A DNA stretch of 64,000 nt from Candidatus Saccharimonadota bacterium (GTDB lineage: Bacteria; Patescibacteriota; Saccharimonadia; Saccharimonadales; AWTP1-31), in assembly GCA_052034955.1 (NCBI GenBank), contig JBPOHZ010000006.1:23009-87008 (forward strand). Reading direction: 5' to 3'. The position numbers and the translations under genes were made by a program. Of the stretch, positions 1 through 64,000 are shown piece by piece. Numbering within the stretch: the stretch's first letter is position 1; each line of letters opens with the position of its first letter. The notes below the pieces were generated by a model. That model was not told the origin of the DNA and ran no database searches. It saw only the letters and a program-made list of their open reading frames with translations.

Positions 1-432
1 CCCAGCCAGTCCGTATAGGCCTAATATTCTAGAGGCGAACCTTAAGGGTGTGGACATTAGTAGTAGCGCTGGCGAACCCATCGGTAAGGTATTATCTATG
101 CTACCTTGGGGGCCCATCCAGACTATTGCCACCAGCCAGCTAATCAGCAAGTCCGCCAAAGCCATAACTGGTACAGCGACCAGTAAAGTCCTGGCCCGGG
201 ATTTTTTCTGGCGTAAGCGATCCAAGAAGTTAAAGCTCTGCCAGATTACAGCACTAGATATGGAAACGTTAACAACCAGCACTAAAGTGGCTATCAACAT
301 GCCAGGAATCTTACCCCCGGCTAGCTCAAGATTGTCGGTAATAAAAACCCACGACCACATTACCGAGAACCAGGCAATTAAGCCGATCAACAATGGTCGG
401 CTACGCCAAAATGATAAAGCGGACTTTTTCAT
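1..432 (-). CDS. Polytopic membrane protein, 5' part only (gene continues past left edge)
   Basis: Own minus-strand translation from ATG at 430-432: MKKSALSFWRSRPLLIGLIAWFSVMWSWVF...RILGLYGLAG, 144 codons with no stop down to position 1. Several hydrophobic spans. Absent from the ORF track only because the window edge truncates it. The last part loosely recalls Lnt-type acyltransferases, but I do not assert that. Confidence 0.6.
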   Translation of the reverse strand, partial: MKKSALSFWRSRPLLIGLIAWFSVMWSWVFITDNLELAGGKIPGMLIATLVLVVNVSISSAVIWQSFNFLDRLRQKKSRARTLLVAVPVMALADLLISWLVAIVWMGPQGSIDNTLPMGSPALLLMSTPLRFASRILGLYGLAG

Positions 433-438
433 AATCAA

Positions 439-711
439 CTATCCAATACGAATCAGCAGCATTTCGGTAGTGACAGATTTTTCTGCCTGTCGGTTGTAAT
501 AGTAGTTCATGGCTGTATATCCAATTAGGGCAGACAGTACCAAGCCAAGCACCAGGGCCAGGGTACGAGTAATTCGGCTATGAAAGAGTGGGCCCATGCT
601 TACCCTGTTGACCGTTGGCTTAGCCTGAAAAGGCTCTGCTTCGGGCAAAGGAATAACCTTTGGCTTAGGGGGAGCGCTTAGATCAAATGGGTTAAAATCT
701 TCTTTCTGCAT
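439..711 (-). CDS. Small single-pass membrane protein, no family recognised
   Basis: 90 aa. Pro-rich N-terminus (PPKPKVIPLPEAEP), then one hydrophobic helix LALVLGLVLSALIGYTAM. Ends 7 nt before the next minus-strand ATG (432), so probably co-transcribed. Confidence 0.5.
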   Translation of the reverse strand: MQKEDFNPFDLSAPPKPKVIPLPEAEPFQAKPTVNRVSMGPLFHSRITRTLALVLGLVLSALIGYTAMNYYYNRQAEKSVTTEMLLIRIG

Positions 712-745
712 ACATAAGCAGTATAGAGTAAAGCGGACCTATCGG

Positions 746-1402
746 CTACGGCTGAGTGCTATTAATGCCAGGTAGTTCTTTGGCATCTTTTGGAACTTCG
801 ACACTGACTTCTTTGTAGTCATATTCGATAGTAGAAGTGGCTCCGCCAGATTGACCAGAAACTTTTACAACTCGCTTAGTGGCATTATCGATATAAATCT
901 TGGTGCTGGTGCCGTCGGTATTAGCAACCTGCCAGACATCACACTTGCCCGTCTTGCAATCCTCGGTGGCCAATTTCTGGGAAGACTGCTTGAAAGTTTC
1001 TAGGCTACTTTCGCTATATTGGTAGGCCTTAGGGTCAAAGCTAGCTCCCTGTCCTTTGCCAAGTACAAACTTGAAGCATCCACCTTCATCCTGACAGGTG
1101 TAGTAGGCATCTTTGGTATAGATCATAGCTAGCGATCCGTCATTCTCGTCGGCACTATAGCGAACTGCCCCGGTCTTGGCGTCAGATTCCATAACGGCAA
1201 CAGTGGTCTTACCTTTCGAAACGGTTGTAATGGTCGCTTCGAAAGAAAGCTTGGAGTTCGCTACCGGGCTAAAAGTATTAGAGGAATTACTTGATGTATT
1301 GGAGTCATCTTTATCTCCAGAACCCTTGGTTACACTGTAAATTCCAAAACCGCCACCAACAACCACTATGGCGCCAATTAATATTATTGCTAGTTTCTTC
1401 AT
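746..1402 (-). CDS. Membrane-anchored or secreted protein, unknown function
   Basis: 218 aa. N-terminal anchor MKKLAIILIGAIVVVGGGFGIY, Ser/Asn-rich linker, Cys-containing beta-rich ectodomain. 22 Lys vs 2 Arg. Confidence 0.6.
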   Translation of the reverse strand: MKKLAIILIGAIVVVGGGFGIYSVTKGSGDKDDSNTSSNSSNTFSPVANSKLSFEATITTVSKGKTTVAVMESDAKTGAVRYSADENDGSLAMIYTKDAYYTCQDEGGCFKFVLGKGQGASFDPKAYQYSESSLETFKQSSQKLATEDCKTGKCDVWQVANTDGTSTKIYIDNATKRVVKVSGQSGGATSTIEYDYKEVSVEVPKDAKELPGINSTQP

Positions 1403-1456
1403 AATCTCTCCCTTTATATACTCAGTATACCCTGGCTGTCCACAGCCTGTTAGGCG

Positions 1457-2068
1457 CTATTGGAACCTAGGGATACTAAAGCCTATCGGGGCATAGGATG
1501 TTCCAAGAGCTTCAAGCATACGGGTAATAAGACTACGACGCCTTGGCCCACTAGAGAATTCAGCCTGTTCCTCGATGGACTGCTTAACTCTAAAGTTATC
1601 TGGCCCAAAAACAAGCTGCCCATTAGCCCTCATGGCCGATATTACGCCGGGTACATATCTAAACTCATTATCAAATTCTTCTGGTTCGGCAATGGCCAAA
1701 CTATCACCAGGACGAATAATGCCCATGGTAGCAAAGGGCTCAATCTTGAACTGATTTATACAGATTGGAAGCCAAGAACCTACTCTTAGTCGTCGGTTTC
1801 CAGCAAAGAACGGCATAGAATCGACTAAGCGAACTGCCTCTGTCTGATCTGTTATTAGGCATACAGTCTTATCCCGATAGGGTCCCTCGGGACTTACGGT
1901 GTCTATCTCTACATAAGTGTTGTCGGGCAAGGTGGCCAAGCGAACACCCCCAAGTTTAGCTAGCTGCTCCTGGCGCACAACTTCGATAAACCTATGCTCT
2001 GGTTCAATATCAACAAATACTGCGTCAACCGCCCCTGTAAGTTCGGGGTCATACTGGTGTGAGGACAT
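1457..2068 (-). CDS. Hypothetical cytoplasmic protein (Arg-rich orphan)
   Basis: 203-aa ORF with no hydrophobic segment. 17 Arg vs 4 Lys. Starts 2 nt after the stop of the 2071-2415 ORF. No family recognised. Confidence 0.55.
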   Translation of the reverse strand: MSSHQYDPELTGAVDAVFVDIEPEHRFIEVVRQEQLAKLGGVRLATLPDNTYVEIDTVSPEGPYRDKTVCLITDQTEAVRLVDSMPFFAGNRRLRVGSWLPICINQFKIEPFATMGIIRPGDSLAIAEPEEFDNEFRYVPGVISAMRANGQLVFGPDNFRVKQSIEEQAEFSSGPRRRSLITRMLEALGTSYAPIGFSIPRFQ

Positions 2069-2070
2069 AT

Positions 2071-2415
2071 TCAGATTGTACCGACAAGTGTCCGAGGTGT
2101 ATAGCCCTGTACGGCGCGAGGTTTAAAACCTCGTGGGGTGTAGCTTTCGCGAGAGGTGCGTAAGCGACCGGTCATTTGGTTGCTAATTGTTCCCCTGGCC
2201 TGCTGCCTGGTTACTTCGGGCTGTTGAATGACGCGCTCCGTAACTGGTAATAAATAGCTGTGCGCCGAGGCAGTCTCCATGACGGGTTCTGGAAAGTGAG
2301 GCACTAATGTAGCCGAAAGAGCCCCTAAAATAGAATGTCCGTAATGGATGCCGACTTCTATGGGATCGTCGGCTAAATTCTCGTAGGTTAGTGTGAGGTC
2401 AGAAAGTAGGCTCAT
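2071..2415 (-). CDS. Hypothetical cytoplasmic protein (Arg-rich orphan)
   Basis: 114-aa ORF. 9 Arg vs 1 Lys. Basic, probably disordered C-terminal half (RGTISNQMTGRLRTSRESYTPRGFKPRAVQGYTPR). Tightly coupled to 1457-2068. Confidence 0.5.
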   Translation of the reverse strand: MSLLSDLTLTYENLADDPIEVGIHYGHSILGALSATLVPHFPEPVMETASAHSYLLPVTERVIQQPEVTRQQARGTISNQMTGRLRTSRESYTPRGFKPRAVQGYTPRTLVGTI

Positions 2416-2532
2416 GCTTTTTTGATTTTTGTTTTATGTTTGTACTTTCAAGTGTATACCGCTTACCGCTTATGTCAACTTACTTGCCTACTGTTAGATA
2501 CAGGACTATGCTAAGAACATAAAGGGGGAAAC

Positions 2533-3705
2533 ATGAAGAGAATCTCAATTCGCACCGGCCTCATCAGCTTAATATTATTTGGTGGACTGTTCGCCATCCT
2601 AGGATTTGGCACCGTCCGGGCCCAGTCATTTCATACTGGTGATAATGTAATTTTTAGCAAAGATAAAAAGATCGACCAAACAGTCTACGCTGCTGGGCGA
2701 AACATAGATATCGCCAGCGAGATATCTGGCGACCTATTCTGTGGCGGCCAAACCGTTACCATATCGGGGACAGTCCACGGAGATGTGATCTGTGCCGGCC
2801 AGACACTTAATGTAACTGGTAAAGTTGACGGTGATGTCCGTCTGGCGGGACAAACAGTCAATCTTGATGGAATGGTAAACGGCAACGCAAGCATTGGCGG
2901 CCAAACCTTCAACCTAGGATCAAAGGCCAAGATAATGGGTGATGCTAGTATTGGATCTAGCGCATCGGCATTGAACGGTACTATTGGTAGAGATCTTGCT
3001 GTTGGCAGCGAATCCATAACCGTCAATAATCTCATCGGCCGTGACATAAAAGCCAGTGTTGGCAAAATTGAGCTCACCGATCAGGCGCAGGTAAAAGGAT
3101 CTATCGACTACACCAGCAGTAACGAACTGATAAAGAGCAGTGGCGCACAGATTGGCGGTAAGGTTAGTCAAACCCTGCCAAAACAAGAGTCTCGACCCAA
3201 GAACGGAGCTGCATTTGGTATGGTTTTGGGCTGGATTATTTATCTACTTGTAGCACTGAGCATCGTATCGATGACATTAGCACTACTTTACCCCGCCCTA
3301 CTTCCAAGAGTTACCAACCGGGCATTTCCTAGGCCATTCAAAGCCTTCTTTACCGGTTTCATATTCAACCTAGTTGCGCCGGCCATCATCGGACTAACAG
3401 CCATCACCGTAATTGGCGTTCCGTTGGCCGTCATTTTGGCCATCGGTTGGATATTAGTGCTCTCTTTGAGCGGACCGTTTGCCGGCTACTATCTTGGACG
3501 ATTAGTGCTTAGGGGCAATCAGAATGTTCCAGCCATAATGTTTGGCGGAGGAACGCTTTTGCTACTAACCTACTTCATACCTTTCATCGGGATGATCGCT
3601 CTAATATTTGCCGCTTCAATCGGTACCGGAATGATCCTTCTTGAACTGGAAGCCAGCACACCAAGACCGGTGTATAACATCGATTCCAAGCCAAAAAAGA
3701 AATAG
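2533..3705 (+). CDS. Bactofilin-like beta-helix repeat protein with polytopic membrane C-terminus
   Basis: SD AAAGGGGGA before the ATG. N-terminal anchor LISLILFGGLFAILGF. About 170 aa of G-D-V/x-x-x-G-Q-T-x-N-x-x-G repeats (GDLFCGGQTVTISGTVHGDVICAGQTLNVTGKVDGDVRLAGQTVNLDG...). Then 4-5 hydrophobic helices. Confidence 0.7.
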   Translation: MKRISIRTGLISLILFGGLFAILGFGTVRAQSFHTGDNVIFSKDKKIDQTVYAAGRNIDIASEISGDLFCGGQTVTISGTVHGDVICAGQTLNVTGKVDGDVRLAGQTVNLDGMVNGNASIGGQTFNLGSKAKIMGDASIGSSASALNGTIGRDLAVGSESITVNNLIGRDIKASVGKIELTDQAQVKGSIDYTSSNELIKSSGAQIGGKVSQTLPKQESRPKNGAAFGMVLGWIIYLLVALSIVSMTLALLYPALLPRVTNRAFPRPFKAFFTGFIFNLVAPAIIGLTAITVIGVPLAVILAIGWILVLSLSGPFAGYYLGRLVLRGNQNVPAIMFGGGTLLLLTYFIPFIGMIALIFAASIGTGMILLELEASTPRPVYNIDSKPKKK

Positions 3706-3750
3706 TACTCATGCTTGCTATCTAGGTTGTCTAGGAAGATAATCTCCAGC

Positions 3751-4470
3751 ATGTCAAAAATTGATGCCCGAGACGCCCTAACACGACCTGTTACCTCCCG
3801 AATTATGATGCTAGAGTCTCCGGAGGCGCTGGATCAATTCAAAAAACTCGCCCCTTTCACCGAAATGGCCGAAATACGTGACGACAAATTAGGCATGCAT
3901 TTGCCAAGTGTGATGAAAGCCTTGGAAACAATAACCAGAACTACTGGAACAATCTACACTAACCGCCTAGCATCTGAGGGCGGTGGGTGGATGGGCGATG
4001 ACAATATACGTCTTTACGGCTTCCGAAGAGCGCTTGAGATTGCCGATGCCGTCGATGTCGAGATGGCTTCGCCAATTGCCCCCAGTGTAATCTCGGCCGC
4101 CCGTTCTGCTGGCAAGATATCTATCGCTTCTTACCACGATTTTAAGGGCACACCCCATGTGCAGATACTAGAGAACATCTATGATTACGGCCTAAGACTA
4201 GGTGCCGATTTTGTAAAGATCGCGACCACCACCAATAACGCCCTCCAGAAAGACAGAATCATAGAATTCTCATCGCTAACCGACCATACCGCAATTGTTA
4301 GCAGTATGGGCGATCTAGGTGTTGAAACCAGGTGCATATTGGCCCTTTTTGGGACGCCTGCTATGTATATCCGACCGGCCGGCATTGGCGAGGGTGTGCC
4401 GGGACAAATGGACCACGAAACTGCCGATTTATTTTACACGGCCACTGGCCTTCATGATCTAACTACTTAG
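3751..4470 (+). CDS. aroD: 3-dehydroquinate dehydratase, type I
   Basis: The track ORF starts at TTG 3715; the first ATG is 3751. Motifs parallel E. coli AroD: AEIRDD (EWRVD), YTNRLASEGGG (FTFRSAKEGG), SYHDFKGTP (SNHDFHKTP), Schiff-base Lys in VKIA, SMGDLGVETR, VPGQ. Confidence 0.8.
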   Translation: MSKIDARDALTRPVTSRIMMLESPEALDQFKKLAPFTEMAEIRDDKLGMHLPSVMKALETITRTTGTIYTNRLASEGGGWMGDDNIRLYGFRRALEIADAVDVEMASPIAPSVISAARSAGKISIASYHDFKGTPHVQILENIYDYGLRLGADFVKIATTTNNALQKDRIIEFSSLTDHTAIVSSMGDLGVETRCILALFGTPAMYIRPAGIGEGVPGQMDHETADLFYTATGLHDLTT

Positions 4471-5786
4471 GGAGCTAGGCGGTTAATATCGCGTGGGAAC
4501 AGGGTTGCTTCTTTGATGTTGTCTAGCTTGAATAGCTTTTCGACAACTCGCTCTAGACCTAGACCAAACCCACCGTGGGCTGGCATACCATACTTGAAAG
4601 CAGAAACATAAGGAGCAAAGCCAGGGTGCTCAGGGTCAACGCCTTTAATTTTCATCTGTTCCAGAAGTGCTGGATAGCTGTTTTCACGCATACTTAAGGT
4701 GGCTATTTCGACGCCACGGAACAATAAGTCTGCCCGTTGAGCAATACTCGGATCCTGCTCATCTGCTTTGTGGTAGAACTTAAAGGTCTTGCTGTTAGAG
4801 CTCCAGCCGGTTACAAATACGGCATCTGTTCCCTTGTTCTTCTTGGCCCATTCACAGATCCATTTCTCTTCCGCTGGGGCAAGGTCGTCCTCGCCAGTAT
4901 GGTCTTCTTTGGTGGCTTTTAGGAACATCTCGTGGATTTCGTCTATGGTAATCCGTGGGATTTCTTCGGCAGTAGCTGGCAATGCAACCTTAGGTACGTT
5001 CCACATCTTAAAGGCGTCTTGGTTTGATTCCCAAGTACTCTCAACGATATGAATTAGTAATCCACCTCCAAAATTGAGGAGATCTTCAAAGGTAATGTAA
5101 CCCATCTCGGCATCGACACTGACAAATTCGGTCATGTGGCGAGTAGTAGCACTCGGCTCGGCCCTAAAGACTGGTGCGATTTCGTAAACTCGCTCAAATA
5201 CGCCAACCATCATCTGCTTATAGAATTGTGGACTCTGCGCCAAGGTGGCTTCTTTGCCAAAGTAGTCGAGCTTGAACACTTCGGTGCCGCCTTCCGTTGC
5301 CTCGGCCAACAATTTTGGAGTATGCATTTCGGTAAACTCATTTTGCTCGAAATACTCACGAATAGCCTTGCCGACACTCGACTGTGTTTTAAACAGTGCC
5401 GTTTCCTGTAAGTTACGAAGTCCAATGGCTCGGTTGTCTAGTAGTGTGTCGAGGTGCTCGCTTTTATGGCTAAGTGGCTTATCTATCTCGATAGGTGGCT
5501 CGATGTCCACAGGTACTAAAACAGTAATTGTAGGGTCGTGTAATTCGGCTCCACCTGGGGCGCGTTCGTCTGGGAATACTGTACCAGTGATCTCGACCAC
5601 TGTACCGATCTGCATACCGCGAAGTTTTTCGACTTCCTCGCCCTTCTCTACCAATACTTGAGTTAGTCCCGAACGGTCTCGAATGTTAAGGAAGTTTAGG
5701 CCTCCCATTAATCTTTTTTTGTGTATCCACCCCTGTATTGTGACTTGTCCGTCGCTTGTTGCGACATCTCTTGCTAATGTTCTCAT
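4467..5786 (-). CDS. aspS: Aspartyl-tRNA synthetase, short archaeal/eukaryote-like type
   Basis: 439 aa class II aaRS. QSPQFYKQ signature, motif 2 FRAEPSATTRHMTEF, motif 3 GGFGLGLERVV, C-terminal FPRDINRLAP. Too short to contain the bacterial GAD insertion. Confidence 0.9.
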   Translation of the reverse strand: MRTLARDVATSDGQVTIQGWIHKKRLMGGLNFLNIRDRSGLTQVLVEKGEEVEKLRGMQIGTVVEITGTVFPDERAPGGAELHDPTITVLVPVDIEPPIEIDKPLSHKSEHLDTLLDNRAIGLRNLQETALFKTQSSVGKAIREYFEQNEFTEMHTPKLLAEATEGGTEVFKLDYFGKEATLAQSPQFYKQMMVGVFERVYEIAPVFRAEPSATTRHMTEFVSVDAEMGYITFEDLLNFGGGLLIHIVESTWESNQDAFKMWNVPKVALPATAEEIPRITIDEIHEMFLKATKEDHTGEDDLAPAEEKWICEWAKKNKGTDAVFVTGWSSNSKTFKFYHKADEQDPSIAQRADLLFRGVEIATLSMRENSYPALLEQMKIKGVDPEHPGFAPYVSAFKYGMPAHGGFGLGLERVVEKLFKLDNIKEATLFPRDINRLAP

Positions 5787-5823
5787 AGAATCCTTAAGTT
5801 AGTTTGCTTAGGGGCTTTTGCAG

Positions 5824-5871
5824 GGGTCGATTACACGTTAAGACTCGCCGGTGTCGTCTTAACGTCGACCC
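5824..5871 (-). other. Long imperfect hairpin in the aspS 5' leader
   Basis: GGGTCG (5824-5829) pairs with CGACCC (5866-5871). ACGTTAAGAC (5835-5844) pairs with GTCTTAACGT (5856-5865). That is 16 bp in total, with a 5-nt bulge and an 11-nt loop. No U-tract on either strand. Confidence 0.5.
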
Positions 5872-5915
5872 GGAGATTATTATCTGTGTTTCGTACCACT
5901 GTTATCATGGGCTAA

Positions 5916-5924
5916 ATTATAACA
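5916..5924 (-). promoter_or_regulatory. Candidate extended -10 (TGTTATAAT) for aspS
   Basis: The minus strand reads TGTTATAAT, about 130 nt upstream of the aspS ATG and just downstream of the preceding gene's stop (5936). Confidence 0.45.
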
Positions 5925-5935
5925 TATTGGTGGTT

Positions 5936-6997
5936 TTATTGCTGGTCTTGGCTATTGTCGGCAGCTGGTTCTTCTTCTGGGGTATGTCGATGGGTCTTGG
6001 CGTCCTTCTTGGCTTCCAGTGCTGCAACAGCTCGCAAGTCCTCGTAACGGTCAAACTCGTCAACAATTTGTTTGCCAAGTACCTGTTCTAAAACATCTTC
6101 TATGGTAATTACGCCAACCACTTCTTCGAAAGAGTTAACAACTATGAATAAGTGATGCTTGGTCCTCAGAAAGGCCTGAAGAGCGTGCTGCAGAGGCTTT
6201 TCCTCGTTTACATAATAAACAGCTTTCTTCATGTGGTCTTTAACGGTGCCGCCTTGTTTTACATTGACCAGATCGCGCATAAACAGGGTTCCGACAATCT
6301 CGTCTGGCTTGTCTCCAATAACCGGGAATCTAGAAAAGCCACTCTTGTGAAGTTCGTCCATAAGTAGCGGACCGGTAGAGTCGGTTTGATTAACAGTGCG
6401 GACAACTCGTTTAGGGGTCATGACCTCTCGAATTAGTTTATCGCTAAACACTAAGGCGCTCTTAACAATCCCTAGTTCGTAGGCAGTCATGCGGTTATCG
6501 GGTTGTTGCTGCTGCTTATCGAGTAGATCAATAAGATCTTCTTTCTGATAAAGACCGCTATGGAACGTAAACCGTCTGTTCTTTTGGATAAATTCGCCTA
6601 GTTTATTAAGTAAAGGATAGGTATGAGACAAAACCCAAGCAATAACTGGAGATAAATACTTAGCTAGTTTTTCACTAAACCCACTTACCTGAGAGGTAGG
6701 CAGCCAAGCAAAGCCAACCCACAGTAGCGCTGCACAACCAAATATTGCCAGCCAAGAAGGCAAACTAGCAGACAAGGCCACAAAGAAACCGGCCGCACTT
6801 AATCCAATAATCCCCCAAAGCAGCAGGTCTAGGCTGGCACCATAAGATACCGCCGAGTGAAGCGCCTTGGCCATTTCATCATCTTTTTTGGCTCGCCGCT
6901 TTAGCTCTTTTAAAGGAACTTTGGAATAAGTCTTTTGCACAGAAATACAAGCCAAAGTGAATGCTGCTAATAGCAATACTAGTAGGAACTTAATCAT
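5936..6997 (-). CDS. CNNM/CorB-type membrane protein (DUF21 + CBS pair), putative Mg/Co efflux or hemolysin-like
   Basis: 353 aa. N-terminal hydrophobic helices, then two CBS motifs (VMTPKRVV..., FPVIGDKPDEIVGTLFMRDLV, HHLFIVVNSFEEVVGVITIEDVLEQV). No CorC/HlyC C-terminal domain. Confidence 0.8.
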   Translation of the reverse strand: MIKFLLVLLLAAFTLACISVQKTYSKVPLKELKRRAKKDDEMAKALHSAVSYGASLDLLLWGIIGLSAAGFFVALSASLPSWLAIFGCAALLWVGFAWLPTSQVSGFSEKLAKYLSPVIAWVLSHTYPLLNKLGEFIQKNRRFTFHSGLYQKEDLIDLLDKQQQQPDNRMTAYELGIVKSALVFSDKLIREVMTPKRVVRTVNQTDSTGPLLMDELHKSGFSRFPVIGDKPDEIVGTLFMRDLVNVKQGGTVKDHMKKAVYYVNEEKPLQHALQAFLRTKHHLFIVVNSFEEVVGVITIEDVLEQVLGKQIVDEFDRYEDLRAVAALEAKKDAKTHRHTPEEEPAADNSQDQQ

Positions 6998-7069
6998 GAC
7001 ATTAGTATAACAGGCCTGCGTTCAGCAGACTCTCAGGTATTGAGTTGGACAACCTGGTATACTCGTGTC

Positions 7070-7711
7070 ATGAGTAAACAATTTTTGATCGCGATAGTAG
7101 TTAGTATTTTGGCACTTTTTGGTATTTATGCCTTAACCTCCGACAAGGACGGCAAAAAAGCCGATTCTGGAAGCAGCAACACCTCTTCTTTAAGCAATAA
7201 CGTCACTGGCGATAACTCCAAAAAAGTATCACTCGTCGAATACGGCGACTTCCAATGCCCTGCTTGTGGTAAATACCATCCCTTGGTAAAGCAAGTAGTA
7301 GAAAAATACTCCAAGGATATTCAGTTCCAATTCCGTAACTACCCGCTTCAACAGATTCACCCCAATGCCAGGGCCGGGTCTAGAGCCGCAGAAGCAGCCG
7401 CCAAACAAGGAAAATACTGGGAGATGCATGACAAACTATACGAGTCACAGGCCAGCTGGTCATCAAGCAGCACAGCAACCACTATATTCGAAGGTTACGC
7501 CCAAGAAATCGGACTAGACCTGGCTAAGTACAAAACAGATTTTGCCAGCGATGCCGTCAACAGCACTATTAATGCCGACTTTGCCGAAGGAACTAAACTT
7601 GGAGTTAACTCAACACCAACCTTCTTCCTACAAGGAAAGAAGATCGTAAATCCTCAAGACTTAGATGGCTTTAGCAAACTAATCGACGAGGCTATCAAGA
7701 ACTCTAAGTAG
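7070..7711 (+). CDS. DsbA-family thiol:disulfide oxidoreductase, membrane-anchored
   Basis: CPAC active site in GDFQCPACGKYHP. Anchor FLIAIVVSILALFGIYAL. ATG 7070 preferred over the track's TTG 7040. A -10 TATACT at 7058-7063 lies 6 nt before the ATG. Confidence 0.8.
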   Translation: MSKQFLIAIVVSILALFGIYALTSDKDGKKADSGSSNTSSLSNNVTGDNSKKVSLVEYGDFQCPACGKYHPLVKQVVEKYSKDIQFQFRNYPLQQIHPNARAGSRAAEAAAKQGKYWEMHDKLYESQASWSSSSTATTIFEGYAQEIGLDLAKYKTDFASDAVNSTINADFAEGTKLGVNSTPTFFLQGKKIVNPQDLDGFSKLIDEAIKNSK

Positions 7712-8720
7712 ACCAAGTTGGGACCGGTTTTCGAACGGTTCTTGGATCTTCCCTCATTTGTCTTGCTTGCAAGAAAGCCCCCTTCATGACTCTTGCTAGT
7801 GCTCTTCGGTCCGGTGAATCAAACGCCAGCTCCCCCTCCTGCCTCATGCCTGTAAAACAGTAGACTTGTCCGATTGCCTGATGGATAAGCATTTCTATTC
7901 CCTGGATTGCAATACCGCCTGATGACTCCTGCACCTGCTTTATCAAGGGGGTTACCAACGGGTCATATACGGCATCTAGGACTACGTGGTCATTTATAAT
8001 CATTCCTTCCAGAGGAGAAACGCCCTGGCCCGGGGTATTGGCCTGACCAATGGAAGTAGTGTTAATAACTATGTCGGCCGTTCTTAGTTTTCTGGCTAAC
8101 TCTGAGCCGGGTGCGTTATCCAGCGGAACTGCCTGGAACCATGTCTCTGGCCAAAGCTGGGACATAGATTCGGCCAAATCTTGGGCGCTAGATAATGTAC
8201 GATTAGCAATAACAACCTGTTCAGCGCCGGCTCGCCCGCCAGCATAGGCAGCAGCCATTCCGGTACCGCCTGCACCTAGCTGTAACACACATTGACCCTC
8301 TATGGGCTGATCGTTGGCCTCGAGAGCCCCAACGATGCCCTGCCAATCGGTATTGTAGCCAATCCAGACGTCTCCAGCAGCCACCAATGTATTGGTTGCC
8401 CCAATGTGTCTTACCGATGGATCTCCAGCTACAACGAGGCCCGATTCTAGAACATCTAGTTTAAAAGGGACAGTCACGCTCAACCCTCTGACCCGACCTT
8501 CTAGAAGTGTTTGTTGTAAGAAGTCGCCAACCATTTTTTTGCGACCTTCGAGGCTATCTTCTTTGGGCAAATTCATTGCTCCGTAATAGAAATCATCGGC
8601 TAACTCAAATGCCTGATATGCGGCATTCTGAATATCCGGTGAATATGAATTATCTACATGTGTGCCGACCACGAACAAGTTTGGTTCTTTTTCTCTACTC
8701 ATAGACGTATTGTGCCACAT
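7704..8720 (-). CDS. aroE: Shikimate dehydrogenase
   Basis: SYSPDIQNAAY, GLSVTVPFK, GATNT, NTDWQG, Rossmann GAGGTGMAAAYA. About 50-aa C-terminal extension. The 3' end overlaps the dsbA-like gene by 8 nt. Confidence 0.8.
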   Translation of the reverse strand: MWHNTSMSREKEPNLFVVGTHVDNSYSPDIQNAAYQAFELADDFYYGAMNLPKEDSLEGRKKMVGDFLQQTLLEGRVRGLSVTVPFKLDVLESGLVVAGDPSVRHIGATNTLVAAGDVWIGYNTDWQGIVGALEANDQPIEGQCVLQLGAGGTGMAAAYAGGRAGAEQVVIANRTLSSAQDLAESMSQLWPETWFQAVPLDNAPGSELARKLRTADIVINTTSIGQANTPGQGVSPLEGMIINDHVVLDAVYDPLVTPLIKQVQESSGGIAIQGIEMLIHQAIGQVYCFTGMRQEGELAFDSPDRRALARVMKGAFLQARQMREDPRTVRKPVPTWST

Positions 8721-8750
8721 CTAACAGGCCTTAGCACAAGCTTAATTTAA

Positions 8751-9260
8751 CTATTTATCGGCAATGAACGGTTCGAACAGCATAAACATACACTGAGCAC
8801 CAGCTCTGGTTGTCTCGCTCCTAAAGCGTCCACAAAAATCTATCAACATATCTGATGCACTAAATGTTCTTTCGAATAGAACATCGATTGGAGTTTTGGT
8901 TGGGTCGCCACCTCTTTGATAAATATCGGCGGTCACTTCATCAACAACAGTCGTAAGTCCAATTATAGAAGCCTCTGTGACGCTAGGCATATTATCGGCA
9001 CATTTTCTTAAAACTCGGTGCCCCACCAAATGCCCAGTCATAAGCATATGAGCCCAGTCATGACCACCTTCACGAGACTGTATTCCTTTGGCAAATGAAT
9101 TTATTACTAGATCAACCAGAGGGCGACTTGTAGCCCCCATAAAGGCTAGCTCTTCTTTTCTAAAATCATCAAAATCTGAAGTTACGACATCATCCCACAC
9201 CAAATCAAGAATTTCAGGATCAATTTGAATTAATTTTGGCGATTCGTGTGCTGTTGTCAT
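8751..9260 (-). CDS. Hypothetical cytoplasmic protein
   Basis: 169-aa ORF. His cluster GGHDWAHMLMTGHLVGH. No family recognised. Divergent from 9307-9870. Confidence 0.5.
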   Translation of the reverse strand: MTTAHESPKLIQIDPEILDLVWDDVVTSDFDDFRKEELAFMGATSRPLVDLVINSFAKGIQSREGGHDWAHMLMTGHLVGHRVLRKCADNMPSVTEASIIGLTTVVDEVTADIYQRGGDPTKTPIDVLFERTFSASDMLIDFCGRFRSETTRAGAQCMFMLFEPFIADK

Positions 9261-9306
9261 CTGTAATACACTTGTAAAAAGTATACTATAATGATATATT
9301 TAGAAG

Positions 9307-9870
9307 ATGTCAATAGAAATTAGAGAGCTCCCTAACAGAGAGACGGGTATACCCTGTATGGGCCTCACAATGCTCAGTCTGGAACGTCTGGCACTTCACA
9401 ACTCCGCGGTCGGCGAGGGTCGGCGAACTTACGGAAGAACCATCTTCTCCAGAGAAGAGCCTATAGCATGGGACGTGAACGACAGAAGCTGGCGACTAAA
9501 GCCAGTTGCTGGTCGCGTCTTAGCGATTTTAGCTCAAGCCCCTGTGGAGCCCCACAAACCATCAGAAATAGCCCAAATAATGAGTAACGGCTTTAATGTC
9601 CCCATACACAAGGCTGATTCCTGGACACTGTCAGGAATAAAAGTCCTCTACGAGACCGGACATCTAGCCGTAGAACGAACCAAGTTCAAGAATCATCGCA
9701 AGATTAGCGCTGTTCAACTCACATGCGGACTTTTAGTCCCCGAAGGTTTAGATGAACCACCGACATCTGGCAATGTTGATACGACAAACATTTCAGATTT
9801 CGGCATAGCCCATGCCGTCCTTTATGATGCAGCTGTAGATTCACTGGTAGATAGCGTAGCTATCGACTAG
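9307..9870 (+). CDS. Hypothetical protein, possible winged-helix segment
   Basis: 187-aa ORF. TATAAT at 9287-9292 upstream. The segment AGRVLAILAQAPVEPHKPSEIAQIMS looks like a wHTH recognition region, but this is weak. Confidence 0.5.
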   Translation: MSIEIRELPNRETGIPCMGLTMLSLERLALHNSAVGEGRRTYGRTIFSREEPIAWDVNDRSWRLKPVAGRVLAILAQAPVEPHKPSEIAQIMSNGFNVPIHKADSWTLSGIKVLYETGHLAVERTKFKNHRKISAVQLTCGLLVPEGLDEPPTSGNVDTTNISDFGIAHAVLYDAAVDSLVDSVAID

Positions 9871-10192
9871 GATTGCCTAGTAATGTAGAAACTTCTGCCA
9901 GCTTGCTTTTTTGATATTTACTTCCACTTTATATTCCCTACTAAATGTTTTTATTTTAACTCCCATATTGTCTCCCTCACGGACGGCGAAAAGTATTGTC
10001 TCACGATACCTCTGCCTTGTTTTTTTAAGTTATATTTTTGTTTTTCCTGTTGAGTCTTCGTTGGCACTATGTGCTGCTCTCAGAGAATATGTGCATTCTA
10101 TACAAACCAAATCGTATTGTCAAGCTTATGCTTAGGAATAATCATGTTATACTGTTGTCATAAATAAGCATAAAAACAATAAAAGGAACGTT

Positions 10193-10423
10193 ATGCCAGC
10201 CAAAAAATCCAAAAAAACTGTTAAAAAATCTTCTGTAAACGAACAAACCAATCGCATTGGTGCAGCCGCTGGAATATTATTCGCCGGTGCAGCCGTCGCA
10301 TTACTTGGAACAATCCAAGAACAAGACAATATAAAGCTATTACTGATTGGCTTCGCGGCCGCCCTGCTTGTTCTAGGTGGAGTTGTTCTTGGTATGGCAA
10401 CTCAATCAGTTAAGAAGAAATAA
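10193..10423 (+). CDS. Small two-helix membrane protein
   Basis: 76 aa. SD AAAGGAA before the ATG. Lys-rich termini and two hydrophobic helices (IGAAAGILFAGAAVALLG, LLLIGFAAALLVLGGVVLGM). 14 nt upstream of the antiporter gene. Confidence 0.5.
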   Translation: MPAKKSKKTVKKSSVNEQTNRIGAAAGILFAGAAVALLGTIQEQDNIKLLLIGFAAALLVLGGVVLGMATQSVKKK

Positions 10424-10437
10424 ATCCTGCCCTGCCT

Positions 10438-12141
10438 ATGCACGGAAATGTATTTAGCGAAATAAGTATAATCATCGCCTTGGCGGCGGTTGTATCGCTA
10501 ATTATGCGTGCCCTCCGGCAGCCTTTGATTATCGGTCATATCTTCACTGGCATTATAGCCGGGCCATCGTTCTTGGGGATTATCCATGCCGACGCTAGCT
10601 TTACTGGACTATCCGAAATGGGTGTCGCACTACTGCTATTTATTATTGGTCTAGACCTCAGTATTAAAACCCTATCGCGAGTCGGAAAGGCGGTGTTCTT
10701 TACCACTGCCATCCAGATTGGAACCGTTACTGCCGTAGGCTATGCCGTTTGTCTGCTCCTGGGCTTCACCAAGACCGAGTCCGCCATATTGGGGTTGGGC
10801 CTAGCCATGAGCAGTACTATTATCATCGTTAAGCTGCTCAATGATAAAAAAGAGACCGGCCGACTATATGCCCAAATAGCAATTGGTGTACTGCTAATGC
10901 AAGATGTTGTAGCGACTTTGGCCAAGATCGGACTGGCTGCCAAATCTCAAGGTGGCGATACGGTTCAGACACTTGTTACTTTGAGCCTTCGAGGTATTGG
11001 TATCGGCGCCGGTATGTATTTGGTAGTCAAGAAAGTTATTCCGCTCCTAACCAAGACGTTAGAACATGGACGCGAGCTACTGTTAATTTTTTCTTTGGGC
11101 TGGGGACTTGGATTAGCATTATTGTTCCAAAAAGCCGGCTTCTCGATAGAAATCGGTGCCCTGTTTGCCGGTGTAAGTTTGGCTAGCTTGCCCTATAGCA
11201 ACGAGATGGCTTCTCGGCTCAAGCCACTCCGTGACTTCTTTTTGGTAATCTTCTTTATAACACTGGGCCAGACTATGTCACCCGGCCAACTTGGTGGAGT
11301 TATCCTGCCCGCAGTAGTGCTTAGTTTGATTGTCCTAATCGTCAAACCACTAACCGTTATGACCAGTATGGGGATGCTGGGGTACACCAAACGAGCTAGC
11401 TTTAAAGCAGCCGTTGCAATGAGCCAAGTTAGTGAATTCTCTTTGGTATTCCTTGTTGCAGCTAAAGCCTCTGGCTTTGTGGGGCAAGAGGCATCGGCCA
11501 CCCTCACCCTGGTTGCCCTAATTACCTTTGCAGCCTCTACTTATCTGATCAACTACGACAACCGTCTGTATACCAACCTAGAGGAACATCTTCGATTATT
11601 CGAAAGACATGTTACTAAGAACGACAATCGCAAAGGACTAGCCAGCTATCCTATTGTCTTGTTCGGCTATCGTAAGGGTGGTCACGAGTTCCTTAAGACC
11701 TTCCAAAACATGAATAAGCGTTACGTAGTTGTAGACTATGACCCGGAGAATATCGAGACCTTAGAACGACAGCAAATAAACTATATGTATGGTGACGCCA
11801 CCGATCCAGAGCTTTTGGATGAGCTCAACCTTGGCAAGAGCAAACTGGTAGTCTCTACCATTGGCGATAGCGAAACCAACAAGTTCTTAGCTCACTGGCT
11901 GGCTACTCATAACCCAAGCGCTGTATTTGTTTGCTCGGCCGACCGTGCAGAATACGCCAGCGACTTATATGCCGACGGTGCTAGCTACGTTATGATGCCG
12001 CACTACATAGGTAGCGAAAAAATAAGTAGCTTCATAAAAAAGAACGGCTTCAACAAATCAGAATTCAAACGCTTCCGCGAAAAGCACCTAGTATATTTGC
12101 AATCCCACTTCGATGCCGTCGACGTCGCTGAAGATCTATAA
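10438..12141 (+). CDS. Cation:proton antiporter (CPA2/Kef-like) with C-terminal RCK/TrkA-N domain
   Basis: 567 aa. About 12 hydrophobic helices of Na/H-exchanger type, then a Rossmann-like IVLFGYRKGGHEF...YGDATDPELL domain. Confidence 0.85.
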   Translation: MHGNVFSEISIIIALAAVVSLIMRALRQPLIIGHIFTGIIAGPSFLGIIHADASFTGLSEMGVALLLFIIGLDLSIKTLSRVGKAVFFTTAIQIGTVTAVGYAVCLLLGFTKTESAILGLGLAMSSTIIIVKLLNDKKETGRLYAQIAIGVLLMQDVVATLAKIGLAAKSQGGDTVQTLVTLSLRGIGIGAGMYLVVKKVIPLLTKTLEHGRELLLIFSLGWGLGLALLFQKAGFSIEIGALFAGVSLASLPYSNEMASRLKPLRDFFLVIFFITLGQTMSPGQLGGVILPAVVLSLIVLIVKPLTVMTSMGMLGYTKRASFKAAVAMSQVSEFSLVFLVAAKASGFVGQEASATLTLVALITFAASTYLINYDNRLYTNLEEHLRLFERHVTKNDNRKGLASYPIVLFGYRKGGHEFLKTFQNMNKRYVVVDYDPENIETLERQQINYMYGDATDPELLDELNLGKSKLVVSTIGDSETNKFLAHWLATHNPSAVFVCSADRAEYASDLYADGASYVMMPHYIGSEKISSFIKKNGFNKSEFKRFREKHLVYLQSHFDAVDVAEDL

Positions 12142-12175
12142 TTGACATCTTCAAAAATAGTAGTATCGTTACTTT

Positions 12176-12442
12176 ATGAATAAAGATCCTGGTTTATCGC
12201 ATAGAACTCCTATTGAATATATCAGAGCTGGAGTAGCTGCATTGGTATTGTCGGTCACTAGAGATGATGATCCGACTATTAATCAGCTAGATCCTTACTT
12301 GGGAGCGAGGACAGGCTCGCCAGACGACACGCCAAGCGAACTAGTAATCCCAAAGTCAGCCGCAGAAATTGTTCGTGAAGCCGGATTCTCCAACAATCGA
12401 TCAGGGCGTCGTGCTGCAGCTAGGTTACTAAGACAAAAATAG
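12176..12442 (+). CDS. Hypothetical small protein
   Basis: 88-aa ORF with a basic C-terminus (RSGRRAAARLLRQK). No family recognised. Confidence 0.4.
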   Translation: MNKDPGLSHRTPIEYIRAGVAALVLSVTRDDDPTINQLDPYLGARTGSPDDTPSELVIPKSAAEIVREAGFSNNRSGRRAAARLLRQK

Positions 12443-12443
12443 A

Positions 12444-13052
12444 TTATTCGGTTTTTCGAGCGCGCTCGATATCGTGATAAAGCCAGTGCTTATTGGCGTA
12501 ATTGGCCACGCTTTTGACCAAACTGTCGGTAGTTTTTCCGGCAGCAAGCTGCAGGCGAATGACCGCCGAGGATAACTGCCGCTCGACACTGTCTACTACC
12601 TGCAGACTTTTCGGTTGAACCGGCAGGCCGTGAGCCACTTTTAGGGTCTCGGCTACCTCGTGGCCTCCCCTTGCCCCAACAACTAGCCCAATTTTAGGTA
12701 ACATCATCTCAACCTGTGGCCAATGATCCATATGCTCAAATAGATCAGATCCCATAAGCAGAACCAATTGGCAATCCGGAAATTTGGCCTGCAGTTTTGG
12801 CAGTGTCGACTTGGCCAGAAAGTACCCGTCGGGAAGTTCTAAGACTCCAAGATTCTTGTATGGACGCGTAGCTAACCTGAGCATCGCTAGACGGTGCCCG
12901 ATATGAGTAACTTGAGGTTTACGACGAGGTTTAACCTCTGGAGCAAAATAAACCATATCTAGCTCTGCCGCCTCCAATGATTGCAAGGCAAATGCAATGT
13001 GACCTTTATGAACTGGGTCAAAACTACCACTGAATATACCGATCCGCTTCAT
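12444..13052 (-). CDS. nadD: Nicotinate-nucleotide adenylyltransferase
   Basis: GIFSGSFDPVHKGHI nucleotidyltransferase motif. About 200 aa, typical NadD length. Confidence 0.85.
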   Translation of the reverse strand: MKRIGIFSGSFDPVHKGHIAFALQSLEAAELDMVYFAPEVKPRRKPQVTHIGHRLAMLRLATRPYKNLGVLELPDGYFLAKSTLPKLQAKFPDCQLVLLMGSDLFEHMDHWPQVEMMLPKIGLVVGARGGHEVAETLKVAHGLPVQPKSLQVVDSVERQLSSAVIRLQLAAGKTTDSLVKSVANYANKHWLYHDIERARKTE

Positions 13053-13060
13053 TGAAACAA

Positions 13061-14635
13061 CTATACCTTAACTTCGCAGCTAACGTCTTCTTTGCAGGTT
13101 CGACAGCGTAATACTTTTCTGTTTCGAATAGCCCGATAGTTGGGGTGCCCCTTGGAACATGTAAAGTTACGGTCGCCCAGGCTATCAGTGTCGTCGTCTT
13201 GATTGCCCTGGTTGACACCCCCAAACATATCTTGTGGATTTCGACCCCTGTTAAAGTCGAACAGCGTGCCGCATCCACCAAAGTTAAGCCCCTGCCTGAC
13301 TCCATTATTAAAGCTATATGCCATTTGATGGATAAAGGCTATGTCGGAGGTAGGTGAGTCAAAATAAACTCTAAAGTCTCTCTTGTCTAAGTCTGCGGTT
13401 CCACTTCTTAGTTCTATTTTTTCGACAATTGCTTTTCGGATATGAGCCGCTACGGCGAATAACACAGCACCGTGCATGGTTCGTGCCGCGTCATCGTCGA
13501 ATTCTGGCTGATTAGTTACTCTTTCGAATTGAGCTCGACTAGCGGCATCCATGTAACCAGCAACCGGTTTTACAGAATCAATAAAGGCCTTAAGCACTGG
13601 TGTCTTGGCTTTCTCTTCTAAAGATATGGCAACTGGCAGATACATTGTCTGGAATGCCCTATCACGAAGCCCCTTTTGCTCCTGAGCCAGCTTTCTGGTT
13701 GTCGTTACTTTAGGTGGCAAACCTCTTTCGGACTCGTACTCGACAATGAATTCTCGCAAGAATTCACAAGCCTCGTCGTAGCCCATATTACCGATAAATG
13801 GATGGTTTATAAGCTCGTGTGGCTTAATGGTATTTGGGACTTGTACTCCACGACCACGTAATTTGGAAGCCAATAGACCAACATTGCTTTCGTCTATGGA
13901 CATTACTTTAGTCCGTAATCTTCCATTCTCGGCATGTGATAACTGCCCCATGGCGCACTCAAAATCAACGTTGTAACCAAGCTCCTTTATAAAATCACTG
14001 CCAAATCGTTCTATGACGTCTTCTGGGAAGGCGCTAAAAGCAATAACGGTGTTATGTCCTGCGCCACTAAACATTGGTTCGATATATTCATCCAGCAAAC
14101 GCAAATCGGCATCATCCCTATCGGCTTGGGTGATCATCCTAGGATCGACATGCTCCCCAATCTCACGAGATCGCACCGCTCCGCGTTCTATCAAATCCCT
14201 TATTGGCTCGCCGGTAGCAGTTCTGATCTTACCGCCAATAACATCAAAGGTGTCATCGCGTTCAATTGTTATAAATTCACCAATGCCTTTGGCGGTTTTT
14301 TCCATTTCGTCAATTGATGTCTCGAACTCGTCCCTAAGTCGTCTAACTTCAGGCATCTCGAGTACCTCACCCTCGGCATTTAGGGCAGCCCGTCCAGCGG
14401 CTCGAACCACTCGCATACTCACCCCATACTCTTCGACTTCTGGATTATCCGGTTCGGTTAGACGATCGGACAACATATTTTCAACGAACTCTGCAAAGCT
14501 GTCTGTTATAGCGCCGTCCCTAGCGGCCAATTGAAGTCCATGCTCAAAGGCTAGTCCGTTGGCTTCATTATCAACCACTAGCTGGGGTACAGCAAAAGGC
14601 AGTTCCTCCCCTGAATAGATTTGTCGGGAGGACAT
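13061..14635 (-). CDS. Large acidic orphan protein with C-terminal zinc-ribbon-like motif
   Basis: The track gives 13061-14668 from a TTG inside a T-run; the first ATG is 14635 (MSSRQIYSGEE...). No TM segment. C-terminus FTCSKGHPNYRAIRNRKVLRCRTCKEDVSC (C-x3-H...C-x2-C). No family recognised. Confidence 0.6.
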   Translation of the reverse strand: MSSRQIYSGEELPFAVPQLVVDNEANGLAFEHGLQLAARDGAITDSFAEFVENMLSDRLTEPDNPEVEEYGVSMRVVRAAGRAALNAEGEVLEMPEVRRLRDEFETSIDEMEKTAKGIGEFITIERDDTFDVIGGKIRTATGEPIRDLIERGAVRSREIGEHVDPRMITQADRDDADLRLLDEYIEPMFSGAGHNTVIAFSAFPEDVIERFGSDFIKELGYNVDFECAMGQLSHAENGRLRTKVMSIDESNVGLLASKLRGRGVQVPNTIKPHELINHPFIGNMGYDEACEFLREFIVEYESERGLPPKVTTTRKLAQEQKGLRDRAFQTMYLPVAISLEEKAKTPVLKAFIDSVKPVAGYMDAASRAQFERVTNQPEFDDDAARTMHGAVLFAVAAHIRKAIVEKIELRSGTADLDKRDFRVYFDSPTSDIAFIHQMAYSFNNGVRQGLNFGGCGTLFDFNRGRNPQDMFGGVNQGNQDDDTDSLGDRNFTCSKGHPNYRAIRNRKVLRCRTCKEDVSCEVKV

Positions 14636-14666
14636 GAATATGACGTTTTCTGCTTGCTCAGGACCC

Positions 14667-14705
14667 AAAAAAATACCCTCTTTTTCCGATATGCAGAAAA
14701 GAGGG
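14667..14705 (-). terminator. Intrinsic terminator-like hairpin plus U-tract
   Basis: Minus strand: CCCTCTTTT (complement of 14697-14705) pairs with AAAAGAGGG (complement of 14676-14684). 12-nt loop, followed by TATTTTTTT (14667-14675). The plus strand has no T-tract. Confidence 0.55.
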
Positions 14706-14896
14706 GTTACCCACGCTTCTGCTCGGAAGTCTTGCTGGTGTTCGGACTCATCTACTACTGTAGCTTACCGTTGCGGCACAGTTCCTGAATCTAACAGGAT
14801 TCCACCATTTATTTGTTAACTACCTTTAGTATGTCACCAAATCGCTTTTGGTAGAACATTTTTGCAATGTAGAATTTGCACCAATTTAATTGATAT

Positions 14897-15712
14897 CTAA
14901 AACAAGCTTAAAGAGACCAGAATTATTGTCCCTATAACTATTCGGTAGTAGGCAAAGAACTTAAAACTATGAGTTGCTACGTACTTAAGCAGCCACTTAA
15001 TTGCAGCTAGGGCTACAATAAAGGACACAATGGTACCGGCAATTAAAGCCGAAGTTCCACCAGTTATTTGATCGATCTTATCGCCTTCTTTAACCATCTT
15101 GTATGCTCCGGCCATGATAATAATCGGGATGCTAAGGTAAAAAGAGAATGCAGTGGCTGTTACGCGGTCGACACCACCAATCAATCCACCCATGATTGTC
15201 GAAGCCGACCTGGAAACACCAGGGATCAATGAAAGTATCTGAAACACACCAATCTTAATGGCTTGTAGATTACTAATGCTATTTAAGGACGGCGAGGTTT
15301 TAGACGGCTTAATAGCGACCTTGGATTCCACCAGCCAGATGGCTATTCCGCCCAAAATTAGAGTTGTACCAACTGTTTTTGGAGTAGCAAAGCGATGCAG
15401 CTCACTACTAAGGAGTAATCCGGCAAGGGCTGCCGGCAAAGTAGCTAAAACTAGATTAATCCAAAATTTTATAGATGACTTGCTGCCGGCAAATAAATCC
15501 TTGACCCGTGCTACCAAATCCTTGCGGTAATACCAAATAACAGATGCAATTGCTCCTAGTTGGATAATTACCGTGAATAACTCGGCAGTATCCTTGTATC
15601 CAATCAGACGTTCGGCAACCACCAAATGTCCAGTGCTAGATATCGGCAAGAACTCCGTCAGTCCCTCGATTATGCCTAGTAGTATTGCTTGCAGTATTGC
15701 CATTACCTTCAA
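14897..15712 (-). CDS. uppP: Undecaprenyl-diphosphate phosphatase
   Basis: GLTEFLPISSTGHL signature. 271 aa with about 8 hydrophobic helices. Confidence 0.9.
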   Translation of the reverse strand: MKVMAILQAILLGIIEGLTEFLPISSTGHLVVAERLIGYKDTAELFTVIIQLGAIASVIWYYRKDLVARVKDLFAGSKSSIKFWINLVLATLPAALAGLLLSSELHRFATPKTVGTTLILGGIAIWLVESKVAIKPSKTSPSLNSISNLQAIKIGVFQILSLIPGVSRSASTIMGGLIGGVDRVTATAFSFYLSIPIIIMAGAYKMVKEGDKIDQITGGTSALIAGTIVSFIVALAAIKWLLKYVATHSFKFFAYYRIVIGTIILVSLSLF

Positions 15713-15741
15713 GTATAAGCCATGTCTGCTATATTGAAGAG

Positions 15742-16380
15742 ATGATACTAGAAGTACCCTTTATTCCTAATACTGCAGATGGCCTTCATTGCGCCCAATC
15801 GTCATTTATGATGATCCTGAAGTATTTTAAACCCGATTTTACAATTAGCGACGATGCATGGGATAAAATAACAGGTTTTGAGAAAGATAAAGGAACATGG
15901 GACTCTGGCTCTCTATTATGGTTTAGAGAAAACGGCTTTGAAGTACAGACTTTGACAGTCTTTGATAACGAAGCTTTCGTAAAAGACGGAGGAGATTATC
16001 TTATAAAACTAAGTGGTCCGAAGATTGGTGAATGGCAAATCGCTCACAGCAATATTCCCGTCGAACAACAACGCATTAAAAAGCTGCTAGCCCTAGACGT
16101 ATTTACTAAACAAACGCCTACGATTAATGATATTAAGGACTTTTTAGACAAAGGTTACTTGGTTAAGGTTTTGGTTAACTCAAGAAGGCTTAATGGTAAA
16201 GATGGCTATTTTGGTCATGCTATTGTTGTGATTGGATATGATGATAAAAGTTTTATGGTCCATGACCCCGGACTTCCTCCAAAACCTAGCCGCAAAGTTT
16301 CATACGCAGAGCTGGAAGAAGCTTGGGCAGATCCAAATATCGAATCCAAGGAATTAGTCGCAATTAGACCAGCATCATAG
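15742..16380 (+). CDS. Papain-like C39-type cysteine peptidase domain protein (stand-alone)
   Basis: The track ORF starts at 15685; the internal ATG 15742 (MILEVPFIPN) avoids overlap with uppP. Cys in GLHCAQSSFMM and His in GHAIVVIGYDDKSFMVHDPG. No signal peptide. Confidence 0.65.
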   Translation: MILEVPFIPNTADGLHCAQSSFMMILKYFKPDFTISDDAWDKITGFEKDKGTWDSGSLLWFRENGFEVQTLTVFDNEAFVKDGGDYLIKLSGPKIGEWQIAHSNIPVEQQRIKKLLALDVFTKQTPTINDIKDFLDKGYLVKVLVNSRRLNGKDGYFGHAIVVIGYDDKSFMVHDPGLPPKPSRKVSYAELEEAWADPNIESKELVAIRPAS

Positions 16381-16845
16381 CTATTTGTCGGCTGGGTTAA
16401 TAGTTTTATCCTTAAGGGGCTTGAGTCTAGGAATAAAGGAATGAGCTGCGCCTTCAAGTCCTAGAATCTTTAGCGCTCCGACTAAAACGTACAGACTGTC
16501 GACATCGTCGCTCTTGGGTCTCGGCTGGCCTTCTAAATCTTTGAACATAGCTTCGACTTTTTTGACTAGCCACTTTTCTTGGCTGGCCGTAACTTGAGTT
16601 CCGGTAACCTTGATTGGCTCAACTGTGGCGACCACCTCGATAGACCTTGCCGAATGATCACGTTTTCTTAAATGACCCCTAGTAATCAAACTGTTTACAT
16701 GCAGGGAAACCGTGGCAACCGAAGTATAGTTTAGTCCGCTCATTATTTCGCGGTAGCTGGGGCTGTAGCCATGTTCGGCAATAAACTTAGTAATAAAATC
16801 TAGTATTTCACGCTGCTTTTTTGTTGGCCTGACAGTCTCTGGCAT
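16381..16845 (-). CDS. LexA-type winged-helix DNA-binding protein lacking the S24 peptidase domain
   Basis: KKQREILDFITKFIAEHGYSPSYREIMSGLNYTSVATVSLHVNSLITRGHLRK parallels the LexA N-domain. The remaining ~80 aa have no Ser/Lys peptidase motifs. The ATG overlaps the GtrA stop (TAATG). Confidence 0.7.
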   Translation of the reverse strand: MPETVRPTKKQREILDFITKFIAEHGYSPSYREIMSGLNYTSVATVSLHVNSLITRGHLRKRDHSARSIEVVATVEPIKVTGTQVTASQEKWLVKKVEAMFKDLEGQPRPKSDDVDSLYVLVGALKILGLEGAAHSFIPRLKPLKDKTINPADK

Positions 16846-17282
16846 TACTTCTTACCCTTCTTGGGTTTTGCAGAGAACACCCAAAGTTTATACCACAGGT
16901 AATTCCAGACCGTAAAGAATCCTGCCGAAATAAACTGACCTAGGTAAGGCGAGAGTCCAAGGCCTTTTAGGCCAGCCACAATAAAGTAATCGAGTACAAA
17001 GTTAACAAGTGTCAAAACAATGTAACGGCCAGTAACTTGAGTCTTCTTGGTTGAGAGCTTTTTATTATTGAACACCCAGTAGCGTTGCAAAACATAATTT
17101 ACTGTCCAGCCAGCAAGGTTAGCAATGAGTTTTGCCCACCACAGGCTAAGTCCAAGAACTTGGTCGCAGACAAAGAATACAGCGTAGCCAGTCCAAAAGA
17201 AGGCCCCACCACTAACCAGATATTGGGCAAATCTGATCATTTCCGATCTGTTCTTCTTATAAATCTTCTTAATTTTGGCCAT
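16845..17282 (-). CDS. GtrA-family membrane protein (glycan/lipid-linked sugar translocation)
   Basis: 145 aa, 4 helices. GtrA-like pattern FAQYLVSGGAFFWTGYAVFF...NYVLQRYWVF. Confidence 0.8.
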   Translation of the reverse strand: MAKIKKIYKKNRSEMIRFAQYLVSGGAFFWTGYAVFFVCDQVLGLSLWWAKLIANLAGWTVNYVLQRYWVFNNKKLSTKKTQVTGRYIVLTLVNFVLDYFIVAGLKGLGLSPYLGQFISAGFFTVWNYLWYKLWVFSAKPKKGKK

Positions 17283-17356
17283 AATACTTACTTAACCATA
17301 AGTATAACAGAGGGGATCCCTGCTTTAACCTCTTAAGCATAATTTAAGGACATTTT

Positions 17357-17376
17357 AGGCTTAAGCCTGGTATAAT
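17357..17376 (+). promoter_or_regulatory. Candidate LCP promoter with a palindromic operator
   Basis: Perfect 12-bp palindrome AGGCTTAAGCCT (17357-17368) abuts the extended -10 TGGTATAAT (17368-17376). The ATG at 17386 lies only 9 nt after the -10, and there is no SD. Confidence 0.4.
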
Positions 17377-17385
17377 TGCCTGCAT

Positions 17386-19107
17386 ATGTCCGACCAAAAA
17401 CCCAGATTTAAAGGTCTCAAAAAACAAACAAGCACAACCTCGGTTGACGGTTTTGTGCCACAACGTAAGCCTCAGCTGTCTACGCCTCAATATTACAGCA
17501 AGGGAACTACTATTAGCGGTGGCCCAAGACGTCCACTAAAGACCAGGCAGACAATACCTACAGAGACACTTGATGTACCTGACGACGACGAAACACCTAC
17601 ATTAGGCAACTTCGATCAACCAGAACAAGATGTATTTAGCGACAAAGGAGAAGGCTTACAACCTCGAAATTCTAGACGTCGTGGCAATGACAAAGATAAA
17701 AAAGAGAAGAAACCGGGTCGAATACGTGCCTGGTGGAAGAGTCGTTCATTAAAATTCAAGCTCGGCCTGGTAGGTGGAATAATACTTATCGCTCTCCTTT
17801 CGGCCGCCGGCATCAGGATATACAGCTTCTTAAACTCCGTCTTTGGGCGCAGCGTCGGGAACAGCTCCTCTGCCCTTAACGATAGGGTCCGTCCTGAAGA
17901 TCTAAACACCGAGGGAGACGGCCGACTTAATATGCTGTTAATGGGTCGTGGTGGTACCGAGAACTCAGCCCCTGATCTAACAGATACGATACTAATTGCC
18001 AGCATCGATCTAAAGAATCAAAGCGCCTCTATGTTGAGCATCCCTAGGGATACATGGATACAGACCAACGGTACTAATACCAAAATCAATGCTACCTATG
18101 CCCTCGCCAAACAGTCGGCTATGGCCCAAGGGAAATCAGAGGATGCCGCCGAAGACGCCGGAATCAAGGCCATAATTGGCGTGGTTAGGAATGTTGCCGG
18201 TGTTCCAATCCATAAGTACGTCTTGACCGATTATAAAGCCTTCCGAGATGTAGTTAACGCCTTAGGTGGAGTCACCATTAACAACCCAGAAGCTATTTAC
18301 GACAACTTCACTGGCTGGAGGTTCCCTGCTGGCAAACAAAAGATGGATGGCTTAACGGCGCTTAAATACGCTCGTACCCGACATGGTAGCACCAGGGGCG
18401 ACTTTGACAGAAACGAGAACCAACGACGATTGTTGATTGCCATGCGCTCAAAGGCAACCAGCACTGGCATTGTAGCCAACCCCGTTAGGCTCAACAGCCT
18501 AGCCAATGCCGTTCAGAAGAATATTCGTACCGACCTATCATTAGACGAGGCTAAGCGACTATTTGGTAAAACCAAGGAACTGCCAGAGAAAATGATTAAA
18601 TCGCTAGACCTAGCCAAGCCCGATGGACCACTTATTATGACTGGAAATGTTGGCGGTCAATCAATTGTTCGACCACAAGCCGGTTTTGGCGACTTTAGTA
18701 AAATAAAAGCCTATGCCCGGGGTAATATGGTGGATCCATATCTGGCTGCCGAGGCCCCAACCGTAGCTGTATATAACTCAACTGGCAAAACAGGTCTGGC
18801 AACAACTGTTGGCGAAGTTCTGGCTAGCCTGGGATACAAAGTCCTAGCCAAAGAAACCGGTGCCTCTACTCAGCCAAAAACACTGGTAGTAAAGATGAAT
18901 AAAGATGCCAAGAAGCCGTTTACCGAGAGATTCCTAGGCATACGATTCAAGACCGTATTAACCGGCACACTACCTGCGAACGTTGTACCTACACCAAAGA
19001 CACCAAAGAGTAGCACGACTAGCACTACGGCAGCGTCAGCACCTTCACCAGATTATATAATCGTACTTGGTAGCGACTTCGCCACCCCTTCTGGCCCTAC
19101 TTGGTAA
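17386..19107 (+). CDS. LytR-CpsA-Psr (LCP) family glycopolymer-to-peptidoglycan ligase
   Basis: LNMLLMGRGG, DTILIASID, SIPRDTW and KINATYA form the core. Basic disordered N-tail plus one TM. LytR_C-like segment VAVYNSTGKTGLA. Ser/Thr/Pro tail. Confidence 0.85.
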   Translation: MSDQKPRFKGLKKQTSTTSVDGFVPQRKPQLSTPQYYSKGTTISGGPRRPLKTRQTIPTETLDVPDDDETPTLGNFDQPEQDVFSDKGEGLQPRNSRRRGNDKDKKEKKPGRIRAWWKSRSLKFKLGLVGGIILIALLSAAGIRIYSFLNSVFGRSVGNSSSALNDRVRPEDLNTEGDGRLNMLLMGRGGTENSAPDLTDTILIASIDLKNQSASMLSIPRDTWIQTNGTNTKINATYALAKQSAMAQGKSEDAAEDAGIKAIIGVVRNVAGVPIHKYVLTDYKAFRDVVNALGGVTINNPEAIYDNFTGWRFPAGKQKMDGLTALKYARTRHGSTRGDFDRNENQRRLLIAMRSKATSTGIVANPVRLNSLANAVQKNIRTDLSLDEAKRLFGKTKELPEKMIKSLDLAKPDGPLIMTGNVGGQSIVRPQAGFGDFSKIKAYARGNMVDPYLAAEAPTVAVYNSTGKTGLATTVGEVLASLGYKVLAKETGASTQPKTLVVKMNKDAKKPFTERFLGIRFKTVLTGTLPANVVPTPKTPKSSTTSTTAASAPSPDYIIVLGSDFATPSGPTW

Positions 19108-19135
19108 TTACCGTATTTTCTGTTATAATATTATA

Positions 19136-19621
19136 ATGAGCGCAGCAAATATTAAGCCTTACATTTCATCTCGTTTTCAGGACGCCCTAAATGGTGAGTT
19201 TCGACCTGCCAGTGATCCAGAACGAACTCACAGACTTTGGCTTTTGGCGGAAGCTGCAGGCACCAAAGGACAATTTGAACCAGTATCACTGCTTCCCCAA
19301 TTCCAAAGAGGAAACAGTTTATTAATGGGAGTTACTCTAAATTACGTTCCTTCTTGGGCTCGTGATGTTGAGGCAACTGTAAATTGTATAGAGCTCAAAC
19401 GAAGTGGCATATTCGCACTTAGAGGAATTGCTCTTAGGAATTACGAAAGTCGTCAGGAAATGTTTGTAGGCATTGAGCCTAGTATCGAAGATAGAACCGA
19501 AAGACTTAAACTTTTCCTAGATGGTCAGCCTCAAGAATTTACTCTCGATGGTGGCGACAGCCTCAAAGTTGCGCAAGCAAGCGTTACTGAGGCTGCCAAA
19601 AGCTTCTTTAGCCAACCCTAA
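19136..19621 (+). CDS. Hypothetical cytoplasmic protein
   Basis: The track ORF starts at 19067; the internal ATG 19136 (MSAANIKPYISS) follows the LCP stop. 161 aa, no family recognised. Confidence 0.5.
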   Translation: MSAANIKPYISSRFQDALNGEFRPASDPERTHRLWLLAEAAGTKGQFEPVSLLPQFQRGNSLLMGVTLNYVPSWARDVEATVNCIELKRSGIFALRGIALRNYESRQEMFVGIEPSIEDRTERLKLFLDGQPQEFTLDGGDSLKVAQASVTEAAKSFFSQP

Positions 19622-21591
19622 CCCTTACGAAGAATATACTTTCTAAAGTTCTTCTTGGTTGCTGTTCTAAGCCATTCGGCTATCAACCAGTAGTACGGGA
19701 AAGCCACGATCACCAAGAACGTACTACTTAGCAGACCGGAAATTAATGTTACAGCTAGAGGATTCCAGAAAGGATCGCTCCTGGCTAATGGCACCAGGGC
19801 TATGACACTGGTTAGACTAGTAGTAATTAGAGGCCTAAAACGGTGCCGGACAGCCTCTGCCATGGCGTCGGTATGAGTAGCACCCGCGCGTAATGCCTGG
19901 TTGGCATAGTCCACCAGCATAATCGTGTTATTGACCGCTATACCGATTAACGCAAAGAAACCGATCATTACAAAGAAACTCAGTGTGTTCTCTGTAAGAT
20001 AGAGTCCGACTGCTACACCCAAAAAGCTGAATGGAATAGCCAGCAAGATAAGTAGTGGCTGTAGCAAGCTTCTAAACTGAATGACCAGCAGGATTAGCAT
20101 AGTCAGGATCAGTATTGGGAAGGCTGTGATCATCGACTTAAATGAATCTTGGTTATTTGATTCGTTTCCAAAGTCAAACTGCAGGGCATCTTTTCCAAGG
20201 CCATATGTAGCCAGCTTCTCGGCCGTGAACTCTTTCTCGACTGCTGTTTGAGCCACTGTCACTAATGCGGTAACGTCGTCTGCATCAAAGCCTGATTTTA
20301 CTTCGAAGATTCGCTTGGCATTCTTGCGCGTAACTGTTCCACTATCCGCAGCCTGGGCATTTACCGCCTTGAACTTGGTTTTATTCTGTCGTTCAAAAGT
20401 TGTGTTGTTTAAGAACTTAACTATGTCTGCCGAAAGCATAGCTGCTTTTGCAGGATCATCAGTGTTAATCTGGGCCTTAAACGGCTGATCTTCGGCCGGG
20501 CCGCCCGCACCATTCAAACTTACCTTAATGTTGGCATCTTTAAATCCAGTAAAGGCTTTTTCTAAACGCTGTTTTAGCTCTGGTGCAGTAACGTCACGGT
20601 CCTGGTAATGAGTCAGAACAACTACCGCCATGGCCAAGCTACTGTTTGCGTTACTCATATAATCTATCCGTTCTCCAAATTCACCCAATGTATCAGCCAT
20701 TATCTTGTCTGCTTTGTCGGTGACTTCCTCGGCCTTCGCAATCGACGTACCTGGTGCAAAACGAACCGTAATTGTCATATCGTTTCCATCTTTGGTAGGC
20801 GGGAATATATCAAACTTTAGCTTTCCAAAGAAACCAAAGCTTCCCAGTAGTGATGCAATCCCAAGCGTAACCGCTGCCAGCGACATTCCAAATCGTCGCC
20901 ACTTACTACCTCTGGTCCAGGTTATTGCATTGGCCAACCCACTGCTAATAAGGTGCTCGGCGCGAATTATAGGATTACGGCTTTGCTCTTTAACTTTTGT
21001 TTTATCGGACAAAATAAGGTGTCTGGCTAGGAACGGTATTAGCGACAACGAAACTAACAATGAAAATGCCAAACTTATAATAATCGTTACTGGCAAGGCA
21101 CGAATGAAGCTGCCTAGAATTCCACCAATGAATATCATTGGCGCAAAGGCTAACATTGTTACTAGTGTTCCAGTTGTACTGGCCCGTGCCACGCGCTTTA
21201 CAGCAAGGGCAACTATTTCTCGTTTATTCTTTCCCTCTTTTTGACCAGCATCTATGGCCTCGGCCACGATAGTGGTGTCATCAACAATTAAGCCTAATGA
21301 CAAAATCAGTGCAAACAGAGTAATAGTATTTATGGTGTAGCCAAACACTTTTAAGCCGGCAATGGTTGCAAGCAGAATTGTGGCCATACTCAGTGAGGTC
21401 GCAATTCCCGCCCTCCACGAAATCAGCGCCAAGCTAATAATAGCCACGATTATTAGGCCTTCGCTTAGGCTGGTTTGTAGCCCGTGAATCTGCTCACGAA
21501 CACTAGCCGCTTCACTTCCGGTTACTACAGTTGCAAATTTATCGCTTTTAATGCTGTCTAACTTCTCCTGAACTCGATCATAGAGCTCCAA
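19618..21591 (-). CDS. RND-superfamily efflux permease, C-terminal three quarters (frameshift-separated fragment)
   Basis: LGLIVDDTTIVAEAIDAG; FRSLLQPLLILLAIPFSFLGVAVGLYL; GIAVNNTIMLVDYANQ. The frame stays open upstream to 21657. The track start is a TTG. Confidence 0.85.
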   Translation of the reverse strand: MELYDRVQEKLDSIKSDKFATVVTGSEAASVREQIHGLQTSLSEGLIIVAIISLALISWRAGIATSLSMATILLATIAGLKVFGYTINTITLFALILSLGLIVDDTTIVAEAIDAGQKEGKNKREIVALAVKRVARASTTGTLVTMLAFAPMIFIGGILGSFIRALPVTIIISLAFSLLVSLSLIPFLARHLILSDKTKVKEQSRNPIIRAEHLISSGLANAITWTRGSKWRRFGMSLAAVTLGIASLLGSFGFFGKLKFDIFPPTKDGNDMTITVRFAPGTSIAKAEEVTDKADKIMADTLGEFGERIDYMSNANSSLAMAVVVLTHYQDRDVTAPELKQRLEKAFTGFKDANIKVSLNGAGGPAEDQPFKAQINTDDPAKAAMLSADIVKFLNNTTFERQNKTKFKAVNAQAADSGTVTRKNAKRIFEVKSGFDADDVTALVTVAQTAVEKEFTAEKLATYGLGKDALQFDFGNESNNQDSFKSMITAFPILILTMLILLVIQFRSLLQPLLILLAIPFSFLGVAVGLYLTENTLSFFVMIGFFALIGIAVNNTIMLVDYANQALRAGATHTDAMAEAVRHRFRPLITTSLTSVIALVPLARSDPFWNPLAVTLISGLLSSTFLVIVAFPYYWLIAEWLRTATKKNFRKYILRKG

Positions 21592-21620
21592 GCTGTCTGT
21601 ACCTGCCTTGGCAACAACCC

Positions 21621-22316
21621 CTACCGATACAGAATCATTAAAACTATCTTTCCATCTTTACTGACGCCAGTTCGGTCGAAAGTTTTCTGCTGTTCTTTTG
21701 ATTGACCAGTTGTAGGATCTACTGCCTGCTCCGTCTGGCTTAGGGGTTCTGCCTTAACAACGCCTTCGACTGTTTTTAGCTGATTGGCTATATTATTAGC
21801 CTCAGTTTTTAGCGTCATCTGATCGATGTTGCTAGTGCCGTAAACCGAGAGTAATAAGTTATATTTATTATCAAATTTAGTAAAGTCGATACTCTGGAAT
21901 TTTAATTGGGCGGCTTTTGGCAAGCCAAGAGCCTCAACTTGTTTTTGAGCCTTAGCCGATGCAGCAACCGAATCAGTTCCCTCTTTGTACTCAATCTGAA
22001 CATTAACGAAGTTCTTAGCTGATGAAGTTGTCACTGTTTTAACTTCGGGCATACTCAGTATGGCCCTGGACACTGGTTCGGCGATATCTTTGTCTACTTT
22101 GGCTTGATCGTCAACAAAGTAGGCTCCATTCACAATACTGAAAGGCAAGTTAACGCCCGGGAAGCCCTGACGCTCTAAGAAAACCGTATAGCTAAGCACT
22201 CCAAAGATTACTACCGCGATCCACAAGGCAACGCTAGTCTTTATGTGATCAAAGAAAAATAGGCTAAATCGCTGTAGTCTAGTCAGCTTAGTTTTATCAG
22301 TCCGCTTTTTGGGCAT
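21621..22316 (-). CDS. RND-superfamily efflux permease, N-terminal fragment
   Basis: 231 aa. TM1 (VALWIAVVIFGVLSYTVFL) plus the first extracytoplasmic porter-like subdomain. Ends at TAG 21621-21623, 30 nt before the continuation. Confidence 0.8.
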   Translation of the reverse strand: MPKKRTDKTKLTRLQRFSLFFFDHIKTSVALWIAVVIFGVLSYTVFLERQGFPGVNLPFSIVNGAYFVDDQAKVDKDIAEPVSRAILSMPEVKTVTTSSAKNFVNVQIEYKEGTDSVAASAKAQKQVEALGLPKAAQLKFQSIDFTKFDNKYNLLLSVYGTSNIDQMTLKTEANNIANQLKTVEGVVKAEPLSQTEQAVDPTTGQSKEQQKTFDRTGVSKDGKIVLMILYR

Positions 22317-22411
22317 AGGTATTCCTCGTTATGTAATTATAGATAGTATCTCATAGCATTGGCATATCTGGAACGTAGCTTTTACCCTCAGCAACAGGTA
22401 CAATTGTAAAT

Positions 22412-23833
22412 ATGAAGAATAACGCCGCCTTAGGCTATGCCGTACTTTTAATTGTCGGTGACTTCCTGGCCCTGCTTGCCGCTTTTAGCTTAGCTTTCAT
22501 ACTCCGAGTCAAAGTGGACGAACGGCCGTTGTTGGAACAAATCAAAGCAGCCGACTACTTTATAGCTATTTTCAGTGTTTTACCGCTTTGGGTTATAGTC
22601 CATGCCTTTATTGGTTTATATAGTCAAAAGGTTTACGATAGGCGATTCCAAGAGCTAGGCCGCCTGTTAGTTGGATCAATATTGGGAATACTAGTTATTA
22701 TTGGCTACGATTTTGCCAGCGACGATAAGCTTTTCCCCGCTAGATTGGTTCCGGTATACGGCTTCCTATTAGGATTCAGCTTCTTGCTAGTCTTTAGAAC
22801 AATTGCTCGCTTAGCTCGACGTTTTTTGTTCGGGTTTGGAGTGGGTGTTAGCAATGTATTAATTGTTGGTAATACTCCAAAATCTCTTGAGCTAGCCGAG
22901 GCAATATCTAACACTAGAACAACTGGTCAGAATGTTATCGGAATCGTCGGGGTAAAGTCCAAGGACTTCAAAACCTATTCCAATTTCTCGGAAGCGCTTA
23001 GCAAAATAGCCGTGCCGATTCATAGCATAATCCACACCGAGCTGTATAAAGATCAAGAAAAGAACGATACCGTGCTCCGCTTTGCTCAGGTTAATCACGC
23101 TGCTTACCGCTTTGTACCCGGCAATAGCGATTTGTTTGTAGGCAATATGGAAGTCGAATTATTTGGTGGCAGCATCCCAATGATTGCAGTTCATCAAACA
23201 GCACTTATTGGGTGGGGAAGAATCGTAAAAAGACTGTTCGATATTTTTGCTTCATCATTATTGATTGTTGTTACTAGCCCAATTATGTTGCTGACCGCAC
23301 TGGCAGTTAAGCTTGGAGATCCAAAAGGGCCAATACTAATGCGAGGTATCCAGCAAAAAAGATTAACCAGACATAACAATATATTTAAGGTCTATAAATT
23401 TAGATCTCATTACGCCAAGTTCGATGGAAAAAAGGACGAAGAAGTCTTTGCCATGATTGGCAAACCGGAACTTATAAAGGAATACCGCGAAAACGGCGAT
23501 AAGTTAGATAACGACTTCAGAGTTACTCCCGTAGGTCGAGTCATACGACGCACACACATCGACGAATTACCTCAACTTTTCAACATCTTGCGGGGCGAGA
23601 TAAGCCTAGTTGGACCAAGAGCTCTAATACCCGCCGAACTAAACCAATATGACAAGAAGCACACCATCCTAAGCGTTAAATCTGGCCTAACCGGATTAGC
23701 TCAAGTGTCTGGAATGCGTGATATTAGCTTCGAAGAACGTCGCAAACTAGACACCTACTACGTACAAAACTGGAGCTTTTGGCTAGACCTGGCCATCTTG
23801 GTTAAGACCATCAAAACGGTAATTAAAAGCTAA
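22412..23833 (+). CDS. Polyprenyl-phosphate sugar-1-phosphate transferase (WbaP/EpsL-like initiating enzyme)
   Basis: N-terminal helices, then a C-terminal bacterial sugar-transferase domain: KRLFDIFASSLLIVVTSPIML, FKVYKFRS, DELPQLFNILRGEISLVGPRA. Confidence 0.85.
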   Translation: MKNNAALGYAVLLIVGDFLALLAAFSLAFILRVKVDERPLLEQIKAADYFIAIFSVLPLWVIVHAFIGLYSQKVYDRRFQELGRLLVGSILGILVIIGYDFASDDKLFPARLVPVYGFLLGFSFLLVFRTIARLARRFLFGFGVGVSNVLIVGNTPKSLELAEAISNTRTTGQNVIGIVGVKSKDFKTYSNFSEALSKIAVPIHSIIHTELYKDQEKNDTVLRFAQVNHAAYRFVPGNSDLFVGNMEVELFGGSIPMIAVHQTALIGWGRIVKRLFDIFASSLLIVVTSPIMLLTALAVKLGDPKGPILMRGIQQKRLTRHNNIFKVYKFRSHYAKFDGKKDEEVFAMIGKPELIKEYRENGDKLDNDFRVTPVGRVIRRTHIDELPQLFNILRGEISLVGPRALIPAELNQYDKKHTILSVKSGLTGLAQVSGMRDISFEERRKLDTYYVQNWSFWLDLAILVKTIKTVIKS

Positions 23834-24921
23834 TGAAGGTCGCCATTGTTCACGATTGGCTAGTTGGTGGTGGAGCCGAACGGGTAGTAGAACAACTTCA
23901 TCTGCTCTATCCTGATGCCCCTATTTATACGTCATATTGCTCGCCAGAATGGCGTAAAAAGTTGGACGGAAAAGTCATCACAGGGTACTTGCAAAAATGG
24001 CCATTCAATAAGCTACGAAAATATGTTGGTCCACTAAGAATTTGGTGGTTTGGCAGTATTGATTTTAGTGGTTACGACCTAGTAATCAGTAGTAGCGGTA
24101 ATGGTGAAGCCAAAGACATTAATGTTCCTAGCGGCACTAAACACATCTGTTATTGTCACAGCCCAGTGCGTTTTTATTGGCGTGACTACGACAAATATAT
24201 TAAGCAGCCGGGATTTGGCTTGTTCAATCCAGTTGCAAGGCTTGGTTTGCGCCTGCTAGTTAAGCCACTCCGCAACAGGGATTTCAAAGCCGCCCAAAAA
24301 CCAGATTACTTTATCGCTAACTCCAGCTTTATCTCCGACCAAATAAAACAATCTTATGGACGAGAATCAACCGTCATAAATCCCCCACTCGATACTAAAA
24401 GATTCAAGGGCAATGTTACCGGCAAACGATCTGGGTTATTGACTATGGGTCGACAAGTTCAGATTAAAAAGACTGATCTAATTGTCGATGCCTGTACTCA
24501 GCTAAATATTACCCTTACAGTTATTGGTTACGGCCCAGAACACGAAGACCTAGTTAAGCGTGCCGGTCCTAGTGTTAATTTTCCAAAGAATGTAGGCGAC
24601 CGCGAAATGTTCGATTATCTATCCGGAGCCGAGGGTTTTATATTTGCTGCAGAGGAAGACTTTGGCATTGCTCCCCTAGAAGGTTTAGCTAGTGGTACGC
24701 CATTGATCGCCTACAAAGGCGGTGGTGCTTTGGACTATGTTGTACCTGGTAAAACCGGTGTTTTCTTTGACGAACAAACCCTTCCAAGTCTATGCGCGGC
24801 ACTTAAAAAATTTGATAGCAGTAAGTTTGATAATGCACAAATCTCAAACTATGCTCAAAAGTTTTCCGAAGAAAACTTCCGTAATCAAATTACTAAGCTA
24901 GTCCGACAAGAGATTCAGTAG
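23833..24921 (+). CDS. Glycosyltransferase, GT-B fold (GT4-like)
   Basis: MKVAIVHDWLVGGGAERVV N-terminus. EDFGIAPLEGLASGTPLIA motif near the C-terminus. The start overlaps the previous stop (TAATG). Confidence 0.8.
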   Translation: MKVAIVHDWLVGGGAERVVEQLHLLYPDAPIYTSYCSPEWRKKLDGKVITGYLQKWPFNKLRKYVGPLRIWWFGSIDFSGYDLVISSSGNGEAKDINVPSGTKHICYCHSPVRFYWRDYDKYIKQPGFGLFNPVARLGLRLLVKPLRNRDFKAAQKPDYFIANSSFISDQIKQSYGRESTVINPPLDTKRFKGNVTGKRSGLLTMGRQVQIKKTDLIVDACTQLNITLTVIGYGPEHEDLVKRAGPSVNFPKNVGDREMFDYLSGAEGFIFAAEEDFGIAPLEGLASGTPLIAYKGGGALDYVVPGKTGVFFDEQTLPSLCAALKKFDSSKFDNAQISNYAQKFSEENFRNQITKLVRQEIQ

Positions 24922-25790
24922 TCAGAAAACTCCCAATTGGTACCAGATACGCCAGATCCGATTGCTGGCTGTCCAATGCACTCGGAGATCTCAGCAGGCC
25001 AAAACTGGCCATCATGCAATGACTCCCACTTGATGCCAAGTGGTTTATATCTAATGACAGGCATTACTTCCATGTAATGCATAAACTCGAAGCCTGGCTG
25101 GAGTTGATAATCAAGAGTGGCTCTGAGCAAAGAATTGGTGTAGTCAACCTCTGGACTACCAGTTGGCATTAGATCTAAAACGTAACTCTTAAAGAAGCTC
25201 CGTCGTGACGCAACATTCGACACACTATTAGGACGACCTCCGGAAAGATATGCCATGTCTCGCTCTGCTAATAAACCTAGCATCGTAAACAAGTGTATCC
25301 CCCATCTAGATTCTAACTTAAATCGGAGCCAATCCCGGGGCACCAACTCGACGTCTTCTCGGACTTCCTGTGGCTGAGAATTGTTGACGCATATGTCTTT
25401 ATAAATTCTAGCGATCTGCGCGACCCTAAAAAGTGTTTTTGTCCTATTCAGGGGTTTATGGTTTTTTGGAGGTAGATAATCTTCCGGAAGTAGTCGCAGA
25501 TTATCAACCGCATCTCTAAACAAATCCTCATCTTGTAAGCACGTACGCATAATTCGCACCGCGTCGAACTGATAGAAACACTGCAACAAAGGAGAGCCGT
25601 TGGACATAGAAAATGACAAGCGGAACACATCTTTTAATCGCTGGTCAATATCCCCTGGCTCAATGTCATAGCGATCCTCAATCGCATCAAGAGCCGGGCT
25701 AGCACTTACTGCGTTGAAATACGCTTGTTGCTTCTCGACTAACTCACCGGACGTATCGAGCCTGACAGGAAGAGTGTAATTCTCTAACAT
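24915..25790 (-). CDS. Hypothetical cytoplasmic protein (orphan inside the glycan locus)
   Basis: 291-aa ORF with no TM. The 3' end overlaps the GT4 gene by 7 nt. No family recognised. Confidence 0.5.
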   Translation of the reverse strand: MLENYTLPVRLDTSGELVEKQQAYFNAVSASPALDAIEDRYDIEPGDIDQRLKDVFRLSFSMSNGSPLLQCFYQFDAVRIMRTCLQDEDLFRDAVDNLRLLPEDYLPPKNHKPLNRTKTLFRVAQIARIYKDICVNNSQPQEVREDVELVPRDWLRFKLESRWGIHLFTMLGLLAERDMAYLSGGRPNSVSNVASRRSFFKSYVLDLMPTGSPEVDYTNSLLRATLDYQLQPGFEFMHYMEVMPVIRYKPLGIKWESLHDGQFWPAEISECIGQPAIGSGVSGTNWEFSDY

Positions 25791-25869
25791 TAACTTATTA
25801 TATAACTTATTTGACTATACAGGTATTTTGGCGAAAGCGCGGGTTACAATTCATTGCACCTTGGATACA

Positions 25870-27917
<2,048 letters not shown>

Positions 27918-27918
<1 letters not shown>

Positions 27919-28475
27919 TGTCACAAACTACATTCGGGGTCGAAAAGACCGAGATAGAAGGATTATTCACTGTTAATTTTAAGGTTTTCGAGGATGATCG
28001 TGGATCTGTCATGGAGTTCCACAGACAATCCGATTTTGAGTCAGCTGGTCTTCCCAGCCTCGGAGAACGTCCACAGGTGAATGCACCATTATCAGTTCGT
28101 GGTGCCGTACGTGGCATCCATGCAGAATTTGCTCATAAGCTTGTGTCTGTAGCCAGCGGAGAGATCTATGCCGTAATTGTTGACCTTAGAAAAGACTCCC
28201 CAACCGCTGGCAAGTGGCAAGGATTTAACTTATCAAGAGGACAAGGCCTTTTTGTAAGTAGTGGGCTGGGAAATTCTTTTCAATCAACAAGCCAAGAACC
28301 TTCAATATATATGTATTACTTCGAAAAAGAATGGCAACCAAACATGCCTGGACTAGCCTGTAACCCACTTGACCCGGAATTGGGCATAGACTGGCCTATA
28401 AAACTCGGCGAAGGAATGATTATATCCGACAAAGACCAATCAAGCCCAAGCCTCAAAGAGGCTTTGTCGAAATGA
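27918..28475 (+). CDS. rfbC: dTDP-4-dehydrorhamnose 3,5-epimerase
   Basis: FEDDRGSVMEF, VRGIHAEFAHKLVSVASGEIYAVIVDLRKDSPTAGKW. 185 aa. Confidence 0.9.
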
Positions 28476-29323
28476 AAGATTCAGAAATATTTATTGTCGG
28501 AGCCAATGGTCAGTTAGGACTAGCGCTTAAGGAGCGTTATCCGGGAGCACTGTTTGCCGATATCGATGAGCTGGATATAACCAGCAAGCCTTCAGTCGCT
28601 GGGTTTGATTGGTCCCAAATAAAAGTAGTCCTTAATGCTGCGGCCTACACTAATGTAGATGGCGCCGAGACTCCGGAAGGACGGGTAACGGCATGGAATG
28701 TAAATGCTTCTGCCGCAAGGAACCTGGTCGAAGCAGCCCTACAGCACGGGTTCACCCTGGTCCACATCTCATCAGATTATGTCTTTGACGGGTCCCAAGG
28801 CCTGCACTCGGAAGAAGAATTATTTAGCCCATTATCAGTTTATGGAGCCAGCAAAGCCGCCGGCGATATAGTGATGCAGTGCGTCAAACGGTTCTACATT
28901 ATCAGAACCAGTTGGGTTATTGGTGAAGGAAATAATTTTGTCCGAACCATGCTTGGCTTGGGCAAAAAAGGCATAAATCCATCCGTTGTATCCGACCAGA
29001 TTGGCCGCCTTACTTTTACAAGTGAACTTGTTAGGGCAATCGACCACCTTATTACAAATAAGGCTCCATACGGAACATATAATCTAAGCAATTCTGGCGA
29101 TCCAGCAAGTTGGGCAGATGTTACACGCCAGATTTTTAAACAGGCAGGGCTAGACAATACAGTAACCAATGTTACGACGGCCGAATATTATAAAGACAAA
29201 GCAGGAATTGCCCCCCGCCCGCTTCAAAGTACTCTGGACTTAGCCAAGATTGAATCTACCGGATTCAAACCAATCGATTGGAAAGAAGGACTCAAGCAAT
29301 ACATTGCAAAGGAGAAATCATGA
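28472..29323 (+). CDS. rfbD: dTDP-4-dehydrorhamnose reductase
   Basis: IFIVGANGQLG, SSDYVFDG, YGASKAAGD. ATGA overlap with rfbC. Confidence 0.9.
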   Translation: MKDSEIFIVGANGQLGLALKERYPGALFADIDELDITSKPSVAGFDWSQIKVVLNAAAYTNVDGAETPEGRVTAWNVNASAARNLVEAALQHGFTLVHISSDYVFDGSQGLHSEEELFSPLSVYGASKAAGDIVMQCVKRFYIIRTSWVIGEGNNFVRTMLGLGKKGINPSVVSDQIGRLTFTSELVRAIDHLITNKAPYGTYNLSNSGDPASWADVTRQIFKQAGLDNTVTNVTTAEYYKDKAGIAPRPLQSTLDLAKIESTGFKPIDWKEGLKQYIAKEKS

Positions 29324-30189
29324 AAGGCATTATTCTAGCCGGTGGCACTGGGACTCGTCTATACCCAATTACAAGAGGCGTCAGTAAACAGCTAATTCCA
29401 ATTTACGACAAACCTATGATCTACTATCCGCTAACTACCCTTTTGTCGGCTGGGATTAAAGATATCTTGATCATATCTACCCCGGTAGATTTACCAAGGT
29501 TCGAACAACTACTAGGAGACGGAACGCAAATTGGTTGCCAGTTTAGTTACAAAGTTCAAGAAACTCCCCGTGGTCTGGCCGACGCTTTTATTGTTGGCGC
29601 TGAGTTTATCGGTAAAGACAGCGTGGCAATGGTGCTTGGTGACAACATCTTTTATGGAAGCGACTTCGACAAAAAAGTTCGTAAAGCAGCCAAAGATTTA
29701 GATGGCGGAGTCATTTTTGGTCAGCAGGTGGCCGACCCAGAGCGTTACGGTATAGTCGAATTCGACTCTAATATGGACGTTGTTTCTATCGAGGAAAAGC
29801 CGTCTGATCCAAAGTCTAACTATGCAATTCCGGGATTATATTTCTTCGACAATAATGTTGTCGAGTATGCTAAACAGGCTCAGCCAAGTGCTCGGGGCGA
29901 AATTGAGATTACCGAGATTCACAACGCCTACTTACGTGCCGGCAAGCTCAAAGTAATGCTTCTGGACCGTGGGACAGCCTGGCTAGACACCGGTACTTTT
30001 GCTAGCATGAATCAGGCAGGTCAGTTTGTGCAGGTTATCGAAGAGCGCCAGGGCATCAAAATTGGATGTATCGAAGAGATTGCCTACCGCCAAGGGTTTA
30101 TCAACAAAAGTCAGCTTAAAGACATTGCCCAACCCCTATTAAACAGTGGCTACGGCGACTACCTGATGCGAATTGCAAACAGTAAATAA
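29320..30189 (+). CDS. rfbA: Glucose-1-phosphate thymidylyltransferase
   Basis: [47 protein letters not shown]. The track ORF starts at 29278; ATG 29320 overlaps the rfbD stop. Confidence 0.92.
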   Translation: [289 protein letters not shown]

Positions 30190-30198
30190 CGGAGAAAA

Positions 30199-31560
30199 AT
30201 GATGAGTGAAACTAAAACTATTACAGTAATCGGTGCCGGTTTTGTGGGTTTATCAACGGCGGCAATATTTTCTAATTGTGGCTACAAAGTTTATCTTATA
30301 GAAATCAACCCAGACCGTCTAAATATCATCAAGCAAGGCAAGTCATTCTTCTTCGAGGAAGGCATTAACCCACTAATAAAAGAAGGTGTCGATAGCGGCA
30401 TGCTTGTGCCGACAGATTCTTACCAAGACAGCATTCCGAGCAGCGATGTCATATTCTCGGCAGTAGGTACGCCAGACAACCCAGATGGAAGTTCCAACCT
30501 ATCGTATGTATTCGCTGCTGCAAAATCGGCTGCCGAGCTGATGAAGCCTGGAACAGTTTATGTCCAAAAAAGCACCGTCCCGGTCGGAACTGGTCGTGAA
30601 GTAACCGTCGAAATGAAGAAGATTCAGAAAGAGTTTAGCTACGTTTCCAACCCAGAGTTCCTACGCGAAGGAACCGCCCTGTTCGACACCCTCTACTTCG
30701 ACAGAGTTGTCATAGGTGGAAACGACCACAAGGCTAACCAAACAGTAACCGACATCTACAAATCGGTGGCCGCACAACGTCATAAGCTGGCAGAATTCGC
30801 TGGAGTAAAGCAAGGCTACATGGACGGTATCTATATAGAGACCAATCAAGATGGTGCCGAACTTGTTAAAGTTACCGCTAACGCATTCTTGGCATTAAAA
30901 ATCTCTTTTGCCAATAGCATTGCCAAATTAACCGACCATACTGGTGCGGATGTAAATGACATTATGGACGCCGTGGGCGCTGATCGCCGAATTGGCCGGG
31001 CATTCCTAAATGCTGGTCGTGGATATGGCGGCGGCTGCTTTCCTAAGGATGTCACTGGACTTATCATGAGCGCCGAAAAGCATGGTGTGGACATGCCAAT
31101 TATGCTGGCCGCAACAGATGTAAACGAATCAATGCCTGGTTACATTGCCAACAAGGCTCAAAACGAGCTCGGAAGCCTAAAAGGCAAACACGTAGCTGTT
31201 CTAGGCTTATCATTTAAAGAAGGTACGAGTGATGCTCGCAAATCTCCGGGGGTAAAACTCGCAAATATTCTAGGTCACAGTAACGCTAAGGTCTGCGTCT
31301 ACGACCCTCAGGCCAATCACGAAGCGGCCGAAGATCTTAGGAAGAATATTAAAGTTTGCGAGTCGGCTGAAGATGCTCTAAAGGGTGCTGAAGCAGTGTT
31401 CATTGCCACCTCTTGGCCAGAATTCCTTAGTCTTGATCTAGCTAGTGTCCAAGAAAAGATGAAGGGCAAGATATTCATTGACTGTGTTAATGGATTCGAT
31501 ATAAAAAAGGTTCGAGATGCTGGTCTAAAATATATCGGAGTTGGTCGCGGAAACGACTAA
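30199..31560 (+). CDS. ugd: UDP-glucose 6-dehydrogenase family nucleotide-sugar dehydrogenase
   Basis: ITVIGAGFVGLSTA Rossmann motif, NPEFLREG, catalytic GGGCFPKDV. 453 aa. Confidence 0.88.
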   Translation: MMSETKTITVIGAGFVGLSTAAIFSNCGYKVYLIEINPDRLNIIKQGKSFFFEEGINPLIKEGVDSGMLVPTDSYQDSIPSSDVIFSAVGTPDNPDGSSNLSYVFAAAKSAAELMKPGTVYVQKSTVPVGTGREVTVEMKKIQKEFSYVSNPEFLREGTALFDTLYFDRVVIGGNDHKANQTVTDIYKSVAAQRHKLAEFAGVKQGYMDGIYIETNQDGAELVKVTANAFLALKISFANSIAKLTDHTGADVNDIMDAVGADRRIGRAFLNAGRGYGGGCFPKDVTGLIMSAEKHGVDMPIMLAATDVNESMPGYIANKAQNELGSLKGKHVAVLGLSFKEGTSDARKSPGVKLANILGHSNAKVCVYDPQANHEAAEDLRKNIKVCESAEDALKGAEAVFIATSWPEFLSLDLASVQEKMKGKIFIDCVNGFDIKKVRDAGLKYIGVGRGND

Positions 31561-31630
31561 TTGTGAGATAGCTCACAACTCTGTTAGCCTATTGATTCAG
31601 ATCTGTTAATATGGTAATGTTTAATTACCT

Positions 31631-32200
31631 ATGGTCAATACAAAAAAATCTAAAAATAAAAAAATTCTGGCAGTATGTTTGGTTATCGCAGTCGGCTTGG
31701 TTGCTGGTGTCTTCCTGTACAAAAAGAACAAAGACAACCAACCAGTAGTAGATACCTCCTCCAAGACTACCAGTACAGCACCAACCGCCCAGTCTGATTT
31801 TACTGGTGGCAATGATCGTGACCCAGGAAACACCGATGGCGAAGATGACGGTAGCGGCATAGTAGAAGATGCCAACGGCGATATATCTAACACGCCCAGC
31901 AGGTCTGGTTGGACAACTTCCAAGTCGGGCGAAGTTACAGTCTATGGACCAGTTAGTAACGGTTCGTTAAAAAGCGGGGACATGCTAACTGGAAAAACTT
32001 CGGCAAAAACCGTCAACTTTAGACTAATCGACGATATTTCTGGGGTTATATCCGAAGGACAACTAAATGTGGTTAGCGGGAAGTTCTCTGGAAAATTCAA
32101 CTTCAAAACTCGCGCCGACCAAGGTCGTCTGGATGTCTTCTTAACTAAGTCTGATGGTACCGAATACGGGAACGTGGAACTAACAGTAAGGTTTCAGTGA
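31631..32200 (+). CDS. Membrane-anchored surface protein, unknown function
   Basis: 189 aa. Lys-rich start plus anchor ILAVCLVIAVGLVAGVFLY, Thr/Ser/Asp/Gly linker, about 90-aa beta-rich C-domain. The stop overlaps the next gene's start. Confidence 0.55.
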   Translation: MVNTKKSKNKKILAVCLVIAVGLVAGVFLYKKNKDNQPVVDTSSKTTSTAPTAQSDFTGGNDRDPGNTDGEDDGSGIVEDANGDISNTPSRSGWTTSKSGEVTVYGPVSNGSLKSGDMLTGKTSAKTVNFRLIDDISGVISEGQLNVVSGKFSGKFNFKTRADQGRLDVFLTKSDGTEYGNVELTVRFQ

Positions 32201-34581
32201 TGCACCTGCCAAGAACCTCCAGATTAATCATCCTGAGTGCCGTGGCGCTTGCCACCCTGCTATCTAGTAGCTTGATCGCTCCAGGGAAAGCCGAAGCAGC
32301 CTACGATGGATCCAGAATAATCGATAATTCCCTGTTCCTAAATTCTAAGGCCATGAGTAGAAGCCAGATTCAGAGCTTCCTATCGAGCAAGGGTGCTGGT
32401 CTGGCAAAAATGAGCTTTAAGTTAGATTGCTATGGCCAGGATAGCCAAGAACGTGAATGGTACACAGCGGTCGGAGCGCCCTGTGACCAATCTGTCTCTG
32501 CGGCGCACATCATCTATTATGCTGCCCAGATCTACGGAATTAACCCTCAGGTTATTCTTGCCACCATGCAAAAAGAGCAAAGCCTAGTAACTGCTCCAAA
32601 TCCCACTAGTTGGCAGGTCAAACAAGCTATGGGTTACGCCTGTCCAGATAGCGGCAACTGTGGCGGAAGCTCAACCTTCCCCTACCAGATAGATAGTGGG
32701 ACATGGGTACTCCGTTATCATTACGAAAGAGCTAACCGAAACATGACCTGGTGGCAGACCAGCACAAGCTGGACATGTGGCACGGCCAAGAACTACTACA
32801 AACCCAGCTTATATCCTGGCCAGAACGTTACCTTTTACGATGACAATAATGTAGCTTACCGAACCTACAAACTTAAAAATGCTGCCTCTTCTACCATGTA
32901 CTGCTATACGCCTCATGCCTACAACAACCCCAAGGGTCTTTATGGTCGGCCAAAATTTGGTACAAAAGGCCAATACTATAGTGGTAGCTACAACTTTGTA
33001 AGTTTCTTCGAGAACTGGTTTGGGTCTACCGAAGGCACGCCGTTCTTCCGTATTGGTGACAACCCCGAGGTGTACATACTTGGATCAAATAATAACTACT
33101 ACTACATTCCGAGTCGATCGACCTTGGAGGCCTATGGATTCCCTTCGCAGAACGACCGAATTGCCTCGGTTGGAGGTTCTCAGATTAGTGGCATGACATA
33201 TTCTGGTCCACTGCCGGTAATTGCCCGATTCGAGGGTGGAGCCGTTTATCTCATGGACAGAGGTCATCGTCGACACTTCACAACCCGAGAAATGCTCGAG
33301 GACACGTACGGATTTACCATCGGCCAAGAGGCGACGTTGCCAGATAATACAGCTTACTTCTTCCCCGAATATTCGCCTATGGCTCCTGTTGTTACAGAAT
33401 ATAACGGACCTTCAATCTACCTGATAGATAGCGGTCAAAAACATCACTTTACAGAAGCATCGACCCTGGGATTGGGCGATCCAACATACTCCGCCCTGGC
33501 TCAAGTCAATTTAAGCAAAACTTTCATAGACAAAATGTCTAGCGGTACTCCAATCTTTATGCCGAACCGCCTGCTTCGGGCTGTAGATACCGGTGCCTAC
33601 AAATTCTGGAATGGAACCAATCTAACTCAGATTAATAGCTCGGTAGCAAAAGCAGCGGGCGTAAAACCAAACTTTGATGTCTATGCTGGTCAGATCTCGT
33701 CACTAACGTCACTTTCAACTCCAGTCGGTAAACTGGCACTTGATTCTGGCGGCCAAAGATACTTACTTGATACCGGCAAGAAGATTCCCCTAAGCGCCTC
33801 CCAGTCAACTAAGTTAGGTTTCTCGGATGGATCATACGTGACTGCTCCCGATTCATTCCTCCGTAAGATTCCAAGCAAATCATTTACTAATCTATTCCAA
33901 ATAGATAAGAAGCCCGAAATATACACTGTTATTTCTGGGGAAGTAAAGCGGTTTGCTAGCTGGAAGACCATAAATGATGCTGGCTACAGCCCAGAGCAGC
34001 TGATGTCCCTAAATTCGGCAACTGCCTCGATGCTGGACTTTACAGGAGAAGTTATATACCGGGCAGGTAGTTTAGTAAGAGTAGAGGGTCAGCAATCGGT
34101 TTACCTAATCAACTCCCCAACATCTAAAATATACGTACCCTCTTCGTCTCTCTTAAAGCAATATCGAATGTCTATCGATTGGACGATGAATGTTCCAAGT
34201 GTCAGCATAAACGACTATCCGACTGTAGGAACACTTGGGCCGCTGGTAAAGAATTCTTCTGGGTCGTTGTGGCATATCTATAATGGCCAATACCGAAGGA
34301 ACCTGCCGGATAACTTAACCGTGAGTTCGGTCTACGACATTGATCCAGATACAATACCAGCACTTCCCGACAGGATAATAGATGACTTTAACTCACAGAA
34401 TAGTCTTGGCAGAGCCATCAGGGCCACTGGTGACAGTAAAATATACTACATCCAAAACGGTCAGAAACGCTGGGTTACAACCAAGTCTGCATTAACCGGT
34501 TTAGGCCTAAGCACCTCTGATGCAAGAGAGACAAACACCAAGTTAATAAACTCCATTCCAACTGGTTCAAACATAAACTAA
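32197..34581 (+). CDS. Secreted 794-aa protein: N-terminal lysozyme-like(?) domain plus nine ~55-aa repeats
   Basis: Signal LIILSAVALATLLSSSLIAPGKAEA. The N-domain has INPQVILATMQKEQSLV and several Cys. The C-terminal two thirds are degenerate repeats with core x-VYLI-x-x-G-x-K-x-x-I/F (listed in findings). Confidence 0.65.
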   Translation: MMHLPRTSRLIILSAVALATLLSSSLIAPGKAEAAYDGSRIIDNSLFLNSKAMSRSQIQSFLSSKGAGLAKMSFKLDCYGQDSQEREWYTAVGAPCDQSVSAAHIIYYAAQIYGINPQVILATMQKEQSLVTAPNPTSWQVKQAMGYACPDSGNCGGSSTFPYQIDSGTWVLRYHYERANRNMTWWQTSTSWTCGTAKNYYKPSLYPGQNVTFYDDNNVAYRTYKLKNAASSTMYCYTPHAYNNPKGLYGRPKFGTKGQYYSGSYNFVSFFENWFGSTEGTPFFRIGDNPEVYILGSNNNYYYIPSRSTLEAYGFPSQNDRIASVGGSQISGMTYSGPLPVIARFEGGAVYLMDRGHRRHFTTREMLEDTYGFTIGQEATLPDNTAYFFPEYSPMAPVVTEYNGPSIYLIDSGQKHHFTEASTLGLGDPTYSALAQVNLSKTFIDKMSSGTPIFMPNRLLRAVDTGAYKFWNGTNLTQINSSVAKAAGVKPNFDVYAGQISSLTSLSTPVGKLALDSGGQRYLLDTGKKIPLSASQSTKLGFSDGSYVTAPDSFLRKIPSKSFTNLFQIDKKPEIYTVISGEVKRFASWKTINDAGYSPEQLMSLNSATASMLDFTGEVIYRAGSLVRVEGQQSVYLINSPTSKIYVPSSSLLKQYRMSIDWTMNVPSVSINDYPTVGTLGPLVKNSSGSLWHIYNGQYRRNLPDNLTVSSVYDIDPDTIPALPDRIIDDFNSQNSLGRAIRATGDSKIYYIQNGQKRWVTTKSALTGLGLSTSDARETNTKLINSIPTGSNIN

Positions 34582-34662
34582 TCACCTAGTCGCTCGCTAC
34601 AGTGGTAGTGTACAATTAAGCTCATACAAAATAAGATCAACAAGTCTTTAGATTGAGGGGAT

Positions 34663-36741
34663 ATGAAAGCTAAATTAAAGCATTTTCTGCGAAAGCATTA
34701 TCGTCGTGTTAAGTACGCTCCGTTCTGGCAAAAAAACTCTGCCACCAAATTTCTATACAAGGTAAATAAAAAACTCGTTCAATCGGCATTTTACTCTTTA
34801 TATATTGCTCGTCGTACCAAACGTCGTGCGCTCTACAGAGCCGACCGAATTAGTGTCATAAACAAAGTCAGACACAATCTGAACAGGCGCGGAATCTTCC
34901 TACAACTGGCCCGCTCTGCTTCGGCCAGAGGTAACTGGTTGATGGCCGAAATCCATTACAAAAGAGTTCAAAAAGAGATCGGCCAAGACCCACGATTTAT
35001 AGCCTTAAATAATGAGGTCCGACTAAATCTATCAGTTATTAAAAGGCTTAAAGACGTTACTGGCTATAAGGCAGAAATCGCTAAGTACAATAAAGATAAA
35101 AAGAGTATCAAAAACCGGGTGGCCGTGGTTTCGGCGGTATCTGGTGGCTACGATACCATCAAACTACCAGAGATTTTGAATCCTAGCTTCGATTATATTC
35201 TGTACACCGATACTCCTGTTCGTCCATCCGGAGTTTATCAGGTCAGGCCACTGCCTTATTACCATACCGATACCACCAGAATGGCTCGGTACATAAAGAC
35301 CAACCTGAATCTATTATTCCCCGATTACGAGACAGTTATCTGGATAGATGCCAATATCATGATGCTAGCCGACATTCAAGAAATGGTCGACGAGTTCAAG
35401 GCATCAAAGAAGCCAATTGGTGCAATTCCTCACCCCCTAAGGAACTCGGTCTACAGTGAGGGTGATGCATGCATGAAACAGGGCAAGGATGACTCTTCGT
35501 TAATCACCGCTCAGATGAAGCACCTAAGAAGTATTGGCTTTAAGTGCAACGATCTTATCGAAAGCAACATTATGATGTTTGACATGAAGAACCCAAAGAT
35601 CGGAAAATTCTTTGCAACCTGGTGGGCAGAACTAGATAAATACAGTCGTCGAGACCAGTTAAGCCTAAACTACGCCATTAACACTGCCGGGATTAAATGG
35701 CACCGTTTAATGAAGCGTCCGTTTAACTCTAGGACTCACCCACTATTTGCTATTGCCCCACACGACGTCAAACAAAGTAGTATTCTAAAGCTAGAGCAGG
35801 AGCTTGGATCAAAATCTGTTAATCCATATAGTGGCCCTTCTTTTAGCTCCAAGCGTAACGACCTACTTAAGTCAGAGTTAAAAAGAAAAGTTGATATTAT
35901 CTACTGCGTTCACAATGCCCTAGAAGATGTAAAACTTTGCCTAAATTCGGTAGCTAAGTTCCGCAAGAACCCAAACCTTAGGCTGATTATTATCGACGAT
36001 GGTTCTGATGCCCCAACTCGGGATTTCCTAAAGCAGTTCCATGCCGATAACAAGAAATGGTCAGAGCTACACCGTAAAGAAACTGGTTCTGGATACACAA
36101 GGGCTGCAAACCGTGGCCTTAAGGCCTCAAAGGGCGAGTTTGTAGTGCTTCTTAACAGTGACACCATAGTGACTGCTGACTGGACAGAAAAGATGACTCA
36201 CGCCGCCTTCTCTACGCCGGGTGTTGGAATAGTGGGTCCACTTTCTTCTGCCGCCAGCCACCAATCCATCCCAGAACACCGCAGTAGCAAGAACCAAACT
36301 GCAGTCAATACAATGCCTAAAGGCATAACTCCTAAGCTACTAAATCAAAAGTGTGAGGAATGGTCTGTTGCTGGTTTCTACCCACTTGTGCCACTTGCTC
36401 ATGGTTTTTGCTACGGACTTCGACGTGAAGTCATAGACAAAATCGGCATGTTTAGCGAAAAGGACTTCCCGTATGGTTACGGCGAAGAGAATGATTACTG
36501 CATAAGGGCAACAAACGCTGGATTCAGATTAGCGATTGCCACCAACACCTACATCTTCCATGCTAAGTCAAAGAGCTATGTATCGGATAAAAGAATCGAG
36601 CTTATGGACAACGGTAATCGTCGTCTTCAGGAGCTTCACACCAAAGAACGAGTGCACCGCGCAGTAACAAGCATGCAGCAGAACCCAACTCTTCAGAAGA
36701 TGCGCGACAAGGCCGCAAAGCTATACAAAACTGCTAGCTAA
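34663..36741 (+). CDS. Bifunctional putative glycosyltransferase: DUF616/TOD1-MUCI70-like domain plus C-terminal GT2
   Basis: SD GAGGGGA. Central GGYD, YTD, WIDANIMM, RDQLSLNYA. C-terminal GT-A motifs IIYCVHNA, IIIDDGSD, LLNSDTIV. Confidence 0.7.
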   Translation: MKAKLKHFLRKHYRRVKYAPFWQKNSATKFLYKVNKKLVQSAFYSLYIARRTKRRALYRADRISVINKVRHNLNRRGIFLQLARSASARGNWLMAEIHYKRVQKEIGQDPRFIALNNEVRLNLSVIKRLKDVTGYKAEIAKYNKDKKSIKNRVAVVSAVSGGYDTIKLPEILNPSFDYILYTDTPVRPSGVYQVRPLPYYHTDTTRMARYIKTNLNLLFPDYETVIWIDANIMMLADIQEMVDEFKASKKPIGAIPHPLRNSVYSEGDACMKQGKDDSSLITAQMKHLRSIGFKCNDLIESNIMMFDMKNPKIGKFFATWWAELDKYSRRDQLSLNYAINTAGIKWHRLMKRPFNSRTHPLFAIAPHDVKQSSILKLEQELGSKSVNPYSGPSFSSKRNDLLKSELKRKVDIIYCVHNALEDVKLCLNSVAKFRKNPNLRLIIIDDGSDAPTRDFLKQFHADNKKWSELHRKETGSGYTRAANRGLKASKGEFVVLLNSDTIVTADWTEKMTHAAFSTPGVGIVGPLSSAASHQSIPEHRSSKNQTAVNTMPKGITPKLLNQKCEEWSVAGFYPLVPLAHGFCYGLRREVIDKIGMFSEKDFPYGYGEENDYCIRATNAGFRLAIATNTYIFHAKSKSYVSDKRIELMDNGNRRLQELHTKERVHRAVTSMQQNPTLQKMRDKAAKLYKTAS

Positions 36742-38296
36742 TCTCTTTTACTAAACTATCTAGGGCTGTGTACTTTACTCCGTGCTGAGTAAGTACTAGA
36801 TATTTATTGTCTCTTACTGATTGTGGTGGCTGCATTAGGGGGTGCAACTCGGTACCGGTCTGTTCTAGGGCATAACCAAGACTCAGCTGATCCCGCTTGC
36901 TATACTTGTTTACCTGTTCCCACCATTTGTCCATTGCCGGCGCTAAGTTGGGGTGCCTTAGGTTAAACATCAAGAAACCGTTTTCGGTCAGCCCTTCGCC
37001 CTTGAATCCTTGGGATTCATAGAACTCTCGTTGCTCGATTATAATCTCTGGGTCGTCTTTTTTAAGCTGTATGCAGGCATCAAACTCCTGGTAGACGTTA
37101 CTTCGCTGTGAGTGAGGCGAACTTCCAATAGCTTTGCCGGATTTAATAAAGTCATCTATGATCGGCTGGATGTCATCGACCACCATAATACTGGCGTCTA
37201 GCCAGACTGCAATTTGATAATCACCAAATAATAGATGGGGGTGCATTTTTACGTAGCGTATTAGTCTTCCAGCATCTAGATCTAGGTCGGGGAGATCTTT
37301 ATGCTTATAGATTCCAAGATCGTCTACCGGCGAATCGGTATAAACAAAGTAGTCAAAATTGTCATTGAGTTTAGCATGGGGCTTAAGCTGATCGTATCCT
37401 TTTGAAAATGATGTGGCAACAGCTACTGTTCGGGGCGAGTTAGATGAGTTGTAGCTAGCGATACTGCTCTTATAGCCATCAAGGGCCAATAATCGCTCAA
37501 TGACACTCAGGTTAAATCTGCACAGTTGATAGTAAAGGGCATGGTCATTGGCTTGCTCTAAGTTATTCTTAACTTTTTCCCAGTTCTGCCGGGCTTTTGG
37601 CCAGTCATTCATAGAGTTATAAACATTTGCAGCTTCGACACCCAATGGAACGCTATCTGGAATCCCCTTAAGCCCTTCTTGGACAACCGCTTCGGCCATT
37701 TTTAGGCTGCCTGTGGCGATGAATGCTCGAACCGCATACACATAACCTTCTTCGGGAATATCTATCTTTGAGCCCTCTACAATTCCCCAGATCCGTTTAG
37801 CTTCTTTCCAGTCTTCTTGTTGCCCGGATAACAAAAGTGCTTCGAGCTGCAAGGAAGCATCCTTGAGCTTATGATTGTTGATTGCCTTGTCTATAAGTTG
37901 CCTAGCCTGATCAGTGTTGCCCTGCGAGTTATATAAGCGGCTAAGTTTAATCCAGGCTTTGGCCGGAGCTTTATCGGGTGCGGACTCTATAACGCTTTTC
38001 CAAGCATTTATTCTATGGCCTATGTCTTTTCCTTGGTCAAGAATCTCGGCGTTCCTAAGAAGTATTTGAACGTCTTTAGGGTATTTTTCCAGCCCGGCAT
38101 CTACCACAGATTTAGCTTCTTTTATTTTGTCAGTATTAATCAAAGCTCTTGCTAGTCGATGGTAAGTCTCTGGTGGAGAGTTATTACCCATATCATCTAG
38201 AATTGACTGCCATAGGGTTGCAGCCTCTTGCCATTCACCAGACTTTGATACAGCTGTTGCGGCTTGTATCCTCTGCTCAAAGTTATTATCTGTCAC
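36734..38296 (-). CDS. TPR-repeat protein fused to a DUF616/TOD1-MUCI70-like domain
   Basis: About 270 aa of TPR-like repeats (EWQEAATLWQSIL, KIKEAKSVVDAGL, DQARQLIDKAI, DWKEAKRIWGIV, DWPKARQNWEKV). Then a domain paralogous to the 34663 ORF (KGYD, YTD, WLDASIMV, RDQLSLGYA). Confidence 0.7.
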   Translation of the reverse strand: MTDNNFEQRIQAATAVSKSGEWQEAATLWQSILDDMGNNSPPETYHRLARALINTDKIKEAKSVVDAGLEKYPKDVQILLRNAEILDQGKDIGHRINAWKSVIESAPDKAPAKAWIKLSRLYNSQGNTDQARQLIDKAINNHKLKDASLQLEALLLSGQQEDWKEAKRIWGIVEGSKIDIPEEGYVYAVRAFIATGSLKMAEAVVQEGLKGIPDSVPLGVEAANVYNSMNDWPKARQNWEKVKNNLEQANDHALYYQLCRFNLSVIERLLALDGYKSSIASYNSSNSPRTVAVATSFSKGYDQLKPHAKLNDNFDYFVYTDSPVDDLGIYKHKDLPDLDLDAGRLIRYVKMHPHLLFGDYQIAVWLDASIMVVDDIQPIIDDFIKSGKAIGSSPHSQRSNVYQEFDACIQLKKDDPEIIIEQREFYESQGFKGEGLTENGFLMFNLRHPNLAPAMDKWWEQVNKYSKRDQLSLGYALEQTGTELHPLMQPPQSVRDNKYLVLTQHGVKYTALDSLVKEIS

Positions 38297-38316
38297 AGCC
38301 TATGGAATCCTTTCGG

Positions 38317-38994
38317 CTAGTCTTGTCTGGTTATCCAGCTCCACGTTTTAGGGTCAATAGGTTTTAGTGGAACAAAGATATCAATCTGCGAAAATACTTT
38401 CTTATCAAAAGTTACTTTCTTTTTAGGTCCAAGCTTCTTGTCGTACTCTAAAACATCAGTCGGAAATTCGGATGGAAGGATATATTTATGAGACGAGTCT
38501 TTAATCTCGTTTCTAAACACAAAGCAGTATTGCCTAAGACCAAGTTTATTAAATATCTCGGTATAGTCATAAATCTTGGCGTGAGCCGTGTGCACTGACC
38601 AGTCTGCCCATGCTGGTTTCAATCCGATGCCCTTAAGGTATTCAACATCCTCAAATGAAGGGTGACGAATAAAGATAAAGTCCGACGCCAAGCTAGCCAT
38701 CTTTTCGATTATCGCCGGCATTGCTTCGACGCCAGGCAAGTGCTCAAGAAAATCTAGGGCAGTAACAAACTTAAACTTCTGTTCAATATCGAGCTTTAGG
38801 ATGTCTTGCTCAATAGTATCTATACCGGCTTTACGAGCCCGCTTTACGGCCTCTGGGTCGATGTCTATTCCAATGCCCTTAGCGTAACTTTCTTCGCCCT
38901 TACCGGTTCTAAAATGCTTAGCGCAATATTTAATCGAGCCGCCGTTCTTGCTTCCTAAATCAAGAAAATCATACTTAGTTAGGTCATACTTCAT
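38317..38994 (-). CDS. Class I SAM-dependent methyltransferase
   Basis: Motif I FLDLGSKNGG, acidic loop GIDIDPEAV, DFLEHL. 225 aa. The start overlaps the Wzt stop. Confidence 0.75.
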   Translation of the reverse strand: MKYDLTKYDFLDLGSKNGGSIKYCAKHFRTGKGEESYAKGIGIDIDPEAVKRARKAGIDTIEQDILKLDIEQKFKFVTALDFLEHLPGVEAMPAIIEKMASLASDFIFIRHPSFEDVEYLKGIGLKPAWADWSVHTAHAKIYDYTEIFNKLGLRQYCFVFRNEIKDSSHKYILPSEFPTDVLEYDKKLGPKKKVTFDKKVFSQIDIFVPLKPIDPKTWSWITRQD

Positions 38995-40217
38995 TATTTA
39001 TTCTCGCTATCTACATACATTTTTATTGGGGCCTGAACAATGCCTTCGACATTCTTCCGAACTCCGAAAACAGAGAACGATGCCAAGTTACGTTTCTTGA
39101 ATAATTTAGTTTGAGCCGTATCCACTGCGTCAGACACCCCTAAGGTAAAGTAGTAAACACCGTTGGTAAGTACGTTCTGTACATCGATAGCAATTACTTT
39201 TTCTTCTCCGGCTTTTAGTGAGTAGTTGTCAATATTCTCGCGGGAGTCAAAGACCATTACAAGTAGGCCTTCAGTGTTTCTGACATTCAGCCCAAAGAAA
39301 GCTTCCTTAACGTCTTTGTCACTCTTCTGACGGACAATGATCTTCATATTCTCATGAGTCTCTACGTTCTTGGTAAGCTTGCTGTCTACTCGAACTTCTA
39401 CACTGGCGTCTATTTTAGCTACTGGCTTCTCGGTTGTGTCTTTCTCGGCTTTCTTCTCTCGCTTTTCGACCTCTTCCTTCATGATCATATCTTCGTAGAT
39501 ACCAGCAATTTGGCTACTTGTGCCAATGGCCTGAACTTCGCCTTGTTCCAGCAAAAGGGCTCGATCGCAGAATCGTTCGATCATTGGCATGCTATGTGAC
39601 ACAAGAATGATGGTTCTTTTATCCCGCTTTAGTGTTGCAAAGTAGTCAAAGCACTTCTGCTGGAAAGATGCGTCTCCAACGGCGAGTACTTCGTCCAGCA
39701 AGAGAATGTCTCCTTGGGCACGAATAGCAATCGAAAATGCTAATCGAACTTGCATGCCAGAAGAGTAGTTCTTTAACATCTGGTCCATAAAGTCTGTTAG
39801 CTCAGCAAATTCGACAATGTCATCATACATCGCCTCCATCTCTTTACGACTAAAGCCGAGCAGGGCGCCATTAAGAAAAACGTTATCCCGGCCACTAAGT
39901 TCTGGGTTAAAGCCCACTCCGAGCTCAATAAACGGAACTAGTGAACCGTTTACTGTAATGTGTCCCCTGTTTGGTGTATAAACACCGGCGATACACTTTA
40001 GAAGAGTACTTTTACCACTGCCGTTACGACCAACTATGCCAAAGAACTCGCCCTTTTTAATCTCAAAGCTAACGTCCTTAAAGGCCGTCTGAACTTCGTA
40101 ACTATTGCCCTTGAAGCTTTGCAGGAACGAACCCTTTAAAGAAGTTTGTTTCTCATGAGGTAGCTTAAAAGTTTTACTTACGTTATCGATCTTTAGTGCA
40201 ACATTTTGGTCTGCCAT
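38994..40217 (-). CDS. Polysaccharide/teichoic-acid-type ABC exporter ATPase (Wzt/TagH/RgpD-like) with C-terminal beta-domain
   Basis: Walker A GRNGSGKST, signature YSSGMQVRL, Walker B LLLDEVLAVGD. About 150 extra C-terminal residues resembling the Wzt glycan-binding domain. Confidence 0.88.
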   Translation of the reverse strand: MADQNVALKIDNVSKTFKLPHEKQTSLKGSFLQSFKGNSYEVQTAFKDVSFEIKKGEFFGIVGRNGSGKSTLLKCIAGVYTPNRGHITVNGSLVPFIELGVGFNPELSGRDNVFLNGALLGFSRKEMEAMYDDIVEFAELTDFMDQMLKNYSSGMQVRLAFSIAIRAQGDILLLDEVLAVGDASFQQKCFDYFATLKRDKRTIILVSHSMPMIERFCDRALLLEQGEVQAIGTSSQIAGIYEDMIMKEEVEKREKKAEKDTTEKPVAKIDASVEVRVDSKLTKNVETHENMKIIVRQKSDKDVKEAFFGLNVRNTEGLLVMVFDSRENIDNYSLKAGEEKVIAIDVQNVLTNGVYYFTLGVSDAVDTAQTKLFKKRNLASFSVFGVRKNVEGIVQAPIKMYVDSENK

Positions 40218-41035
40218 TATATGTCCTCCGCAAAGTATTTGGACTTACTTCTGAAATAGGCTGTGCTAACTAATCCAACTATGACTATAACGGCGAGTGG
40301 CAACAATATAGCCAGACTCGTTCCGTAAACATCATTAATCTGAATACTCTTGTCGTAGGTAACTATCGACCTGGCATCCTGAATGATCTGTCCAATGGGG
40401 TTAATTAGTAATACCTTACGCACAAGCTCGTAAGGGATTAAGGTAAGAGGATAGATGATAGGAGTCATGTAAAAGAACGCTTGCCTAACAACATCCCAGA
40501 TATGTTCGATATCACGATATTTGACATATACGGCAGATAGGAAGAATCCTATTGATACCGAGAAGGCGATTAGCTCAACAAGAAGTAGTGGCATAAACAC
40601 AGCCGTTCGCCATGATAGGGCGTCTGGATTTACAAACAGTACAAAAATAAAAACAACCGTCAGGTTAAGTAGCATGTTAATAAATGCTGATGCAATGACT
40701 GATATCGGGATCAGGTATCTTGGAATGTTTATCTTTCTGATCAATGAACCCCTGGATACAATAGACTGCAGGGCGCTTGATGTAGACTCGATGAAGAAGT
40801 TCCAAAGCACCAGGCCAAGCAACAAAGATAGAGGGTAATTAGGGACTCCCTTTCCGATATGCAAGAACTTGGTGAACACAATATACATGATCAGAAACAG
40901 AAGCAAAGGCTTGAGAAGTGACCATAAATATCCAAGAATTGAACCCTGATATCGAAGTTTAAAATCTGTTCTAACCATTTCCTTAAGCAGGATCCGGTTC
41001 TTCAAAGAGAATGCGTTTTGTAGTGGTTTTATCAT
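40217..41035 (-). CDS. ABC-2 type polysaccharide exporter permease (Wzm/TagG/RgpC-like)
   Basis: 272 aa, 6 helices. Adjacent to the ATPase gene and overlapping it by 1 nt. Confidence 0.85.
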   Translation of the reverse strand: MIKPLQNAFSLKNRILLKEMVRTDFKLRYQGSILGYLWSLLKPLLLFLIMYIVFTKFLHIGKGVPNYPLSLLLGLVLWNFFIESTSSALQSIVSRGSLIRKINIPRYLIPISVIASAFINMLLNLTVVFIFVLFVNPDALSWRTAVFMPLLLVELIAFSVSIGFFLSAVYVKYRDIEHIWDVVRQAFFYMTPIIYPLTLIPYELVRKVLLINPIGQIIQDARSIVTYDKSIQINDVYGTSLAILLPLAVIVIVGLVSTAYFRSKSKYFAEDI

Positions 41036-41146
41036 AAGTGCAGGGCTTATTATACATGCATAATCGTCTTGTGGCCCGTGTTTAAAGTTGTATTTTATTC
41101 AATTCTCTCTGCATGGGGTTAGGTTGGGTTGGGTTATAGTATTGGT

Positions 41147-42115
41147 ATGACCAAAGTAGCAGTCGTAATACCCAACTGGAATGGCGCCGATTTTATCGCC
41201 GACTGTTTAAGATCCTTGGAAAAACAAAGTTTAAAGCCGGATATATTCGTAGTAGACAATGGTTCGGTTGATAATTCTGTAAAAATTATCAAAGACTTTC
41301 CTAAAGTTAAATTGTTAGAGTTTCCAGACAATGCTGGATTTGCTGGTGGGGTAAACAGAGGCTTAAATAGAGTGATCGAGAATACTGAATATGAATACGT
41401 GGCACTACTAAATAACGATGCTGTTGCCGAAAAAGATTGGCTTAGTAATTTGGTCAGCGCCGCAGACAAGAAACAAGATGTTGGAATTGTAACCGGCAAA
41501 CTAATGCGGATGGATAAAATGCATATCGACAGCACTGGCGAGATGTATTCTAGATGGGCCATTCCATCGCCTAGAGGTCGCAATCAAATAGATAAGGGGC
41601 AGTACGACAAAGGCGAATATATCTTTGCAGCCAGTGGCGGAGCAAGTCTGTACAGAATTGAAACTTTACAACAAATCGGTTTGTTCGATGAGGACTACTT
41701 TGCTTATTACGAGGATGTCGATATCAGTTTCCGAGCACAATTAGCTGGTTGGAAGGTATGGTATCAACCAACATCTGTCGCCTATCACCTAGTAGGCGCG
41801 ACTTCATCTAAGCATGGACATTTTGCCCGATATCATAGCATCAAGAATACAATCCTGCTTTATAACAAAAATATGCCTGGAAAATTATTCTGGAAATATA
41901 AAATTCTGTTCTTTGTTAGGCTTGCTCAAATGGCTGCAGGTGCATTACGAGACGGAATACCTCATGTATATCTAAAGGCACTTTTCCAAGGAATTTTCTT
42001 AATTCCATCTACTTTAAGAAAGCGACGCAAAATACAATCTACTCGCAAAGTTACACCCGAGTATATAAACCAAATGTTGCTTTCCGGTTTGCCGCCAAAA
42101 ATACCTAAAATATAA
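41147..42115 (+). CDS. GT2 glycosyltransferase, WbbL-like (rhamnosyltransferase-type pattern)
   Basis: VAVVIPNWNG, VVDNGSVDNS, NAGFAGGVNRG, LLNNDAV, ASGGASLYR, YYEDVDISFRA. The track ORF starts at 41129; ATG 41147 fits the family start. Confidence 0.85.
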   Translation: MTKVAVVIPNWNGADFIADCLRSLEKQSLKPDIFVVDNGSVDNSVKIIKDFPKVKLLEFPDNAGFAGGVNRGLNRVIENTEYEYVALLNNDAVAEKDWLSNLVSAADKKQDVGIVTGKLMRMDKMHIDSTGEMYSRWAIPSPRGRNQIDKGQYDKGEYIFAASGGASLYRIETLQQIGLFDEDYFAYYEDVDISFRAQLAGWKVWYQPTSVAYHLVGATSSKHGHFARYHSIKNTILLYNKNMPGKLFWKYKILFFVRLAQMAAGALRDGIPHVYLKALFQGIFLIPSTLRKRRKIQSTRKVTPEYINQMLLSGLPPKIPKI

Positions 42116-42124
42116 GGACATTAG

Positions 42125-42601
42125 ATGAGCGAGACAATTCCATCAGTAACTCCAAAATTCGAAAAAGCTCCAATTTCTTTTGGCCAGTTGGTTGAAGAAG
42201 GTTTTGTAGGGTCTGATGGAAACATTAAGGATGGTAGACTTTCGGTTGTGGTTGGTGTTGAACAGGGCTTTGATAGTAAAGGTCTTAACATCAGTGTTGG
42301 TCATATTATTGGTGACCCAAATGATGAGGTTGAAAGGAAGATGACTTTTCCTGGAAGTGTCGGATATGGTTCTGTAATTTCGCGGGTACCTGGATTTGAT
42401 AAACCTTGGACAGTAAATGAGATAGCTGCAGCCCATCTAAGGTTTAACGGCAGTGATCCAGATGATCCATCCAATTCAAATAAACTAGAAAGTATTGTTA
42501 CTATGCTAGCTAGTTATGCGCCGGGTGGAGAACACTCTTTTGAAGGCCAAACACTCTATGATTTCTTAGTACCAGCTAGCTCTTTAGATGTTAACGAATA
42601 A
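42125..42601 (+). CDS. Hypothetical cytoplasmic protein
   Basis: 158-aa ORF, acidic, no TM. The 3' end overlaps the convergent membrane-protein gene by 46 nt. No family recognised. Confidence 0.45.
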   Translation: MSETIPSVTPKFEKAPISFGQLVEEGFVGSDGNIKDGRLSVVVGVEQGFDSKGLNISVGHIIGDPNDEVERKMTFPGSVGYGSVISRVPGFDKPWTVNEIAAAHLRFNGSDPDDPSNSNKLESIVTMLASYAPGGEHSFEGQTLYDFLVPASSLDVNE

Positions 42602-44058
42602 ATATAAAGCAGAATAAAAATCAGATAAATATGTAGGGCATTAGGGTAGCCGCTAAAGAAGTTCCATTGCACTACAAAGGCGATTATCACCGACCATAGC
42701 CACTTGTGATTCTTTAGTCTATAAATAAGTCCGCCAATAATAGCTACAAACAAAGCAATACCAATGATTCCATTTTCCAGAAGTATCTCGGTAAACTCAT
42801 TCTGTACGATCTCGCGCGGGTTTACATCTTTGGGAAACTCATTGCGAAGCGTTGCACCCGAACCGCCAAGGCCAACCCCAACTAAAGTTCGAGATGGGCT
42901 TTTTTTCCAGGACTGGAATGCGAGCTTGGACAGCTTAAGTCTAACGTTTGTAGATTCTTCTACATAACCGTTGTAGTTGGGTAGGACCTTCTTTGGGGTT
43001 GTAGCTTTTGGTGCAACCGGTTTACTAGTTACTTTTTCAGTTTTACTTGGAGCGGTCTTTGTTGGCTTAGATTCTTTCGACTTAGCCTCGACTGGCTTTA
43101 ATTCTACCGGCTTGGACTCATCAGTAATTAGCCCTCTAAGATCAATTAAGCCCAGGGAGAGCTGATCGACACTTGATGATGTCGCTCCGGCAAAAGAAGT
43201 ATCAATCTTGGGGTTCATAGCGGCGGCCGTTCCCCGAAGAAGTAGACAAACCATAAAGCCAGCTAGCAATGTTAGAGATACATTTCTGAGCCCTTTTAAG
43301 GTTGGTCGTAGGGCTACAAACAAAACAACCAAGGCCAATCCAAAACCAAATATTGCGCCACGACTCAAAGACAAGAAAAGGGCAGTTAGGATAATTATCG
43401 AGCTATAGACCACCGACTTGGTACCTCGTCTTAAGAATATTTCACGAAGCGTAACTATTGCTGGCAAGAGCAGTAGATTAGCAAAAAACTGAGGCTCTAC
43501 AGTAAAGACATTTGGACGAGCGAAGCCAAACTGGGTAGGAGTACAGCCCGGACATAAAAGTACTTGTTTGCTGTCTAGCCAGATGCCGGCAAAGATCTGG
43601 GCAATCGACAATAGGCTCATAACTACTGCACTGGCAATAAATATCTTATTAAGAGCAGGGATAATTTTGATCATCTTCTTAGCACTAGCAAGTGTGGCTA
43701 AGAAAATAACATACAATGCACCAATAACTCCTATAGTAAGTACTCCTCGTAGACGACCTGAGCTCCAGAGAACGCTAATACCCGAGACGGACACAAAAGC
43801 CGTAACTAGCCAAACGGCCTTATTCAGGATTAAGTCCTTTTTAGCTCGCCAAACCTTAGGCAACCCAAGAAGGGCCAGCAGGGCAATATATACAACAGTG
43901 ATAGATAACTCAAAGTTACTAACAGAATCTTTACCAAGTCTAACAAGCGGTTTGTAGCTAAACCAAACCACGACCGGCGCTAGCAACCAGGCCTTCTCGA
44001 AGAAAGATAGCTTTAGCCCTTCAACATTTGCAAATTTGGATAATTGTTTTTTAATCAT
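42556..44058 (-). CDS. O-antigen ligase / Wzy_C-like polytopic membrane protein with a Pro/Lys-rich loop
   Basis: 500 aa, about 10-12 helices. Loop LSLSRGAIFGFGL typical of the family. Low-complexity insert at aa 313-358. Confidence 0.7.
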   Translation of the reverse strand: MIKKQLSKFANVEGLKLSFFEKAWLLAPVVVWFSYKPLVRLGKDSVSNFELSITVVYIALLALLGLPKVWRAKKDLILNKAVWLVTAFVSVSGISVLWSSGRLRGVLTIGVIGALYVIFLATLASAKKMIKIIPALNKIFIASAVVMSLLSIAQIFAGIWLDSKQVLLCPGCTPTQFGFARPNVFTVEPQFFANLLLLPAIVTLREIFLRRGTKSVVYSSIIILTALFLSLSRGAIFGFGLALVVLFVALRPTLKGLRNVSLTLLAGFMVCLLLRGTAAAMNPKIDTSFAGATSSSVDQLSLGLIDLRGLITDESKPVELKPVEAKSKESKPTKTAPSKTEKVTSKPVAPKATTPKKVLPNYNGYVEESTNVRLKLSKLAFQSWKKSPSRTLVGVGLGGSGATLRNEFPKDVNPREIVQNEFTEILLENGIIGIALFVAIIGGLIYRLKNHKWLWSVIIAFVVQWNFFSGYPNALHIYLIFILLYIYSLTSKELAGTKKS

Positions 44059-44153
44059 AAGTTTTTTAGTTCTTTAGTATAGTTTACACTACACGAACAA
44101 AATACGAACACTATTGCTTAGGTCAAGATATAAGGCTATTGTAAACTGTAACT

Positions 44154-45260
44154 ATGAAACCACGCCATATTGTCATTGATGCCCGTATCCGACCAAATGC
44201 CGGCGTTGGTCGCTACGCAGATCGATTACTGGAGCAATTACAAATATTAGATTCCGAAAATAAATACACTGTTCTTTTAAATCCAAGTGATTCTTGGCGC
44301 CCAACGGCCAGCAACTTTACCACCCTCCCCTGCCCCTACAAGCAGTTCTCTATCAACCCACTGGAACAGTTCCGTTTTGCTGGTCTTTTGTATAGCTTAC
44401 GACCCAGCCTGGTGCACTTCACTATGACCCAACAGCCCCTGCTCTACTTCGGTAGAATAGTAACTACAACACATGATTTAACCATGCTTCGTTTTACCCG
44501 AGCAGGTAAACACAACATACTATTTCACTGGTTAAGAATGCGTCTGTACCGCTTTATGTTTTGGTGGAGCCACCGTAAGAGCAAAGCTATATTGGTGCCA
44601 AGCAAATACGTAGCCGAAGATCTAGCCAGCCTACAGCCTTTTACCAAAAAGAAAGTAAAAGTTACCTACGAATCTAGCGATCCACTAATCGCCGGCAAAT
44701 CTACCCCCCTGGCTGGAGTATCTAAGCCATTCATCTTCCATACCGGAAGCCCTTTTCCTCATAAGAATCTGGAGCGGCTAGTAAAGGCTTTTGAAATTCT
44801 TTATCCTCACTATCCCAAACTACAACTAGTGCTATCCGGCAAGACCGAACATTACTTTAAAAAACTATCCAAAAAAGTAGACAATAGCCCAGCCAAAGAC
44901 AGAATTGTTATCCCCGGCTTTACTACCGATGCCGAGCTAAAATGGCTCTACCAGAACGCCGAATCCTACGTACTACCAGCCCTTAGTGAGGGTTTTGGAT
45001 TGCCAGGAATAGAGGCCATGGTTCATGGCTGCCCGTTGGTAAGCAGCAACGCTACCTGTCTTCCAGAAGTTTATGGTGATGCCGCATTATTCTTTAATCC
45101 TTTAGATGTAGAGGATATGGCCTTAAAGATAGAGCGCGTTTTAAACGATAAAACATTTGCTCGTGAACTTGTAGCCCGCGAAAAAGAGCAGCTCAAAAAA
45201 TACTCTTGGGAGCGCATGGCACAACAAACTCTCGACGTCTACAAATCAATAAGCAGTTGA
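44154..45260 (+). CDS. Glycosyltransferase, GT-B fold (GT4-like)
   Basis: 368 aa. SEGFGLPGIEAMVHGCPLVSS motif. N-terminal MKPRHIVIDARI typical of the family. Confidence 0.85.
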   Translation: MKPRHIVIDARIRPNAGVGRYADRLLEQLQILDSENKYTVLLNPSDSWRPTASNFTTLPCPYKQFSINPLEQFRFAGLLYSLRPSLVHFTMTQQPLLYFGRIVTTTHDLTMLRFTRAGKHNILFHWLRMRLYRFMFWWSHRKSKAILVPSKYVAEDLASLQPFTKKKVKVTYESSDPLIAGKSTPLAGVSKPFIFHTGSPFPHKNLERLVKAFEILYPHYPKLQLVLSGKTEHYFKKLSKKVDNSPAKDRIVIPGFTTDAELKWLYQNAESYVLPALSEGFGLPGIEAMVHGCPLVSSNATCLPEVYGDAALFFNPLDVEDMALKIERVLNDKTFARELVAREKEQLKKYSWERMAQQTLDVYKSISS

Positions 45261-45781
45261 TCTTTTTCGCAGTTTAACTCAAAGGCAATTTCAACGGCCT
45301 GTCTTGCTTCATCAAGACCAGCGATGATGCGTTCTTGGGTTTGATCATTTAATGGGTTTTGGAGATTAAAGATATCATACTCTCCATAATGTAATTTATC
45401 CCAGGCGACGAATCGTATTGCATTAGCAGCTACGTCTACCGAATGGGCCCTGTCGTTAAAAGGTTGCATTCCTTCATCATCAACAAATTGGGAGTCGTTC
45501 AATCTATCGGCTGCATCCAACATTTTAGGCCAAGGAAATGAGTCCTTTAGTGTGTCCTGCATCAGAGTAACTGTAGATGTACCAATTGCGCCTAATCTTT
45601 GCCCTAAGTCAGAAAGAATTAGGCATGTTTTTTCAGGCGACCAATCTTCATACTCTTTTTTTGACTCTTCTGGAGCGCTGACAGTGGTGGTCGAACTTCG
45701 TTCCATATTGTTTTCGGCACTACACGCACCAAGTAGCAGGTCTAGTGTTAGAGTAGTTGTGGTGATAATGCGGCGTTTCAT
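45239..45781 (-). CDS. Putative lipoprotein, unknown function
   Basis: Lipobox LLLGAC after MKRRIITTTTLTLD. 180 aa. The 3' end overlaps the GT4 gene by 22 nt. Confidence 0.6.
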   Translation of the reverse strand: MKRRIITTTTLTLDLLLGACSAENNMERSSTTTVSAPEESKKEYEDWSPEKTCLILSDLGQRLGAIGTSTVTLMQDTLKDSFPWPKMLDAADRLNDSQFVDDEGMQPFNDRAHSVDVAANAIRFVAWDKLHYGEYDIFNLQNPLNDQTQERIIAGLDEARQAVEIAFELNCEKDQLLIDL

Positions 45782-45789
45782 GAAGATTA

Positions 45790-46245
45790 TTATTTGGGGG
45801 CTTTTAGGACAATATGGCGGTCGCGGCCTTCTCCCACAGATTCGGTGGAGATTCCAAATTCTTCGGCTAACTTATGGATAGTGCGTCGGTCGGCGGCATT
45901 CATCGGTTGGAGCGGCTTATCCTTGCCACTAGTTTTAACCTCATCAAGCCATTCCTTGGCGGCTTCTGCCAGTCGATCAGCCCTAGCCTTCTTGTAGTCG
46001 GCAACATCTACATTAACCCGTGAAATAGCAAAGCCATTATTCTTTAGAGCACTTCCCACTACAAACTGCAAAGATCGTACAGTGTCGCCTTGCTGGCCAA
46101 TTAAGAATCCGTTGAGGTGGGTTGATGGTATATGAAGTTCAATAACTTCGTCGTCACTGCTAGTAGCATAAACATCGATATTCAGGCCAAAGAACGATAA
46201 TAGGTCTTCTATATATTTCTTTGCATAAACGATTGATTCTTCCAT
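45790..46245 (-). CDS. jag: Jag/KhpB-type KH + R3H RNA-binding protein
   Basis: R3H MNAADRRTIHKLAEEFGISTESVGEGRDRHIVL. Located directly downstream of yidC, as is usual. Confidence 0.8.
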   Translation of the reverse strand: MEESIVYAKKYIEDLLSFFGLNIDVYATSSDDEVIELHIPSTHLNGFLIGQQGDTVRSLQFVVGSALKNNGFAISRVNVDVADYKKARADRLAEAAKEWLDEVKTSGKDKPLQPMNAADRRTIHKLAEEFGISTESVGEGRDRHIVLKAPK

Positions 46246-47187
46246 CTACTTCCTCCGTTTTTTACCGCCTTTTTTACCGCTCTTGGCTTTGGTTTTTTGT
46301 TTTGGTTTAGGAGTCGATACAACTTCTGCCTCGATGGCCTGATCTGCTGGCTTTCCTGATAGAGCCTTGCTCTCAACCATCTCTTCCTTGTCCTTGTTCA
46401 AAACTAGTGATTGCTGGATGTAGGCCACAAGTCCGCTAGTTAACCAGTAAAGCGACAATGCCGAGGCGATATTGACTGTCACCAAGAAGATGAAGGCCGG
46501 GAGCATAAACTTAGTACTTCGAGCGACGGCAGCATTAACTTCTGAAGAGTCTGCTTCTTTGCCGCTGCCGGCTTCTTTTAGGATATCCCGCAACCTTCGC
46601 TTGTCATCGCTTTGGGGCATAAGCTGGCTGGCCTGGAAGTACTGTATAACGGCGCTGGCAGCAACAATAAACATAGCTGGCCAATATATTCCGCCACCTT
46701 TATTGATTGCGGCCCGGGTAAGGTCGATAAAGCCAAATAAGGTGCTGTCGAACTTGCTTATATCAGAACCTAGTTCCTTGATCCAGGAGAGGTTATTAAC
46801 GAAGCTATAGCTAAAGTTAAGGATAGCGTTAGGATCCATAACAATTCTGTTAAGGCCGCTATATAGACCAATAAAGATTGGTATCTGGACGATCATCAGA
46901 CCAAGACTAGCAAACGGATTGATTTCTCGCTCTTTGTAGAGCTCCATCATCAGCATAGTTTCTTTTTGCTTATCCCCTGCTGCAGCCTTCTTGATCTTCT
47001 TTAGCTCTGGCTGAAGCTCGCGCATGGCCTTAGCTTGATGTAGCTGCTTCTTAACAAGTGGCCACATCAATAAACGAACTAAGATCGTGAACAAGATAAT
47101 GGCTAGGCCAAAGTTATGGCCAGGTATTAAGGCATAGATAATAACCAAAAGGTTAAAGATGGGTTGAACAATTAGGGTTGTAAACAT
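46246..47187 (-). CDS. yidC: Membrane protein insertase YidC (short Gram-positive type)
   Basis: GLAIILFTILVRLLMWPL, QPELKKIKK, NPFASLGLMIVQIPIFIGLY. Basic C-tail. Confidence 0.9.
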   Translation of the reverse strand: MFTTLIVQPIFNLLVIIYALIPGHNFGLAIILFTILVRLLMWPLVKKQLHQAKAMRELQPELKKIKKAAAGDKQKETMLMMELYKEREINPFASLGLMIVQIPIFIGLYSGLNRIVMDPNAILNFSYSFVNNLSWIKELGSDISKFDSTLFGFIDLTRAAINKGGGIYWPAMFIVAASAVIQYFQASQLMPQSDDKRRLRDILKEAGSGKEADSSEVNAAVARSTKFMLPAFIFLVTVNIASALSLYWLTSGLVAYIQQSLVLNKDKEEMVESKALSGKPADQAIEAEVVSTPKPKQKTKAKSGKKGGKKRRK

Positions 47188-47285
47188 ATTCTCTCTGATC
47201 TCCTAGCGGTAGTTGGATAGTATTTGTAGACTTATGATAGCACGTATGACCGATGTAATAACACCCTTCTAGTCAAGCTTGGCTA

Positions 47286-47633
47286 TTACGACAAACAACC
47301 GGCCTGAAGAAGAAGCTTAGATATTTGATCTTCAATTTCTTTGGCAGGCATAGTTACAAGACTGTCACTGTGAACAGTTAAAACCAGGTCGAAAGGCCTA
47401 GTTATATTGTTTTCATGGCTTCTAACAATCTCGAAAATGCGTCGTCTTATTCGGTTTCGCTTGACGGCTGATTTGCTCACCTTCTTACTAACCACTACAG
47501 CGACTCGGTATTCCTTGCGTCGTTCGTTGAGGGCATACTTTAGGGCAACCGAAGAGGTACGGACTGTTTGACCATTAGAATAAACACCCCTTAAGGCGTT
47601 GTGGCCATGGAAGCGGTGTTTATAGGAAATCAT
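47286..47633 (-). CDS. rnpA: Ribonuclease P protein component
   Basis: VVVSKKVSKSAVKRNRIRRRIFE (RNR motif). 115 aa. Downstream of rpmH. Confidence 0.88.
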   Translation of the reverse strand: MISYKHRFHGHNALRGVYSNGQTVRTSSVALKYALNERRKEYRVAVVVSKKVSKSAVKRNRIRRRIFEIVRSHENNITRPFDLVLTVHSDSLVTMPAKEIEDQISKLLLQAGCLS

Positions 47634-47669
47634 ATCTCTAGTTTACTGTGGCAAGCGCAGAATACTAAA

Positions 47670-47807
47670 TTAGGCGCTAAGCTTGGCTCGGCCCTTGTTG
47701 CGGCGTCGCTGAAGAATATTTCGTCCGGCTTTAGTAGCCATACGCTTCATAAATCCACCTACGCGAGCGCGGTGACGTTTCTTGGGCTGATAAGTTCGTT
47801 TTGGCAT
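47670..47807 (-). CDS. rpmH: 50S ribosomal protein L34
   Basis: Own translation: [45 protein letters not shown] (45 aa). Too short for the ORF track. Confidence 0.9.
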
Positions 47808-48163
47808 TGTTCTAGTGTACCTTTATTTAGTTAGTTTGACCACTGTTCGACTGCTGAACGTGGAAAGCAGTGCTATTGTCTCTTCAACCATCCAATTTGG
47901 CTTAAACAATATTTTCACAATATTACTACAGCGGAAAGTAGAATTAACAATATTTAACCCACTAATTCTATCAACTTTTCCACCATTCGTCTAGTATTGT
48001 CCACAGTTTCTAAGGTGTTAAGTATCTATGTGTATAAGTCATACCCTGAATTTGCTTTTTTTGAAAGCCTTTTGCATTGTCTACTAAAGGTTGTGGAAAA
48101 CCTCCCCCCTTTTATATAGAATGGTGGTAGAAGACATAAAAGTCAGAAACAAAGGGAGCGGAC
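47808..48163. other. oriC, rpmH-dnaA part (DnaA boxes plus AT-rich stretches)
   Basis: Boxes within 1-2 mismatches of TTATCCACA: TTTTCCACC 47976-47984, TTGTCCACA 47997-48005, TGTGTATAA 48029-48037 (rc TTATACACA), TGTGGAAAA 48092-48100 (rc TTTTCCACA). AT-rich runs around 47900-47960. Confidence 0.6.
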
Positions 48164-49546
48164 GTGAGGGATAATAGTGAAAGTCTATGGCAGGCAGTAC
48201 TCGGCGAGATCGAGCTGTCTGTTTCTCGTGGTAGCTACGTTACCTGGTTTAAGAACACCTCCCTGCTCAAAAACAAAGATGGGGTCTTGGTGGTTGGTGT
48301 TGGAACGGTCTTTGTTAAGAACCAATTAGAGCGTAAGTTCAACCAGCTTATACTAGATACCCTCAAGAAGAACGGTGTCGAACCGGTTAAAATCGAATAC
48401 AAGATTCATGCCGGGAACAGCAAACTCCATAAGCGCATGGAGGAAGAGCCAGTCATGCAGGTCCAAGAAGCATCTCGGCCAGCACCATCTGGCAATCCTC
48501 AGGCGAGTTCTAGTGTTAGACATGCTTACCGCCAGGGTCTAAACGAGCGCTACACTTTTGATAACTTCATCGTCGGTTCCGGCAACGAGCTGGCCTATGC
48601 CGCCTGTCAGGCTATTGCTAGCGATCCTGGAAAAAAATATAATCCACTTTTTGTGTATGGTGGCGTCGGAATTGGCAAGACTCACCTTATTCAGGCGGTT
48701 GGTAATGCCATTCTAGCCAAGGACCCCAATGCCCATGTGGTTTACATCTCCTCTGAACAATTCGTCCAAGAGTTCCTAGATGCAATTAGATACAAAAAGA
48801 ATACTGACTTTGCTGGCTACTACAGGAGCGCCGATGTATTAATCGTAGATGATATGCAGTTCATTGCTGGCAAAGAGAAAACTCAGGAAGAATTCTTCCA
48901 TACCTTTAACGCCCTGCACCAAGCCAATAAACAAATTATTATCAGTAGCGATAAGCCACCGAAAGACATCCCAACCCTAGAAGAACGTCTAAGGTCTAGA
49001 TTTAACTGGGGTATGAGCATAGATATGCAAATACCAGACTTCGAAACCCGAAGTGCTATTATCCAAACCAAGGCCGCTGGACACGGAGTTGTGTTAACCC
49101 CAGCCGTAGTCGATTATCTTGCCAATCACGTACAAACCAACATCCGTGAACTAGAGGGTGCGCTTAATCAACTTCTGGCTTTCTGTGAGATGAGAGGTCT
49201 AGAACCGGAGCTACAAATTGCTACTAGCCTACTTGGATCTTCCAAGTCTCGTCCAAAGCACCTAAATGCTAAACAAATTGTAGAACGTACCGCCAAACAC
49301 TTTAGTGTCTCCTTAGAAGACATAATGGGACCAAAAAGAGACAAAGACATCGTAGTTCCCCGACAAATAGCAATGTACATGCTCAGGAGCGAGCTGCACC
49401 TTAGCTTTCCTAAGATTGCTCGGGAGCTCGGACGCAAAGATCACACCACAGCTATTCACTCAGTTGAGAAGATAGAAAAAGAATCCAACCTAGATGCTGA
49501 TATTCGTAGTGCAATTGCAGATATTAAGGAGCGACTATATGCCTAA
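48164..49546 (+). CDS. dnaA: Chromosomal replication initiator DnaA
   Basis: GTG start after SD AAGGGAG. LWQAVLGEIE...YVTWF, Walker A GGVGIGKTHL, IVDDMQF, C-terminal HTH KDHTTAIHSV. Confidence 0.95.
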   Translation: MRDNSESLWQAVLGEIELSVSRGSYVTWFKNTSLLKNKDGVLVVGVGTVFVKNQLERKFNQLILDTLKKNGVEPVKIEYKIHAGNSKLHKRMEEEPVMQVQEASRPAPSGNPQASSSVRHAYRQGLNERYTFDNFIVGSGNELAYAACQAIASDPGKKYNPLFVYGGVGIGKTHLIQAVGNAILAKDPNAHVVYISSEQFVQEFLDAIRYKKNTDFAGYYRSADVLIVDDMQFIAGKEKTQEEFFHTFNALHQANKQIIISSDKPPKDIPTLEERLRSRFNWGMSIDMQIPDFETRSAIIQTKAAGHGVVLTPAVVDYLANHVQTNIRELEGALNQLLAFCEMRGLEPELQIATSLLGSSKSRPKHLNAKQIVERTAKHFSVSLEDIMGPKRDKDIVVPRQIAMYMLRSELHLSFPKIARELGRKDHTTAIHSVEKIEKESNLDADIRSAIADIKERLYA

Positions 49547-49822
49547 AAATATGTTGCAGTTATGTGGACAAGCGGTGGACGGCTTGGTTAAGAAAAGTAG
49601 TATAAGTAATGGTTTATACAAGTCGGGTAATTTTTGCACAAATTTTGTACGCAGCATGTGGGTAAGTTTTGGTAGTTATAAGCAACTTATACTACCTACT
49701 TCCGCACAGCTTTTTATTGATTTCCCATCTGTTAATTTAAAGTTGTACCCATTATCCACATGGCTTACTAATAAAGTTACTTTTTCGACCTATAAATAAA
49801 TCACTAATAATAAGGAATCAAT
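49547..49822. other. oriC, dnaA-dnaN part (DnaA boxes)
   Basis: Perfect TTATCCACA 49752-49760. TGTGGACAA 49563-49571 (rc TTGTCCACA). TGTGGGTAA 49657-49665 (rc TTACCCACA). AT-rich flanks. Confidence 0.6.
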
Positions 49823-50914
49823 ATGAAGCTTCAAGTAACACAAGAAAACCTAGCCAAAGCACTAAACAATGTAGCTCGAGTAGCCAATACTCGCGGAACA
49901 TTACCAATACTTGCCAACGTAGTTTTAAAAACAGTAGGAACCCGGCTAACTATTGCCGCAACCAACTTAGATATCGCCATCACTCATTACATTGGATCAA
50001 AAGTAACCGAAGAAGGAAGTATCACTGTCCCCGCCCGACTGATGCAGGATTTTGTCAGCAGTTTGCCAAGTGGTGTTATCGAACTAAGTCTAGACGATTA
50101 CAAGCTTCACATTACAACCGACCAGTACAACTCGGTTATTAATGGTATCGCCGCCGACGAGTTCCCTGTTATGCCCGGTATTACCGAAGGAAAAACATGG
50201 TATATCCCAACTAACGTTCTAAAGAAAGGTCTTCAACAAGTACTAGTGGCTGCTAGTAGTGACGAAGCTCGCCCAGTACTTACTGGAGTATTTTTACACA
50301 CAAGTGGTGGAAAACTATATATGGCCGCAACAGATAGCTACCGCCTGGCCGAAAAAGAACTAATGAAAACTGGCGAAGAAGTATCACTCCTTATACCGGC
50401 CTCTGCCCTGCAGGATCTGTTAAGACTGCTAGGTGATAAAGACGAGGATGTAGAGGTTACTCATGACGACCAACAAGTTTTGTTTAAAGTTGGTGAGGTA
50501 GAACTTGTAACTCGACTTATCGAGGGTAATTACCCGGACTACCGTAAGCTGATCCCAACTAGCTTTAAGTCAGAAGCTAAATTAAAACGATCTGATTTTG
50601 TTAATATTACCAAGGTTTCTAGCTTGTTTGCCCGCGAAAGTGCTGGTAGCGTAACTGTAAATCTTAATCCAACCGATAAACAGGTTAGTATCCGTTCGGT
50701 TGCCTCGCAGCTAGGCGAAAACACGGCTAGTGCCACCGCCGAAATAACTAGTGAGGGCGACATAACCCTTAACTCAAGATATCTTCTTGATGCCCTAGGA
50801 ACATTTAGCGGCGACGAAATTAAAATTTGTTTCAATGGCAAGCTAGAGCCTTGCATCCTAGTTGATGCCAAAGCAACAGATTACACTCATGTAATCATGC
50901 CCTTAAAAAGCTAA
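49823..50914 (+). CDS. dnaN: DNA polymerase III beta sliding clamp
   Basis: SD AAGGA. MKLQVTQENLAKALNNVARVA, ATDSYRLA, RLIEGNYPDY, LNSRYLLD. 363 aa. Confidence 0.95.
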   Translation: MKLQVTQENLAKALNNVARVANTRGTLPILANVVLKTVGTRLTIAATNLDIAITHYIGSKVTEEGSITVPARLMQDFVSSLPSGVIELSLDDYKLHITTDQYNSVINGIAADEFPVMPGITEGKTWYIPTNVLKKGLQQVLVAASSDEARPVLTGVFLHTSGGKLYMAATDSYRLAEKELMKTGEEVSLLIPASALQDLLRLLGDKDEDVEVTHDDQQVLFKVGEVELVTRLIEGNYPDYRKLIPTSFKSEAKLKRSDFVNITKVSSLFARESAGSVTVNLNPTDKQVSIRSVASQLGENTASATAEITSEGDITLNSRYLLDALGTFSGDEIKICFNGKLEPCILVDAKATDYTHVIMPLKS

Positions 50915-51045
50915 GTAAACTAGGACTGGGCATATCTATTCTCTTCACTGTCCTCGCACGGTTTGTGTTTACATATAACACAAACCTACTGTGGATGTGA
51001 CTCAAATAGAATTCACTTACCCTTGTAACGTACAATGTTAAACAG

Positions 51046-52131
51046 ATGATTATTAATGACTTAAAATTGAATGATTTTCGTTCCTACGAGCAGGAAGTTT
51101 TTGAATTTGGGAATGGCGTTAATATTATTGTTGGGCCAAATGCTAGCGGCAAGACAAACTTGCTAGAATCAATACTGGTTTTATGTACTGGGAGTTCTTA
51201 CCGGGCAAAAGACATTGATTTAGTTGCCTTTAATAAGCCATGGTCCAGGATCGAGAGTGAGACTAGCGAGGGCAAAAGAACAGTTACTATCGAGCGAATA
51301 GACACCGAGCCTCCAACAACCAAAAAGAAGTTTAATATTGCCGGCGCCGAGCAGCTACGACTTTCTATGCAAAAAAGCATTCCAGTAGTTGTCTTTGAAC
51401 CAGAACATTTGCGATTACTGCACGGAGGTCCAACCGGAAGGCGCGATTACTTAGATGGTTTACTAGAACAAACGATGCCTGGATATGGAAAGATAAGACG
51501 GGACTACAAAAGAACATTGGCTCAGCGTAACGCTCTCTTAAAGACATCTAACGTTTTGTCGGGTAACGACAACGGCCAGATGTTTGCTTGGAATGTGCGG
51601 CTTAGTCAGTTGGGCGGTAAAATAACTTCTGCCAGATCAGCAATAGTAGATCTTTTAAACAAAGATATACAAGGCCTGTATAGCCAGCTAGCGGTAACTG
51701 ACGCTAAAGTTCGTATTAACTATCAATCGGATGCAGCGGTCGAAAACTACAGCACAGAGGTTTTGACTCTTTTATCTAATAACTTGCAAAAAGATAGTCT
51801 TCGAGGCTTTACCACGAATGGGCCACATAGGCACGATATAGAAATAAGCCTTGGGGGTCATCCGGCTTCGCTGGCGGCTTCACGTGGCGAAACTAGGACA
51901 TTGATGCTTGCTCTTAAAATAATGGAGCTTAAACTAATCGAGAACATCCGGGATAAGAAGCCGTTATTATTGCTCGACGACGTATTTAGTGAGCTAGATG
52001 GATCACGTCGCAAGGCCTTAACTCTATTCCTAGAGTCATATCAGACATTCATAACCACCACCGACGCCGACATTGTAGTACAACATTTTATGGACAACTG
52101 TACTATTCTGCCAATCCAGAAGAATAGTTAA
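51046..52131 (+). CDS. recF: DNA replication and repair protein RecF
   Basis: LKLNDFRSYE, Walker A GPNASGKTNLLE, LLLDDVFSELD. 361 aa. Confidence 0.92.
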   Translation: MIINDLKLNDFRSYEQEVFEFGNGVNIIVGPNASGKTNLLESILVLCTGSSYRAKDIDLVAFNKPWSRIESETSEGKRTVTIERIDTEPPTTKKKFNIAGAEQLRLSMQKSIPVVVFEPEHLRLLHGGPTGRRDYLDGLLEQTMPGYGKIRRDYKRTLAQRNALLKTSNVLSGNDNGQMFAWNVRLSQLGGKITSARSAIVDLLNKDIQGLYSQLAVTDAKVRINYQSDAAVENYSTEVLTLLSNNLQKDSLRGFTTNGPHRHDIEISLGGHPASLAASRGETRTLMLALKIMELKLIENIRDKKPLLLLDDVFSELDGSRRKALTLFLESYQTFITTTDADIVVQHFMDNCTILPIQKNS

Positions 52132-52769
52132 CGATTATTTATATCGCGAAGAACATCGACCGGTATCTTAGGATAGTGGTTTTTGTAGAAGACTAATCTA
52201 GAGGGAGTGGCAGCTGTCCACTTGCCGTTTTCTTTGTGTGCCACAACCCGAAGAACATCATACTTAGTTGAGTCACCAGGAACTAATTTGGCAGCATACC
52301 AGTCGCCCTGAAGGTAAAGTTTTTCGTCGGAAAGTATGTATCCATCTCCTGAGGAAGTTATTGCCTGCAGAGATTCGGCAATTGCGACTCTATCTTTTTG
52401 TAAGAGTTGATCTAGTCTAGCCTTGGTGAACTTAAGAGGCGGAGTTGTTATCTCGGTATCTTTTTGAATATTTACACTACTGTTTTGTGATTCGTATCCA
52501 TCCCCACTAAAGATTATTGTGTATACTCCGGGATTGAGGCGGATAGTAGACTGGGCGGTAGTCTTAGAGATTGTTTCTTCTAGCTTCATGCCGCCTTCCT
52601 CATCTTGCTGACCAATCTCTATCGTAGTGCCATTAGTTGGGGTAAGGGTGACGCTCTTCTTTACAGAAAGATTTTGGTAGACAAAGAAAAAGATGACCAT
52701 CAAGAATATTGCTACGACCAATGCTCCAATTAGGCGATTTCGCTTGGTATTTGATTGGTTAGGATACAT
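52128..52769 (-). CDS. Membrane-anchored protein, last gene of the T4SS-like operon
   Basis: 213 aa. Anchor LIGALVVAIFLMVIFFFVY. The beta-rich ectodomain has a PEGA-like stretch (RLNPGVYTIIFSGDGYESQNSSVNI). The start overlaps the previous stop. Confidence 0.55.
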   Translation of the reverse strand: MYPNQSNTKRNRLIGALVVAIFLMVIFFFVYQNLSVKKSVTLTPTNGTTIEIGQQDEEGGMKLEETISKTTAQSTIRLNPGVYTIIFSGDGYESQNSSVNIQKDTEITTPPLKFTKARLDQLLQKDRVAIAESLQAITSSGDGYILSDEKLYLQGDWYAAKLVPGDSTKYDVLRVVAHKENGKWTAATPSRLVFYKNHYPKIPVDVLRDINNR

Positions 52770-53170
52770 TACTGAACTCCTTTTGGTGCATCTACAAATA
52801 TAACTTCGTAATCTGTCACATCGTAACTGTTATCACCAAACCATTCCAGCGCAGCTTGGCGTCCCTCGGCATCTGTAGCTCTAATGTATATGGCCACAGC
52901 ACCATCCCTGGTCGGATATTTAACTGATGCTCCGGAGTCGATTCGGTAGTTAATGTCTATGGCTGGAAGGTTAACGACTGCAGGAGCATTTTTTTCTATA
53001 TCCTCGGCTGCATTTACGGCGTTTTGACCGCCGGCAATTTCCTGCTGTTGCTCAGTGACGGTGAGGGTGTCGGACAAATCATTAGAGGTTGCTGCGGAGT
53101 ATATTAAAGTAATCGCCACAAAAACTATTCCAGCCGCAACTATTAGTCTAAATCTTGTATTTCCGTTCAT
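52769..53170 (-). CDS. Small membrane-anchored protein of the T4SS-like operon
   Basis: 133 aa. Anchor LIVAAGIVFVAITLIYSAA. No family recognised. 4 nt downstream of the hydrolase gene. Confidence 0.5.
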   Translation of the reverse strand: MNGNTRFRLIVAAGIVFVAITLIYSAATSNDLSDTLTVTEQQQEIAGGQNAVNAAEDIEKNAPAVVNLPAIDINYRIDSGASVKYPTRDGAVAIYIRATDAEGRQAALEWFGDNSYDVTDYEVIFVDAPKGVQ

Positions 53171-53174
53171 TCTC

Positions 53175-55316
53175 TTACTTTAGCCTTGCTACGGTGTATG
53201 ACCTACCGTCGTTAGTATAGTGAGTTCCGCTTTTTTGAGGTACGTGTCCGCCCAAAGAGGCGCTAACAGCATCTCCACCGCCTAGTGATTCCTGAGGCCC
53301 AACGTAGAAGTAGGTGTGGCCACTGGCGTGCTTGGGTTGGGGACCGGCTACAAAGATATCTCCTGGCTTAAGCTGTGCGGTACTGGTGACATTCGGAATA
53401 ATGTCATACTTTTCGGGATGGTCTTTAACATATTTCTCTTGGACTCCAGTAGACCCTGGAGGATAATCCGGGTCCTTACCACTAGCTCTCATGACGGTCG
53501 ACACAAACCTCCCACAGTCCGAGTACTCCCCTCCGGGGTTGCAAGCCTCTTTGGCTGCCTGGTATTCGGGTTTAGCATCATCCTTATTCTTGCCATGGCC
53601 CTTGTCTGGCCAGGCATAAAGAAGTGCCGTCTGGACTATATCACCACCGACAGCCTTAGCGGCACCATCCGGTGTAATACAGGCACCAACTGGCCCGCCG
53701 ATAGTGGAGTTACCACACTCGGACGTTGCTCCACTGGCGCCACCAGCCGTGGGGACAGCGGCCATGATACCGTCGGCTATTCCCTTGGCGTAGATATCCG
53801 AATTGAAGCCAATTCCGCCCGCTTCGTTGTAGACCCATGGAGTATTGGAAAATAGCATTACATTCGGGATGTTCCCCCACGCTGGTAAGCCACGGTCTTT
53901 ACCGAAACTGCCCTCGAGCGCAACAACTCTTTGAGGATCACCGGCTGCGGTTCGGGCGGCAGCAATCTTTCCAGCATATTCCTGACTCTTGGTGGCCACC
54001 TCTTGGTTGGTAAAGGTCTTTCTTTTGGCGTCACTGATGTTCTCGCGGAATTGACCAACAGTCTGGGGGGTAACTCCGTAATTAGCAGAGGCTTGTCCAA
54101 ATGTTCCAGCACCGTCGTAGTGCATACTGACAGCAATTGCCGGCTTGGCAGCGTCGGCCCGCAAAACTCTTGTTAGGTGGCCAATACTCTCGTCTACAGT
54201 GTTCTTGGTAAGAACAACGTTATATCCCTTGCCCTCTAAAGTGGTTTTAATCTTTTGGGTGGCGTCCCACATATCCTGCATCTCGTTTGCGGCTCCACCG
54301 CTCTCTTGGGTAATAACGCCACTGCCCGGATCTACTTGAACTAAGTTACCAACACTATGACCAGGGTCTAGGACCACTGTTACCTTACCGGTTGAGGCGG
54401 CATCGTCTGTTGATAGGGCCGTGCACTTGCAGCTACCAGTAACGGCACCGCTAGTTGAACCATCGGATTTAAAGGCGGCTATCTCGGCTTGCTTACTAAT
54501 CCCCTCGGCAATATAAGCTTTGTTGTTGGTATAGGTTATCTTTTGGCCGGTAGCCATTTGGTAATAGACGTAAGTTAGCCCTACTACATAATCGTCGATG
54601 ATTCCGTCTTTTCGGCTTCCCCATGCTACTCCGGTTCCCTTACTCCAGATACGGCCGGACTCTTTATGTTTTGCTACTCCTGGAGTTCGGTAGGTTTTAA
54701 CACCAGCATTATAATTTTTACCAAGCGTAGCTATCGAGTCTATATTATTGCCCTTGCTAAAGTCCTGCTCGATAGATCCTAGTACTCTGCTGCCAATCTT
54801 TCCACCGTAACTGGCAACAATCCCAGCAGCTTTGGCGGTTGATTTGTCATAGTCATAGACATCGCTAGAGTAGTTTCCTTCCCCCCAAGTTGTCTTGATT
54901 ATCTGCCACGGCCCACGACCAATAGTGTCTGACTCACCGTTAACGACGTCGGCTCTACCGGAAGCATTCCACGGTAAGAATCCACGATGCTCCCAATAAG
55001 TTAATGAGGCCATAGCCAGTGGGTCTACACCCTGTTCTTGTGCCTTGGCGGCAATCAATGCTGCCCACTCGGGGGCCATTCCAGCCTTAGTCATCTTATC
55101 TATATCGCTACCGGCAGCTATAGGGGTTGAGCCAGCAGAAGAAACACTGGTGCACTCGGCTGTATCGACGTCAAAGTACTTAATGCCCTGTAGGTAGTAT
55201 TGTTTTTGCTTGGCACTAATGGCCGCAAATACAGTCTGGTTAGACCCGGCAACGAATACCAGCAATAAAAATGCCGCCAAAAAATGTTTAGTGTATTTTA
55301 GTCTAAAGTTTTTCAT
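53175..55316 (-). CDS. Secreted three-module peptidoglycan hydrolase (SLT/lysozyme-like + Amidase_3-like + NlpC/P60- or CHAP-like)
   Basis: The track start is 55331; ATG 55316 gives an ATGA overlap with the upstream stop. TYWEHRGF...GRGPWQI; VVLDPGHS...IAVSMHYDG; DCGRFVSTVM...HASGHTYFYVG. Confidence 0.75.
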   Translation of the reverse strand: MKNFRLKYTKHFLAAFLLLVFVAGSNQTVFAAISAKQKQYYLQGIKYFDVDTAECTSVSSAGSTPIAAGSDIDKMTKAGMAPEWAALIAAKAQEQGVDPLAMASLTYWEHRGFLPWNASGRADVVNGESDTIGRGPWQIIKTTWGEGNYSSDVYDYDKSTAKAAGIVASYGGKIGSRVLGSIEQDFSKGNNIDSIATLGKNYNAGVKTYRTPGVAKHKESGRIWSKGTGVAWGSRKDGIIDDYVVGLTYVYYQMATGQKITYTNNKAYIAEGISKQAEIAAFKSDGSTSGAVTGSCKCTALSTDDAASTGKVTVVLDPGHSVGNLVQVDPGSGVITQESGGAANEMQDMWDATQKIKTTLEGKGYNVVLTKNTVDESIGHLTRVLRADAAKPAIAVSMHYDGAGTFGQASANYGVTPQTVGQFRENISDAKRKTFTNQEVATKSQEYAGKIAAARTAAGDPQRVVALEGSFGKDRGLPAWGNIPNVMLFSNTPWVYNEAGGIGFNSDIYAKGIADGIMAAVPTAGGASGATSECGNSTIGGPVGACITPDGAAKAVGGDIVQTALLYAWPDKGHGKNKDDAKPEYQAAKEACNPGGEYSDCGRFVSTVMRASGKDPDYPPGSTGVQEKYVKDHPEKYDIIPNVTSTAQLKPGDIFVAGPQPKHASGHTYFYVGPQESLGGGDAVSASLGGHVPQKSGTHYTNDGRSYTVARLK

Positions 55317-58300
55317 TCGCCCGTCCCACATCTACTATCGGTTGGTCCTGAATCCCAGTGCCATGCCTCTAGTGAATATTGTTTTATTCCAAATTTAGGT
55401 GCGTTATCGTCCATCCATTTCCAACCTTTATTATTCGGTAATCTTGCTCTGCTAGCACAGGTTGAACCACCAGTACCGGACATATTTGCCATATCTACAG
55501 CATAACCTGTCTGGTGCATGGACTTTCCTGGAGCCGCACATAGCTTGCCGTTACCGGTTCCACCACAAGAGTCAGCTAGACGGAACGAACTACCTGCCGA
55601 TAGACTGACACCATCTGCCTTGGCCTTTCTAGCCAATGCAACCCAAGCACCGGATACAGTAGAGTTGACCACGATTCCACCGCTAATCTTCTTACCAGTG
55701 GTGTCTTGCCCGCCTCCGGGCAGATCAGGTATCTGACAGAGCTTAATCTCTAGAGCTCCTTCTTCTTTCTTGAGAGCCCCAGTGTAACGGGATTTTACAT
55801 TTCCAAGGTCATTGCTTCCTTGGGCACAGGCAGTATCTTTGGAATTGTATCCTAACTTAGCGGGGTCTACGACGTCGGCAGGAACTGACTCGGCAGCCTG
55901 CGGTGCGCTTACTGTAGCGGTGGCGCCAGAGGTAGACATGGCAAGATTATCGCAGGACTTATCGTCGACCCCTTCGATACAGGCAGCCGATTCCAGAAGT
56001 TGAGTATCGAAGATTAACATCCTAACTTTCAGCCAGTTCTTGTCGGTAGTTGCACCCCGCACCTCACCAGTTACCGGCTTGGTAGAGGCATATTTTTGGT
56101 TGGCGACGTTCAGACTTGCAGTACCAGAATTGGCGCCACATTCCTCGTTATCTATAATCTTTGCATACATAACGGTAGAGGCTTTACTACTCACATTACC
56201 ATCTTTATCGATGGAGATATTAAAACACTCCTTTGCCCTGTCGATATAGTCTTGGCCCCTGCTCGAGCTAAGAATTGTCCGTACTTCCTCGGCATTCTTG
56301 TAGGGGTTGTCCAGACTAGGGTCGTTAACTTGTGAGTAAGAATAGCCAATCTCTGGGAATCCGTAATCGTACGAATCCTTTGCTTCGTCGGCGAACAGGC
56401 TTGTCGACATTATTCCCGAGAAAGTGCTCCCCACCATGGTAAATGGCCTGGTTAGGGATGTAGATAATGTCTGAACCATGCCCAGGCTCGAACCGGGGGT
56501 TGCCATGGCAACCTGCCCAACTAGTGAGCTTGAGTCGGTCGTATCAAAAAGCCTCTGGGCTAAGGACTTCTTGCTGAACTCCTCGTGCTGAATTGCTAGC
56601 TTCTCTTGCCTGTTTTCCATAGCAACCTCAGGCGAAAGTTCGGCACCCCCAGCGGCGGCCATGGACTCGTTGGCTGCGAATCTAGCTCCATAGTTTGAGG
56701 CACCGGCAAAGGCAGATGCCCGCAGCAGACCTAAGTTAACTTGATCACCTGCAATCCAGTTCGATAGCCCCTGAATTGCAGGACCGGCAAATAGTTCACT
56801 TGCTACCAGTCCTACGACGGCACTGACCGGGCCGGTACCAATATCTATCGCCATGGTTGCAATTGTTCCAAAAGGACTACCAAGCACGCCACAAGCACCA
56901 CTTAATCCAGGAACGCCATTTAGGAACTTTGATACAGGATTCCTGGATGGGTCGTACTGAATAGAGTCAGGAATATCGCGGCCGGTTAGTTTGGCAAAAC
57001 CCCTCTCGAATTGGAGGCTTTTATCGTTGGCCCAGTTCTTAGTGGCGTCGGCAGTTTCGTTGGCTAGCTGTTTAGAGTGGTACTTTAGCTGATTTAAGTT
57101 AACGTCTTCGCCAGCTTGTATCTGGTATCGCAGGGATATCATCTCCATGCCTAGACGCATTAAGGGCAGAACTAAGTTATTCTGCCTGATGTTATCTATG
57201 TCATTAGATATGGCTTGAGCGAGGCATACAACGCCGGCAACAGCAGTAACTGCGCCAGCCTTTCTAAGAGCGGCATTATTTCCAATGCCAGAAAGTTTGC
57301 TTTCTACACCCGTGCTCGCATCTGGAGCGTCGGGGTTTATGTTACCAACGTCATCAGCCGTCGATGCAGCTGAGTCAAGGTCTGGATCGGTGGCGTCTGT
57401 GGTATTGCCGTCTGCATCGGTGGTTGTTTCTTTTTTGGATGCAAAAGTAGCCTTTCCTTTCTTGACCCCATCCTTAAATTTTTTTCCGATTTTCTTTTGC
57501 CACTCTCCAAATCTTAATTTTTCATCAACTTTACGCAGGATGGCTTCGTCGGCTTTTTTTATGGGGTGTAGCATGCCGGGTGATCCACCACGTTTTGTCA
57601 GTAGTCTTGCTCTGCCCGGTCCTGACAGACGGTGATAACCGGTGGCCTTTAATACACTTCTATAAACCTTATTTATTTCTCTTGGGCTTAGATCCTCGAC
57701 ACTAGTGCTGAATTTTATTAAGTCGCCCTCAACTACTCCATCCATTCCGTAGTTTGTCTTGAAGTGCTCAAGTATTTGATCTGGGCTTTTACCTTTTAAC
57801 TCGGCTAATCGGTTGGTAGGATCTACTTTGTCGACATCAAAGACAATTGCTTTATTTTGAGCTAGTCGGTCACTAAGCTCGATATCAAAGCCAGACTGTT
57901 TCATCCGGGCATCAACCGGTTTAGTCATTAGGTTTTGTAAGCTGCTTAGTCGAAGCTTCTCTGGACTTTTAATTGCATAACGGACGTTGCGCATTAGCTT
58001 GTACATTCTGATGGCACTCATGTCTTCTTGGGTCCAGAAGTGTCCTTTTTCTAGAGTGTCACCTAAGAAAATAAACTTTGCTGGTCCAGCACTCATACCT
58101 ATCACTCCAAAAACAGTCGATGCTACAGCCAATGTAAGAGTACTGGCAACAAACTTTTTACGCTTGTTATCTACTAGAGCGACAAGCCCCCTTGGACCTC
58201 TTTTGCCGGTATTCTTATTCTCTTTATAAAAACTATCAGCGTCGTTCCAGTTCTCCCCATTTCGGCGACGATCTTCGGCTTCGCGAAGCGCCTCGGATAA

Positions 58301-58675
58301 AGACTTCATGTCACGGTCCTTGATTCCAAGCTTGTTGGCTCGAACATTGTTGCCTAGTCCCGTTTCTTCCTCTAGCTTACGAAGCTCTTCTATGGCATTG
58401 TCGGTAAACTCTTCTCTACCCGATTTTCTACCGGAACTATTGGCAACATCTAATAATTCTTGGTCCGATAAGCTGCTTGATTGATAGTCACTTCTACCAC
58501 TGTTTGCAATGTCCATAAGCTCATTATCAGATACTTGACTTGACTCATATCGGGGATCATCGACATACAGGCCGTCATCACTATAGGCGGCTTCCATCTC
58601 CTTTTGCTGAAGAAGTCTGGCTCTTTCCTCGTCATCGTAGATTTGGTTTGGATTGTCTTGTAGGTCGACGCTCAT
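55313..58675 (-). CDS. 1120-aa polytopic VirB6-like protein with a C-terminal M15 (VanY/LAS) peptidase domain
   Basis: Acidic N-terminus. TM near aa 175-205. Gly/Ala-rich hydrophobic cluster at aa ~470-700. C-terminal PGKSMHQTGYAVDM and LEAWHWD zinc-site motifs. Confidence 0.7.
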   Translation of the reverse strand: MSVDLQDNPNQIYDDEERARLLQQKEMEAAYSDDGLYVDDPRYESSQVSDNELMDIANSGRSDYQSSSLSDQELLDVANSSGRKSGREEFTDNAIEELRKLEEETGLGNNVRANKLGIKDRDMKSLSEALREAEDRRRNGENWNDADSFYKENKNTGKRGPRGLVALVDNKRKKFVASTLTLAVASTVFGVIGMSAGPAKFIFLGDTLEKGHFWTQEDMSAIRMYKLMRNVRYAIKSPEKLRLSSLQNLMTKPVDARMKQSGFDIELSDRLAQNKAIVFDVDKVDPTNRLAELKGKSPDQILEHFKTNYGMDGVVEGDLIKFSTSVEDLSPREINKVYRSVLKATGYHRLSGPGRARLLTKRGGSPGMLHPIKKADEAILRKVDEKLRFGEWQKKIGKKFKDGVKKGKATFASKKETTTDADGNTTDATDPDLDSAASTADDVGNINPDAPDASTGVESKLSGIGNNAALRKAGAVTAVAGVVCLAQAISNDIDNIRQNNLVLPLMRLGMEMISLRYQIQAGEDVNLNQLKYHSKQLANETADATKNWANDKSLQFERGFAKLTGRDIPDSIQYDPSRNPVSKFLNGVPGLSGACGVLGSPFGTIATMAIDIGTGPVSAVVGLVASELFAGPAIQGLSNWIAGDQVNLGLLRASAFAGASNYGARFAANESMAAAGGAELSPEVAMENRQEKLAIQHEEFSKKSLAQRLFDTTDSSSLVGQVAMATPGSSLGMVQTLSTSLTRPFTMVGSTFSGIMSTSLFADEAKDSYDYGFPEIGYSYSQVNDPSLDNPYKNAEEVRTILSSSRGQDYIDRAKECFNISIDKDGNVSSKASTVMYAKIIDNEECGANSGTASLNVANQKYASTKPVTGEVRGATTDKNWLKVRMLIFDTQLLESAACIEGVDDKSCDNLAMSTSGATATVSAPQAAESVPADVVDPAKLGYNSKDTACAQGSNDLGNVKSRYTGALKKEEGALEIKLCQIPDLPGGGQDTTGKKISGGIVVNSTVSGAWVALARKAKADGVSLSAGSSFRLADSCGGTGNGKLCAAPGKSMHQTGYAVDMANMSGTGGSTCASRARLPNNKGWKWMDDNAPKFGIKQYSLEAWHWDSGPTDSRCGTGE

Positions 58676-58681
58676 CTACAG

Positions 58682-60598
58682 CTACACTCCTGGAGTCAGT
58701 CGGTTAGCAAGGTCTATTGTTCCCTGGGGTTGATCCAGATCACCTTGCTGGTTTATCTGCTGAACTTGATCGGGGTTGGTAGTAATCAGGTTCATCTCGG
58801 TTGGGCTAGATGTAATCTGGATATGGACGTGGCTTTGGCCAGCAAAGAATAGTCCTTGCCCAACTGGGAACTGGCTTAGGCGCTTGCGTTCTTCGCTGGT
58901 TAGTCTAAAGACTTCGGCTAGGGTATCAACTGCCGAGCTAGACTGCTTAAGCAATAATTGCATACTGGCGTTAGCTACAATGGCTCGACCCATACGACTG
59001 CCCATAAAGTCTTCGACGTCCTGGCTGATGGTTGTAATACCAAGGTTGTATTTACGAGCACGTTTAGCCAAACTGAACATAAAGTTAGCCGAATCTTCGT
59101 ACTTCATAAGCTGCCAAGCTTCGTCGATGATCAGCATTCGTCGACGTTGGTCGCTTTTAGTCTTGTTCCAAATGTAGTTCAGGACGATATACATAGCTAC
59201 CGGACGAAGCTCGTCTTCGAGGTCACGAATATTAAAGACTACCATTGGATTGTTGATGTCAGTGTTAGACTGCTGGCTAAAGATGCCGGCAAAAGTACCC
59301 GTGGTGTACTTACGTAATCTTTGAGCTAATTGCGGCCCAGTACCACCCATATGGAGTAATGTGTCATACAAATCAACGATGGTTGGCGGAATGCTGTTGT
59401 GAGTTAGAGGGTCATTAGTGATGCCAGCCTTGGCATATGTTTCGATAAGCGCAGCGTCAAGATCAGACTCTTCTACCGGACTAAGCACCGGCATAGCAGC
59501 CGCCCCTCCGGCCATCATCTGAGCCTGTGCACCACCCATCATCAGGCGTAGCAGGCCGTGTAAGGTTATAATGTTGCTCCGAAGTGCGTTATCGGATTCT
59601 TCACTGTCCACAACTTTTGGCAAGTCGAATGGGTTAATTCTGGTAGCAGAACTTAAGCTTAGTCGGACATAGGCGCCGCCCACTGCCTCACACATTCTTT
59701 GGTATTCGTTCTCGGGGTCGATGATGAATATTTCGGTACCAAACATTAAACTTCTAAGAGCCTCTAGTTTTACGGCAAATGACTTACCGGCACCGGATTT
59801 GGCGAAGACTACCGAGTTGCCGTTTTCTAGGCTAAAACGGTCGAATAATACCAGGCCAGAATTGTGCATGTTTATGCCGTACAAGATACCATTATCCTGA
59901 CTAAGGTCAGCGCTGGTGAATGGGAAGCTGGTACTGATAGCGCCAGTATTCATGTTGCGCCGAATCTGAAGCTGGTCCATAAACTGCGGCACAGTACTGT
60001 TAAAGGCCTGTTCTTGCTGGCTGGTAGCCACCTTAGAATAAACAAGTTGTTGACCAAGTACGGATTCGATCTTATGAGTTACAAACTCTAATTCGTCCAT
60101 GCTGCCGGCATAGATAGTGAAGTATAAGCCAAAGCGGAAGAAGCGTTCTTCCCCGACCTGTAGCTTGTCACGCATTTCCTCGGCGTCCATAATTGCAGCT
60201 TGCTTACCGGGGTCACGGGTATGACCTTTTTCGGCATCGATCTGGATACCGGCTTCTAGTTGAGTTACTTTTTTACGTAAGTTTTCCAGAACCACTTGGC
60301 TTTCTACTGGGTAAACGTAGATGGATAGGTCCATGACCTCGTCCATATTAACCATGCTACTCAACCAACCGGTAAAGATTTGTCTAGGGTAGCCGTACAC
60401 ATAGAATGTTCGGGCCATTCGAGTTCCGATATGGAAGAAGGCGTTCTCGTAGGCCAATGAGCTTGGGGCAATAAAGTCTCGTAAAGCGGTGACACCTTTT
60501 TGGAAGGCGGCTTGGACTTCTTGCTCCTCTAGTGCTCTTTGTGCTTGGGCGGCAGCTACCGGGTCGACAGATTGTTGTTTCTTGTTTCCAAAGGCCAT
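58682..60598 (-). CDS. virB4: VirB4/TrsE/PrgJ-type type IV secretion ATPase
   Basis: Walker A FAKSGAGKSF, Walker B MLIIDEAWQL. N-terminal IAPSSLAYENAFFHIGTRMARTFYVYGYP is typical of Gram-positive VirB4 homologues. 638 aa. Confidence 0.88.
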   Translation of the reverse strand: MAFGNKKQQSVDPVAAAQAQRALEEQEVQAAFQKGVTALRDFIAPSSLAYENAFFHIGTRMARTFYVYGYPRQIFTGWLSSMVNMDEVMDLSIYVYPVESQVVLENLRKKVTQLEAGIQIDAEKGHTRDPGKQAAIMDAEEMRDKLQVGEERFFRFGLYFTIYAGSMDELEFVTHKIESVLGQQLVYSKVATSQQEQAFNSTVPQFMDQLQIRRNMNTGAISTSFPFTSADLSQDNGILYGINMHNSGLVLFDRFSLENGNSVVFAKSGAGKSFAVKLEALRSLMFGTEIFIIDPENEYQRMCEAVGGAYVRLSLSSATRINPFDLPKVVDSEESDNALRSNIITLHGLLRLMMGGAQAQMMAGGAAAMPVLSPVEESDLDAALIETYAKAGITNDPLTHNSIPPTIVDLYDTLLHMGGTGPQLAQRLRKYTTGTFAGIFSQQSNTDINNPMVVFNIRDLEDELRPVAMYIVLNYIWNKTKSDQRRRMLIIDEAWQLMKYEDSANFMFSLAKRARKYNLGITTISQDVEDFMGSRMGRAIVANASMQLLLKQSSSAVDTLAEVFRLTSEERKRLSQFPVGQGLFFAGQSHVHIQITSSPTEMNLITTNPDQVQQINQQGDLDQPQGTIDLANRLTPGV

Positions 60599-61557
60599 TA
60601 CTGCATCTCCCTGTCTAGGTCTGGTTGCCTAGCTTCGCCGACACCTTTGGTTACGACTGGAGCGCTCAAGTCCTTGAAGTTCTTAAGTTGCTGCCTGGTG
60701 GCCGTATCGGGGTTGTAGGTATCGTAGTAAAGTTCGATTAACTCCTGTGTATCTAATGGCAATCCCTGCACACCACATTGCATAAGACCGCCCAAAACGG
60801 CTTGGACGCGGTTACGTAGCTCGTCCTTTGCCTTGCCAAGGTCGATTTCGTTAATGATTACTTGCTGAGTTGGCTTGTTGCCAAACATATTGGTAATTCC
60901 GGCGATCAGTCCTTTGCTGGCATCGAGGGTCTTTTGCAGGTCGGCAGCTGGGAAATACGGTATAACAACATAGAACTTCTTGTCCATAATGTTGGTTTGT
61001 TGGCTAAGTTGACTCATAAACTCGATGTAGTCTTCCATAAGTAATGCCAGAAGCATGTTGTCGTGCTCGGTGCGTATTTTATCGAGCTTTTCGATGTAGG
61101 GCCCTAGGTCTACTTTGGAACTTCGAACGGTGATCTGGATTGGGAAGTATAATGAGTTTAGGAAGCCCTGGTAGCTGTATTCTACAGCTTCCCTTTCCTG
61201 GGGGCTCATGAGGTCAAAGTTGACGGCCTTGACCATTACTACCGACCTAAAACTGCCATCGTTCATAATGACGATTCCGTCCCTGACTTCAGCAATCTGA
61301 AGTGAGTTCTGAGTGCTATTGGGGTTGGATTTTGGTACTACGGCCGGCGCCTGAACTCCTCCGGCAGGAGCATTAGGATTATAAATGTTAGGCGGTGGAG
61401 CCGTTGGAGCGATGGCTCCCGGCATAGCGTACTCTTGACCACCAATACCGGATGAGGCTGGGTTGGCAGAAGCTGGCGGTGCGCCAGCGGCAACAGGCGG
61501 CTGGTACGCACCAACAGGATTTGGATTACCGGCTGGTGATTGACTAAATGGATCCAT
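60598..61557 (-). CDS. T4SS-associated protein: Pro-rich N-terminus plus a VirB4-N-domain-like module without ATPase motifs
   Basis: 319 aa. The first ~85 aa are Pro/Ala/Gly-rich. Then IAEVRDGIVIMNDGSFRSVVMVKAVNFDLMSPQEREAVEYSYQGFLNSLYFPIQITVRS. The stop overlaps the virB4 start. Confidence 0.55.
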   Translation of the reverse strand: MDPFSQSPAGNPNPVGAYQPPVAAGAPPASANPASSGIGGQEYAMPGAIAPTAPPPNIYNPNAPAGGVQAPAVVPKSNPNSTQNSLQIAEVRDGIVIMNDGSFRSVVMVKAVNFDLMSPQEREAVEYSYQGFLNSLYFPIQITVRSSKVDLGPYIEKLDKIRTEHDNMLLALLMEDYIEFMSQLSQQTNIMDKKFYVVIPYFPAADLQKTLDASKGLIAGITNMFGNKPTQQVIINEIDLGKAKDELRNRVQAVLGGLMQCGVQGLPLDTQELIELYYDTYNPDTATRQQLKNFKDLSAPVVTKGVGEARQPDLDREMQ

Positions 61558-61599
61558 GTATTTGTTTACCCACCCTCAAGTTTGACCTCTCTAGAAAGA

Positions 61600-62628
61600 C
61601 TAATGAAGCGAAACAACAACTTCGTCATTTCCGGCTTCGCGAGCCAAACTATCGACGTTACGATCGTTGTTTCTAGCAAGTTCAATTGTACCAGGCATAG
61701 CGGTGGGTGTCACTGGTGGAGTAGCTGGTTTTTGGGCATTGGGATCATAAGGATTTATGGTTCGATGATTTCGGAGGGTATGAGAGCTGGCGGCTCGCTT
61801 TGAGTTTATATTGTCGAGCAAACCAGCATCGTCAGGATCTATAGTACTTCCAGCTGCGCTAAACAGGGGCGACAGTCCGGTATCGTCAGAGATGGAAGGC
61901 GCTTGAGTGGTGGTAAAACTGGACTGTCCTGGAGCTGCTGGCGCACCCATAAACCATAGATTATCTGCTGGTGCCTGTAAGCCCGTCTTTAAGCCTGCTT
62001 CTCGGGTGTCGTCAATCTTTTCCATGACCCTGCCCTTTAGTTGAGTACTACTATTGGAGATGGCTGAATCGATTTGCTGTGCTCGTGCCGTGTCAAATAT
62101 ATCAACTTCACCATCGGTGTCATTATTATGCACTGAAGGCAATGTAGATGCATCGACTAGTCGATCTGTAGCAACTCCAGCCGTTGCTTCTTGCAATGAG
62201 GAACCCTTAATTACCCAGCCACGACTGTCGATAGTATTGGCCAAGGCCTCTAATCTACTCTTTACCTCAATTTGCGATAAATTATCTCCAGTAAATTGCT
62301 CAACTGGAGGCGGCGCAGTAATTTTGACCAGTTCTTGCATGCCACTTTGATCCCAAATTCGCTTTCGAGGCTTAAACATAAATCGAATTTTAGCCAAAAG
62401 CCATGTTTCGGTAGGTTGATCCCTTCCCCATGGGAACGCCAAAAAGCCAGTCACAATAATGACTGGAACGAGAGGCATAGAGAGTAGCCAAATACCTCTA
62501 GTGATAAAAACTACAGATAAGTAAGCGCTAACAACAGCTATGGCACCAAAAATACACTGCTTAAGTGTCAGTGGTCCAAAAAACTTATCCTCTGCTTCAA
62601 TATCTTGAAGCACCTTATAGGTCGCCAT
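61600..62628 (-). CDS. PrgI/VirB3-like two-helix membrane protein with a long C-terminal extension
   Basis: MATYKVLQDIEAEDKFFGPLTLKQCIFGAIAVVSAYLSVVFI plus a second helix LLSMPLVPVIIVTGFLAF match the PrgI-family N-terminal pattern. Total length 342 aa. Confidence 0.65.
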   Translation of the reverse strand: MATYKVLQDIEAEDKFFGPLTLKQCIFGAIAVVSAYLSVVFITRGIWLLSMPLVPVIIVTGFLAFPWGRDQPTETWLLAKIRFMFKPRKRIWDQSGMQELVKITAPPPVEQFTGDNLSQIEVKSRLEALANTIDSRGWVIKGSSLQEATAGVATDRLVDASTLPSVHNNDTDGEVDIFDTARAQQIDSAISNSSTQLKGRVMEKIDDTREAGLKTGLQAPADNLWFMGAPAAPGQSSFTTTQAPSISDDTGLSPLFSAAGSTIDPDDAGLLDNINSKRAASSHTLRNHRTINPYDPNAQKPATPPVTPTAMPGTIELARNNDRNVDSLAREAGNDEVVVSLH

Positions 62629-62672
62629 AGCTAATAGTATAAGCTATATAGCTCGGTTGTTGTAGATATCTA

Positions 62673-64000
62673 CTATCTTATTTGAGCACCAAGAGCGGCA
62701 AGATCTTTAGAACTTAGGCCAATTCTAGGTTTAGGCGGCCTTGAAAGGATGTCTGTAACTTCGTCGATATCAAGTTCGTGATCACGAACAAACTGGTCTC
62801 TTTCACCTACTGGTGTAGCAGCGTACTGGTTATATATTTCCCAGCCTACATGGCGATCGATAATCTCTTGCATTTTATCGGCGTCTTCAAGAGGATTTGC
62901 AATTGTATAGTCAGGATCAGCTTCGCCAGGGTTATTGACGTAGTACATCTGCTTAGCTATGTCCCAAAGTGCCCAGGTTTTGCTCTCGCCATACTTACTA
63001 GTAGTTATGCCTACAGCTTCGAGTTTGAGCTTCATCTGCTCAATGGCTTTTTCGGCAACTTCTTCAAGTTTTGGCATACCTTCTTGAGATGCAAGTTCTT
63101 GAAGGGCCTTGGTATATTTTTTACCAGCTTCGCCGTCTATAACCGCCTTAAGTGCATTTGCTCTTTCTGCAGCATTAGAAGGGTCACTAGACCTTAGTAC
63201 GTCACTATAACTCAAAGCTTCAATAGCATCTTCCCTACTTAACGCTGGAAATGCTGCTGTGGTTTCTGGAGCTGCTGCAGTACCGCTATCTAAAGATTCT
63301 AGATATGTCTTTATATCTTCTTTCTTCTGTTCTGCTGCAACTTTAAGTGCTTCATATCGCCTAGATTCTTTAGTTACAGAATCTTTATAATTAGAACCTT
63401 TTCTCTCCGCTCTTTGAGTTAGTCTTTCGTTGACATTTCTAGCTGTCTGAAGACCTCTTGCAGTACCGCTTAAAGCCTTGGAAATTCTTTCTGAAGCTAC
63501 GGCAGAGCTTGCAGACCTAAGGACATCTACAATTCGGTCAATTTTAGCTGACCTTTGAACTCTTGTTACATACTTTTCTCTTTGTGAGTTTGAACGTCTT
63601 GCGTCGGTATTATGTCGTCTTGCAGACCTCTTAACTTCTTTATCGCTTTTTCGGTAAGCTTTTTCAACTTTACTTAAGTTTCTTACCTCTCTTGCTTCTT
63701 CGGTCTTTTCTTTTGCAGTAATATATTGTTTTTCGGCATTCTTTGGTTTTGGATGACCAACGGTTTTTGATTTTCTAGTTGCTCCACGCACGCTTCTATT
63801 TACGCGTTTTTCATAGAGGCTCTTCTTGGTTTTAGGATTAATAATGGTTTCTAGTTTAGCTTCTCGTTTTTCATTTCTGCTAAGCTTTGGATTAACACTT
63901 ATTTTAAGCCTATCAACAGTGTTTCGAATCTTTTTAGGCGCACCCATGTTACTCGGATCAGTAATAGTCTGACGTCCTCTTACCTTGGTCTGAGCCTTTT
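62673..64000 (-). CDS. Basic N-terminal / acidic C-terminal protein, first visible gene of the T4SS-like operon (may extend past right edge)
   Basis: The track start is ATG 63947, but the frame is open to position 64000 (…KAQTKVRGRQTITDPSN-MGAPKK…). About 200 aa are Lys/Arg-rich, followed by an acidic globular C-domain. No family recognised. Confidence 0.55.
   Translation of the reverse strand, partial: KAQTKVRGRQTITDPSNMGAPKKIRNTVDRLKISVNPKLSRNEKREAKLETIINPKTKKSLYEKRVNRSVRGATRKSKTVGHPKPKNAEKQYITAKEKTEEAREVRNLSKVEKAYRKSDKEVKRSARRHNTDARRSNSQREKYVTRVQRSAKIDRIVDVLRSASSAVASERISKALSGTARGLQTARNVNERLTQRAERKGSNYKDSVTKESRRYEALKVAAEQKKEDIKTYLESLDSGTAAAPETTAAFPALSREDAIEALSYSDVLRSSDPSNAAERANALKAVIDGEAGKKYTKALQELASQEGMPKLEEVAEKAIEQMKLKLEAVGITTSKYGESKTWALWDIAKQMYYVNNPGEADPDYTIANPLEDADKMQEIIDRHVGWEIYNQYAATPVGERDQFVRDHELDIDEVTDILSRPPKPRIGLSSKDLAALGAQIR

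What the first reader, a model, noticed from the sequence alone, without database searches (positions are those of the whole stretch)
53175..55331. Three different peptidoglycan-cleaving modules in one secreted T4SS-linked protein
After the anchor FLAAFLLLVFVAGS there are three modules. (i) An SLT/lysozyme-like region, aa ~85-260, nt ~54552-55079 (TYWEHRGF, GRGPWQI). (ii) An Amidase_3-like region, aa ~317-527, nt ~53751-54383 (VVLDPGHS, EGKGYNVVLTKN, IAVSMHYDG). (iii) A papain-like NlpC/P60 or CHAP region, aa ~560-718, nt ~53178-53654 (DCGRFVSTVM, HASGHTYFYVG). Gram-positive T4SS hydrolases such as PrgK, CwlT and TcpG carry one or two modules. Glycan-strand, amide-bond and peptide-stem cleavage combined in one T4SS protein would allow complete local dissolution of a thick wall, whether its own or that of a host cell.
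Basis: partly seen in the sequence, partly recalled or inferred. Interest (0 to 1): 0.6.

Follow-up and report, generated by a model that had tools for sequence, protein, structure and literature searches.

The report
Three-enzyme wall cutter of Saccharibacteria T4SS
This gene in a Saccharibacteria (TM7) genome encodes an exported protein that joins three different cell-wall-cutting enzymes and sits inside a type IV secretion gene cluster; it is real, but it is a module-swapped variant of a kind of protein already known from Gram-positive conjugation systems and from a cultivated relative.

Summary
ORF 53175-55331 (-) is a real 718-aa gene; its start is probably M6. All quoted motifs are present.

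All three modules were verified:
- **SLT/GH23 lysozyme-like module (aa ~73-286).** No direct Pfam or PDB hit. It is supported by an exhaustive profile search, a confident AlphaFold model, Foldseek hits and an invariant catalytic Glu114.
- **Amidase_3 module (aa ~317-527).** Pfam scores above threshold. Zn ligands H325/E350/H404 and catalytic E503 are invariant.
- **NlpC/P60-CHAP papain-fold module (aa ~560-718).** Profile scores are sub-threshold, but sequence, profile and fold hits agree. C606 and H672 are invariant; no conserved third triad residue was found.

The gene lies in a tight operon: PrgI, split VirB4, a 1120-aa membrane protein ending in a VanY peptidase, this hydrolase, then two small anchored proteins. 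The operon abuts recF-dnaN-dnaA. This order is conserved in 8 related loci and in Southlakia epibionticum ML1.

The novelty claim is overstated. PrgK of pCF10 already has three predicted hydrolase domains. The ML1 counterpart at the same position (SEML1_0006) is annotated with two lysozyme-like domains plus a cysteine proteinase and is essential in Tn-seq.

What is new is the Amidase_3 module added to an SLT-like + NlpC/P60 core, and the module shuffling at this slot. Verdict: new variant of a known kind, moderate interest.

The parts
53175..55331 (-). Three-module peptidoglycan hydrolase gene. It is 718 aa from the first ATG; the likely true start is M6 at 55316, giving 713 aa. The stop codon is 53175-53177.
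   Evidence: ORF list. An identical 713-aa protein is called in public data. The ATGA overlap with the upstream stop is visible in the sequence.
55224..55316 (-). Probable Sec signal peptide, aa 6-36 (MKNFRLKYTKH-FLAAFLLLVFVAG-SNQTVFA|A).
   Evidence: It is the only hydrophobic segment in the protein. Homologues carry AXA-like motifs after theirs. Cleavage itself is inferred.
54474..55115 (-). Module 1: SLT/GH23 lysozyme-like glycan-strand-cleaving domain, aa ~73-286. Catalytic Glu114 is at codon 54990-54992. Motifs: G140-P-W-Q143 and Y207-N-A-G210.
   Evidence: AF2 model pLDDT 86.3. Foldseek top hits are MltE, LtgA/Slt70-type enzymes and g-type lysozymes. Of 87 distant relatives found by exhaustive HMMER, 57 hit Pfam SLT_2 and 48 hit SLT. 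The enlarged profile hits T7 gp16 transglycosylase at 2e-9, SltB3, Slt35 and MltE. E, GP-Q and N are invariant.
53751..54383 (-). Module 2: Amidase_3 zinc N-acetylmuramoyl-L-alanine amidase, aa ~317-527. Zn ligands are H325, E350 and H404; catalytic residue is E503. An insert of ~35-40 aa lies between H404 and E503.
   Evidence: Pfam PF01520, 39.5 bits against a cut-off of 27. PDB profile hits to CwlV at 3e-8, Rv3717, AmiA and AmiC. hhalign to E. coli AmiA gives probability 97%. The four residues are invariant in 12 sequences.
53178..53654 (-). Module 3: papain-fold NlpC/P60-CHAP-like cysteine peptidase/amidase, aa ~560-718. Catalytic C606 is at codon 53514-53516 and H672 at codon 53316-53318.
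   Evidence: Pfam CHAP E=0.006 for this sequence; 8/11 relatives hit NLPC_P60 and 5/11 hit CHAP. The PDB profile hits only NlpC/P60 proteins, with Spr/MepS at 6e-4 and Cys and His aligned. Foldseek finds MepS, Tse1, CHAP domains and phage CHAP/NlpC lysins. Relatives carry precomputed PF00877.
55313..58675 (-). Upstream, translationally coupled 1120-aa membrane protein with a TM segment at aa 175-193. Its C-terminal VanY/LAS-type peptidase domain covers aa 1003-1107 (nt 55355-55669).
   Evidence: Pfam VanY, 36.1 bits against a cut-off of 25. TM scan. The ML1 counterpart SEML1_0007 is annotated Hedgehog/DD-peptidase.
58682..60598 (-). VirB4-type T4SS ATPase (C-terminal, P-loop part).
   Evidence: NCBIfam conju_CD1110 at 1.7e-105; Pfam P-loop_TraG.
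60598..61557 (-). Separate ORF encoding the N-terminal (TraC-like) part of VirB4.
   Evidence: Weak NCBIfam hits to the N-terminal regions of VirB4/TrsD models. Relatives have PF26593 TraC-like at this position.
61600..62628 (-). PrgI-family (VirB3-like) T4SS membrane protein.
   Evidence: Pfam PrgI at 2.4e-12.
52128..53170 (-). Two small N-terminally anchored proteins (133 aa and 213 aa) that close the operon. They are conserved in position.
   Evidence: ORFs and TM scan. tblastn synteny. The ML1 counterparts SEML1_0004/0005 are beta-sandwich/PEGA proteins scored essential.

Best explanation
This is the cell-wall-remodelling subunit (the functional VirB1/PrgK equivalent) of the chromosomal, origin-proximal, Gram-positive-type T4SS of a Saccharibacterium.

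Proposed mechanism:
- It is made together with the preceding 1120-aa membrane protein; the two genes share an ATGA stop-start overlap.
- It is exported by Sec and its signal peptide is probably removed.
- At the T4SS site it cuts peptidoglycan at three kinds of bond. The GH23/SLT-like module cuts the glycan strand. The Amidase_3 module strips stem peptides from MurNAc. The NlpC/P60-CHAP module cuts within the stem peptide or cross-link.
- The VanY-type peptidase on the partner protein adds a fourth activity.
- The result is a local gap through which the channel and pilus assemble. The first wall cut is the bacterium's own; the host wall at the contact site may also be cut.

Shown here: the gene, the three folds, intact catalytic residues, the export signal and the conserved T4SS synteny.
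Inferred: enzymatic activity, bond specificity, signal-peptide cleavage, association with the 1120-aa protein, and which wall is cut.
For: - **Context.** Operon order with overlaps or short gaps: PrgI, VirB4-N, VirB4, 1120-aa VanY protein, hydrolase, two small anchored proteins.
- **Synteny.** The same order occurs in 8 other loci and in S. epibionticum ML1. There the gene in this slot, SEML1_0006, and its neighbours are essential for epibiotic growth (PMC12102498).
- **Precedent.** pCF10 has the order PrgI, VirB4, PrgK (hydrolase), PrgL.
- **Module 1.**
- **Module 2.**
- **Module 3.**
- **Catalytic residues.** E114, H325/E350/H404/E503 and C606/H672 are invariant across 12 orthologues of 36-51% identity.
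- **Architecture.** Two-module SLT-like + NlpC/P60-like orthologues without the amidase exist in the same slot. That is the classical architecture of Gram-positive T4SS hydrolases such as TraG of pIP501 (PMC11323569).
- **Targeting.** No LysM, SH3 or other wall-binding domain was found. This fits targeting through the secretion machine rather than through the wall.
Against: - No activity data exist for this protein.
- The N and C modules do not reach Pfam gathering scores.
- They show no detectable sequence relationship to PrgK itself, so this is analogy of role and position, not orthology.
- In PrgK only the SLT/MUR domain is active and the other two restrain it. Three intact-looking modules may therefore not mean three activities.
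- The NlpC/P60 third triad position is not conserved.
- The amidase has an unexplained insert where cell-division amidases carry an autoinhibitory helix.
- Linkage to the T4SS is by gene order only.
Confidence: 0.6

Rival explanations
1. Host-wall breaching or feeding enzyme. The protein's main substrate is the thick peptidoglycan of the Actinobacterial host at the attachment site. Cutting it would let the T4SS pilus or channel reach the host membrane, or would release muropeptides, amino sugars and amino acids that the auxotrophic epibiont needs. The varied module set would track host wall chemistry.
For: - The extracytoplasmic genes of the locus evolve far faster than the cytoplasmic ones. 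VirB4 is 75-91% identical and dnaA 63-74%, while the hydrolase is 35-50% and the 1120-aa protein is undetectable apart from its VanY part.
- The slot shows module gain, loss, permutation and swapping. Variants include GDSL/SGNH esterase-like and phage-tail-lysozyme modules.
- The fold of module 3 resembles the interbacterial amidase effectors Tse1/Tae4.
- The orthologous slot is essential for epibiotic growth.
- Saccharibacteria lack amino-acid biosynthesis (PMC10633639).
Against: - Fast evolution is common to all surface proteins.
- The protein has a Sec signal and no recognisable T4SS-substrate signal, so it is released on the producer's own surface first.
- No immunity-type partner is evident. 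The two downstream proteins look like beta-sandwich structural proteins in ML1.
- Nothing here discriminates host from self peptidoglycan.
Confidence: 0.25
2. Only partly catalytic, self-regulating enzyme as in PrgK. One module, most likely the SLT-like one, does the cutting. The other modules mainly bind peptidoglycan, hold the enzyme in check or mediate dimerisation and docking.
For: - PrgK precedent: LytM is degenerate, CHAP is inactive in vitro, and both down-regulate the muramidase domain (PMC11323569).
- The third residue of the NlpC/P60 triad is not conserved.
- The amidase has a ~35-40-aa insert between H404 and E503 where Pfam and PDB alignments break.
- Cysteines sit in both linkers (C301/C303, C539/C551).
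Against: Unlike PrgK's LytM, every catalytic or metal-binding residue that can be mapped is invariant across orthologues of only 36-51% identity. This argues for selection on catalysis in all three modules. Cys-His dyads without a third residue are functional in Tse1-type amidases (own knowledge).
Confidence: 0.3
3. Housekeeping autolysin for growth, budding or daughter-cell separation that merely lies next to the T4SS genes.
For: Amidase_3 enzymes are typically cell-separation amidases (AmiA/B/C, CwlV hits). The locus is next to dnaA-dnaN-recF and close to yidC, among core genes. Essentiality in ML1 would also fit a division role.
Against: - The gene is translationally coupled inside the T4SS operon, and this position is kept in all 8 loci examined and in ML1.
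- Orthologues in the slot can lack the amidase entirely.
- The glycosidase + cysteine peptidase core is the hallmark of T4SS hydrolases.
- Only 5 of 185,579 species-representative genomes carry this N-module pattern. That is too narrow for a core division enzyme.
Confidence: 0.08
4. Remnant of a prophage lysis or tail-lysin gene.
For: The best PDB sequence hit of the enlarged N-module profile is the phage T7 gp16 transglycosylase. The C module resembles many phage CHAP/NlpC lysins. Relatives in the slot carry Phage_lysozyme2 domains.
Against: There are no phage structural, holin or integrase genes around it. The position in a T4SS operon at the chromosomal origin is conserved across species. 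A Sec signal peptide is present. Phage-like lysozyme domains are also known in bona fide T4SS hydrolases such as PrgK.
Confidence: 0.03

Closest known systems
SEML1_0006 of Southlakia epibionticum ML1 (Wang et al. 2023, PMC10633639)
   Same: Same slot in the same origin-proximal Saccharibacterial T4SS operon: PrgI, split VirB4, ~1100-aa DD-peptidase protein, hydrolase, two small proteins, recF/dnaN/dnaA. It is an exported protein with three modules, two lysozyme-like domains plus a C-terminal cysteine proteinase fold. It is scored essential in Tn-seq.
   Different: ML1 has Glucosaminidase (PF01832) + Phage_lysozyme2 (PF18013) + cysteine proteinase, with no Amidase_3. The window protein has SLT/GH23-like + Amidase_3 + NlpC/P60-like.
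PrgK of Enterococcus faecalis pCF10
   Same: T4SS-encoded peptidoglycan hydrolase with three extracellular modules, including a lysozyme-like glycosidase and a C-terminal papain-fold CHAP domain. It is encoded just downstream of PrgI and VirB4 and is required for T4SS function.
   Different: - PrgK is anchored by an internal TM helix after a cytoplasmic domain.
- Its third module is a degenerate LytM, not an amidase.
- Only its SLT/MUR domain is active.
- There is no detectable sequence similarity to the window's N or C modules by hhalign.
TraG of pIP501, CwlT of ICEBs1, TcpG of pCW3 (two-module Gram-positive T4SS hydrolases)
   Same: A glycan-cleaving domain followed by a CHAP or NlpC/P60 cysteine peptidase. 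This N-C core is the architecture of the amidase-less orthologues found here (P0014, P0026, P0029, P0030, P0032). TraG's SLT + CHAP composition is from PMC11323569. CwlT and TcpG are from my own knowledge.
   Different: They have two modules and no amidase. They are carried on mobile elements that also encode a relaxase and coupling protein. Direct sequence comparison was not done for these three.
Cell-separation and sporulation Amidase_3 enzymes (AmiA/AmiC, CwlV, Rv3717)
   Same: Module 2 shares their fold signature, Zn ligands and catalytic Glu.
   Different: Those are stand-alone enzymes, or are fused to targeting or wall-binding domains, and are not part of secretion systems. The insert between the third ligand and the catalytic Glu is unrelated in sequence.

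Membership tests
SLT / GH23 lysozyme-like superfamily (Pfam PF01464 SLT, PF13406 SLT_2) | The sequence reaches the curated Pfam score | tested here: not met
   No SLT hit for the window sequence even at E<=10. Four of 11 orthologues hit SLT weakly, best E=0.013.
SLT / GH23 lysozyme-like superfamily (Pfam PF01464 SLT, PF13406 SLT_2) | Homology demonstrable through intermediate sequences or profiles | tested here: met
   The N-module profile finds 113 proteins at E<=1e-3 among 1.84 billion representatives. Of 87 distant ones, 57 hit SLT_2 (best 6e-15) and 48 hit SLT. The combined profile hits T7 gp16 at 2e-9, SltB3 at 2e-7, Slt35, MltE and g-type lysozymes.
SLT / GH23 lysozyme-like superfamily (Pfam PF01464 SLT, PF13406 SLT_2) | Lysozyme-like alpha-helical fold | tested here: met
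   AF2 model pLDDT 86, pTM 0.83. Foldseek PDB hits 1-18 are all lytic transglycosylases or goose-type lysozymes, probability 0.5-0.99. E-values are only 0.07-0.5 and TM 0.32-0.39.
SLT / GH23 lysozyme-like superfamily (Pfam PF01464 SLT, PF13406 SLT_2) | Catalytic Glu plus G-x-x-Q and Y-N-x-G motifs in order | tested here: met
   E114, G140-P-W-Q143 and Y207-N-A-G210 are present. E, GP-Q and N are invariant in 25 sequences. In the profile alignment, these columns line up with the E, GMMQ and YNQG of T7 gp16.
SLT / GH23 lysozyme-like superfamily (Pfam PF01464 SLT, PF13406 SLT_2) | Lytic transglycosylase chemistry (1,6-anhydroMurNAc product) as opposed to hydrolysis | not testable with these tools
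   PrgK's 'SLT' domain proved to be a muramidase, so the chemistry cannot be read from the fold.
Amidase_3 (PF01520) zinc N-acetylmuramoyl-L-alanine amidases | The sequence reaches the curated Pfam score | tested here: met
   39.5 bits against a cut-off of 27, aa 319-451. PDB profile hits to CwlV, Rv3717, AmiA and AmiC at 3e-8 to 1e-5.
Amidase_3 (PF01520) zinc N-acetylmuramoyl-L-alanine amidases | His-Glu-His zinc ligands and catalytic Glu | tested here: met
   H325, E350 and H404 align with the DPGH, E and SIH of E. coli AmiA (hhalign probability 97%). E503 aligns with the LLE Glu of CwlV in a weak second segment. All four are invariant.
NlpC/P60 - CHAP papain-like peptidoglycan peptidases/amidases (PF00877, PF05257) | The sequence reaches the curated Pfam score | tested here: not met
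   CHAP scores 17.5 bits against a cut-off of 26 (E=0.006). Eight of 11 orthologues hit NLPC_P60 (best 6.7e-4) and 5/11 hit CHAP (best 2.5e-5), all sub-threshold or near it. Some relatives carry a precomputed PF00877 hit.
NlpC/P60 - CHAP papain-like peptidoglycan peptidases/amidases (PF00877, PF05257) | Papain-like fold | tested here: met
   AF2 model pLDDT 74.7, pTM 0.78. Foldseek PDB hits are MepS, Tse1/Tae1, Tae4 and CHAP domains, probability up to 0.99. In BFVD the best hit is an unnamed 629-aa protein (E=7e-7, TM 0.69), and nearly all named hits below it are CHAP or NlpC/P60 lysins.
NlpC/P60 - CHAP papain-like peptidoglycan peptidases/amidases (PF00877, PF05257) | Catalytic Cys (D-C-x-G-F motif) and His (G-H-x-x-x-Y-x-G) | tested here: met
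   C606 and H672 are invariant in 28 sequences. They align with the DCSGFV Cys and the RHVGIYIG His of Spr/MepS.
NlpC/P60 - CHAP papain-like peptidoglycan peptidases/amidases (PF00877, PF05257) | Third polar residue completing the triad | tested here: inconclusive
   The third His of Spr aligns with a non-conserved column (A688 in the window). The adjacent column is N/D/E in most orthologues (D687 here). The site may be a Cys-His dyad.
T4SS-dedicated cell-wall hydrolases of Gram-positive-type systems (VirB1 analogues: PrgK, TraG, CwlT, TcpG) | Encoded inside the T4SS gene cluster next to virB4 | tested here: met
   Conserved in 8 loci and comparable to the pCF10 order.
T4SS-dedicated cell-wall hydrolases of Gram-positive-type systems (VirB1 analogues: PrgK, TraG, CwlT, TcpG) | Exported multidomain enzyme with a glycosidase plus a cysteine peptidase | tested here: met
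   Signal sequence. Modules 1 and 3 as above.
T4SS-dedicated cell-wall hydrolases of Gram-positive-type systems (VirB1 analogues: PrgK, TraG, CwlT, TcpG) | Sequence homology to a founding member (PrgK) | tested here: not met
   hhalign of the N and C profiles against PrgK gives probability <1%. Only PrgK was tested, as a single sequence.
T4SS-dedicated cell-wall hydrolases of Gram-positive-type systems (VirB1 analogues: PrgK, TraG, CwlT, TcpG) | Required for T4SS function; interacts with a T4SS subunit | not testable with these tools
   Only indirect evidence: the gene in the same slot of S. epibionticum ML1 is essential, like the rest of the T4SS genes.

The most novel reading that the evidence does not exclude
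The hydrolase, together with the VanY-tipped 1120-aa partner, is a host-directed 'wall drill' of the epibiont's T4SS. It would be a rapidly diversifying cassette whose modules are swapped to match the peptidoglycan chemistry of the Actinobacterial host. Module choices seen in the slot are SLT-like, phage-tail lysozyme, glucosaminidase, Amidase_3, GDSL/SGNH esterase-like and NlpC/P60. The module set would then be a determinant of host range and of nutrient (muropeptide) acquisition, not just an assembly aid.
Probability: 0.2. Interest if true: 0.7.

Novelty: new variant of a known kind. Interest (0 to 1): 0.35.

Why it matters
The T4SS of Saccharibacteria is essential for their epibiotic life, and what it does is unknown. 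The hydrolase slot is one of the few parts of that machine with a predictable, assayable biochemistry. This work shows that the slot holds a shuffled set of wall-cutting modules: here glycan, amide and peptide cleavage, plus a carboxypeptidase-type domain on the neighbouring protein. That gives concrete enzymes and point mutants to test on epibiont versus host sacculi, which could tell whether the machine breaches the host wall. For T4SS biology in general it adds an Amidase_3-containing architecture to the known glycosidase + CHAP/NlpC theme. It does not reveal a new principle.

Tried and rejected
- **Direct searches of the full protein.** The PDB sequence search gave only noise and NCBIfam gave nothing.
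- **N-module profile of 11 close sequences.** It found no SLT structures in the PDB. It aligned only the YNAG motif to E. coli Slt70 by hhalign, probability 2%. The link needed one round of exhaustive profile search.
- **Word-indexed homologue search with the N profile.** It returned only 4 proteins, though two of them (M23 + SLT_2 proteins) gave the first bridge.
- **Is the N module the same as the Phage_lysozyme2 domain of relatives such as P0010?** No relation by hhalign.
- **Are the N and C modules related to PrgK?** No.
- **Model coordinates.** They are not exposed, so active-site geometry and the identity of the third triad residue could not be checked.
- **Prophage origin and simple housekeeping autolysin.** Both were considered and rejected on context (see rivals).
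- **Literature.** The PrgK founding paper (PMC3911162) is not held. The 2024 mBio paper was used instead. A literature search for an amidase-containing VirB1-type hydrolase found nothing. That is weak evidence of absence.

Full report
**1. The observation**

A 100%-identical protein of 713 aa is present in public assemblies. Sixteen further homologues (E from 7e-163 to 1.5e-18) come from Saccharibacteria metagenome bins, several annotated as amidase family proteins.

Gene callers start the protein at M6. There the ATG overlaps the stop of the upstream gene as ATGA, a classic translational-coupling junction.

The only strongly hydrophobic segment is aa 17-35. It follows a K/R-rich N-terminus and is followed by VFA|A. 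The homologues have similar small-residue motifs after their hydrophobic cores. I therefore read it as a cleavable Sec signal peptide rather than an anchor. This is an inference.

**2. The three modules**

*Amidase_3 (the easy one).*
- Pfam PF01520 scores 39.5 bits against a cut-off of 27 for aa 319-451.
- A profile of the middle segment of 11 orthologues hits CwlV (3e-8), mycobacterial Rv3717-type amidases, AmiA and AmiC in the PDB.
- It aligns to E. coli AmiA with hhalign probability 97%.
- H325 (DPGH), E350 and H404 (SMH) match the zinc ligands. E503 (PWVYNE) matches the catalytic Glu of CwlV in a weaker second alignment segment. All four are invariant in 12 sequences that are only 36-51% identical to the window protein.
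- The alignments break between H404 and E503. This protein has 99 residues there against 62 in CwlV. The insert is unexplained.

*N-terminal module.* It has no Pfam, NCBIfam or PDB sequence hit of its own. Four independent lines nevertheless place it in the SLT/GH23 lysozyme-like superfamily:
1. An AlphaFold2 model from the 11-sequence alignment is confident (pLDDT 86, pTM 0.83). Its Foldseek hits in the PDB are almost exclusively lytic transglycosylases (MltE, LtgA/Slt70-type, MltF, Slt35) and goose-type lysozymes, with probabilities 0.5-0.99. E-values are weak (0.07-0.5) and TM-scores low (about 0.35).
2. An exhaustive HMMER search of 1.84 billion representatives found 113 proteins at E<=1e-3. 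Of the 87 distant ones, 57 match Pfam SLT_2 and 48 match SLT, with best E-values of 6e-15 and 1.6e-10.
3. A combined alignment of the window module, five orthologues and 19 of these distant relatives keeps E114, G140-P141, Q143, G185 and N208 invariant.
4. That combined profile hits the T7 gp16 peptidoglycan transglycosylase (2e-9), SltB3 (2e-7), Slt35, MltC, MltE and g-type lysozymes. In the profile alignment, the columns holding E114, the GP-Q motif and the YNAG motif line up with the E, GMMQ and YNQG of gp16.

The module is thus a divergent SLT-like domain with the catalytic Glu intact. Whether it is a lytic transglycosylase or a hydrolase cannot be told. The 'SLT' domain of PrgK turned out to be a muramidase (PMC11323569).

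*C-terminal module.*
- It scores sub-threshold against Pfam CHAP (E=0.006, covering C606 to H672).
- Eight of 11 orthologues hit NLPC_P60 and five hit CHAP.
- The profile of the segment hits only NlpC/P60 proteins in the PDB. Spr/MepS scores 0.008 with the 11-sequence profile and 6e-4 with an enlarged 28-sequence profile. The DCGxF Cys and the GHT His align with the catalytic Cys and His of Spr.
- A wider search found 68 relatives. Several carry a precomputed PF00877 hit, and one is named an NlpC family hydrolase by its source.
- The AlphaFold model (pLDDT 74.7) matches MepS, the T6SS amidase effectors Tse1/Tae4 and CHAP domains in the PDB.
- In BFVD the best hit is an unnamed 629-aa protein (E=7e-7, TM 0.69, rmsd 3.1 A), and nearly all named hits below it are CHAP or NlpC/P60 phage lysins.
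- C606 and H672 are invariant in 28 sequences. The position of Spr's third triad residue is not conserved, so the site may work as a Cys-His dyad or use the neighbouring D687/N column.

**3. Context**

The gene lies in a tightly packed minus-strand operon:
- a 424-aa protein;
- PrgI (VirB3-like; Pfam 2.4e-12);
- a 319-aa ORF corresponding to the N-terminal part of VirB4;
- the VirB4 ATPase (NCBIfam conju_CD1110, 1.7e-105);
- a 1120-aa protein with a TM helix at aa 175-193 and a C-terminal VanY peptidase domain (36.1 bits against a cut-off of 25);
- the hydrolase;
- two small N-terminally anchored proteins.

The operon converges on recF, with dnaN and dnaA beyond it.

The same order is found in every related locus I could retrieve. 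It also matches Southlakia epibionticum ML1, where the gene table reads dnaA, dnaN, recF, SEML1_0004 to SEML1_0010.

In ML1 the gene in the same position, SEML1_0006 (643 aa), is annotated with Glucosaminidase and Phage-tail-lysozyme Pfam hits. Its ECOD assignments are lysozyme-like (61-255), lysozyme-like (277-435) and cysteine proteinase (456-625). It is scored essential in Tn-seq, as are its neighbours, including the DD-peptidase-tipped SEML1_0007. [quoted passage not shown] A 2025 review lists a VirB1-like component for this system (PMC12857230).

**4. Variation in the slot**

Scanning 36 family members with HMMs of the three modules gave:
- about 20 with the N-M-C order of the window;
- six with N-C only, i.e. 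no amidase (P0014, P0026, P0029, P0030, P0032, P0036);
- one permuted M-N-C (P0022);
- one with a GDSL/SGNH domain ahead of N-C (P0028).

The same slot in other Saccharibacteria holds Phage_lysozyme2 + GDSL + Amidase_3 + C (P0010). It can also hold GDSL + Amidase_3 + Phage_lysozyme2 + NlpC/P60 (P0016).

The N-C core is the classical glycosidase + cysteine-peptidase layout of Gram-positive T4SS hydrolases. The amidase is an addition.

Across loci, VirB4 is 75-91% identical to the window's and DnaA 63-74%. The hydrolase is only 35-50% identical, and the 1120-aa protein is undetectable by tblastn except for its VanY part. Only 5 loci among 185,579 species-representative genomes carry the N-module signature.

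**5. Mechanism**

The best-supported reading is that this is the wall-remodelling subunit of the Saccharibacterial T4SS. It would be co-produced with the VanY-tipped membrane protein and exported by Sec. It would cut glycan strands, MurNAc-L-Ala amide bonds and stem peptides locally, so that the channel and pilus can cross the wall. I put this at about 0.6.

The fast evolution and module shuffling also fit a host-directed role: breaching or harvesting the Actinobacterial wall (about 0.25). The PrgK precedent warns that some modules may be regulatory rather than catalytic (about 0.3; not exclusive of the first two). A housekeeping autolysin or a prophage remnant is unlikely given the conserved operon position.

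**6. Comparison and novelty**

The protein works like PrgK, TraG, CwlT and TcpG. It is not a sequence relative of PrgK; hhalign gives probability below 1% for both modules.

The ML1 counterpart at the same position already shows three modules.

I could not find two things described: an Amidase_3 module in a T4SS hydrolase (a literature search returned nothing, which is weak evidence), and the cassette-like variability of this slot.

I classify the finding as a new variant of a known kind and score interest at 0.35.

Noticed in passing
window 55313-58675 (-), VanY domain at 55355-55669: The 1120-aa membrane protein just upstream ends in a VanY/LAS-type D-Ala-D-Ala carboxypeptidase domain (36.1 bits against a cut-off of 25). 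The translationally coupled gene pair therefore carries four peptidoglycan-active modules. The rest of this protein is too divergent to be found by tblastn in related loci.
   Followed up: partly
window 58682-61557 (-): VirB4 is encoded as two ORFs overlapping by 1 nt: a 319-aa TraC-like N-terminal part and a 638-aa ATPase. The same split is seen in related loci (PF26593 TraC-like + P-loop_TraG) and in S. epibionticum (SEML1_0009/0008).
   Followed up: partly
window 48164-52131 (+) and 52128-52131: The T4SS operon converges on recF with a 4-nt 3' overlap and lies next to dnaN and dnaA. It is therefore at the chromosomal origin. This arrangement is conserved in all 8 related loci and in S. epibionticum ML1.
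   Followed up: partly
window 53862-54101 (-), aa ~410-490 of the hydrolase: The Amidase_3 module has an insert of ~35-40 residues between the third Zn ligand (H404) and the catalytic E503, including a probable helix (TNQEVATKSQEYAGKIAAARTAAG). Pfam and PDB alignments break there. It is at the place where AmiA/B/C carry an autoinhibitory helix (own knowledge), but it shows no sequence similarity to that helix.
   Followed up: no
L004-L012 and proteins P0010, P0014-P0016, P0022, P0026-P0032: The hydrolase slot is a cassette. Orthologous positions hold N-C, N-M-C, M-N-C, GDSL+N+C, or Phage_lysozyme2+GDSL+Amidase_3+NlpC combinations. GDSL/SGNH modules may be peptidoglycan O-acetyl esterases; this is a guess.
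   Followed up: partly
L004-L012 versus window: Divergence within the locus is very uneven. VirB4 is 75-91% identical and DnaA 63-74%. The hydrolase is 35-50%, the small anchored proteins 30-47%, and the 1120-aa protein is not detectable.
   Followed up: partly
L012 (DATLJN010000001.1): The record is titled as a Magnetospirillaceae MAG. The locus has Saccharibacteria-type dnaA (63% identity), VirB4 (75%) and the same T4SS synteny, so the contig is probably mis-binned.
   Followed up: no
BFVD entry A0A8S5VVA6: An unnamed 629-aa protein filed as viral matches the C-module model far better than anything else (TM 0.69, rmsd 3.1 A, 27% identity, E=7e-7). It could be a phage of Saccharibacteria or a misfiled bacterial contig.
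   Followed up: no
window 49494-49799 (+): A 101-aa ORF lies between dnaA and dnaN (called as an 86-aa gene in the identical public contig L007). It has no family hit on record.
   Followed up: no
P0020, P0021, P0037 and many hits: Saccharibacteria and relatives also encode about 36 proteins that join an SLT_2-type domain to Peptidase_M23. These are the closest outgroup to the N module. Their 'DGDGDG' loop is absent from the window's module.
   Followed up: partly
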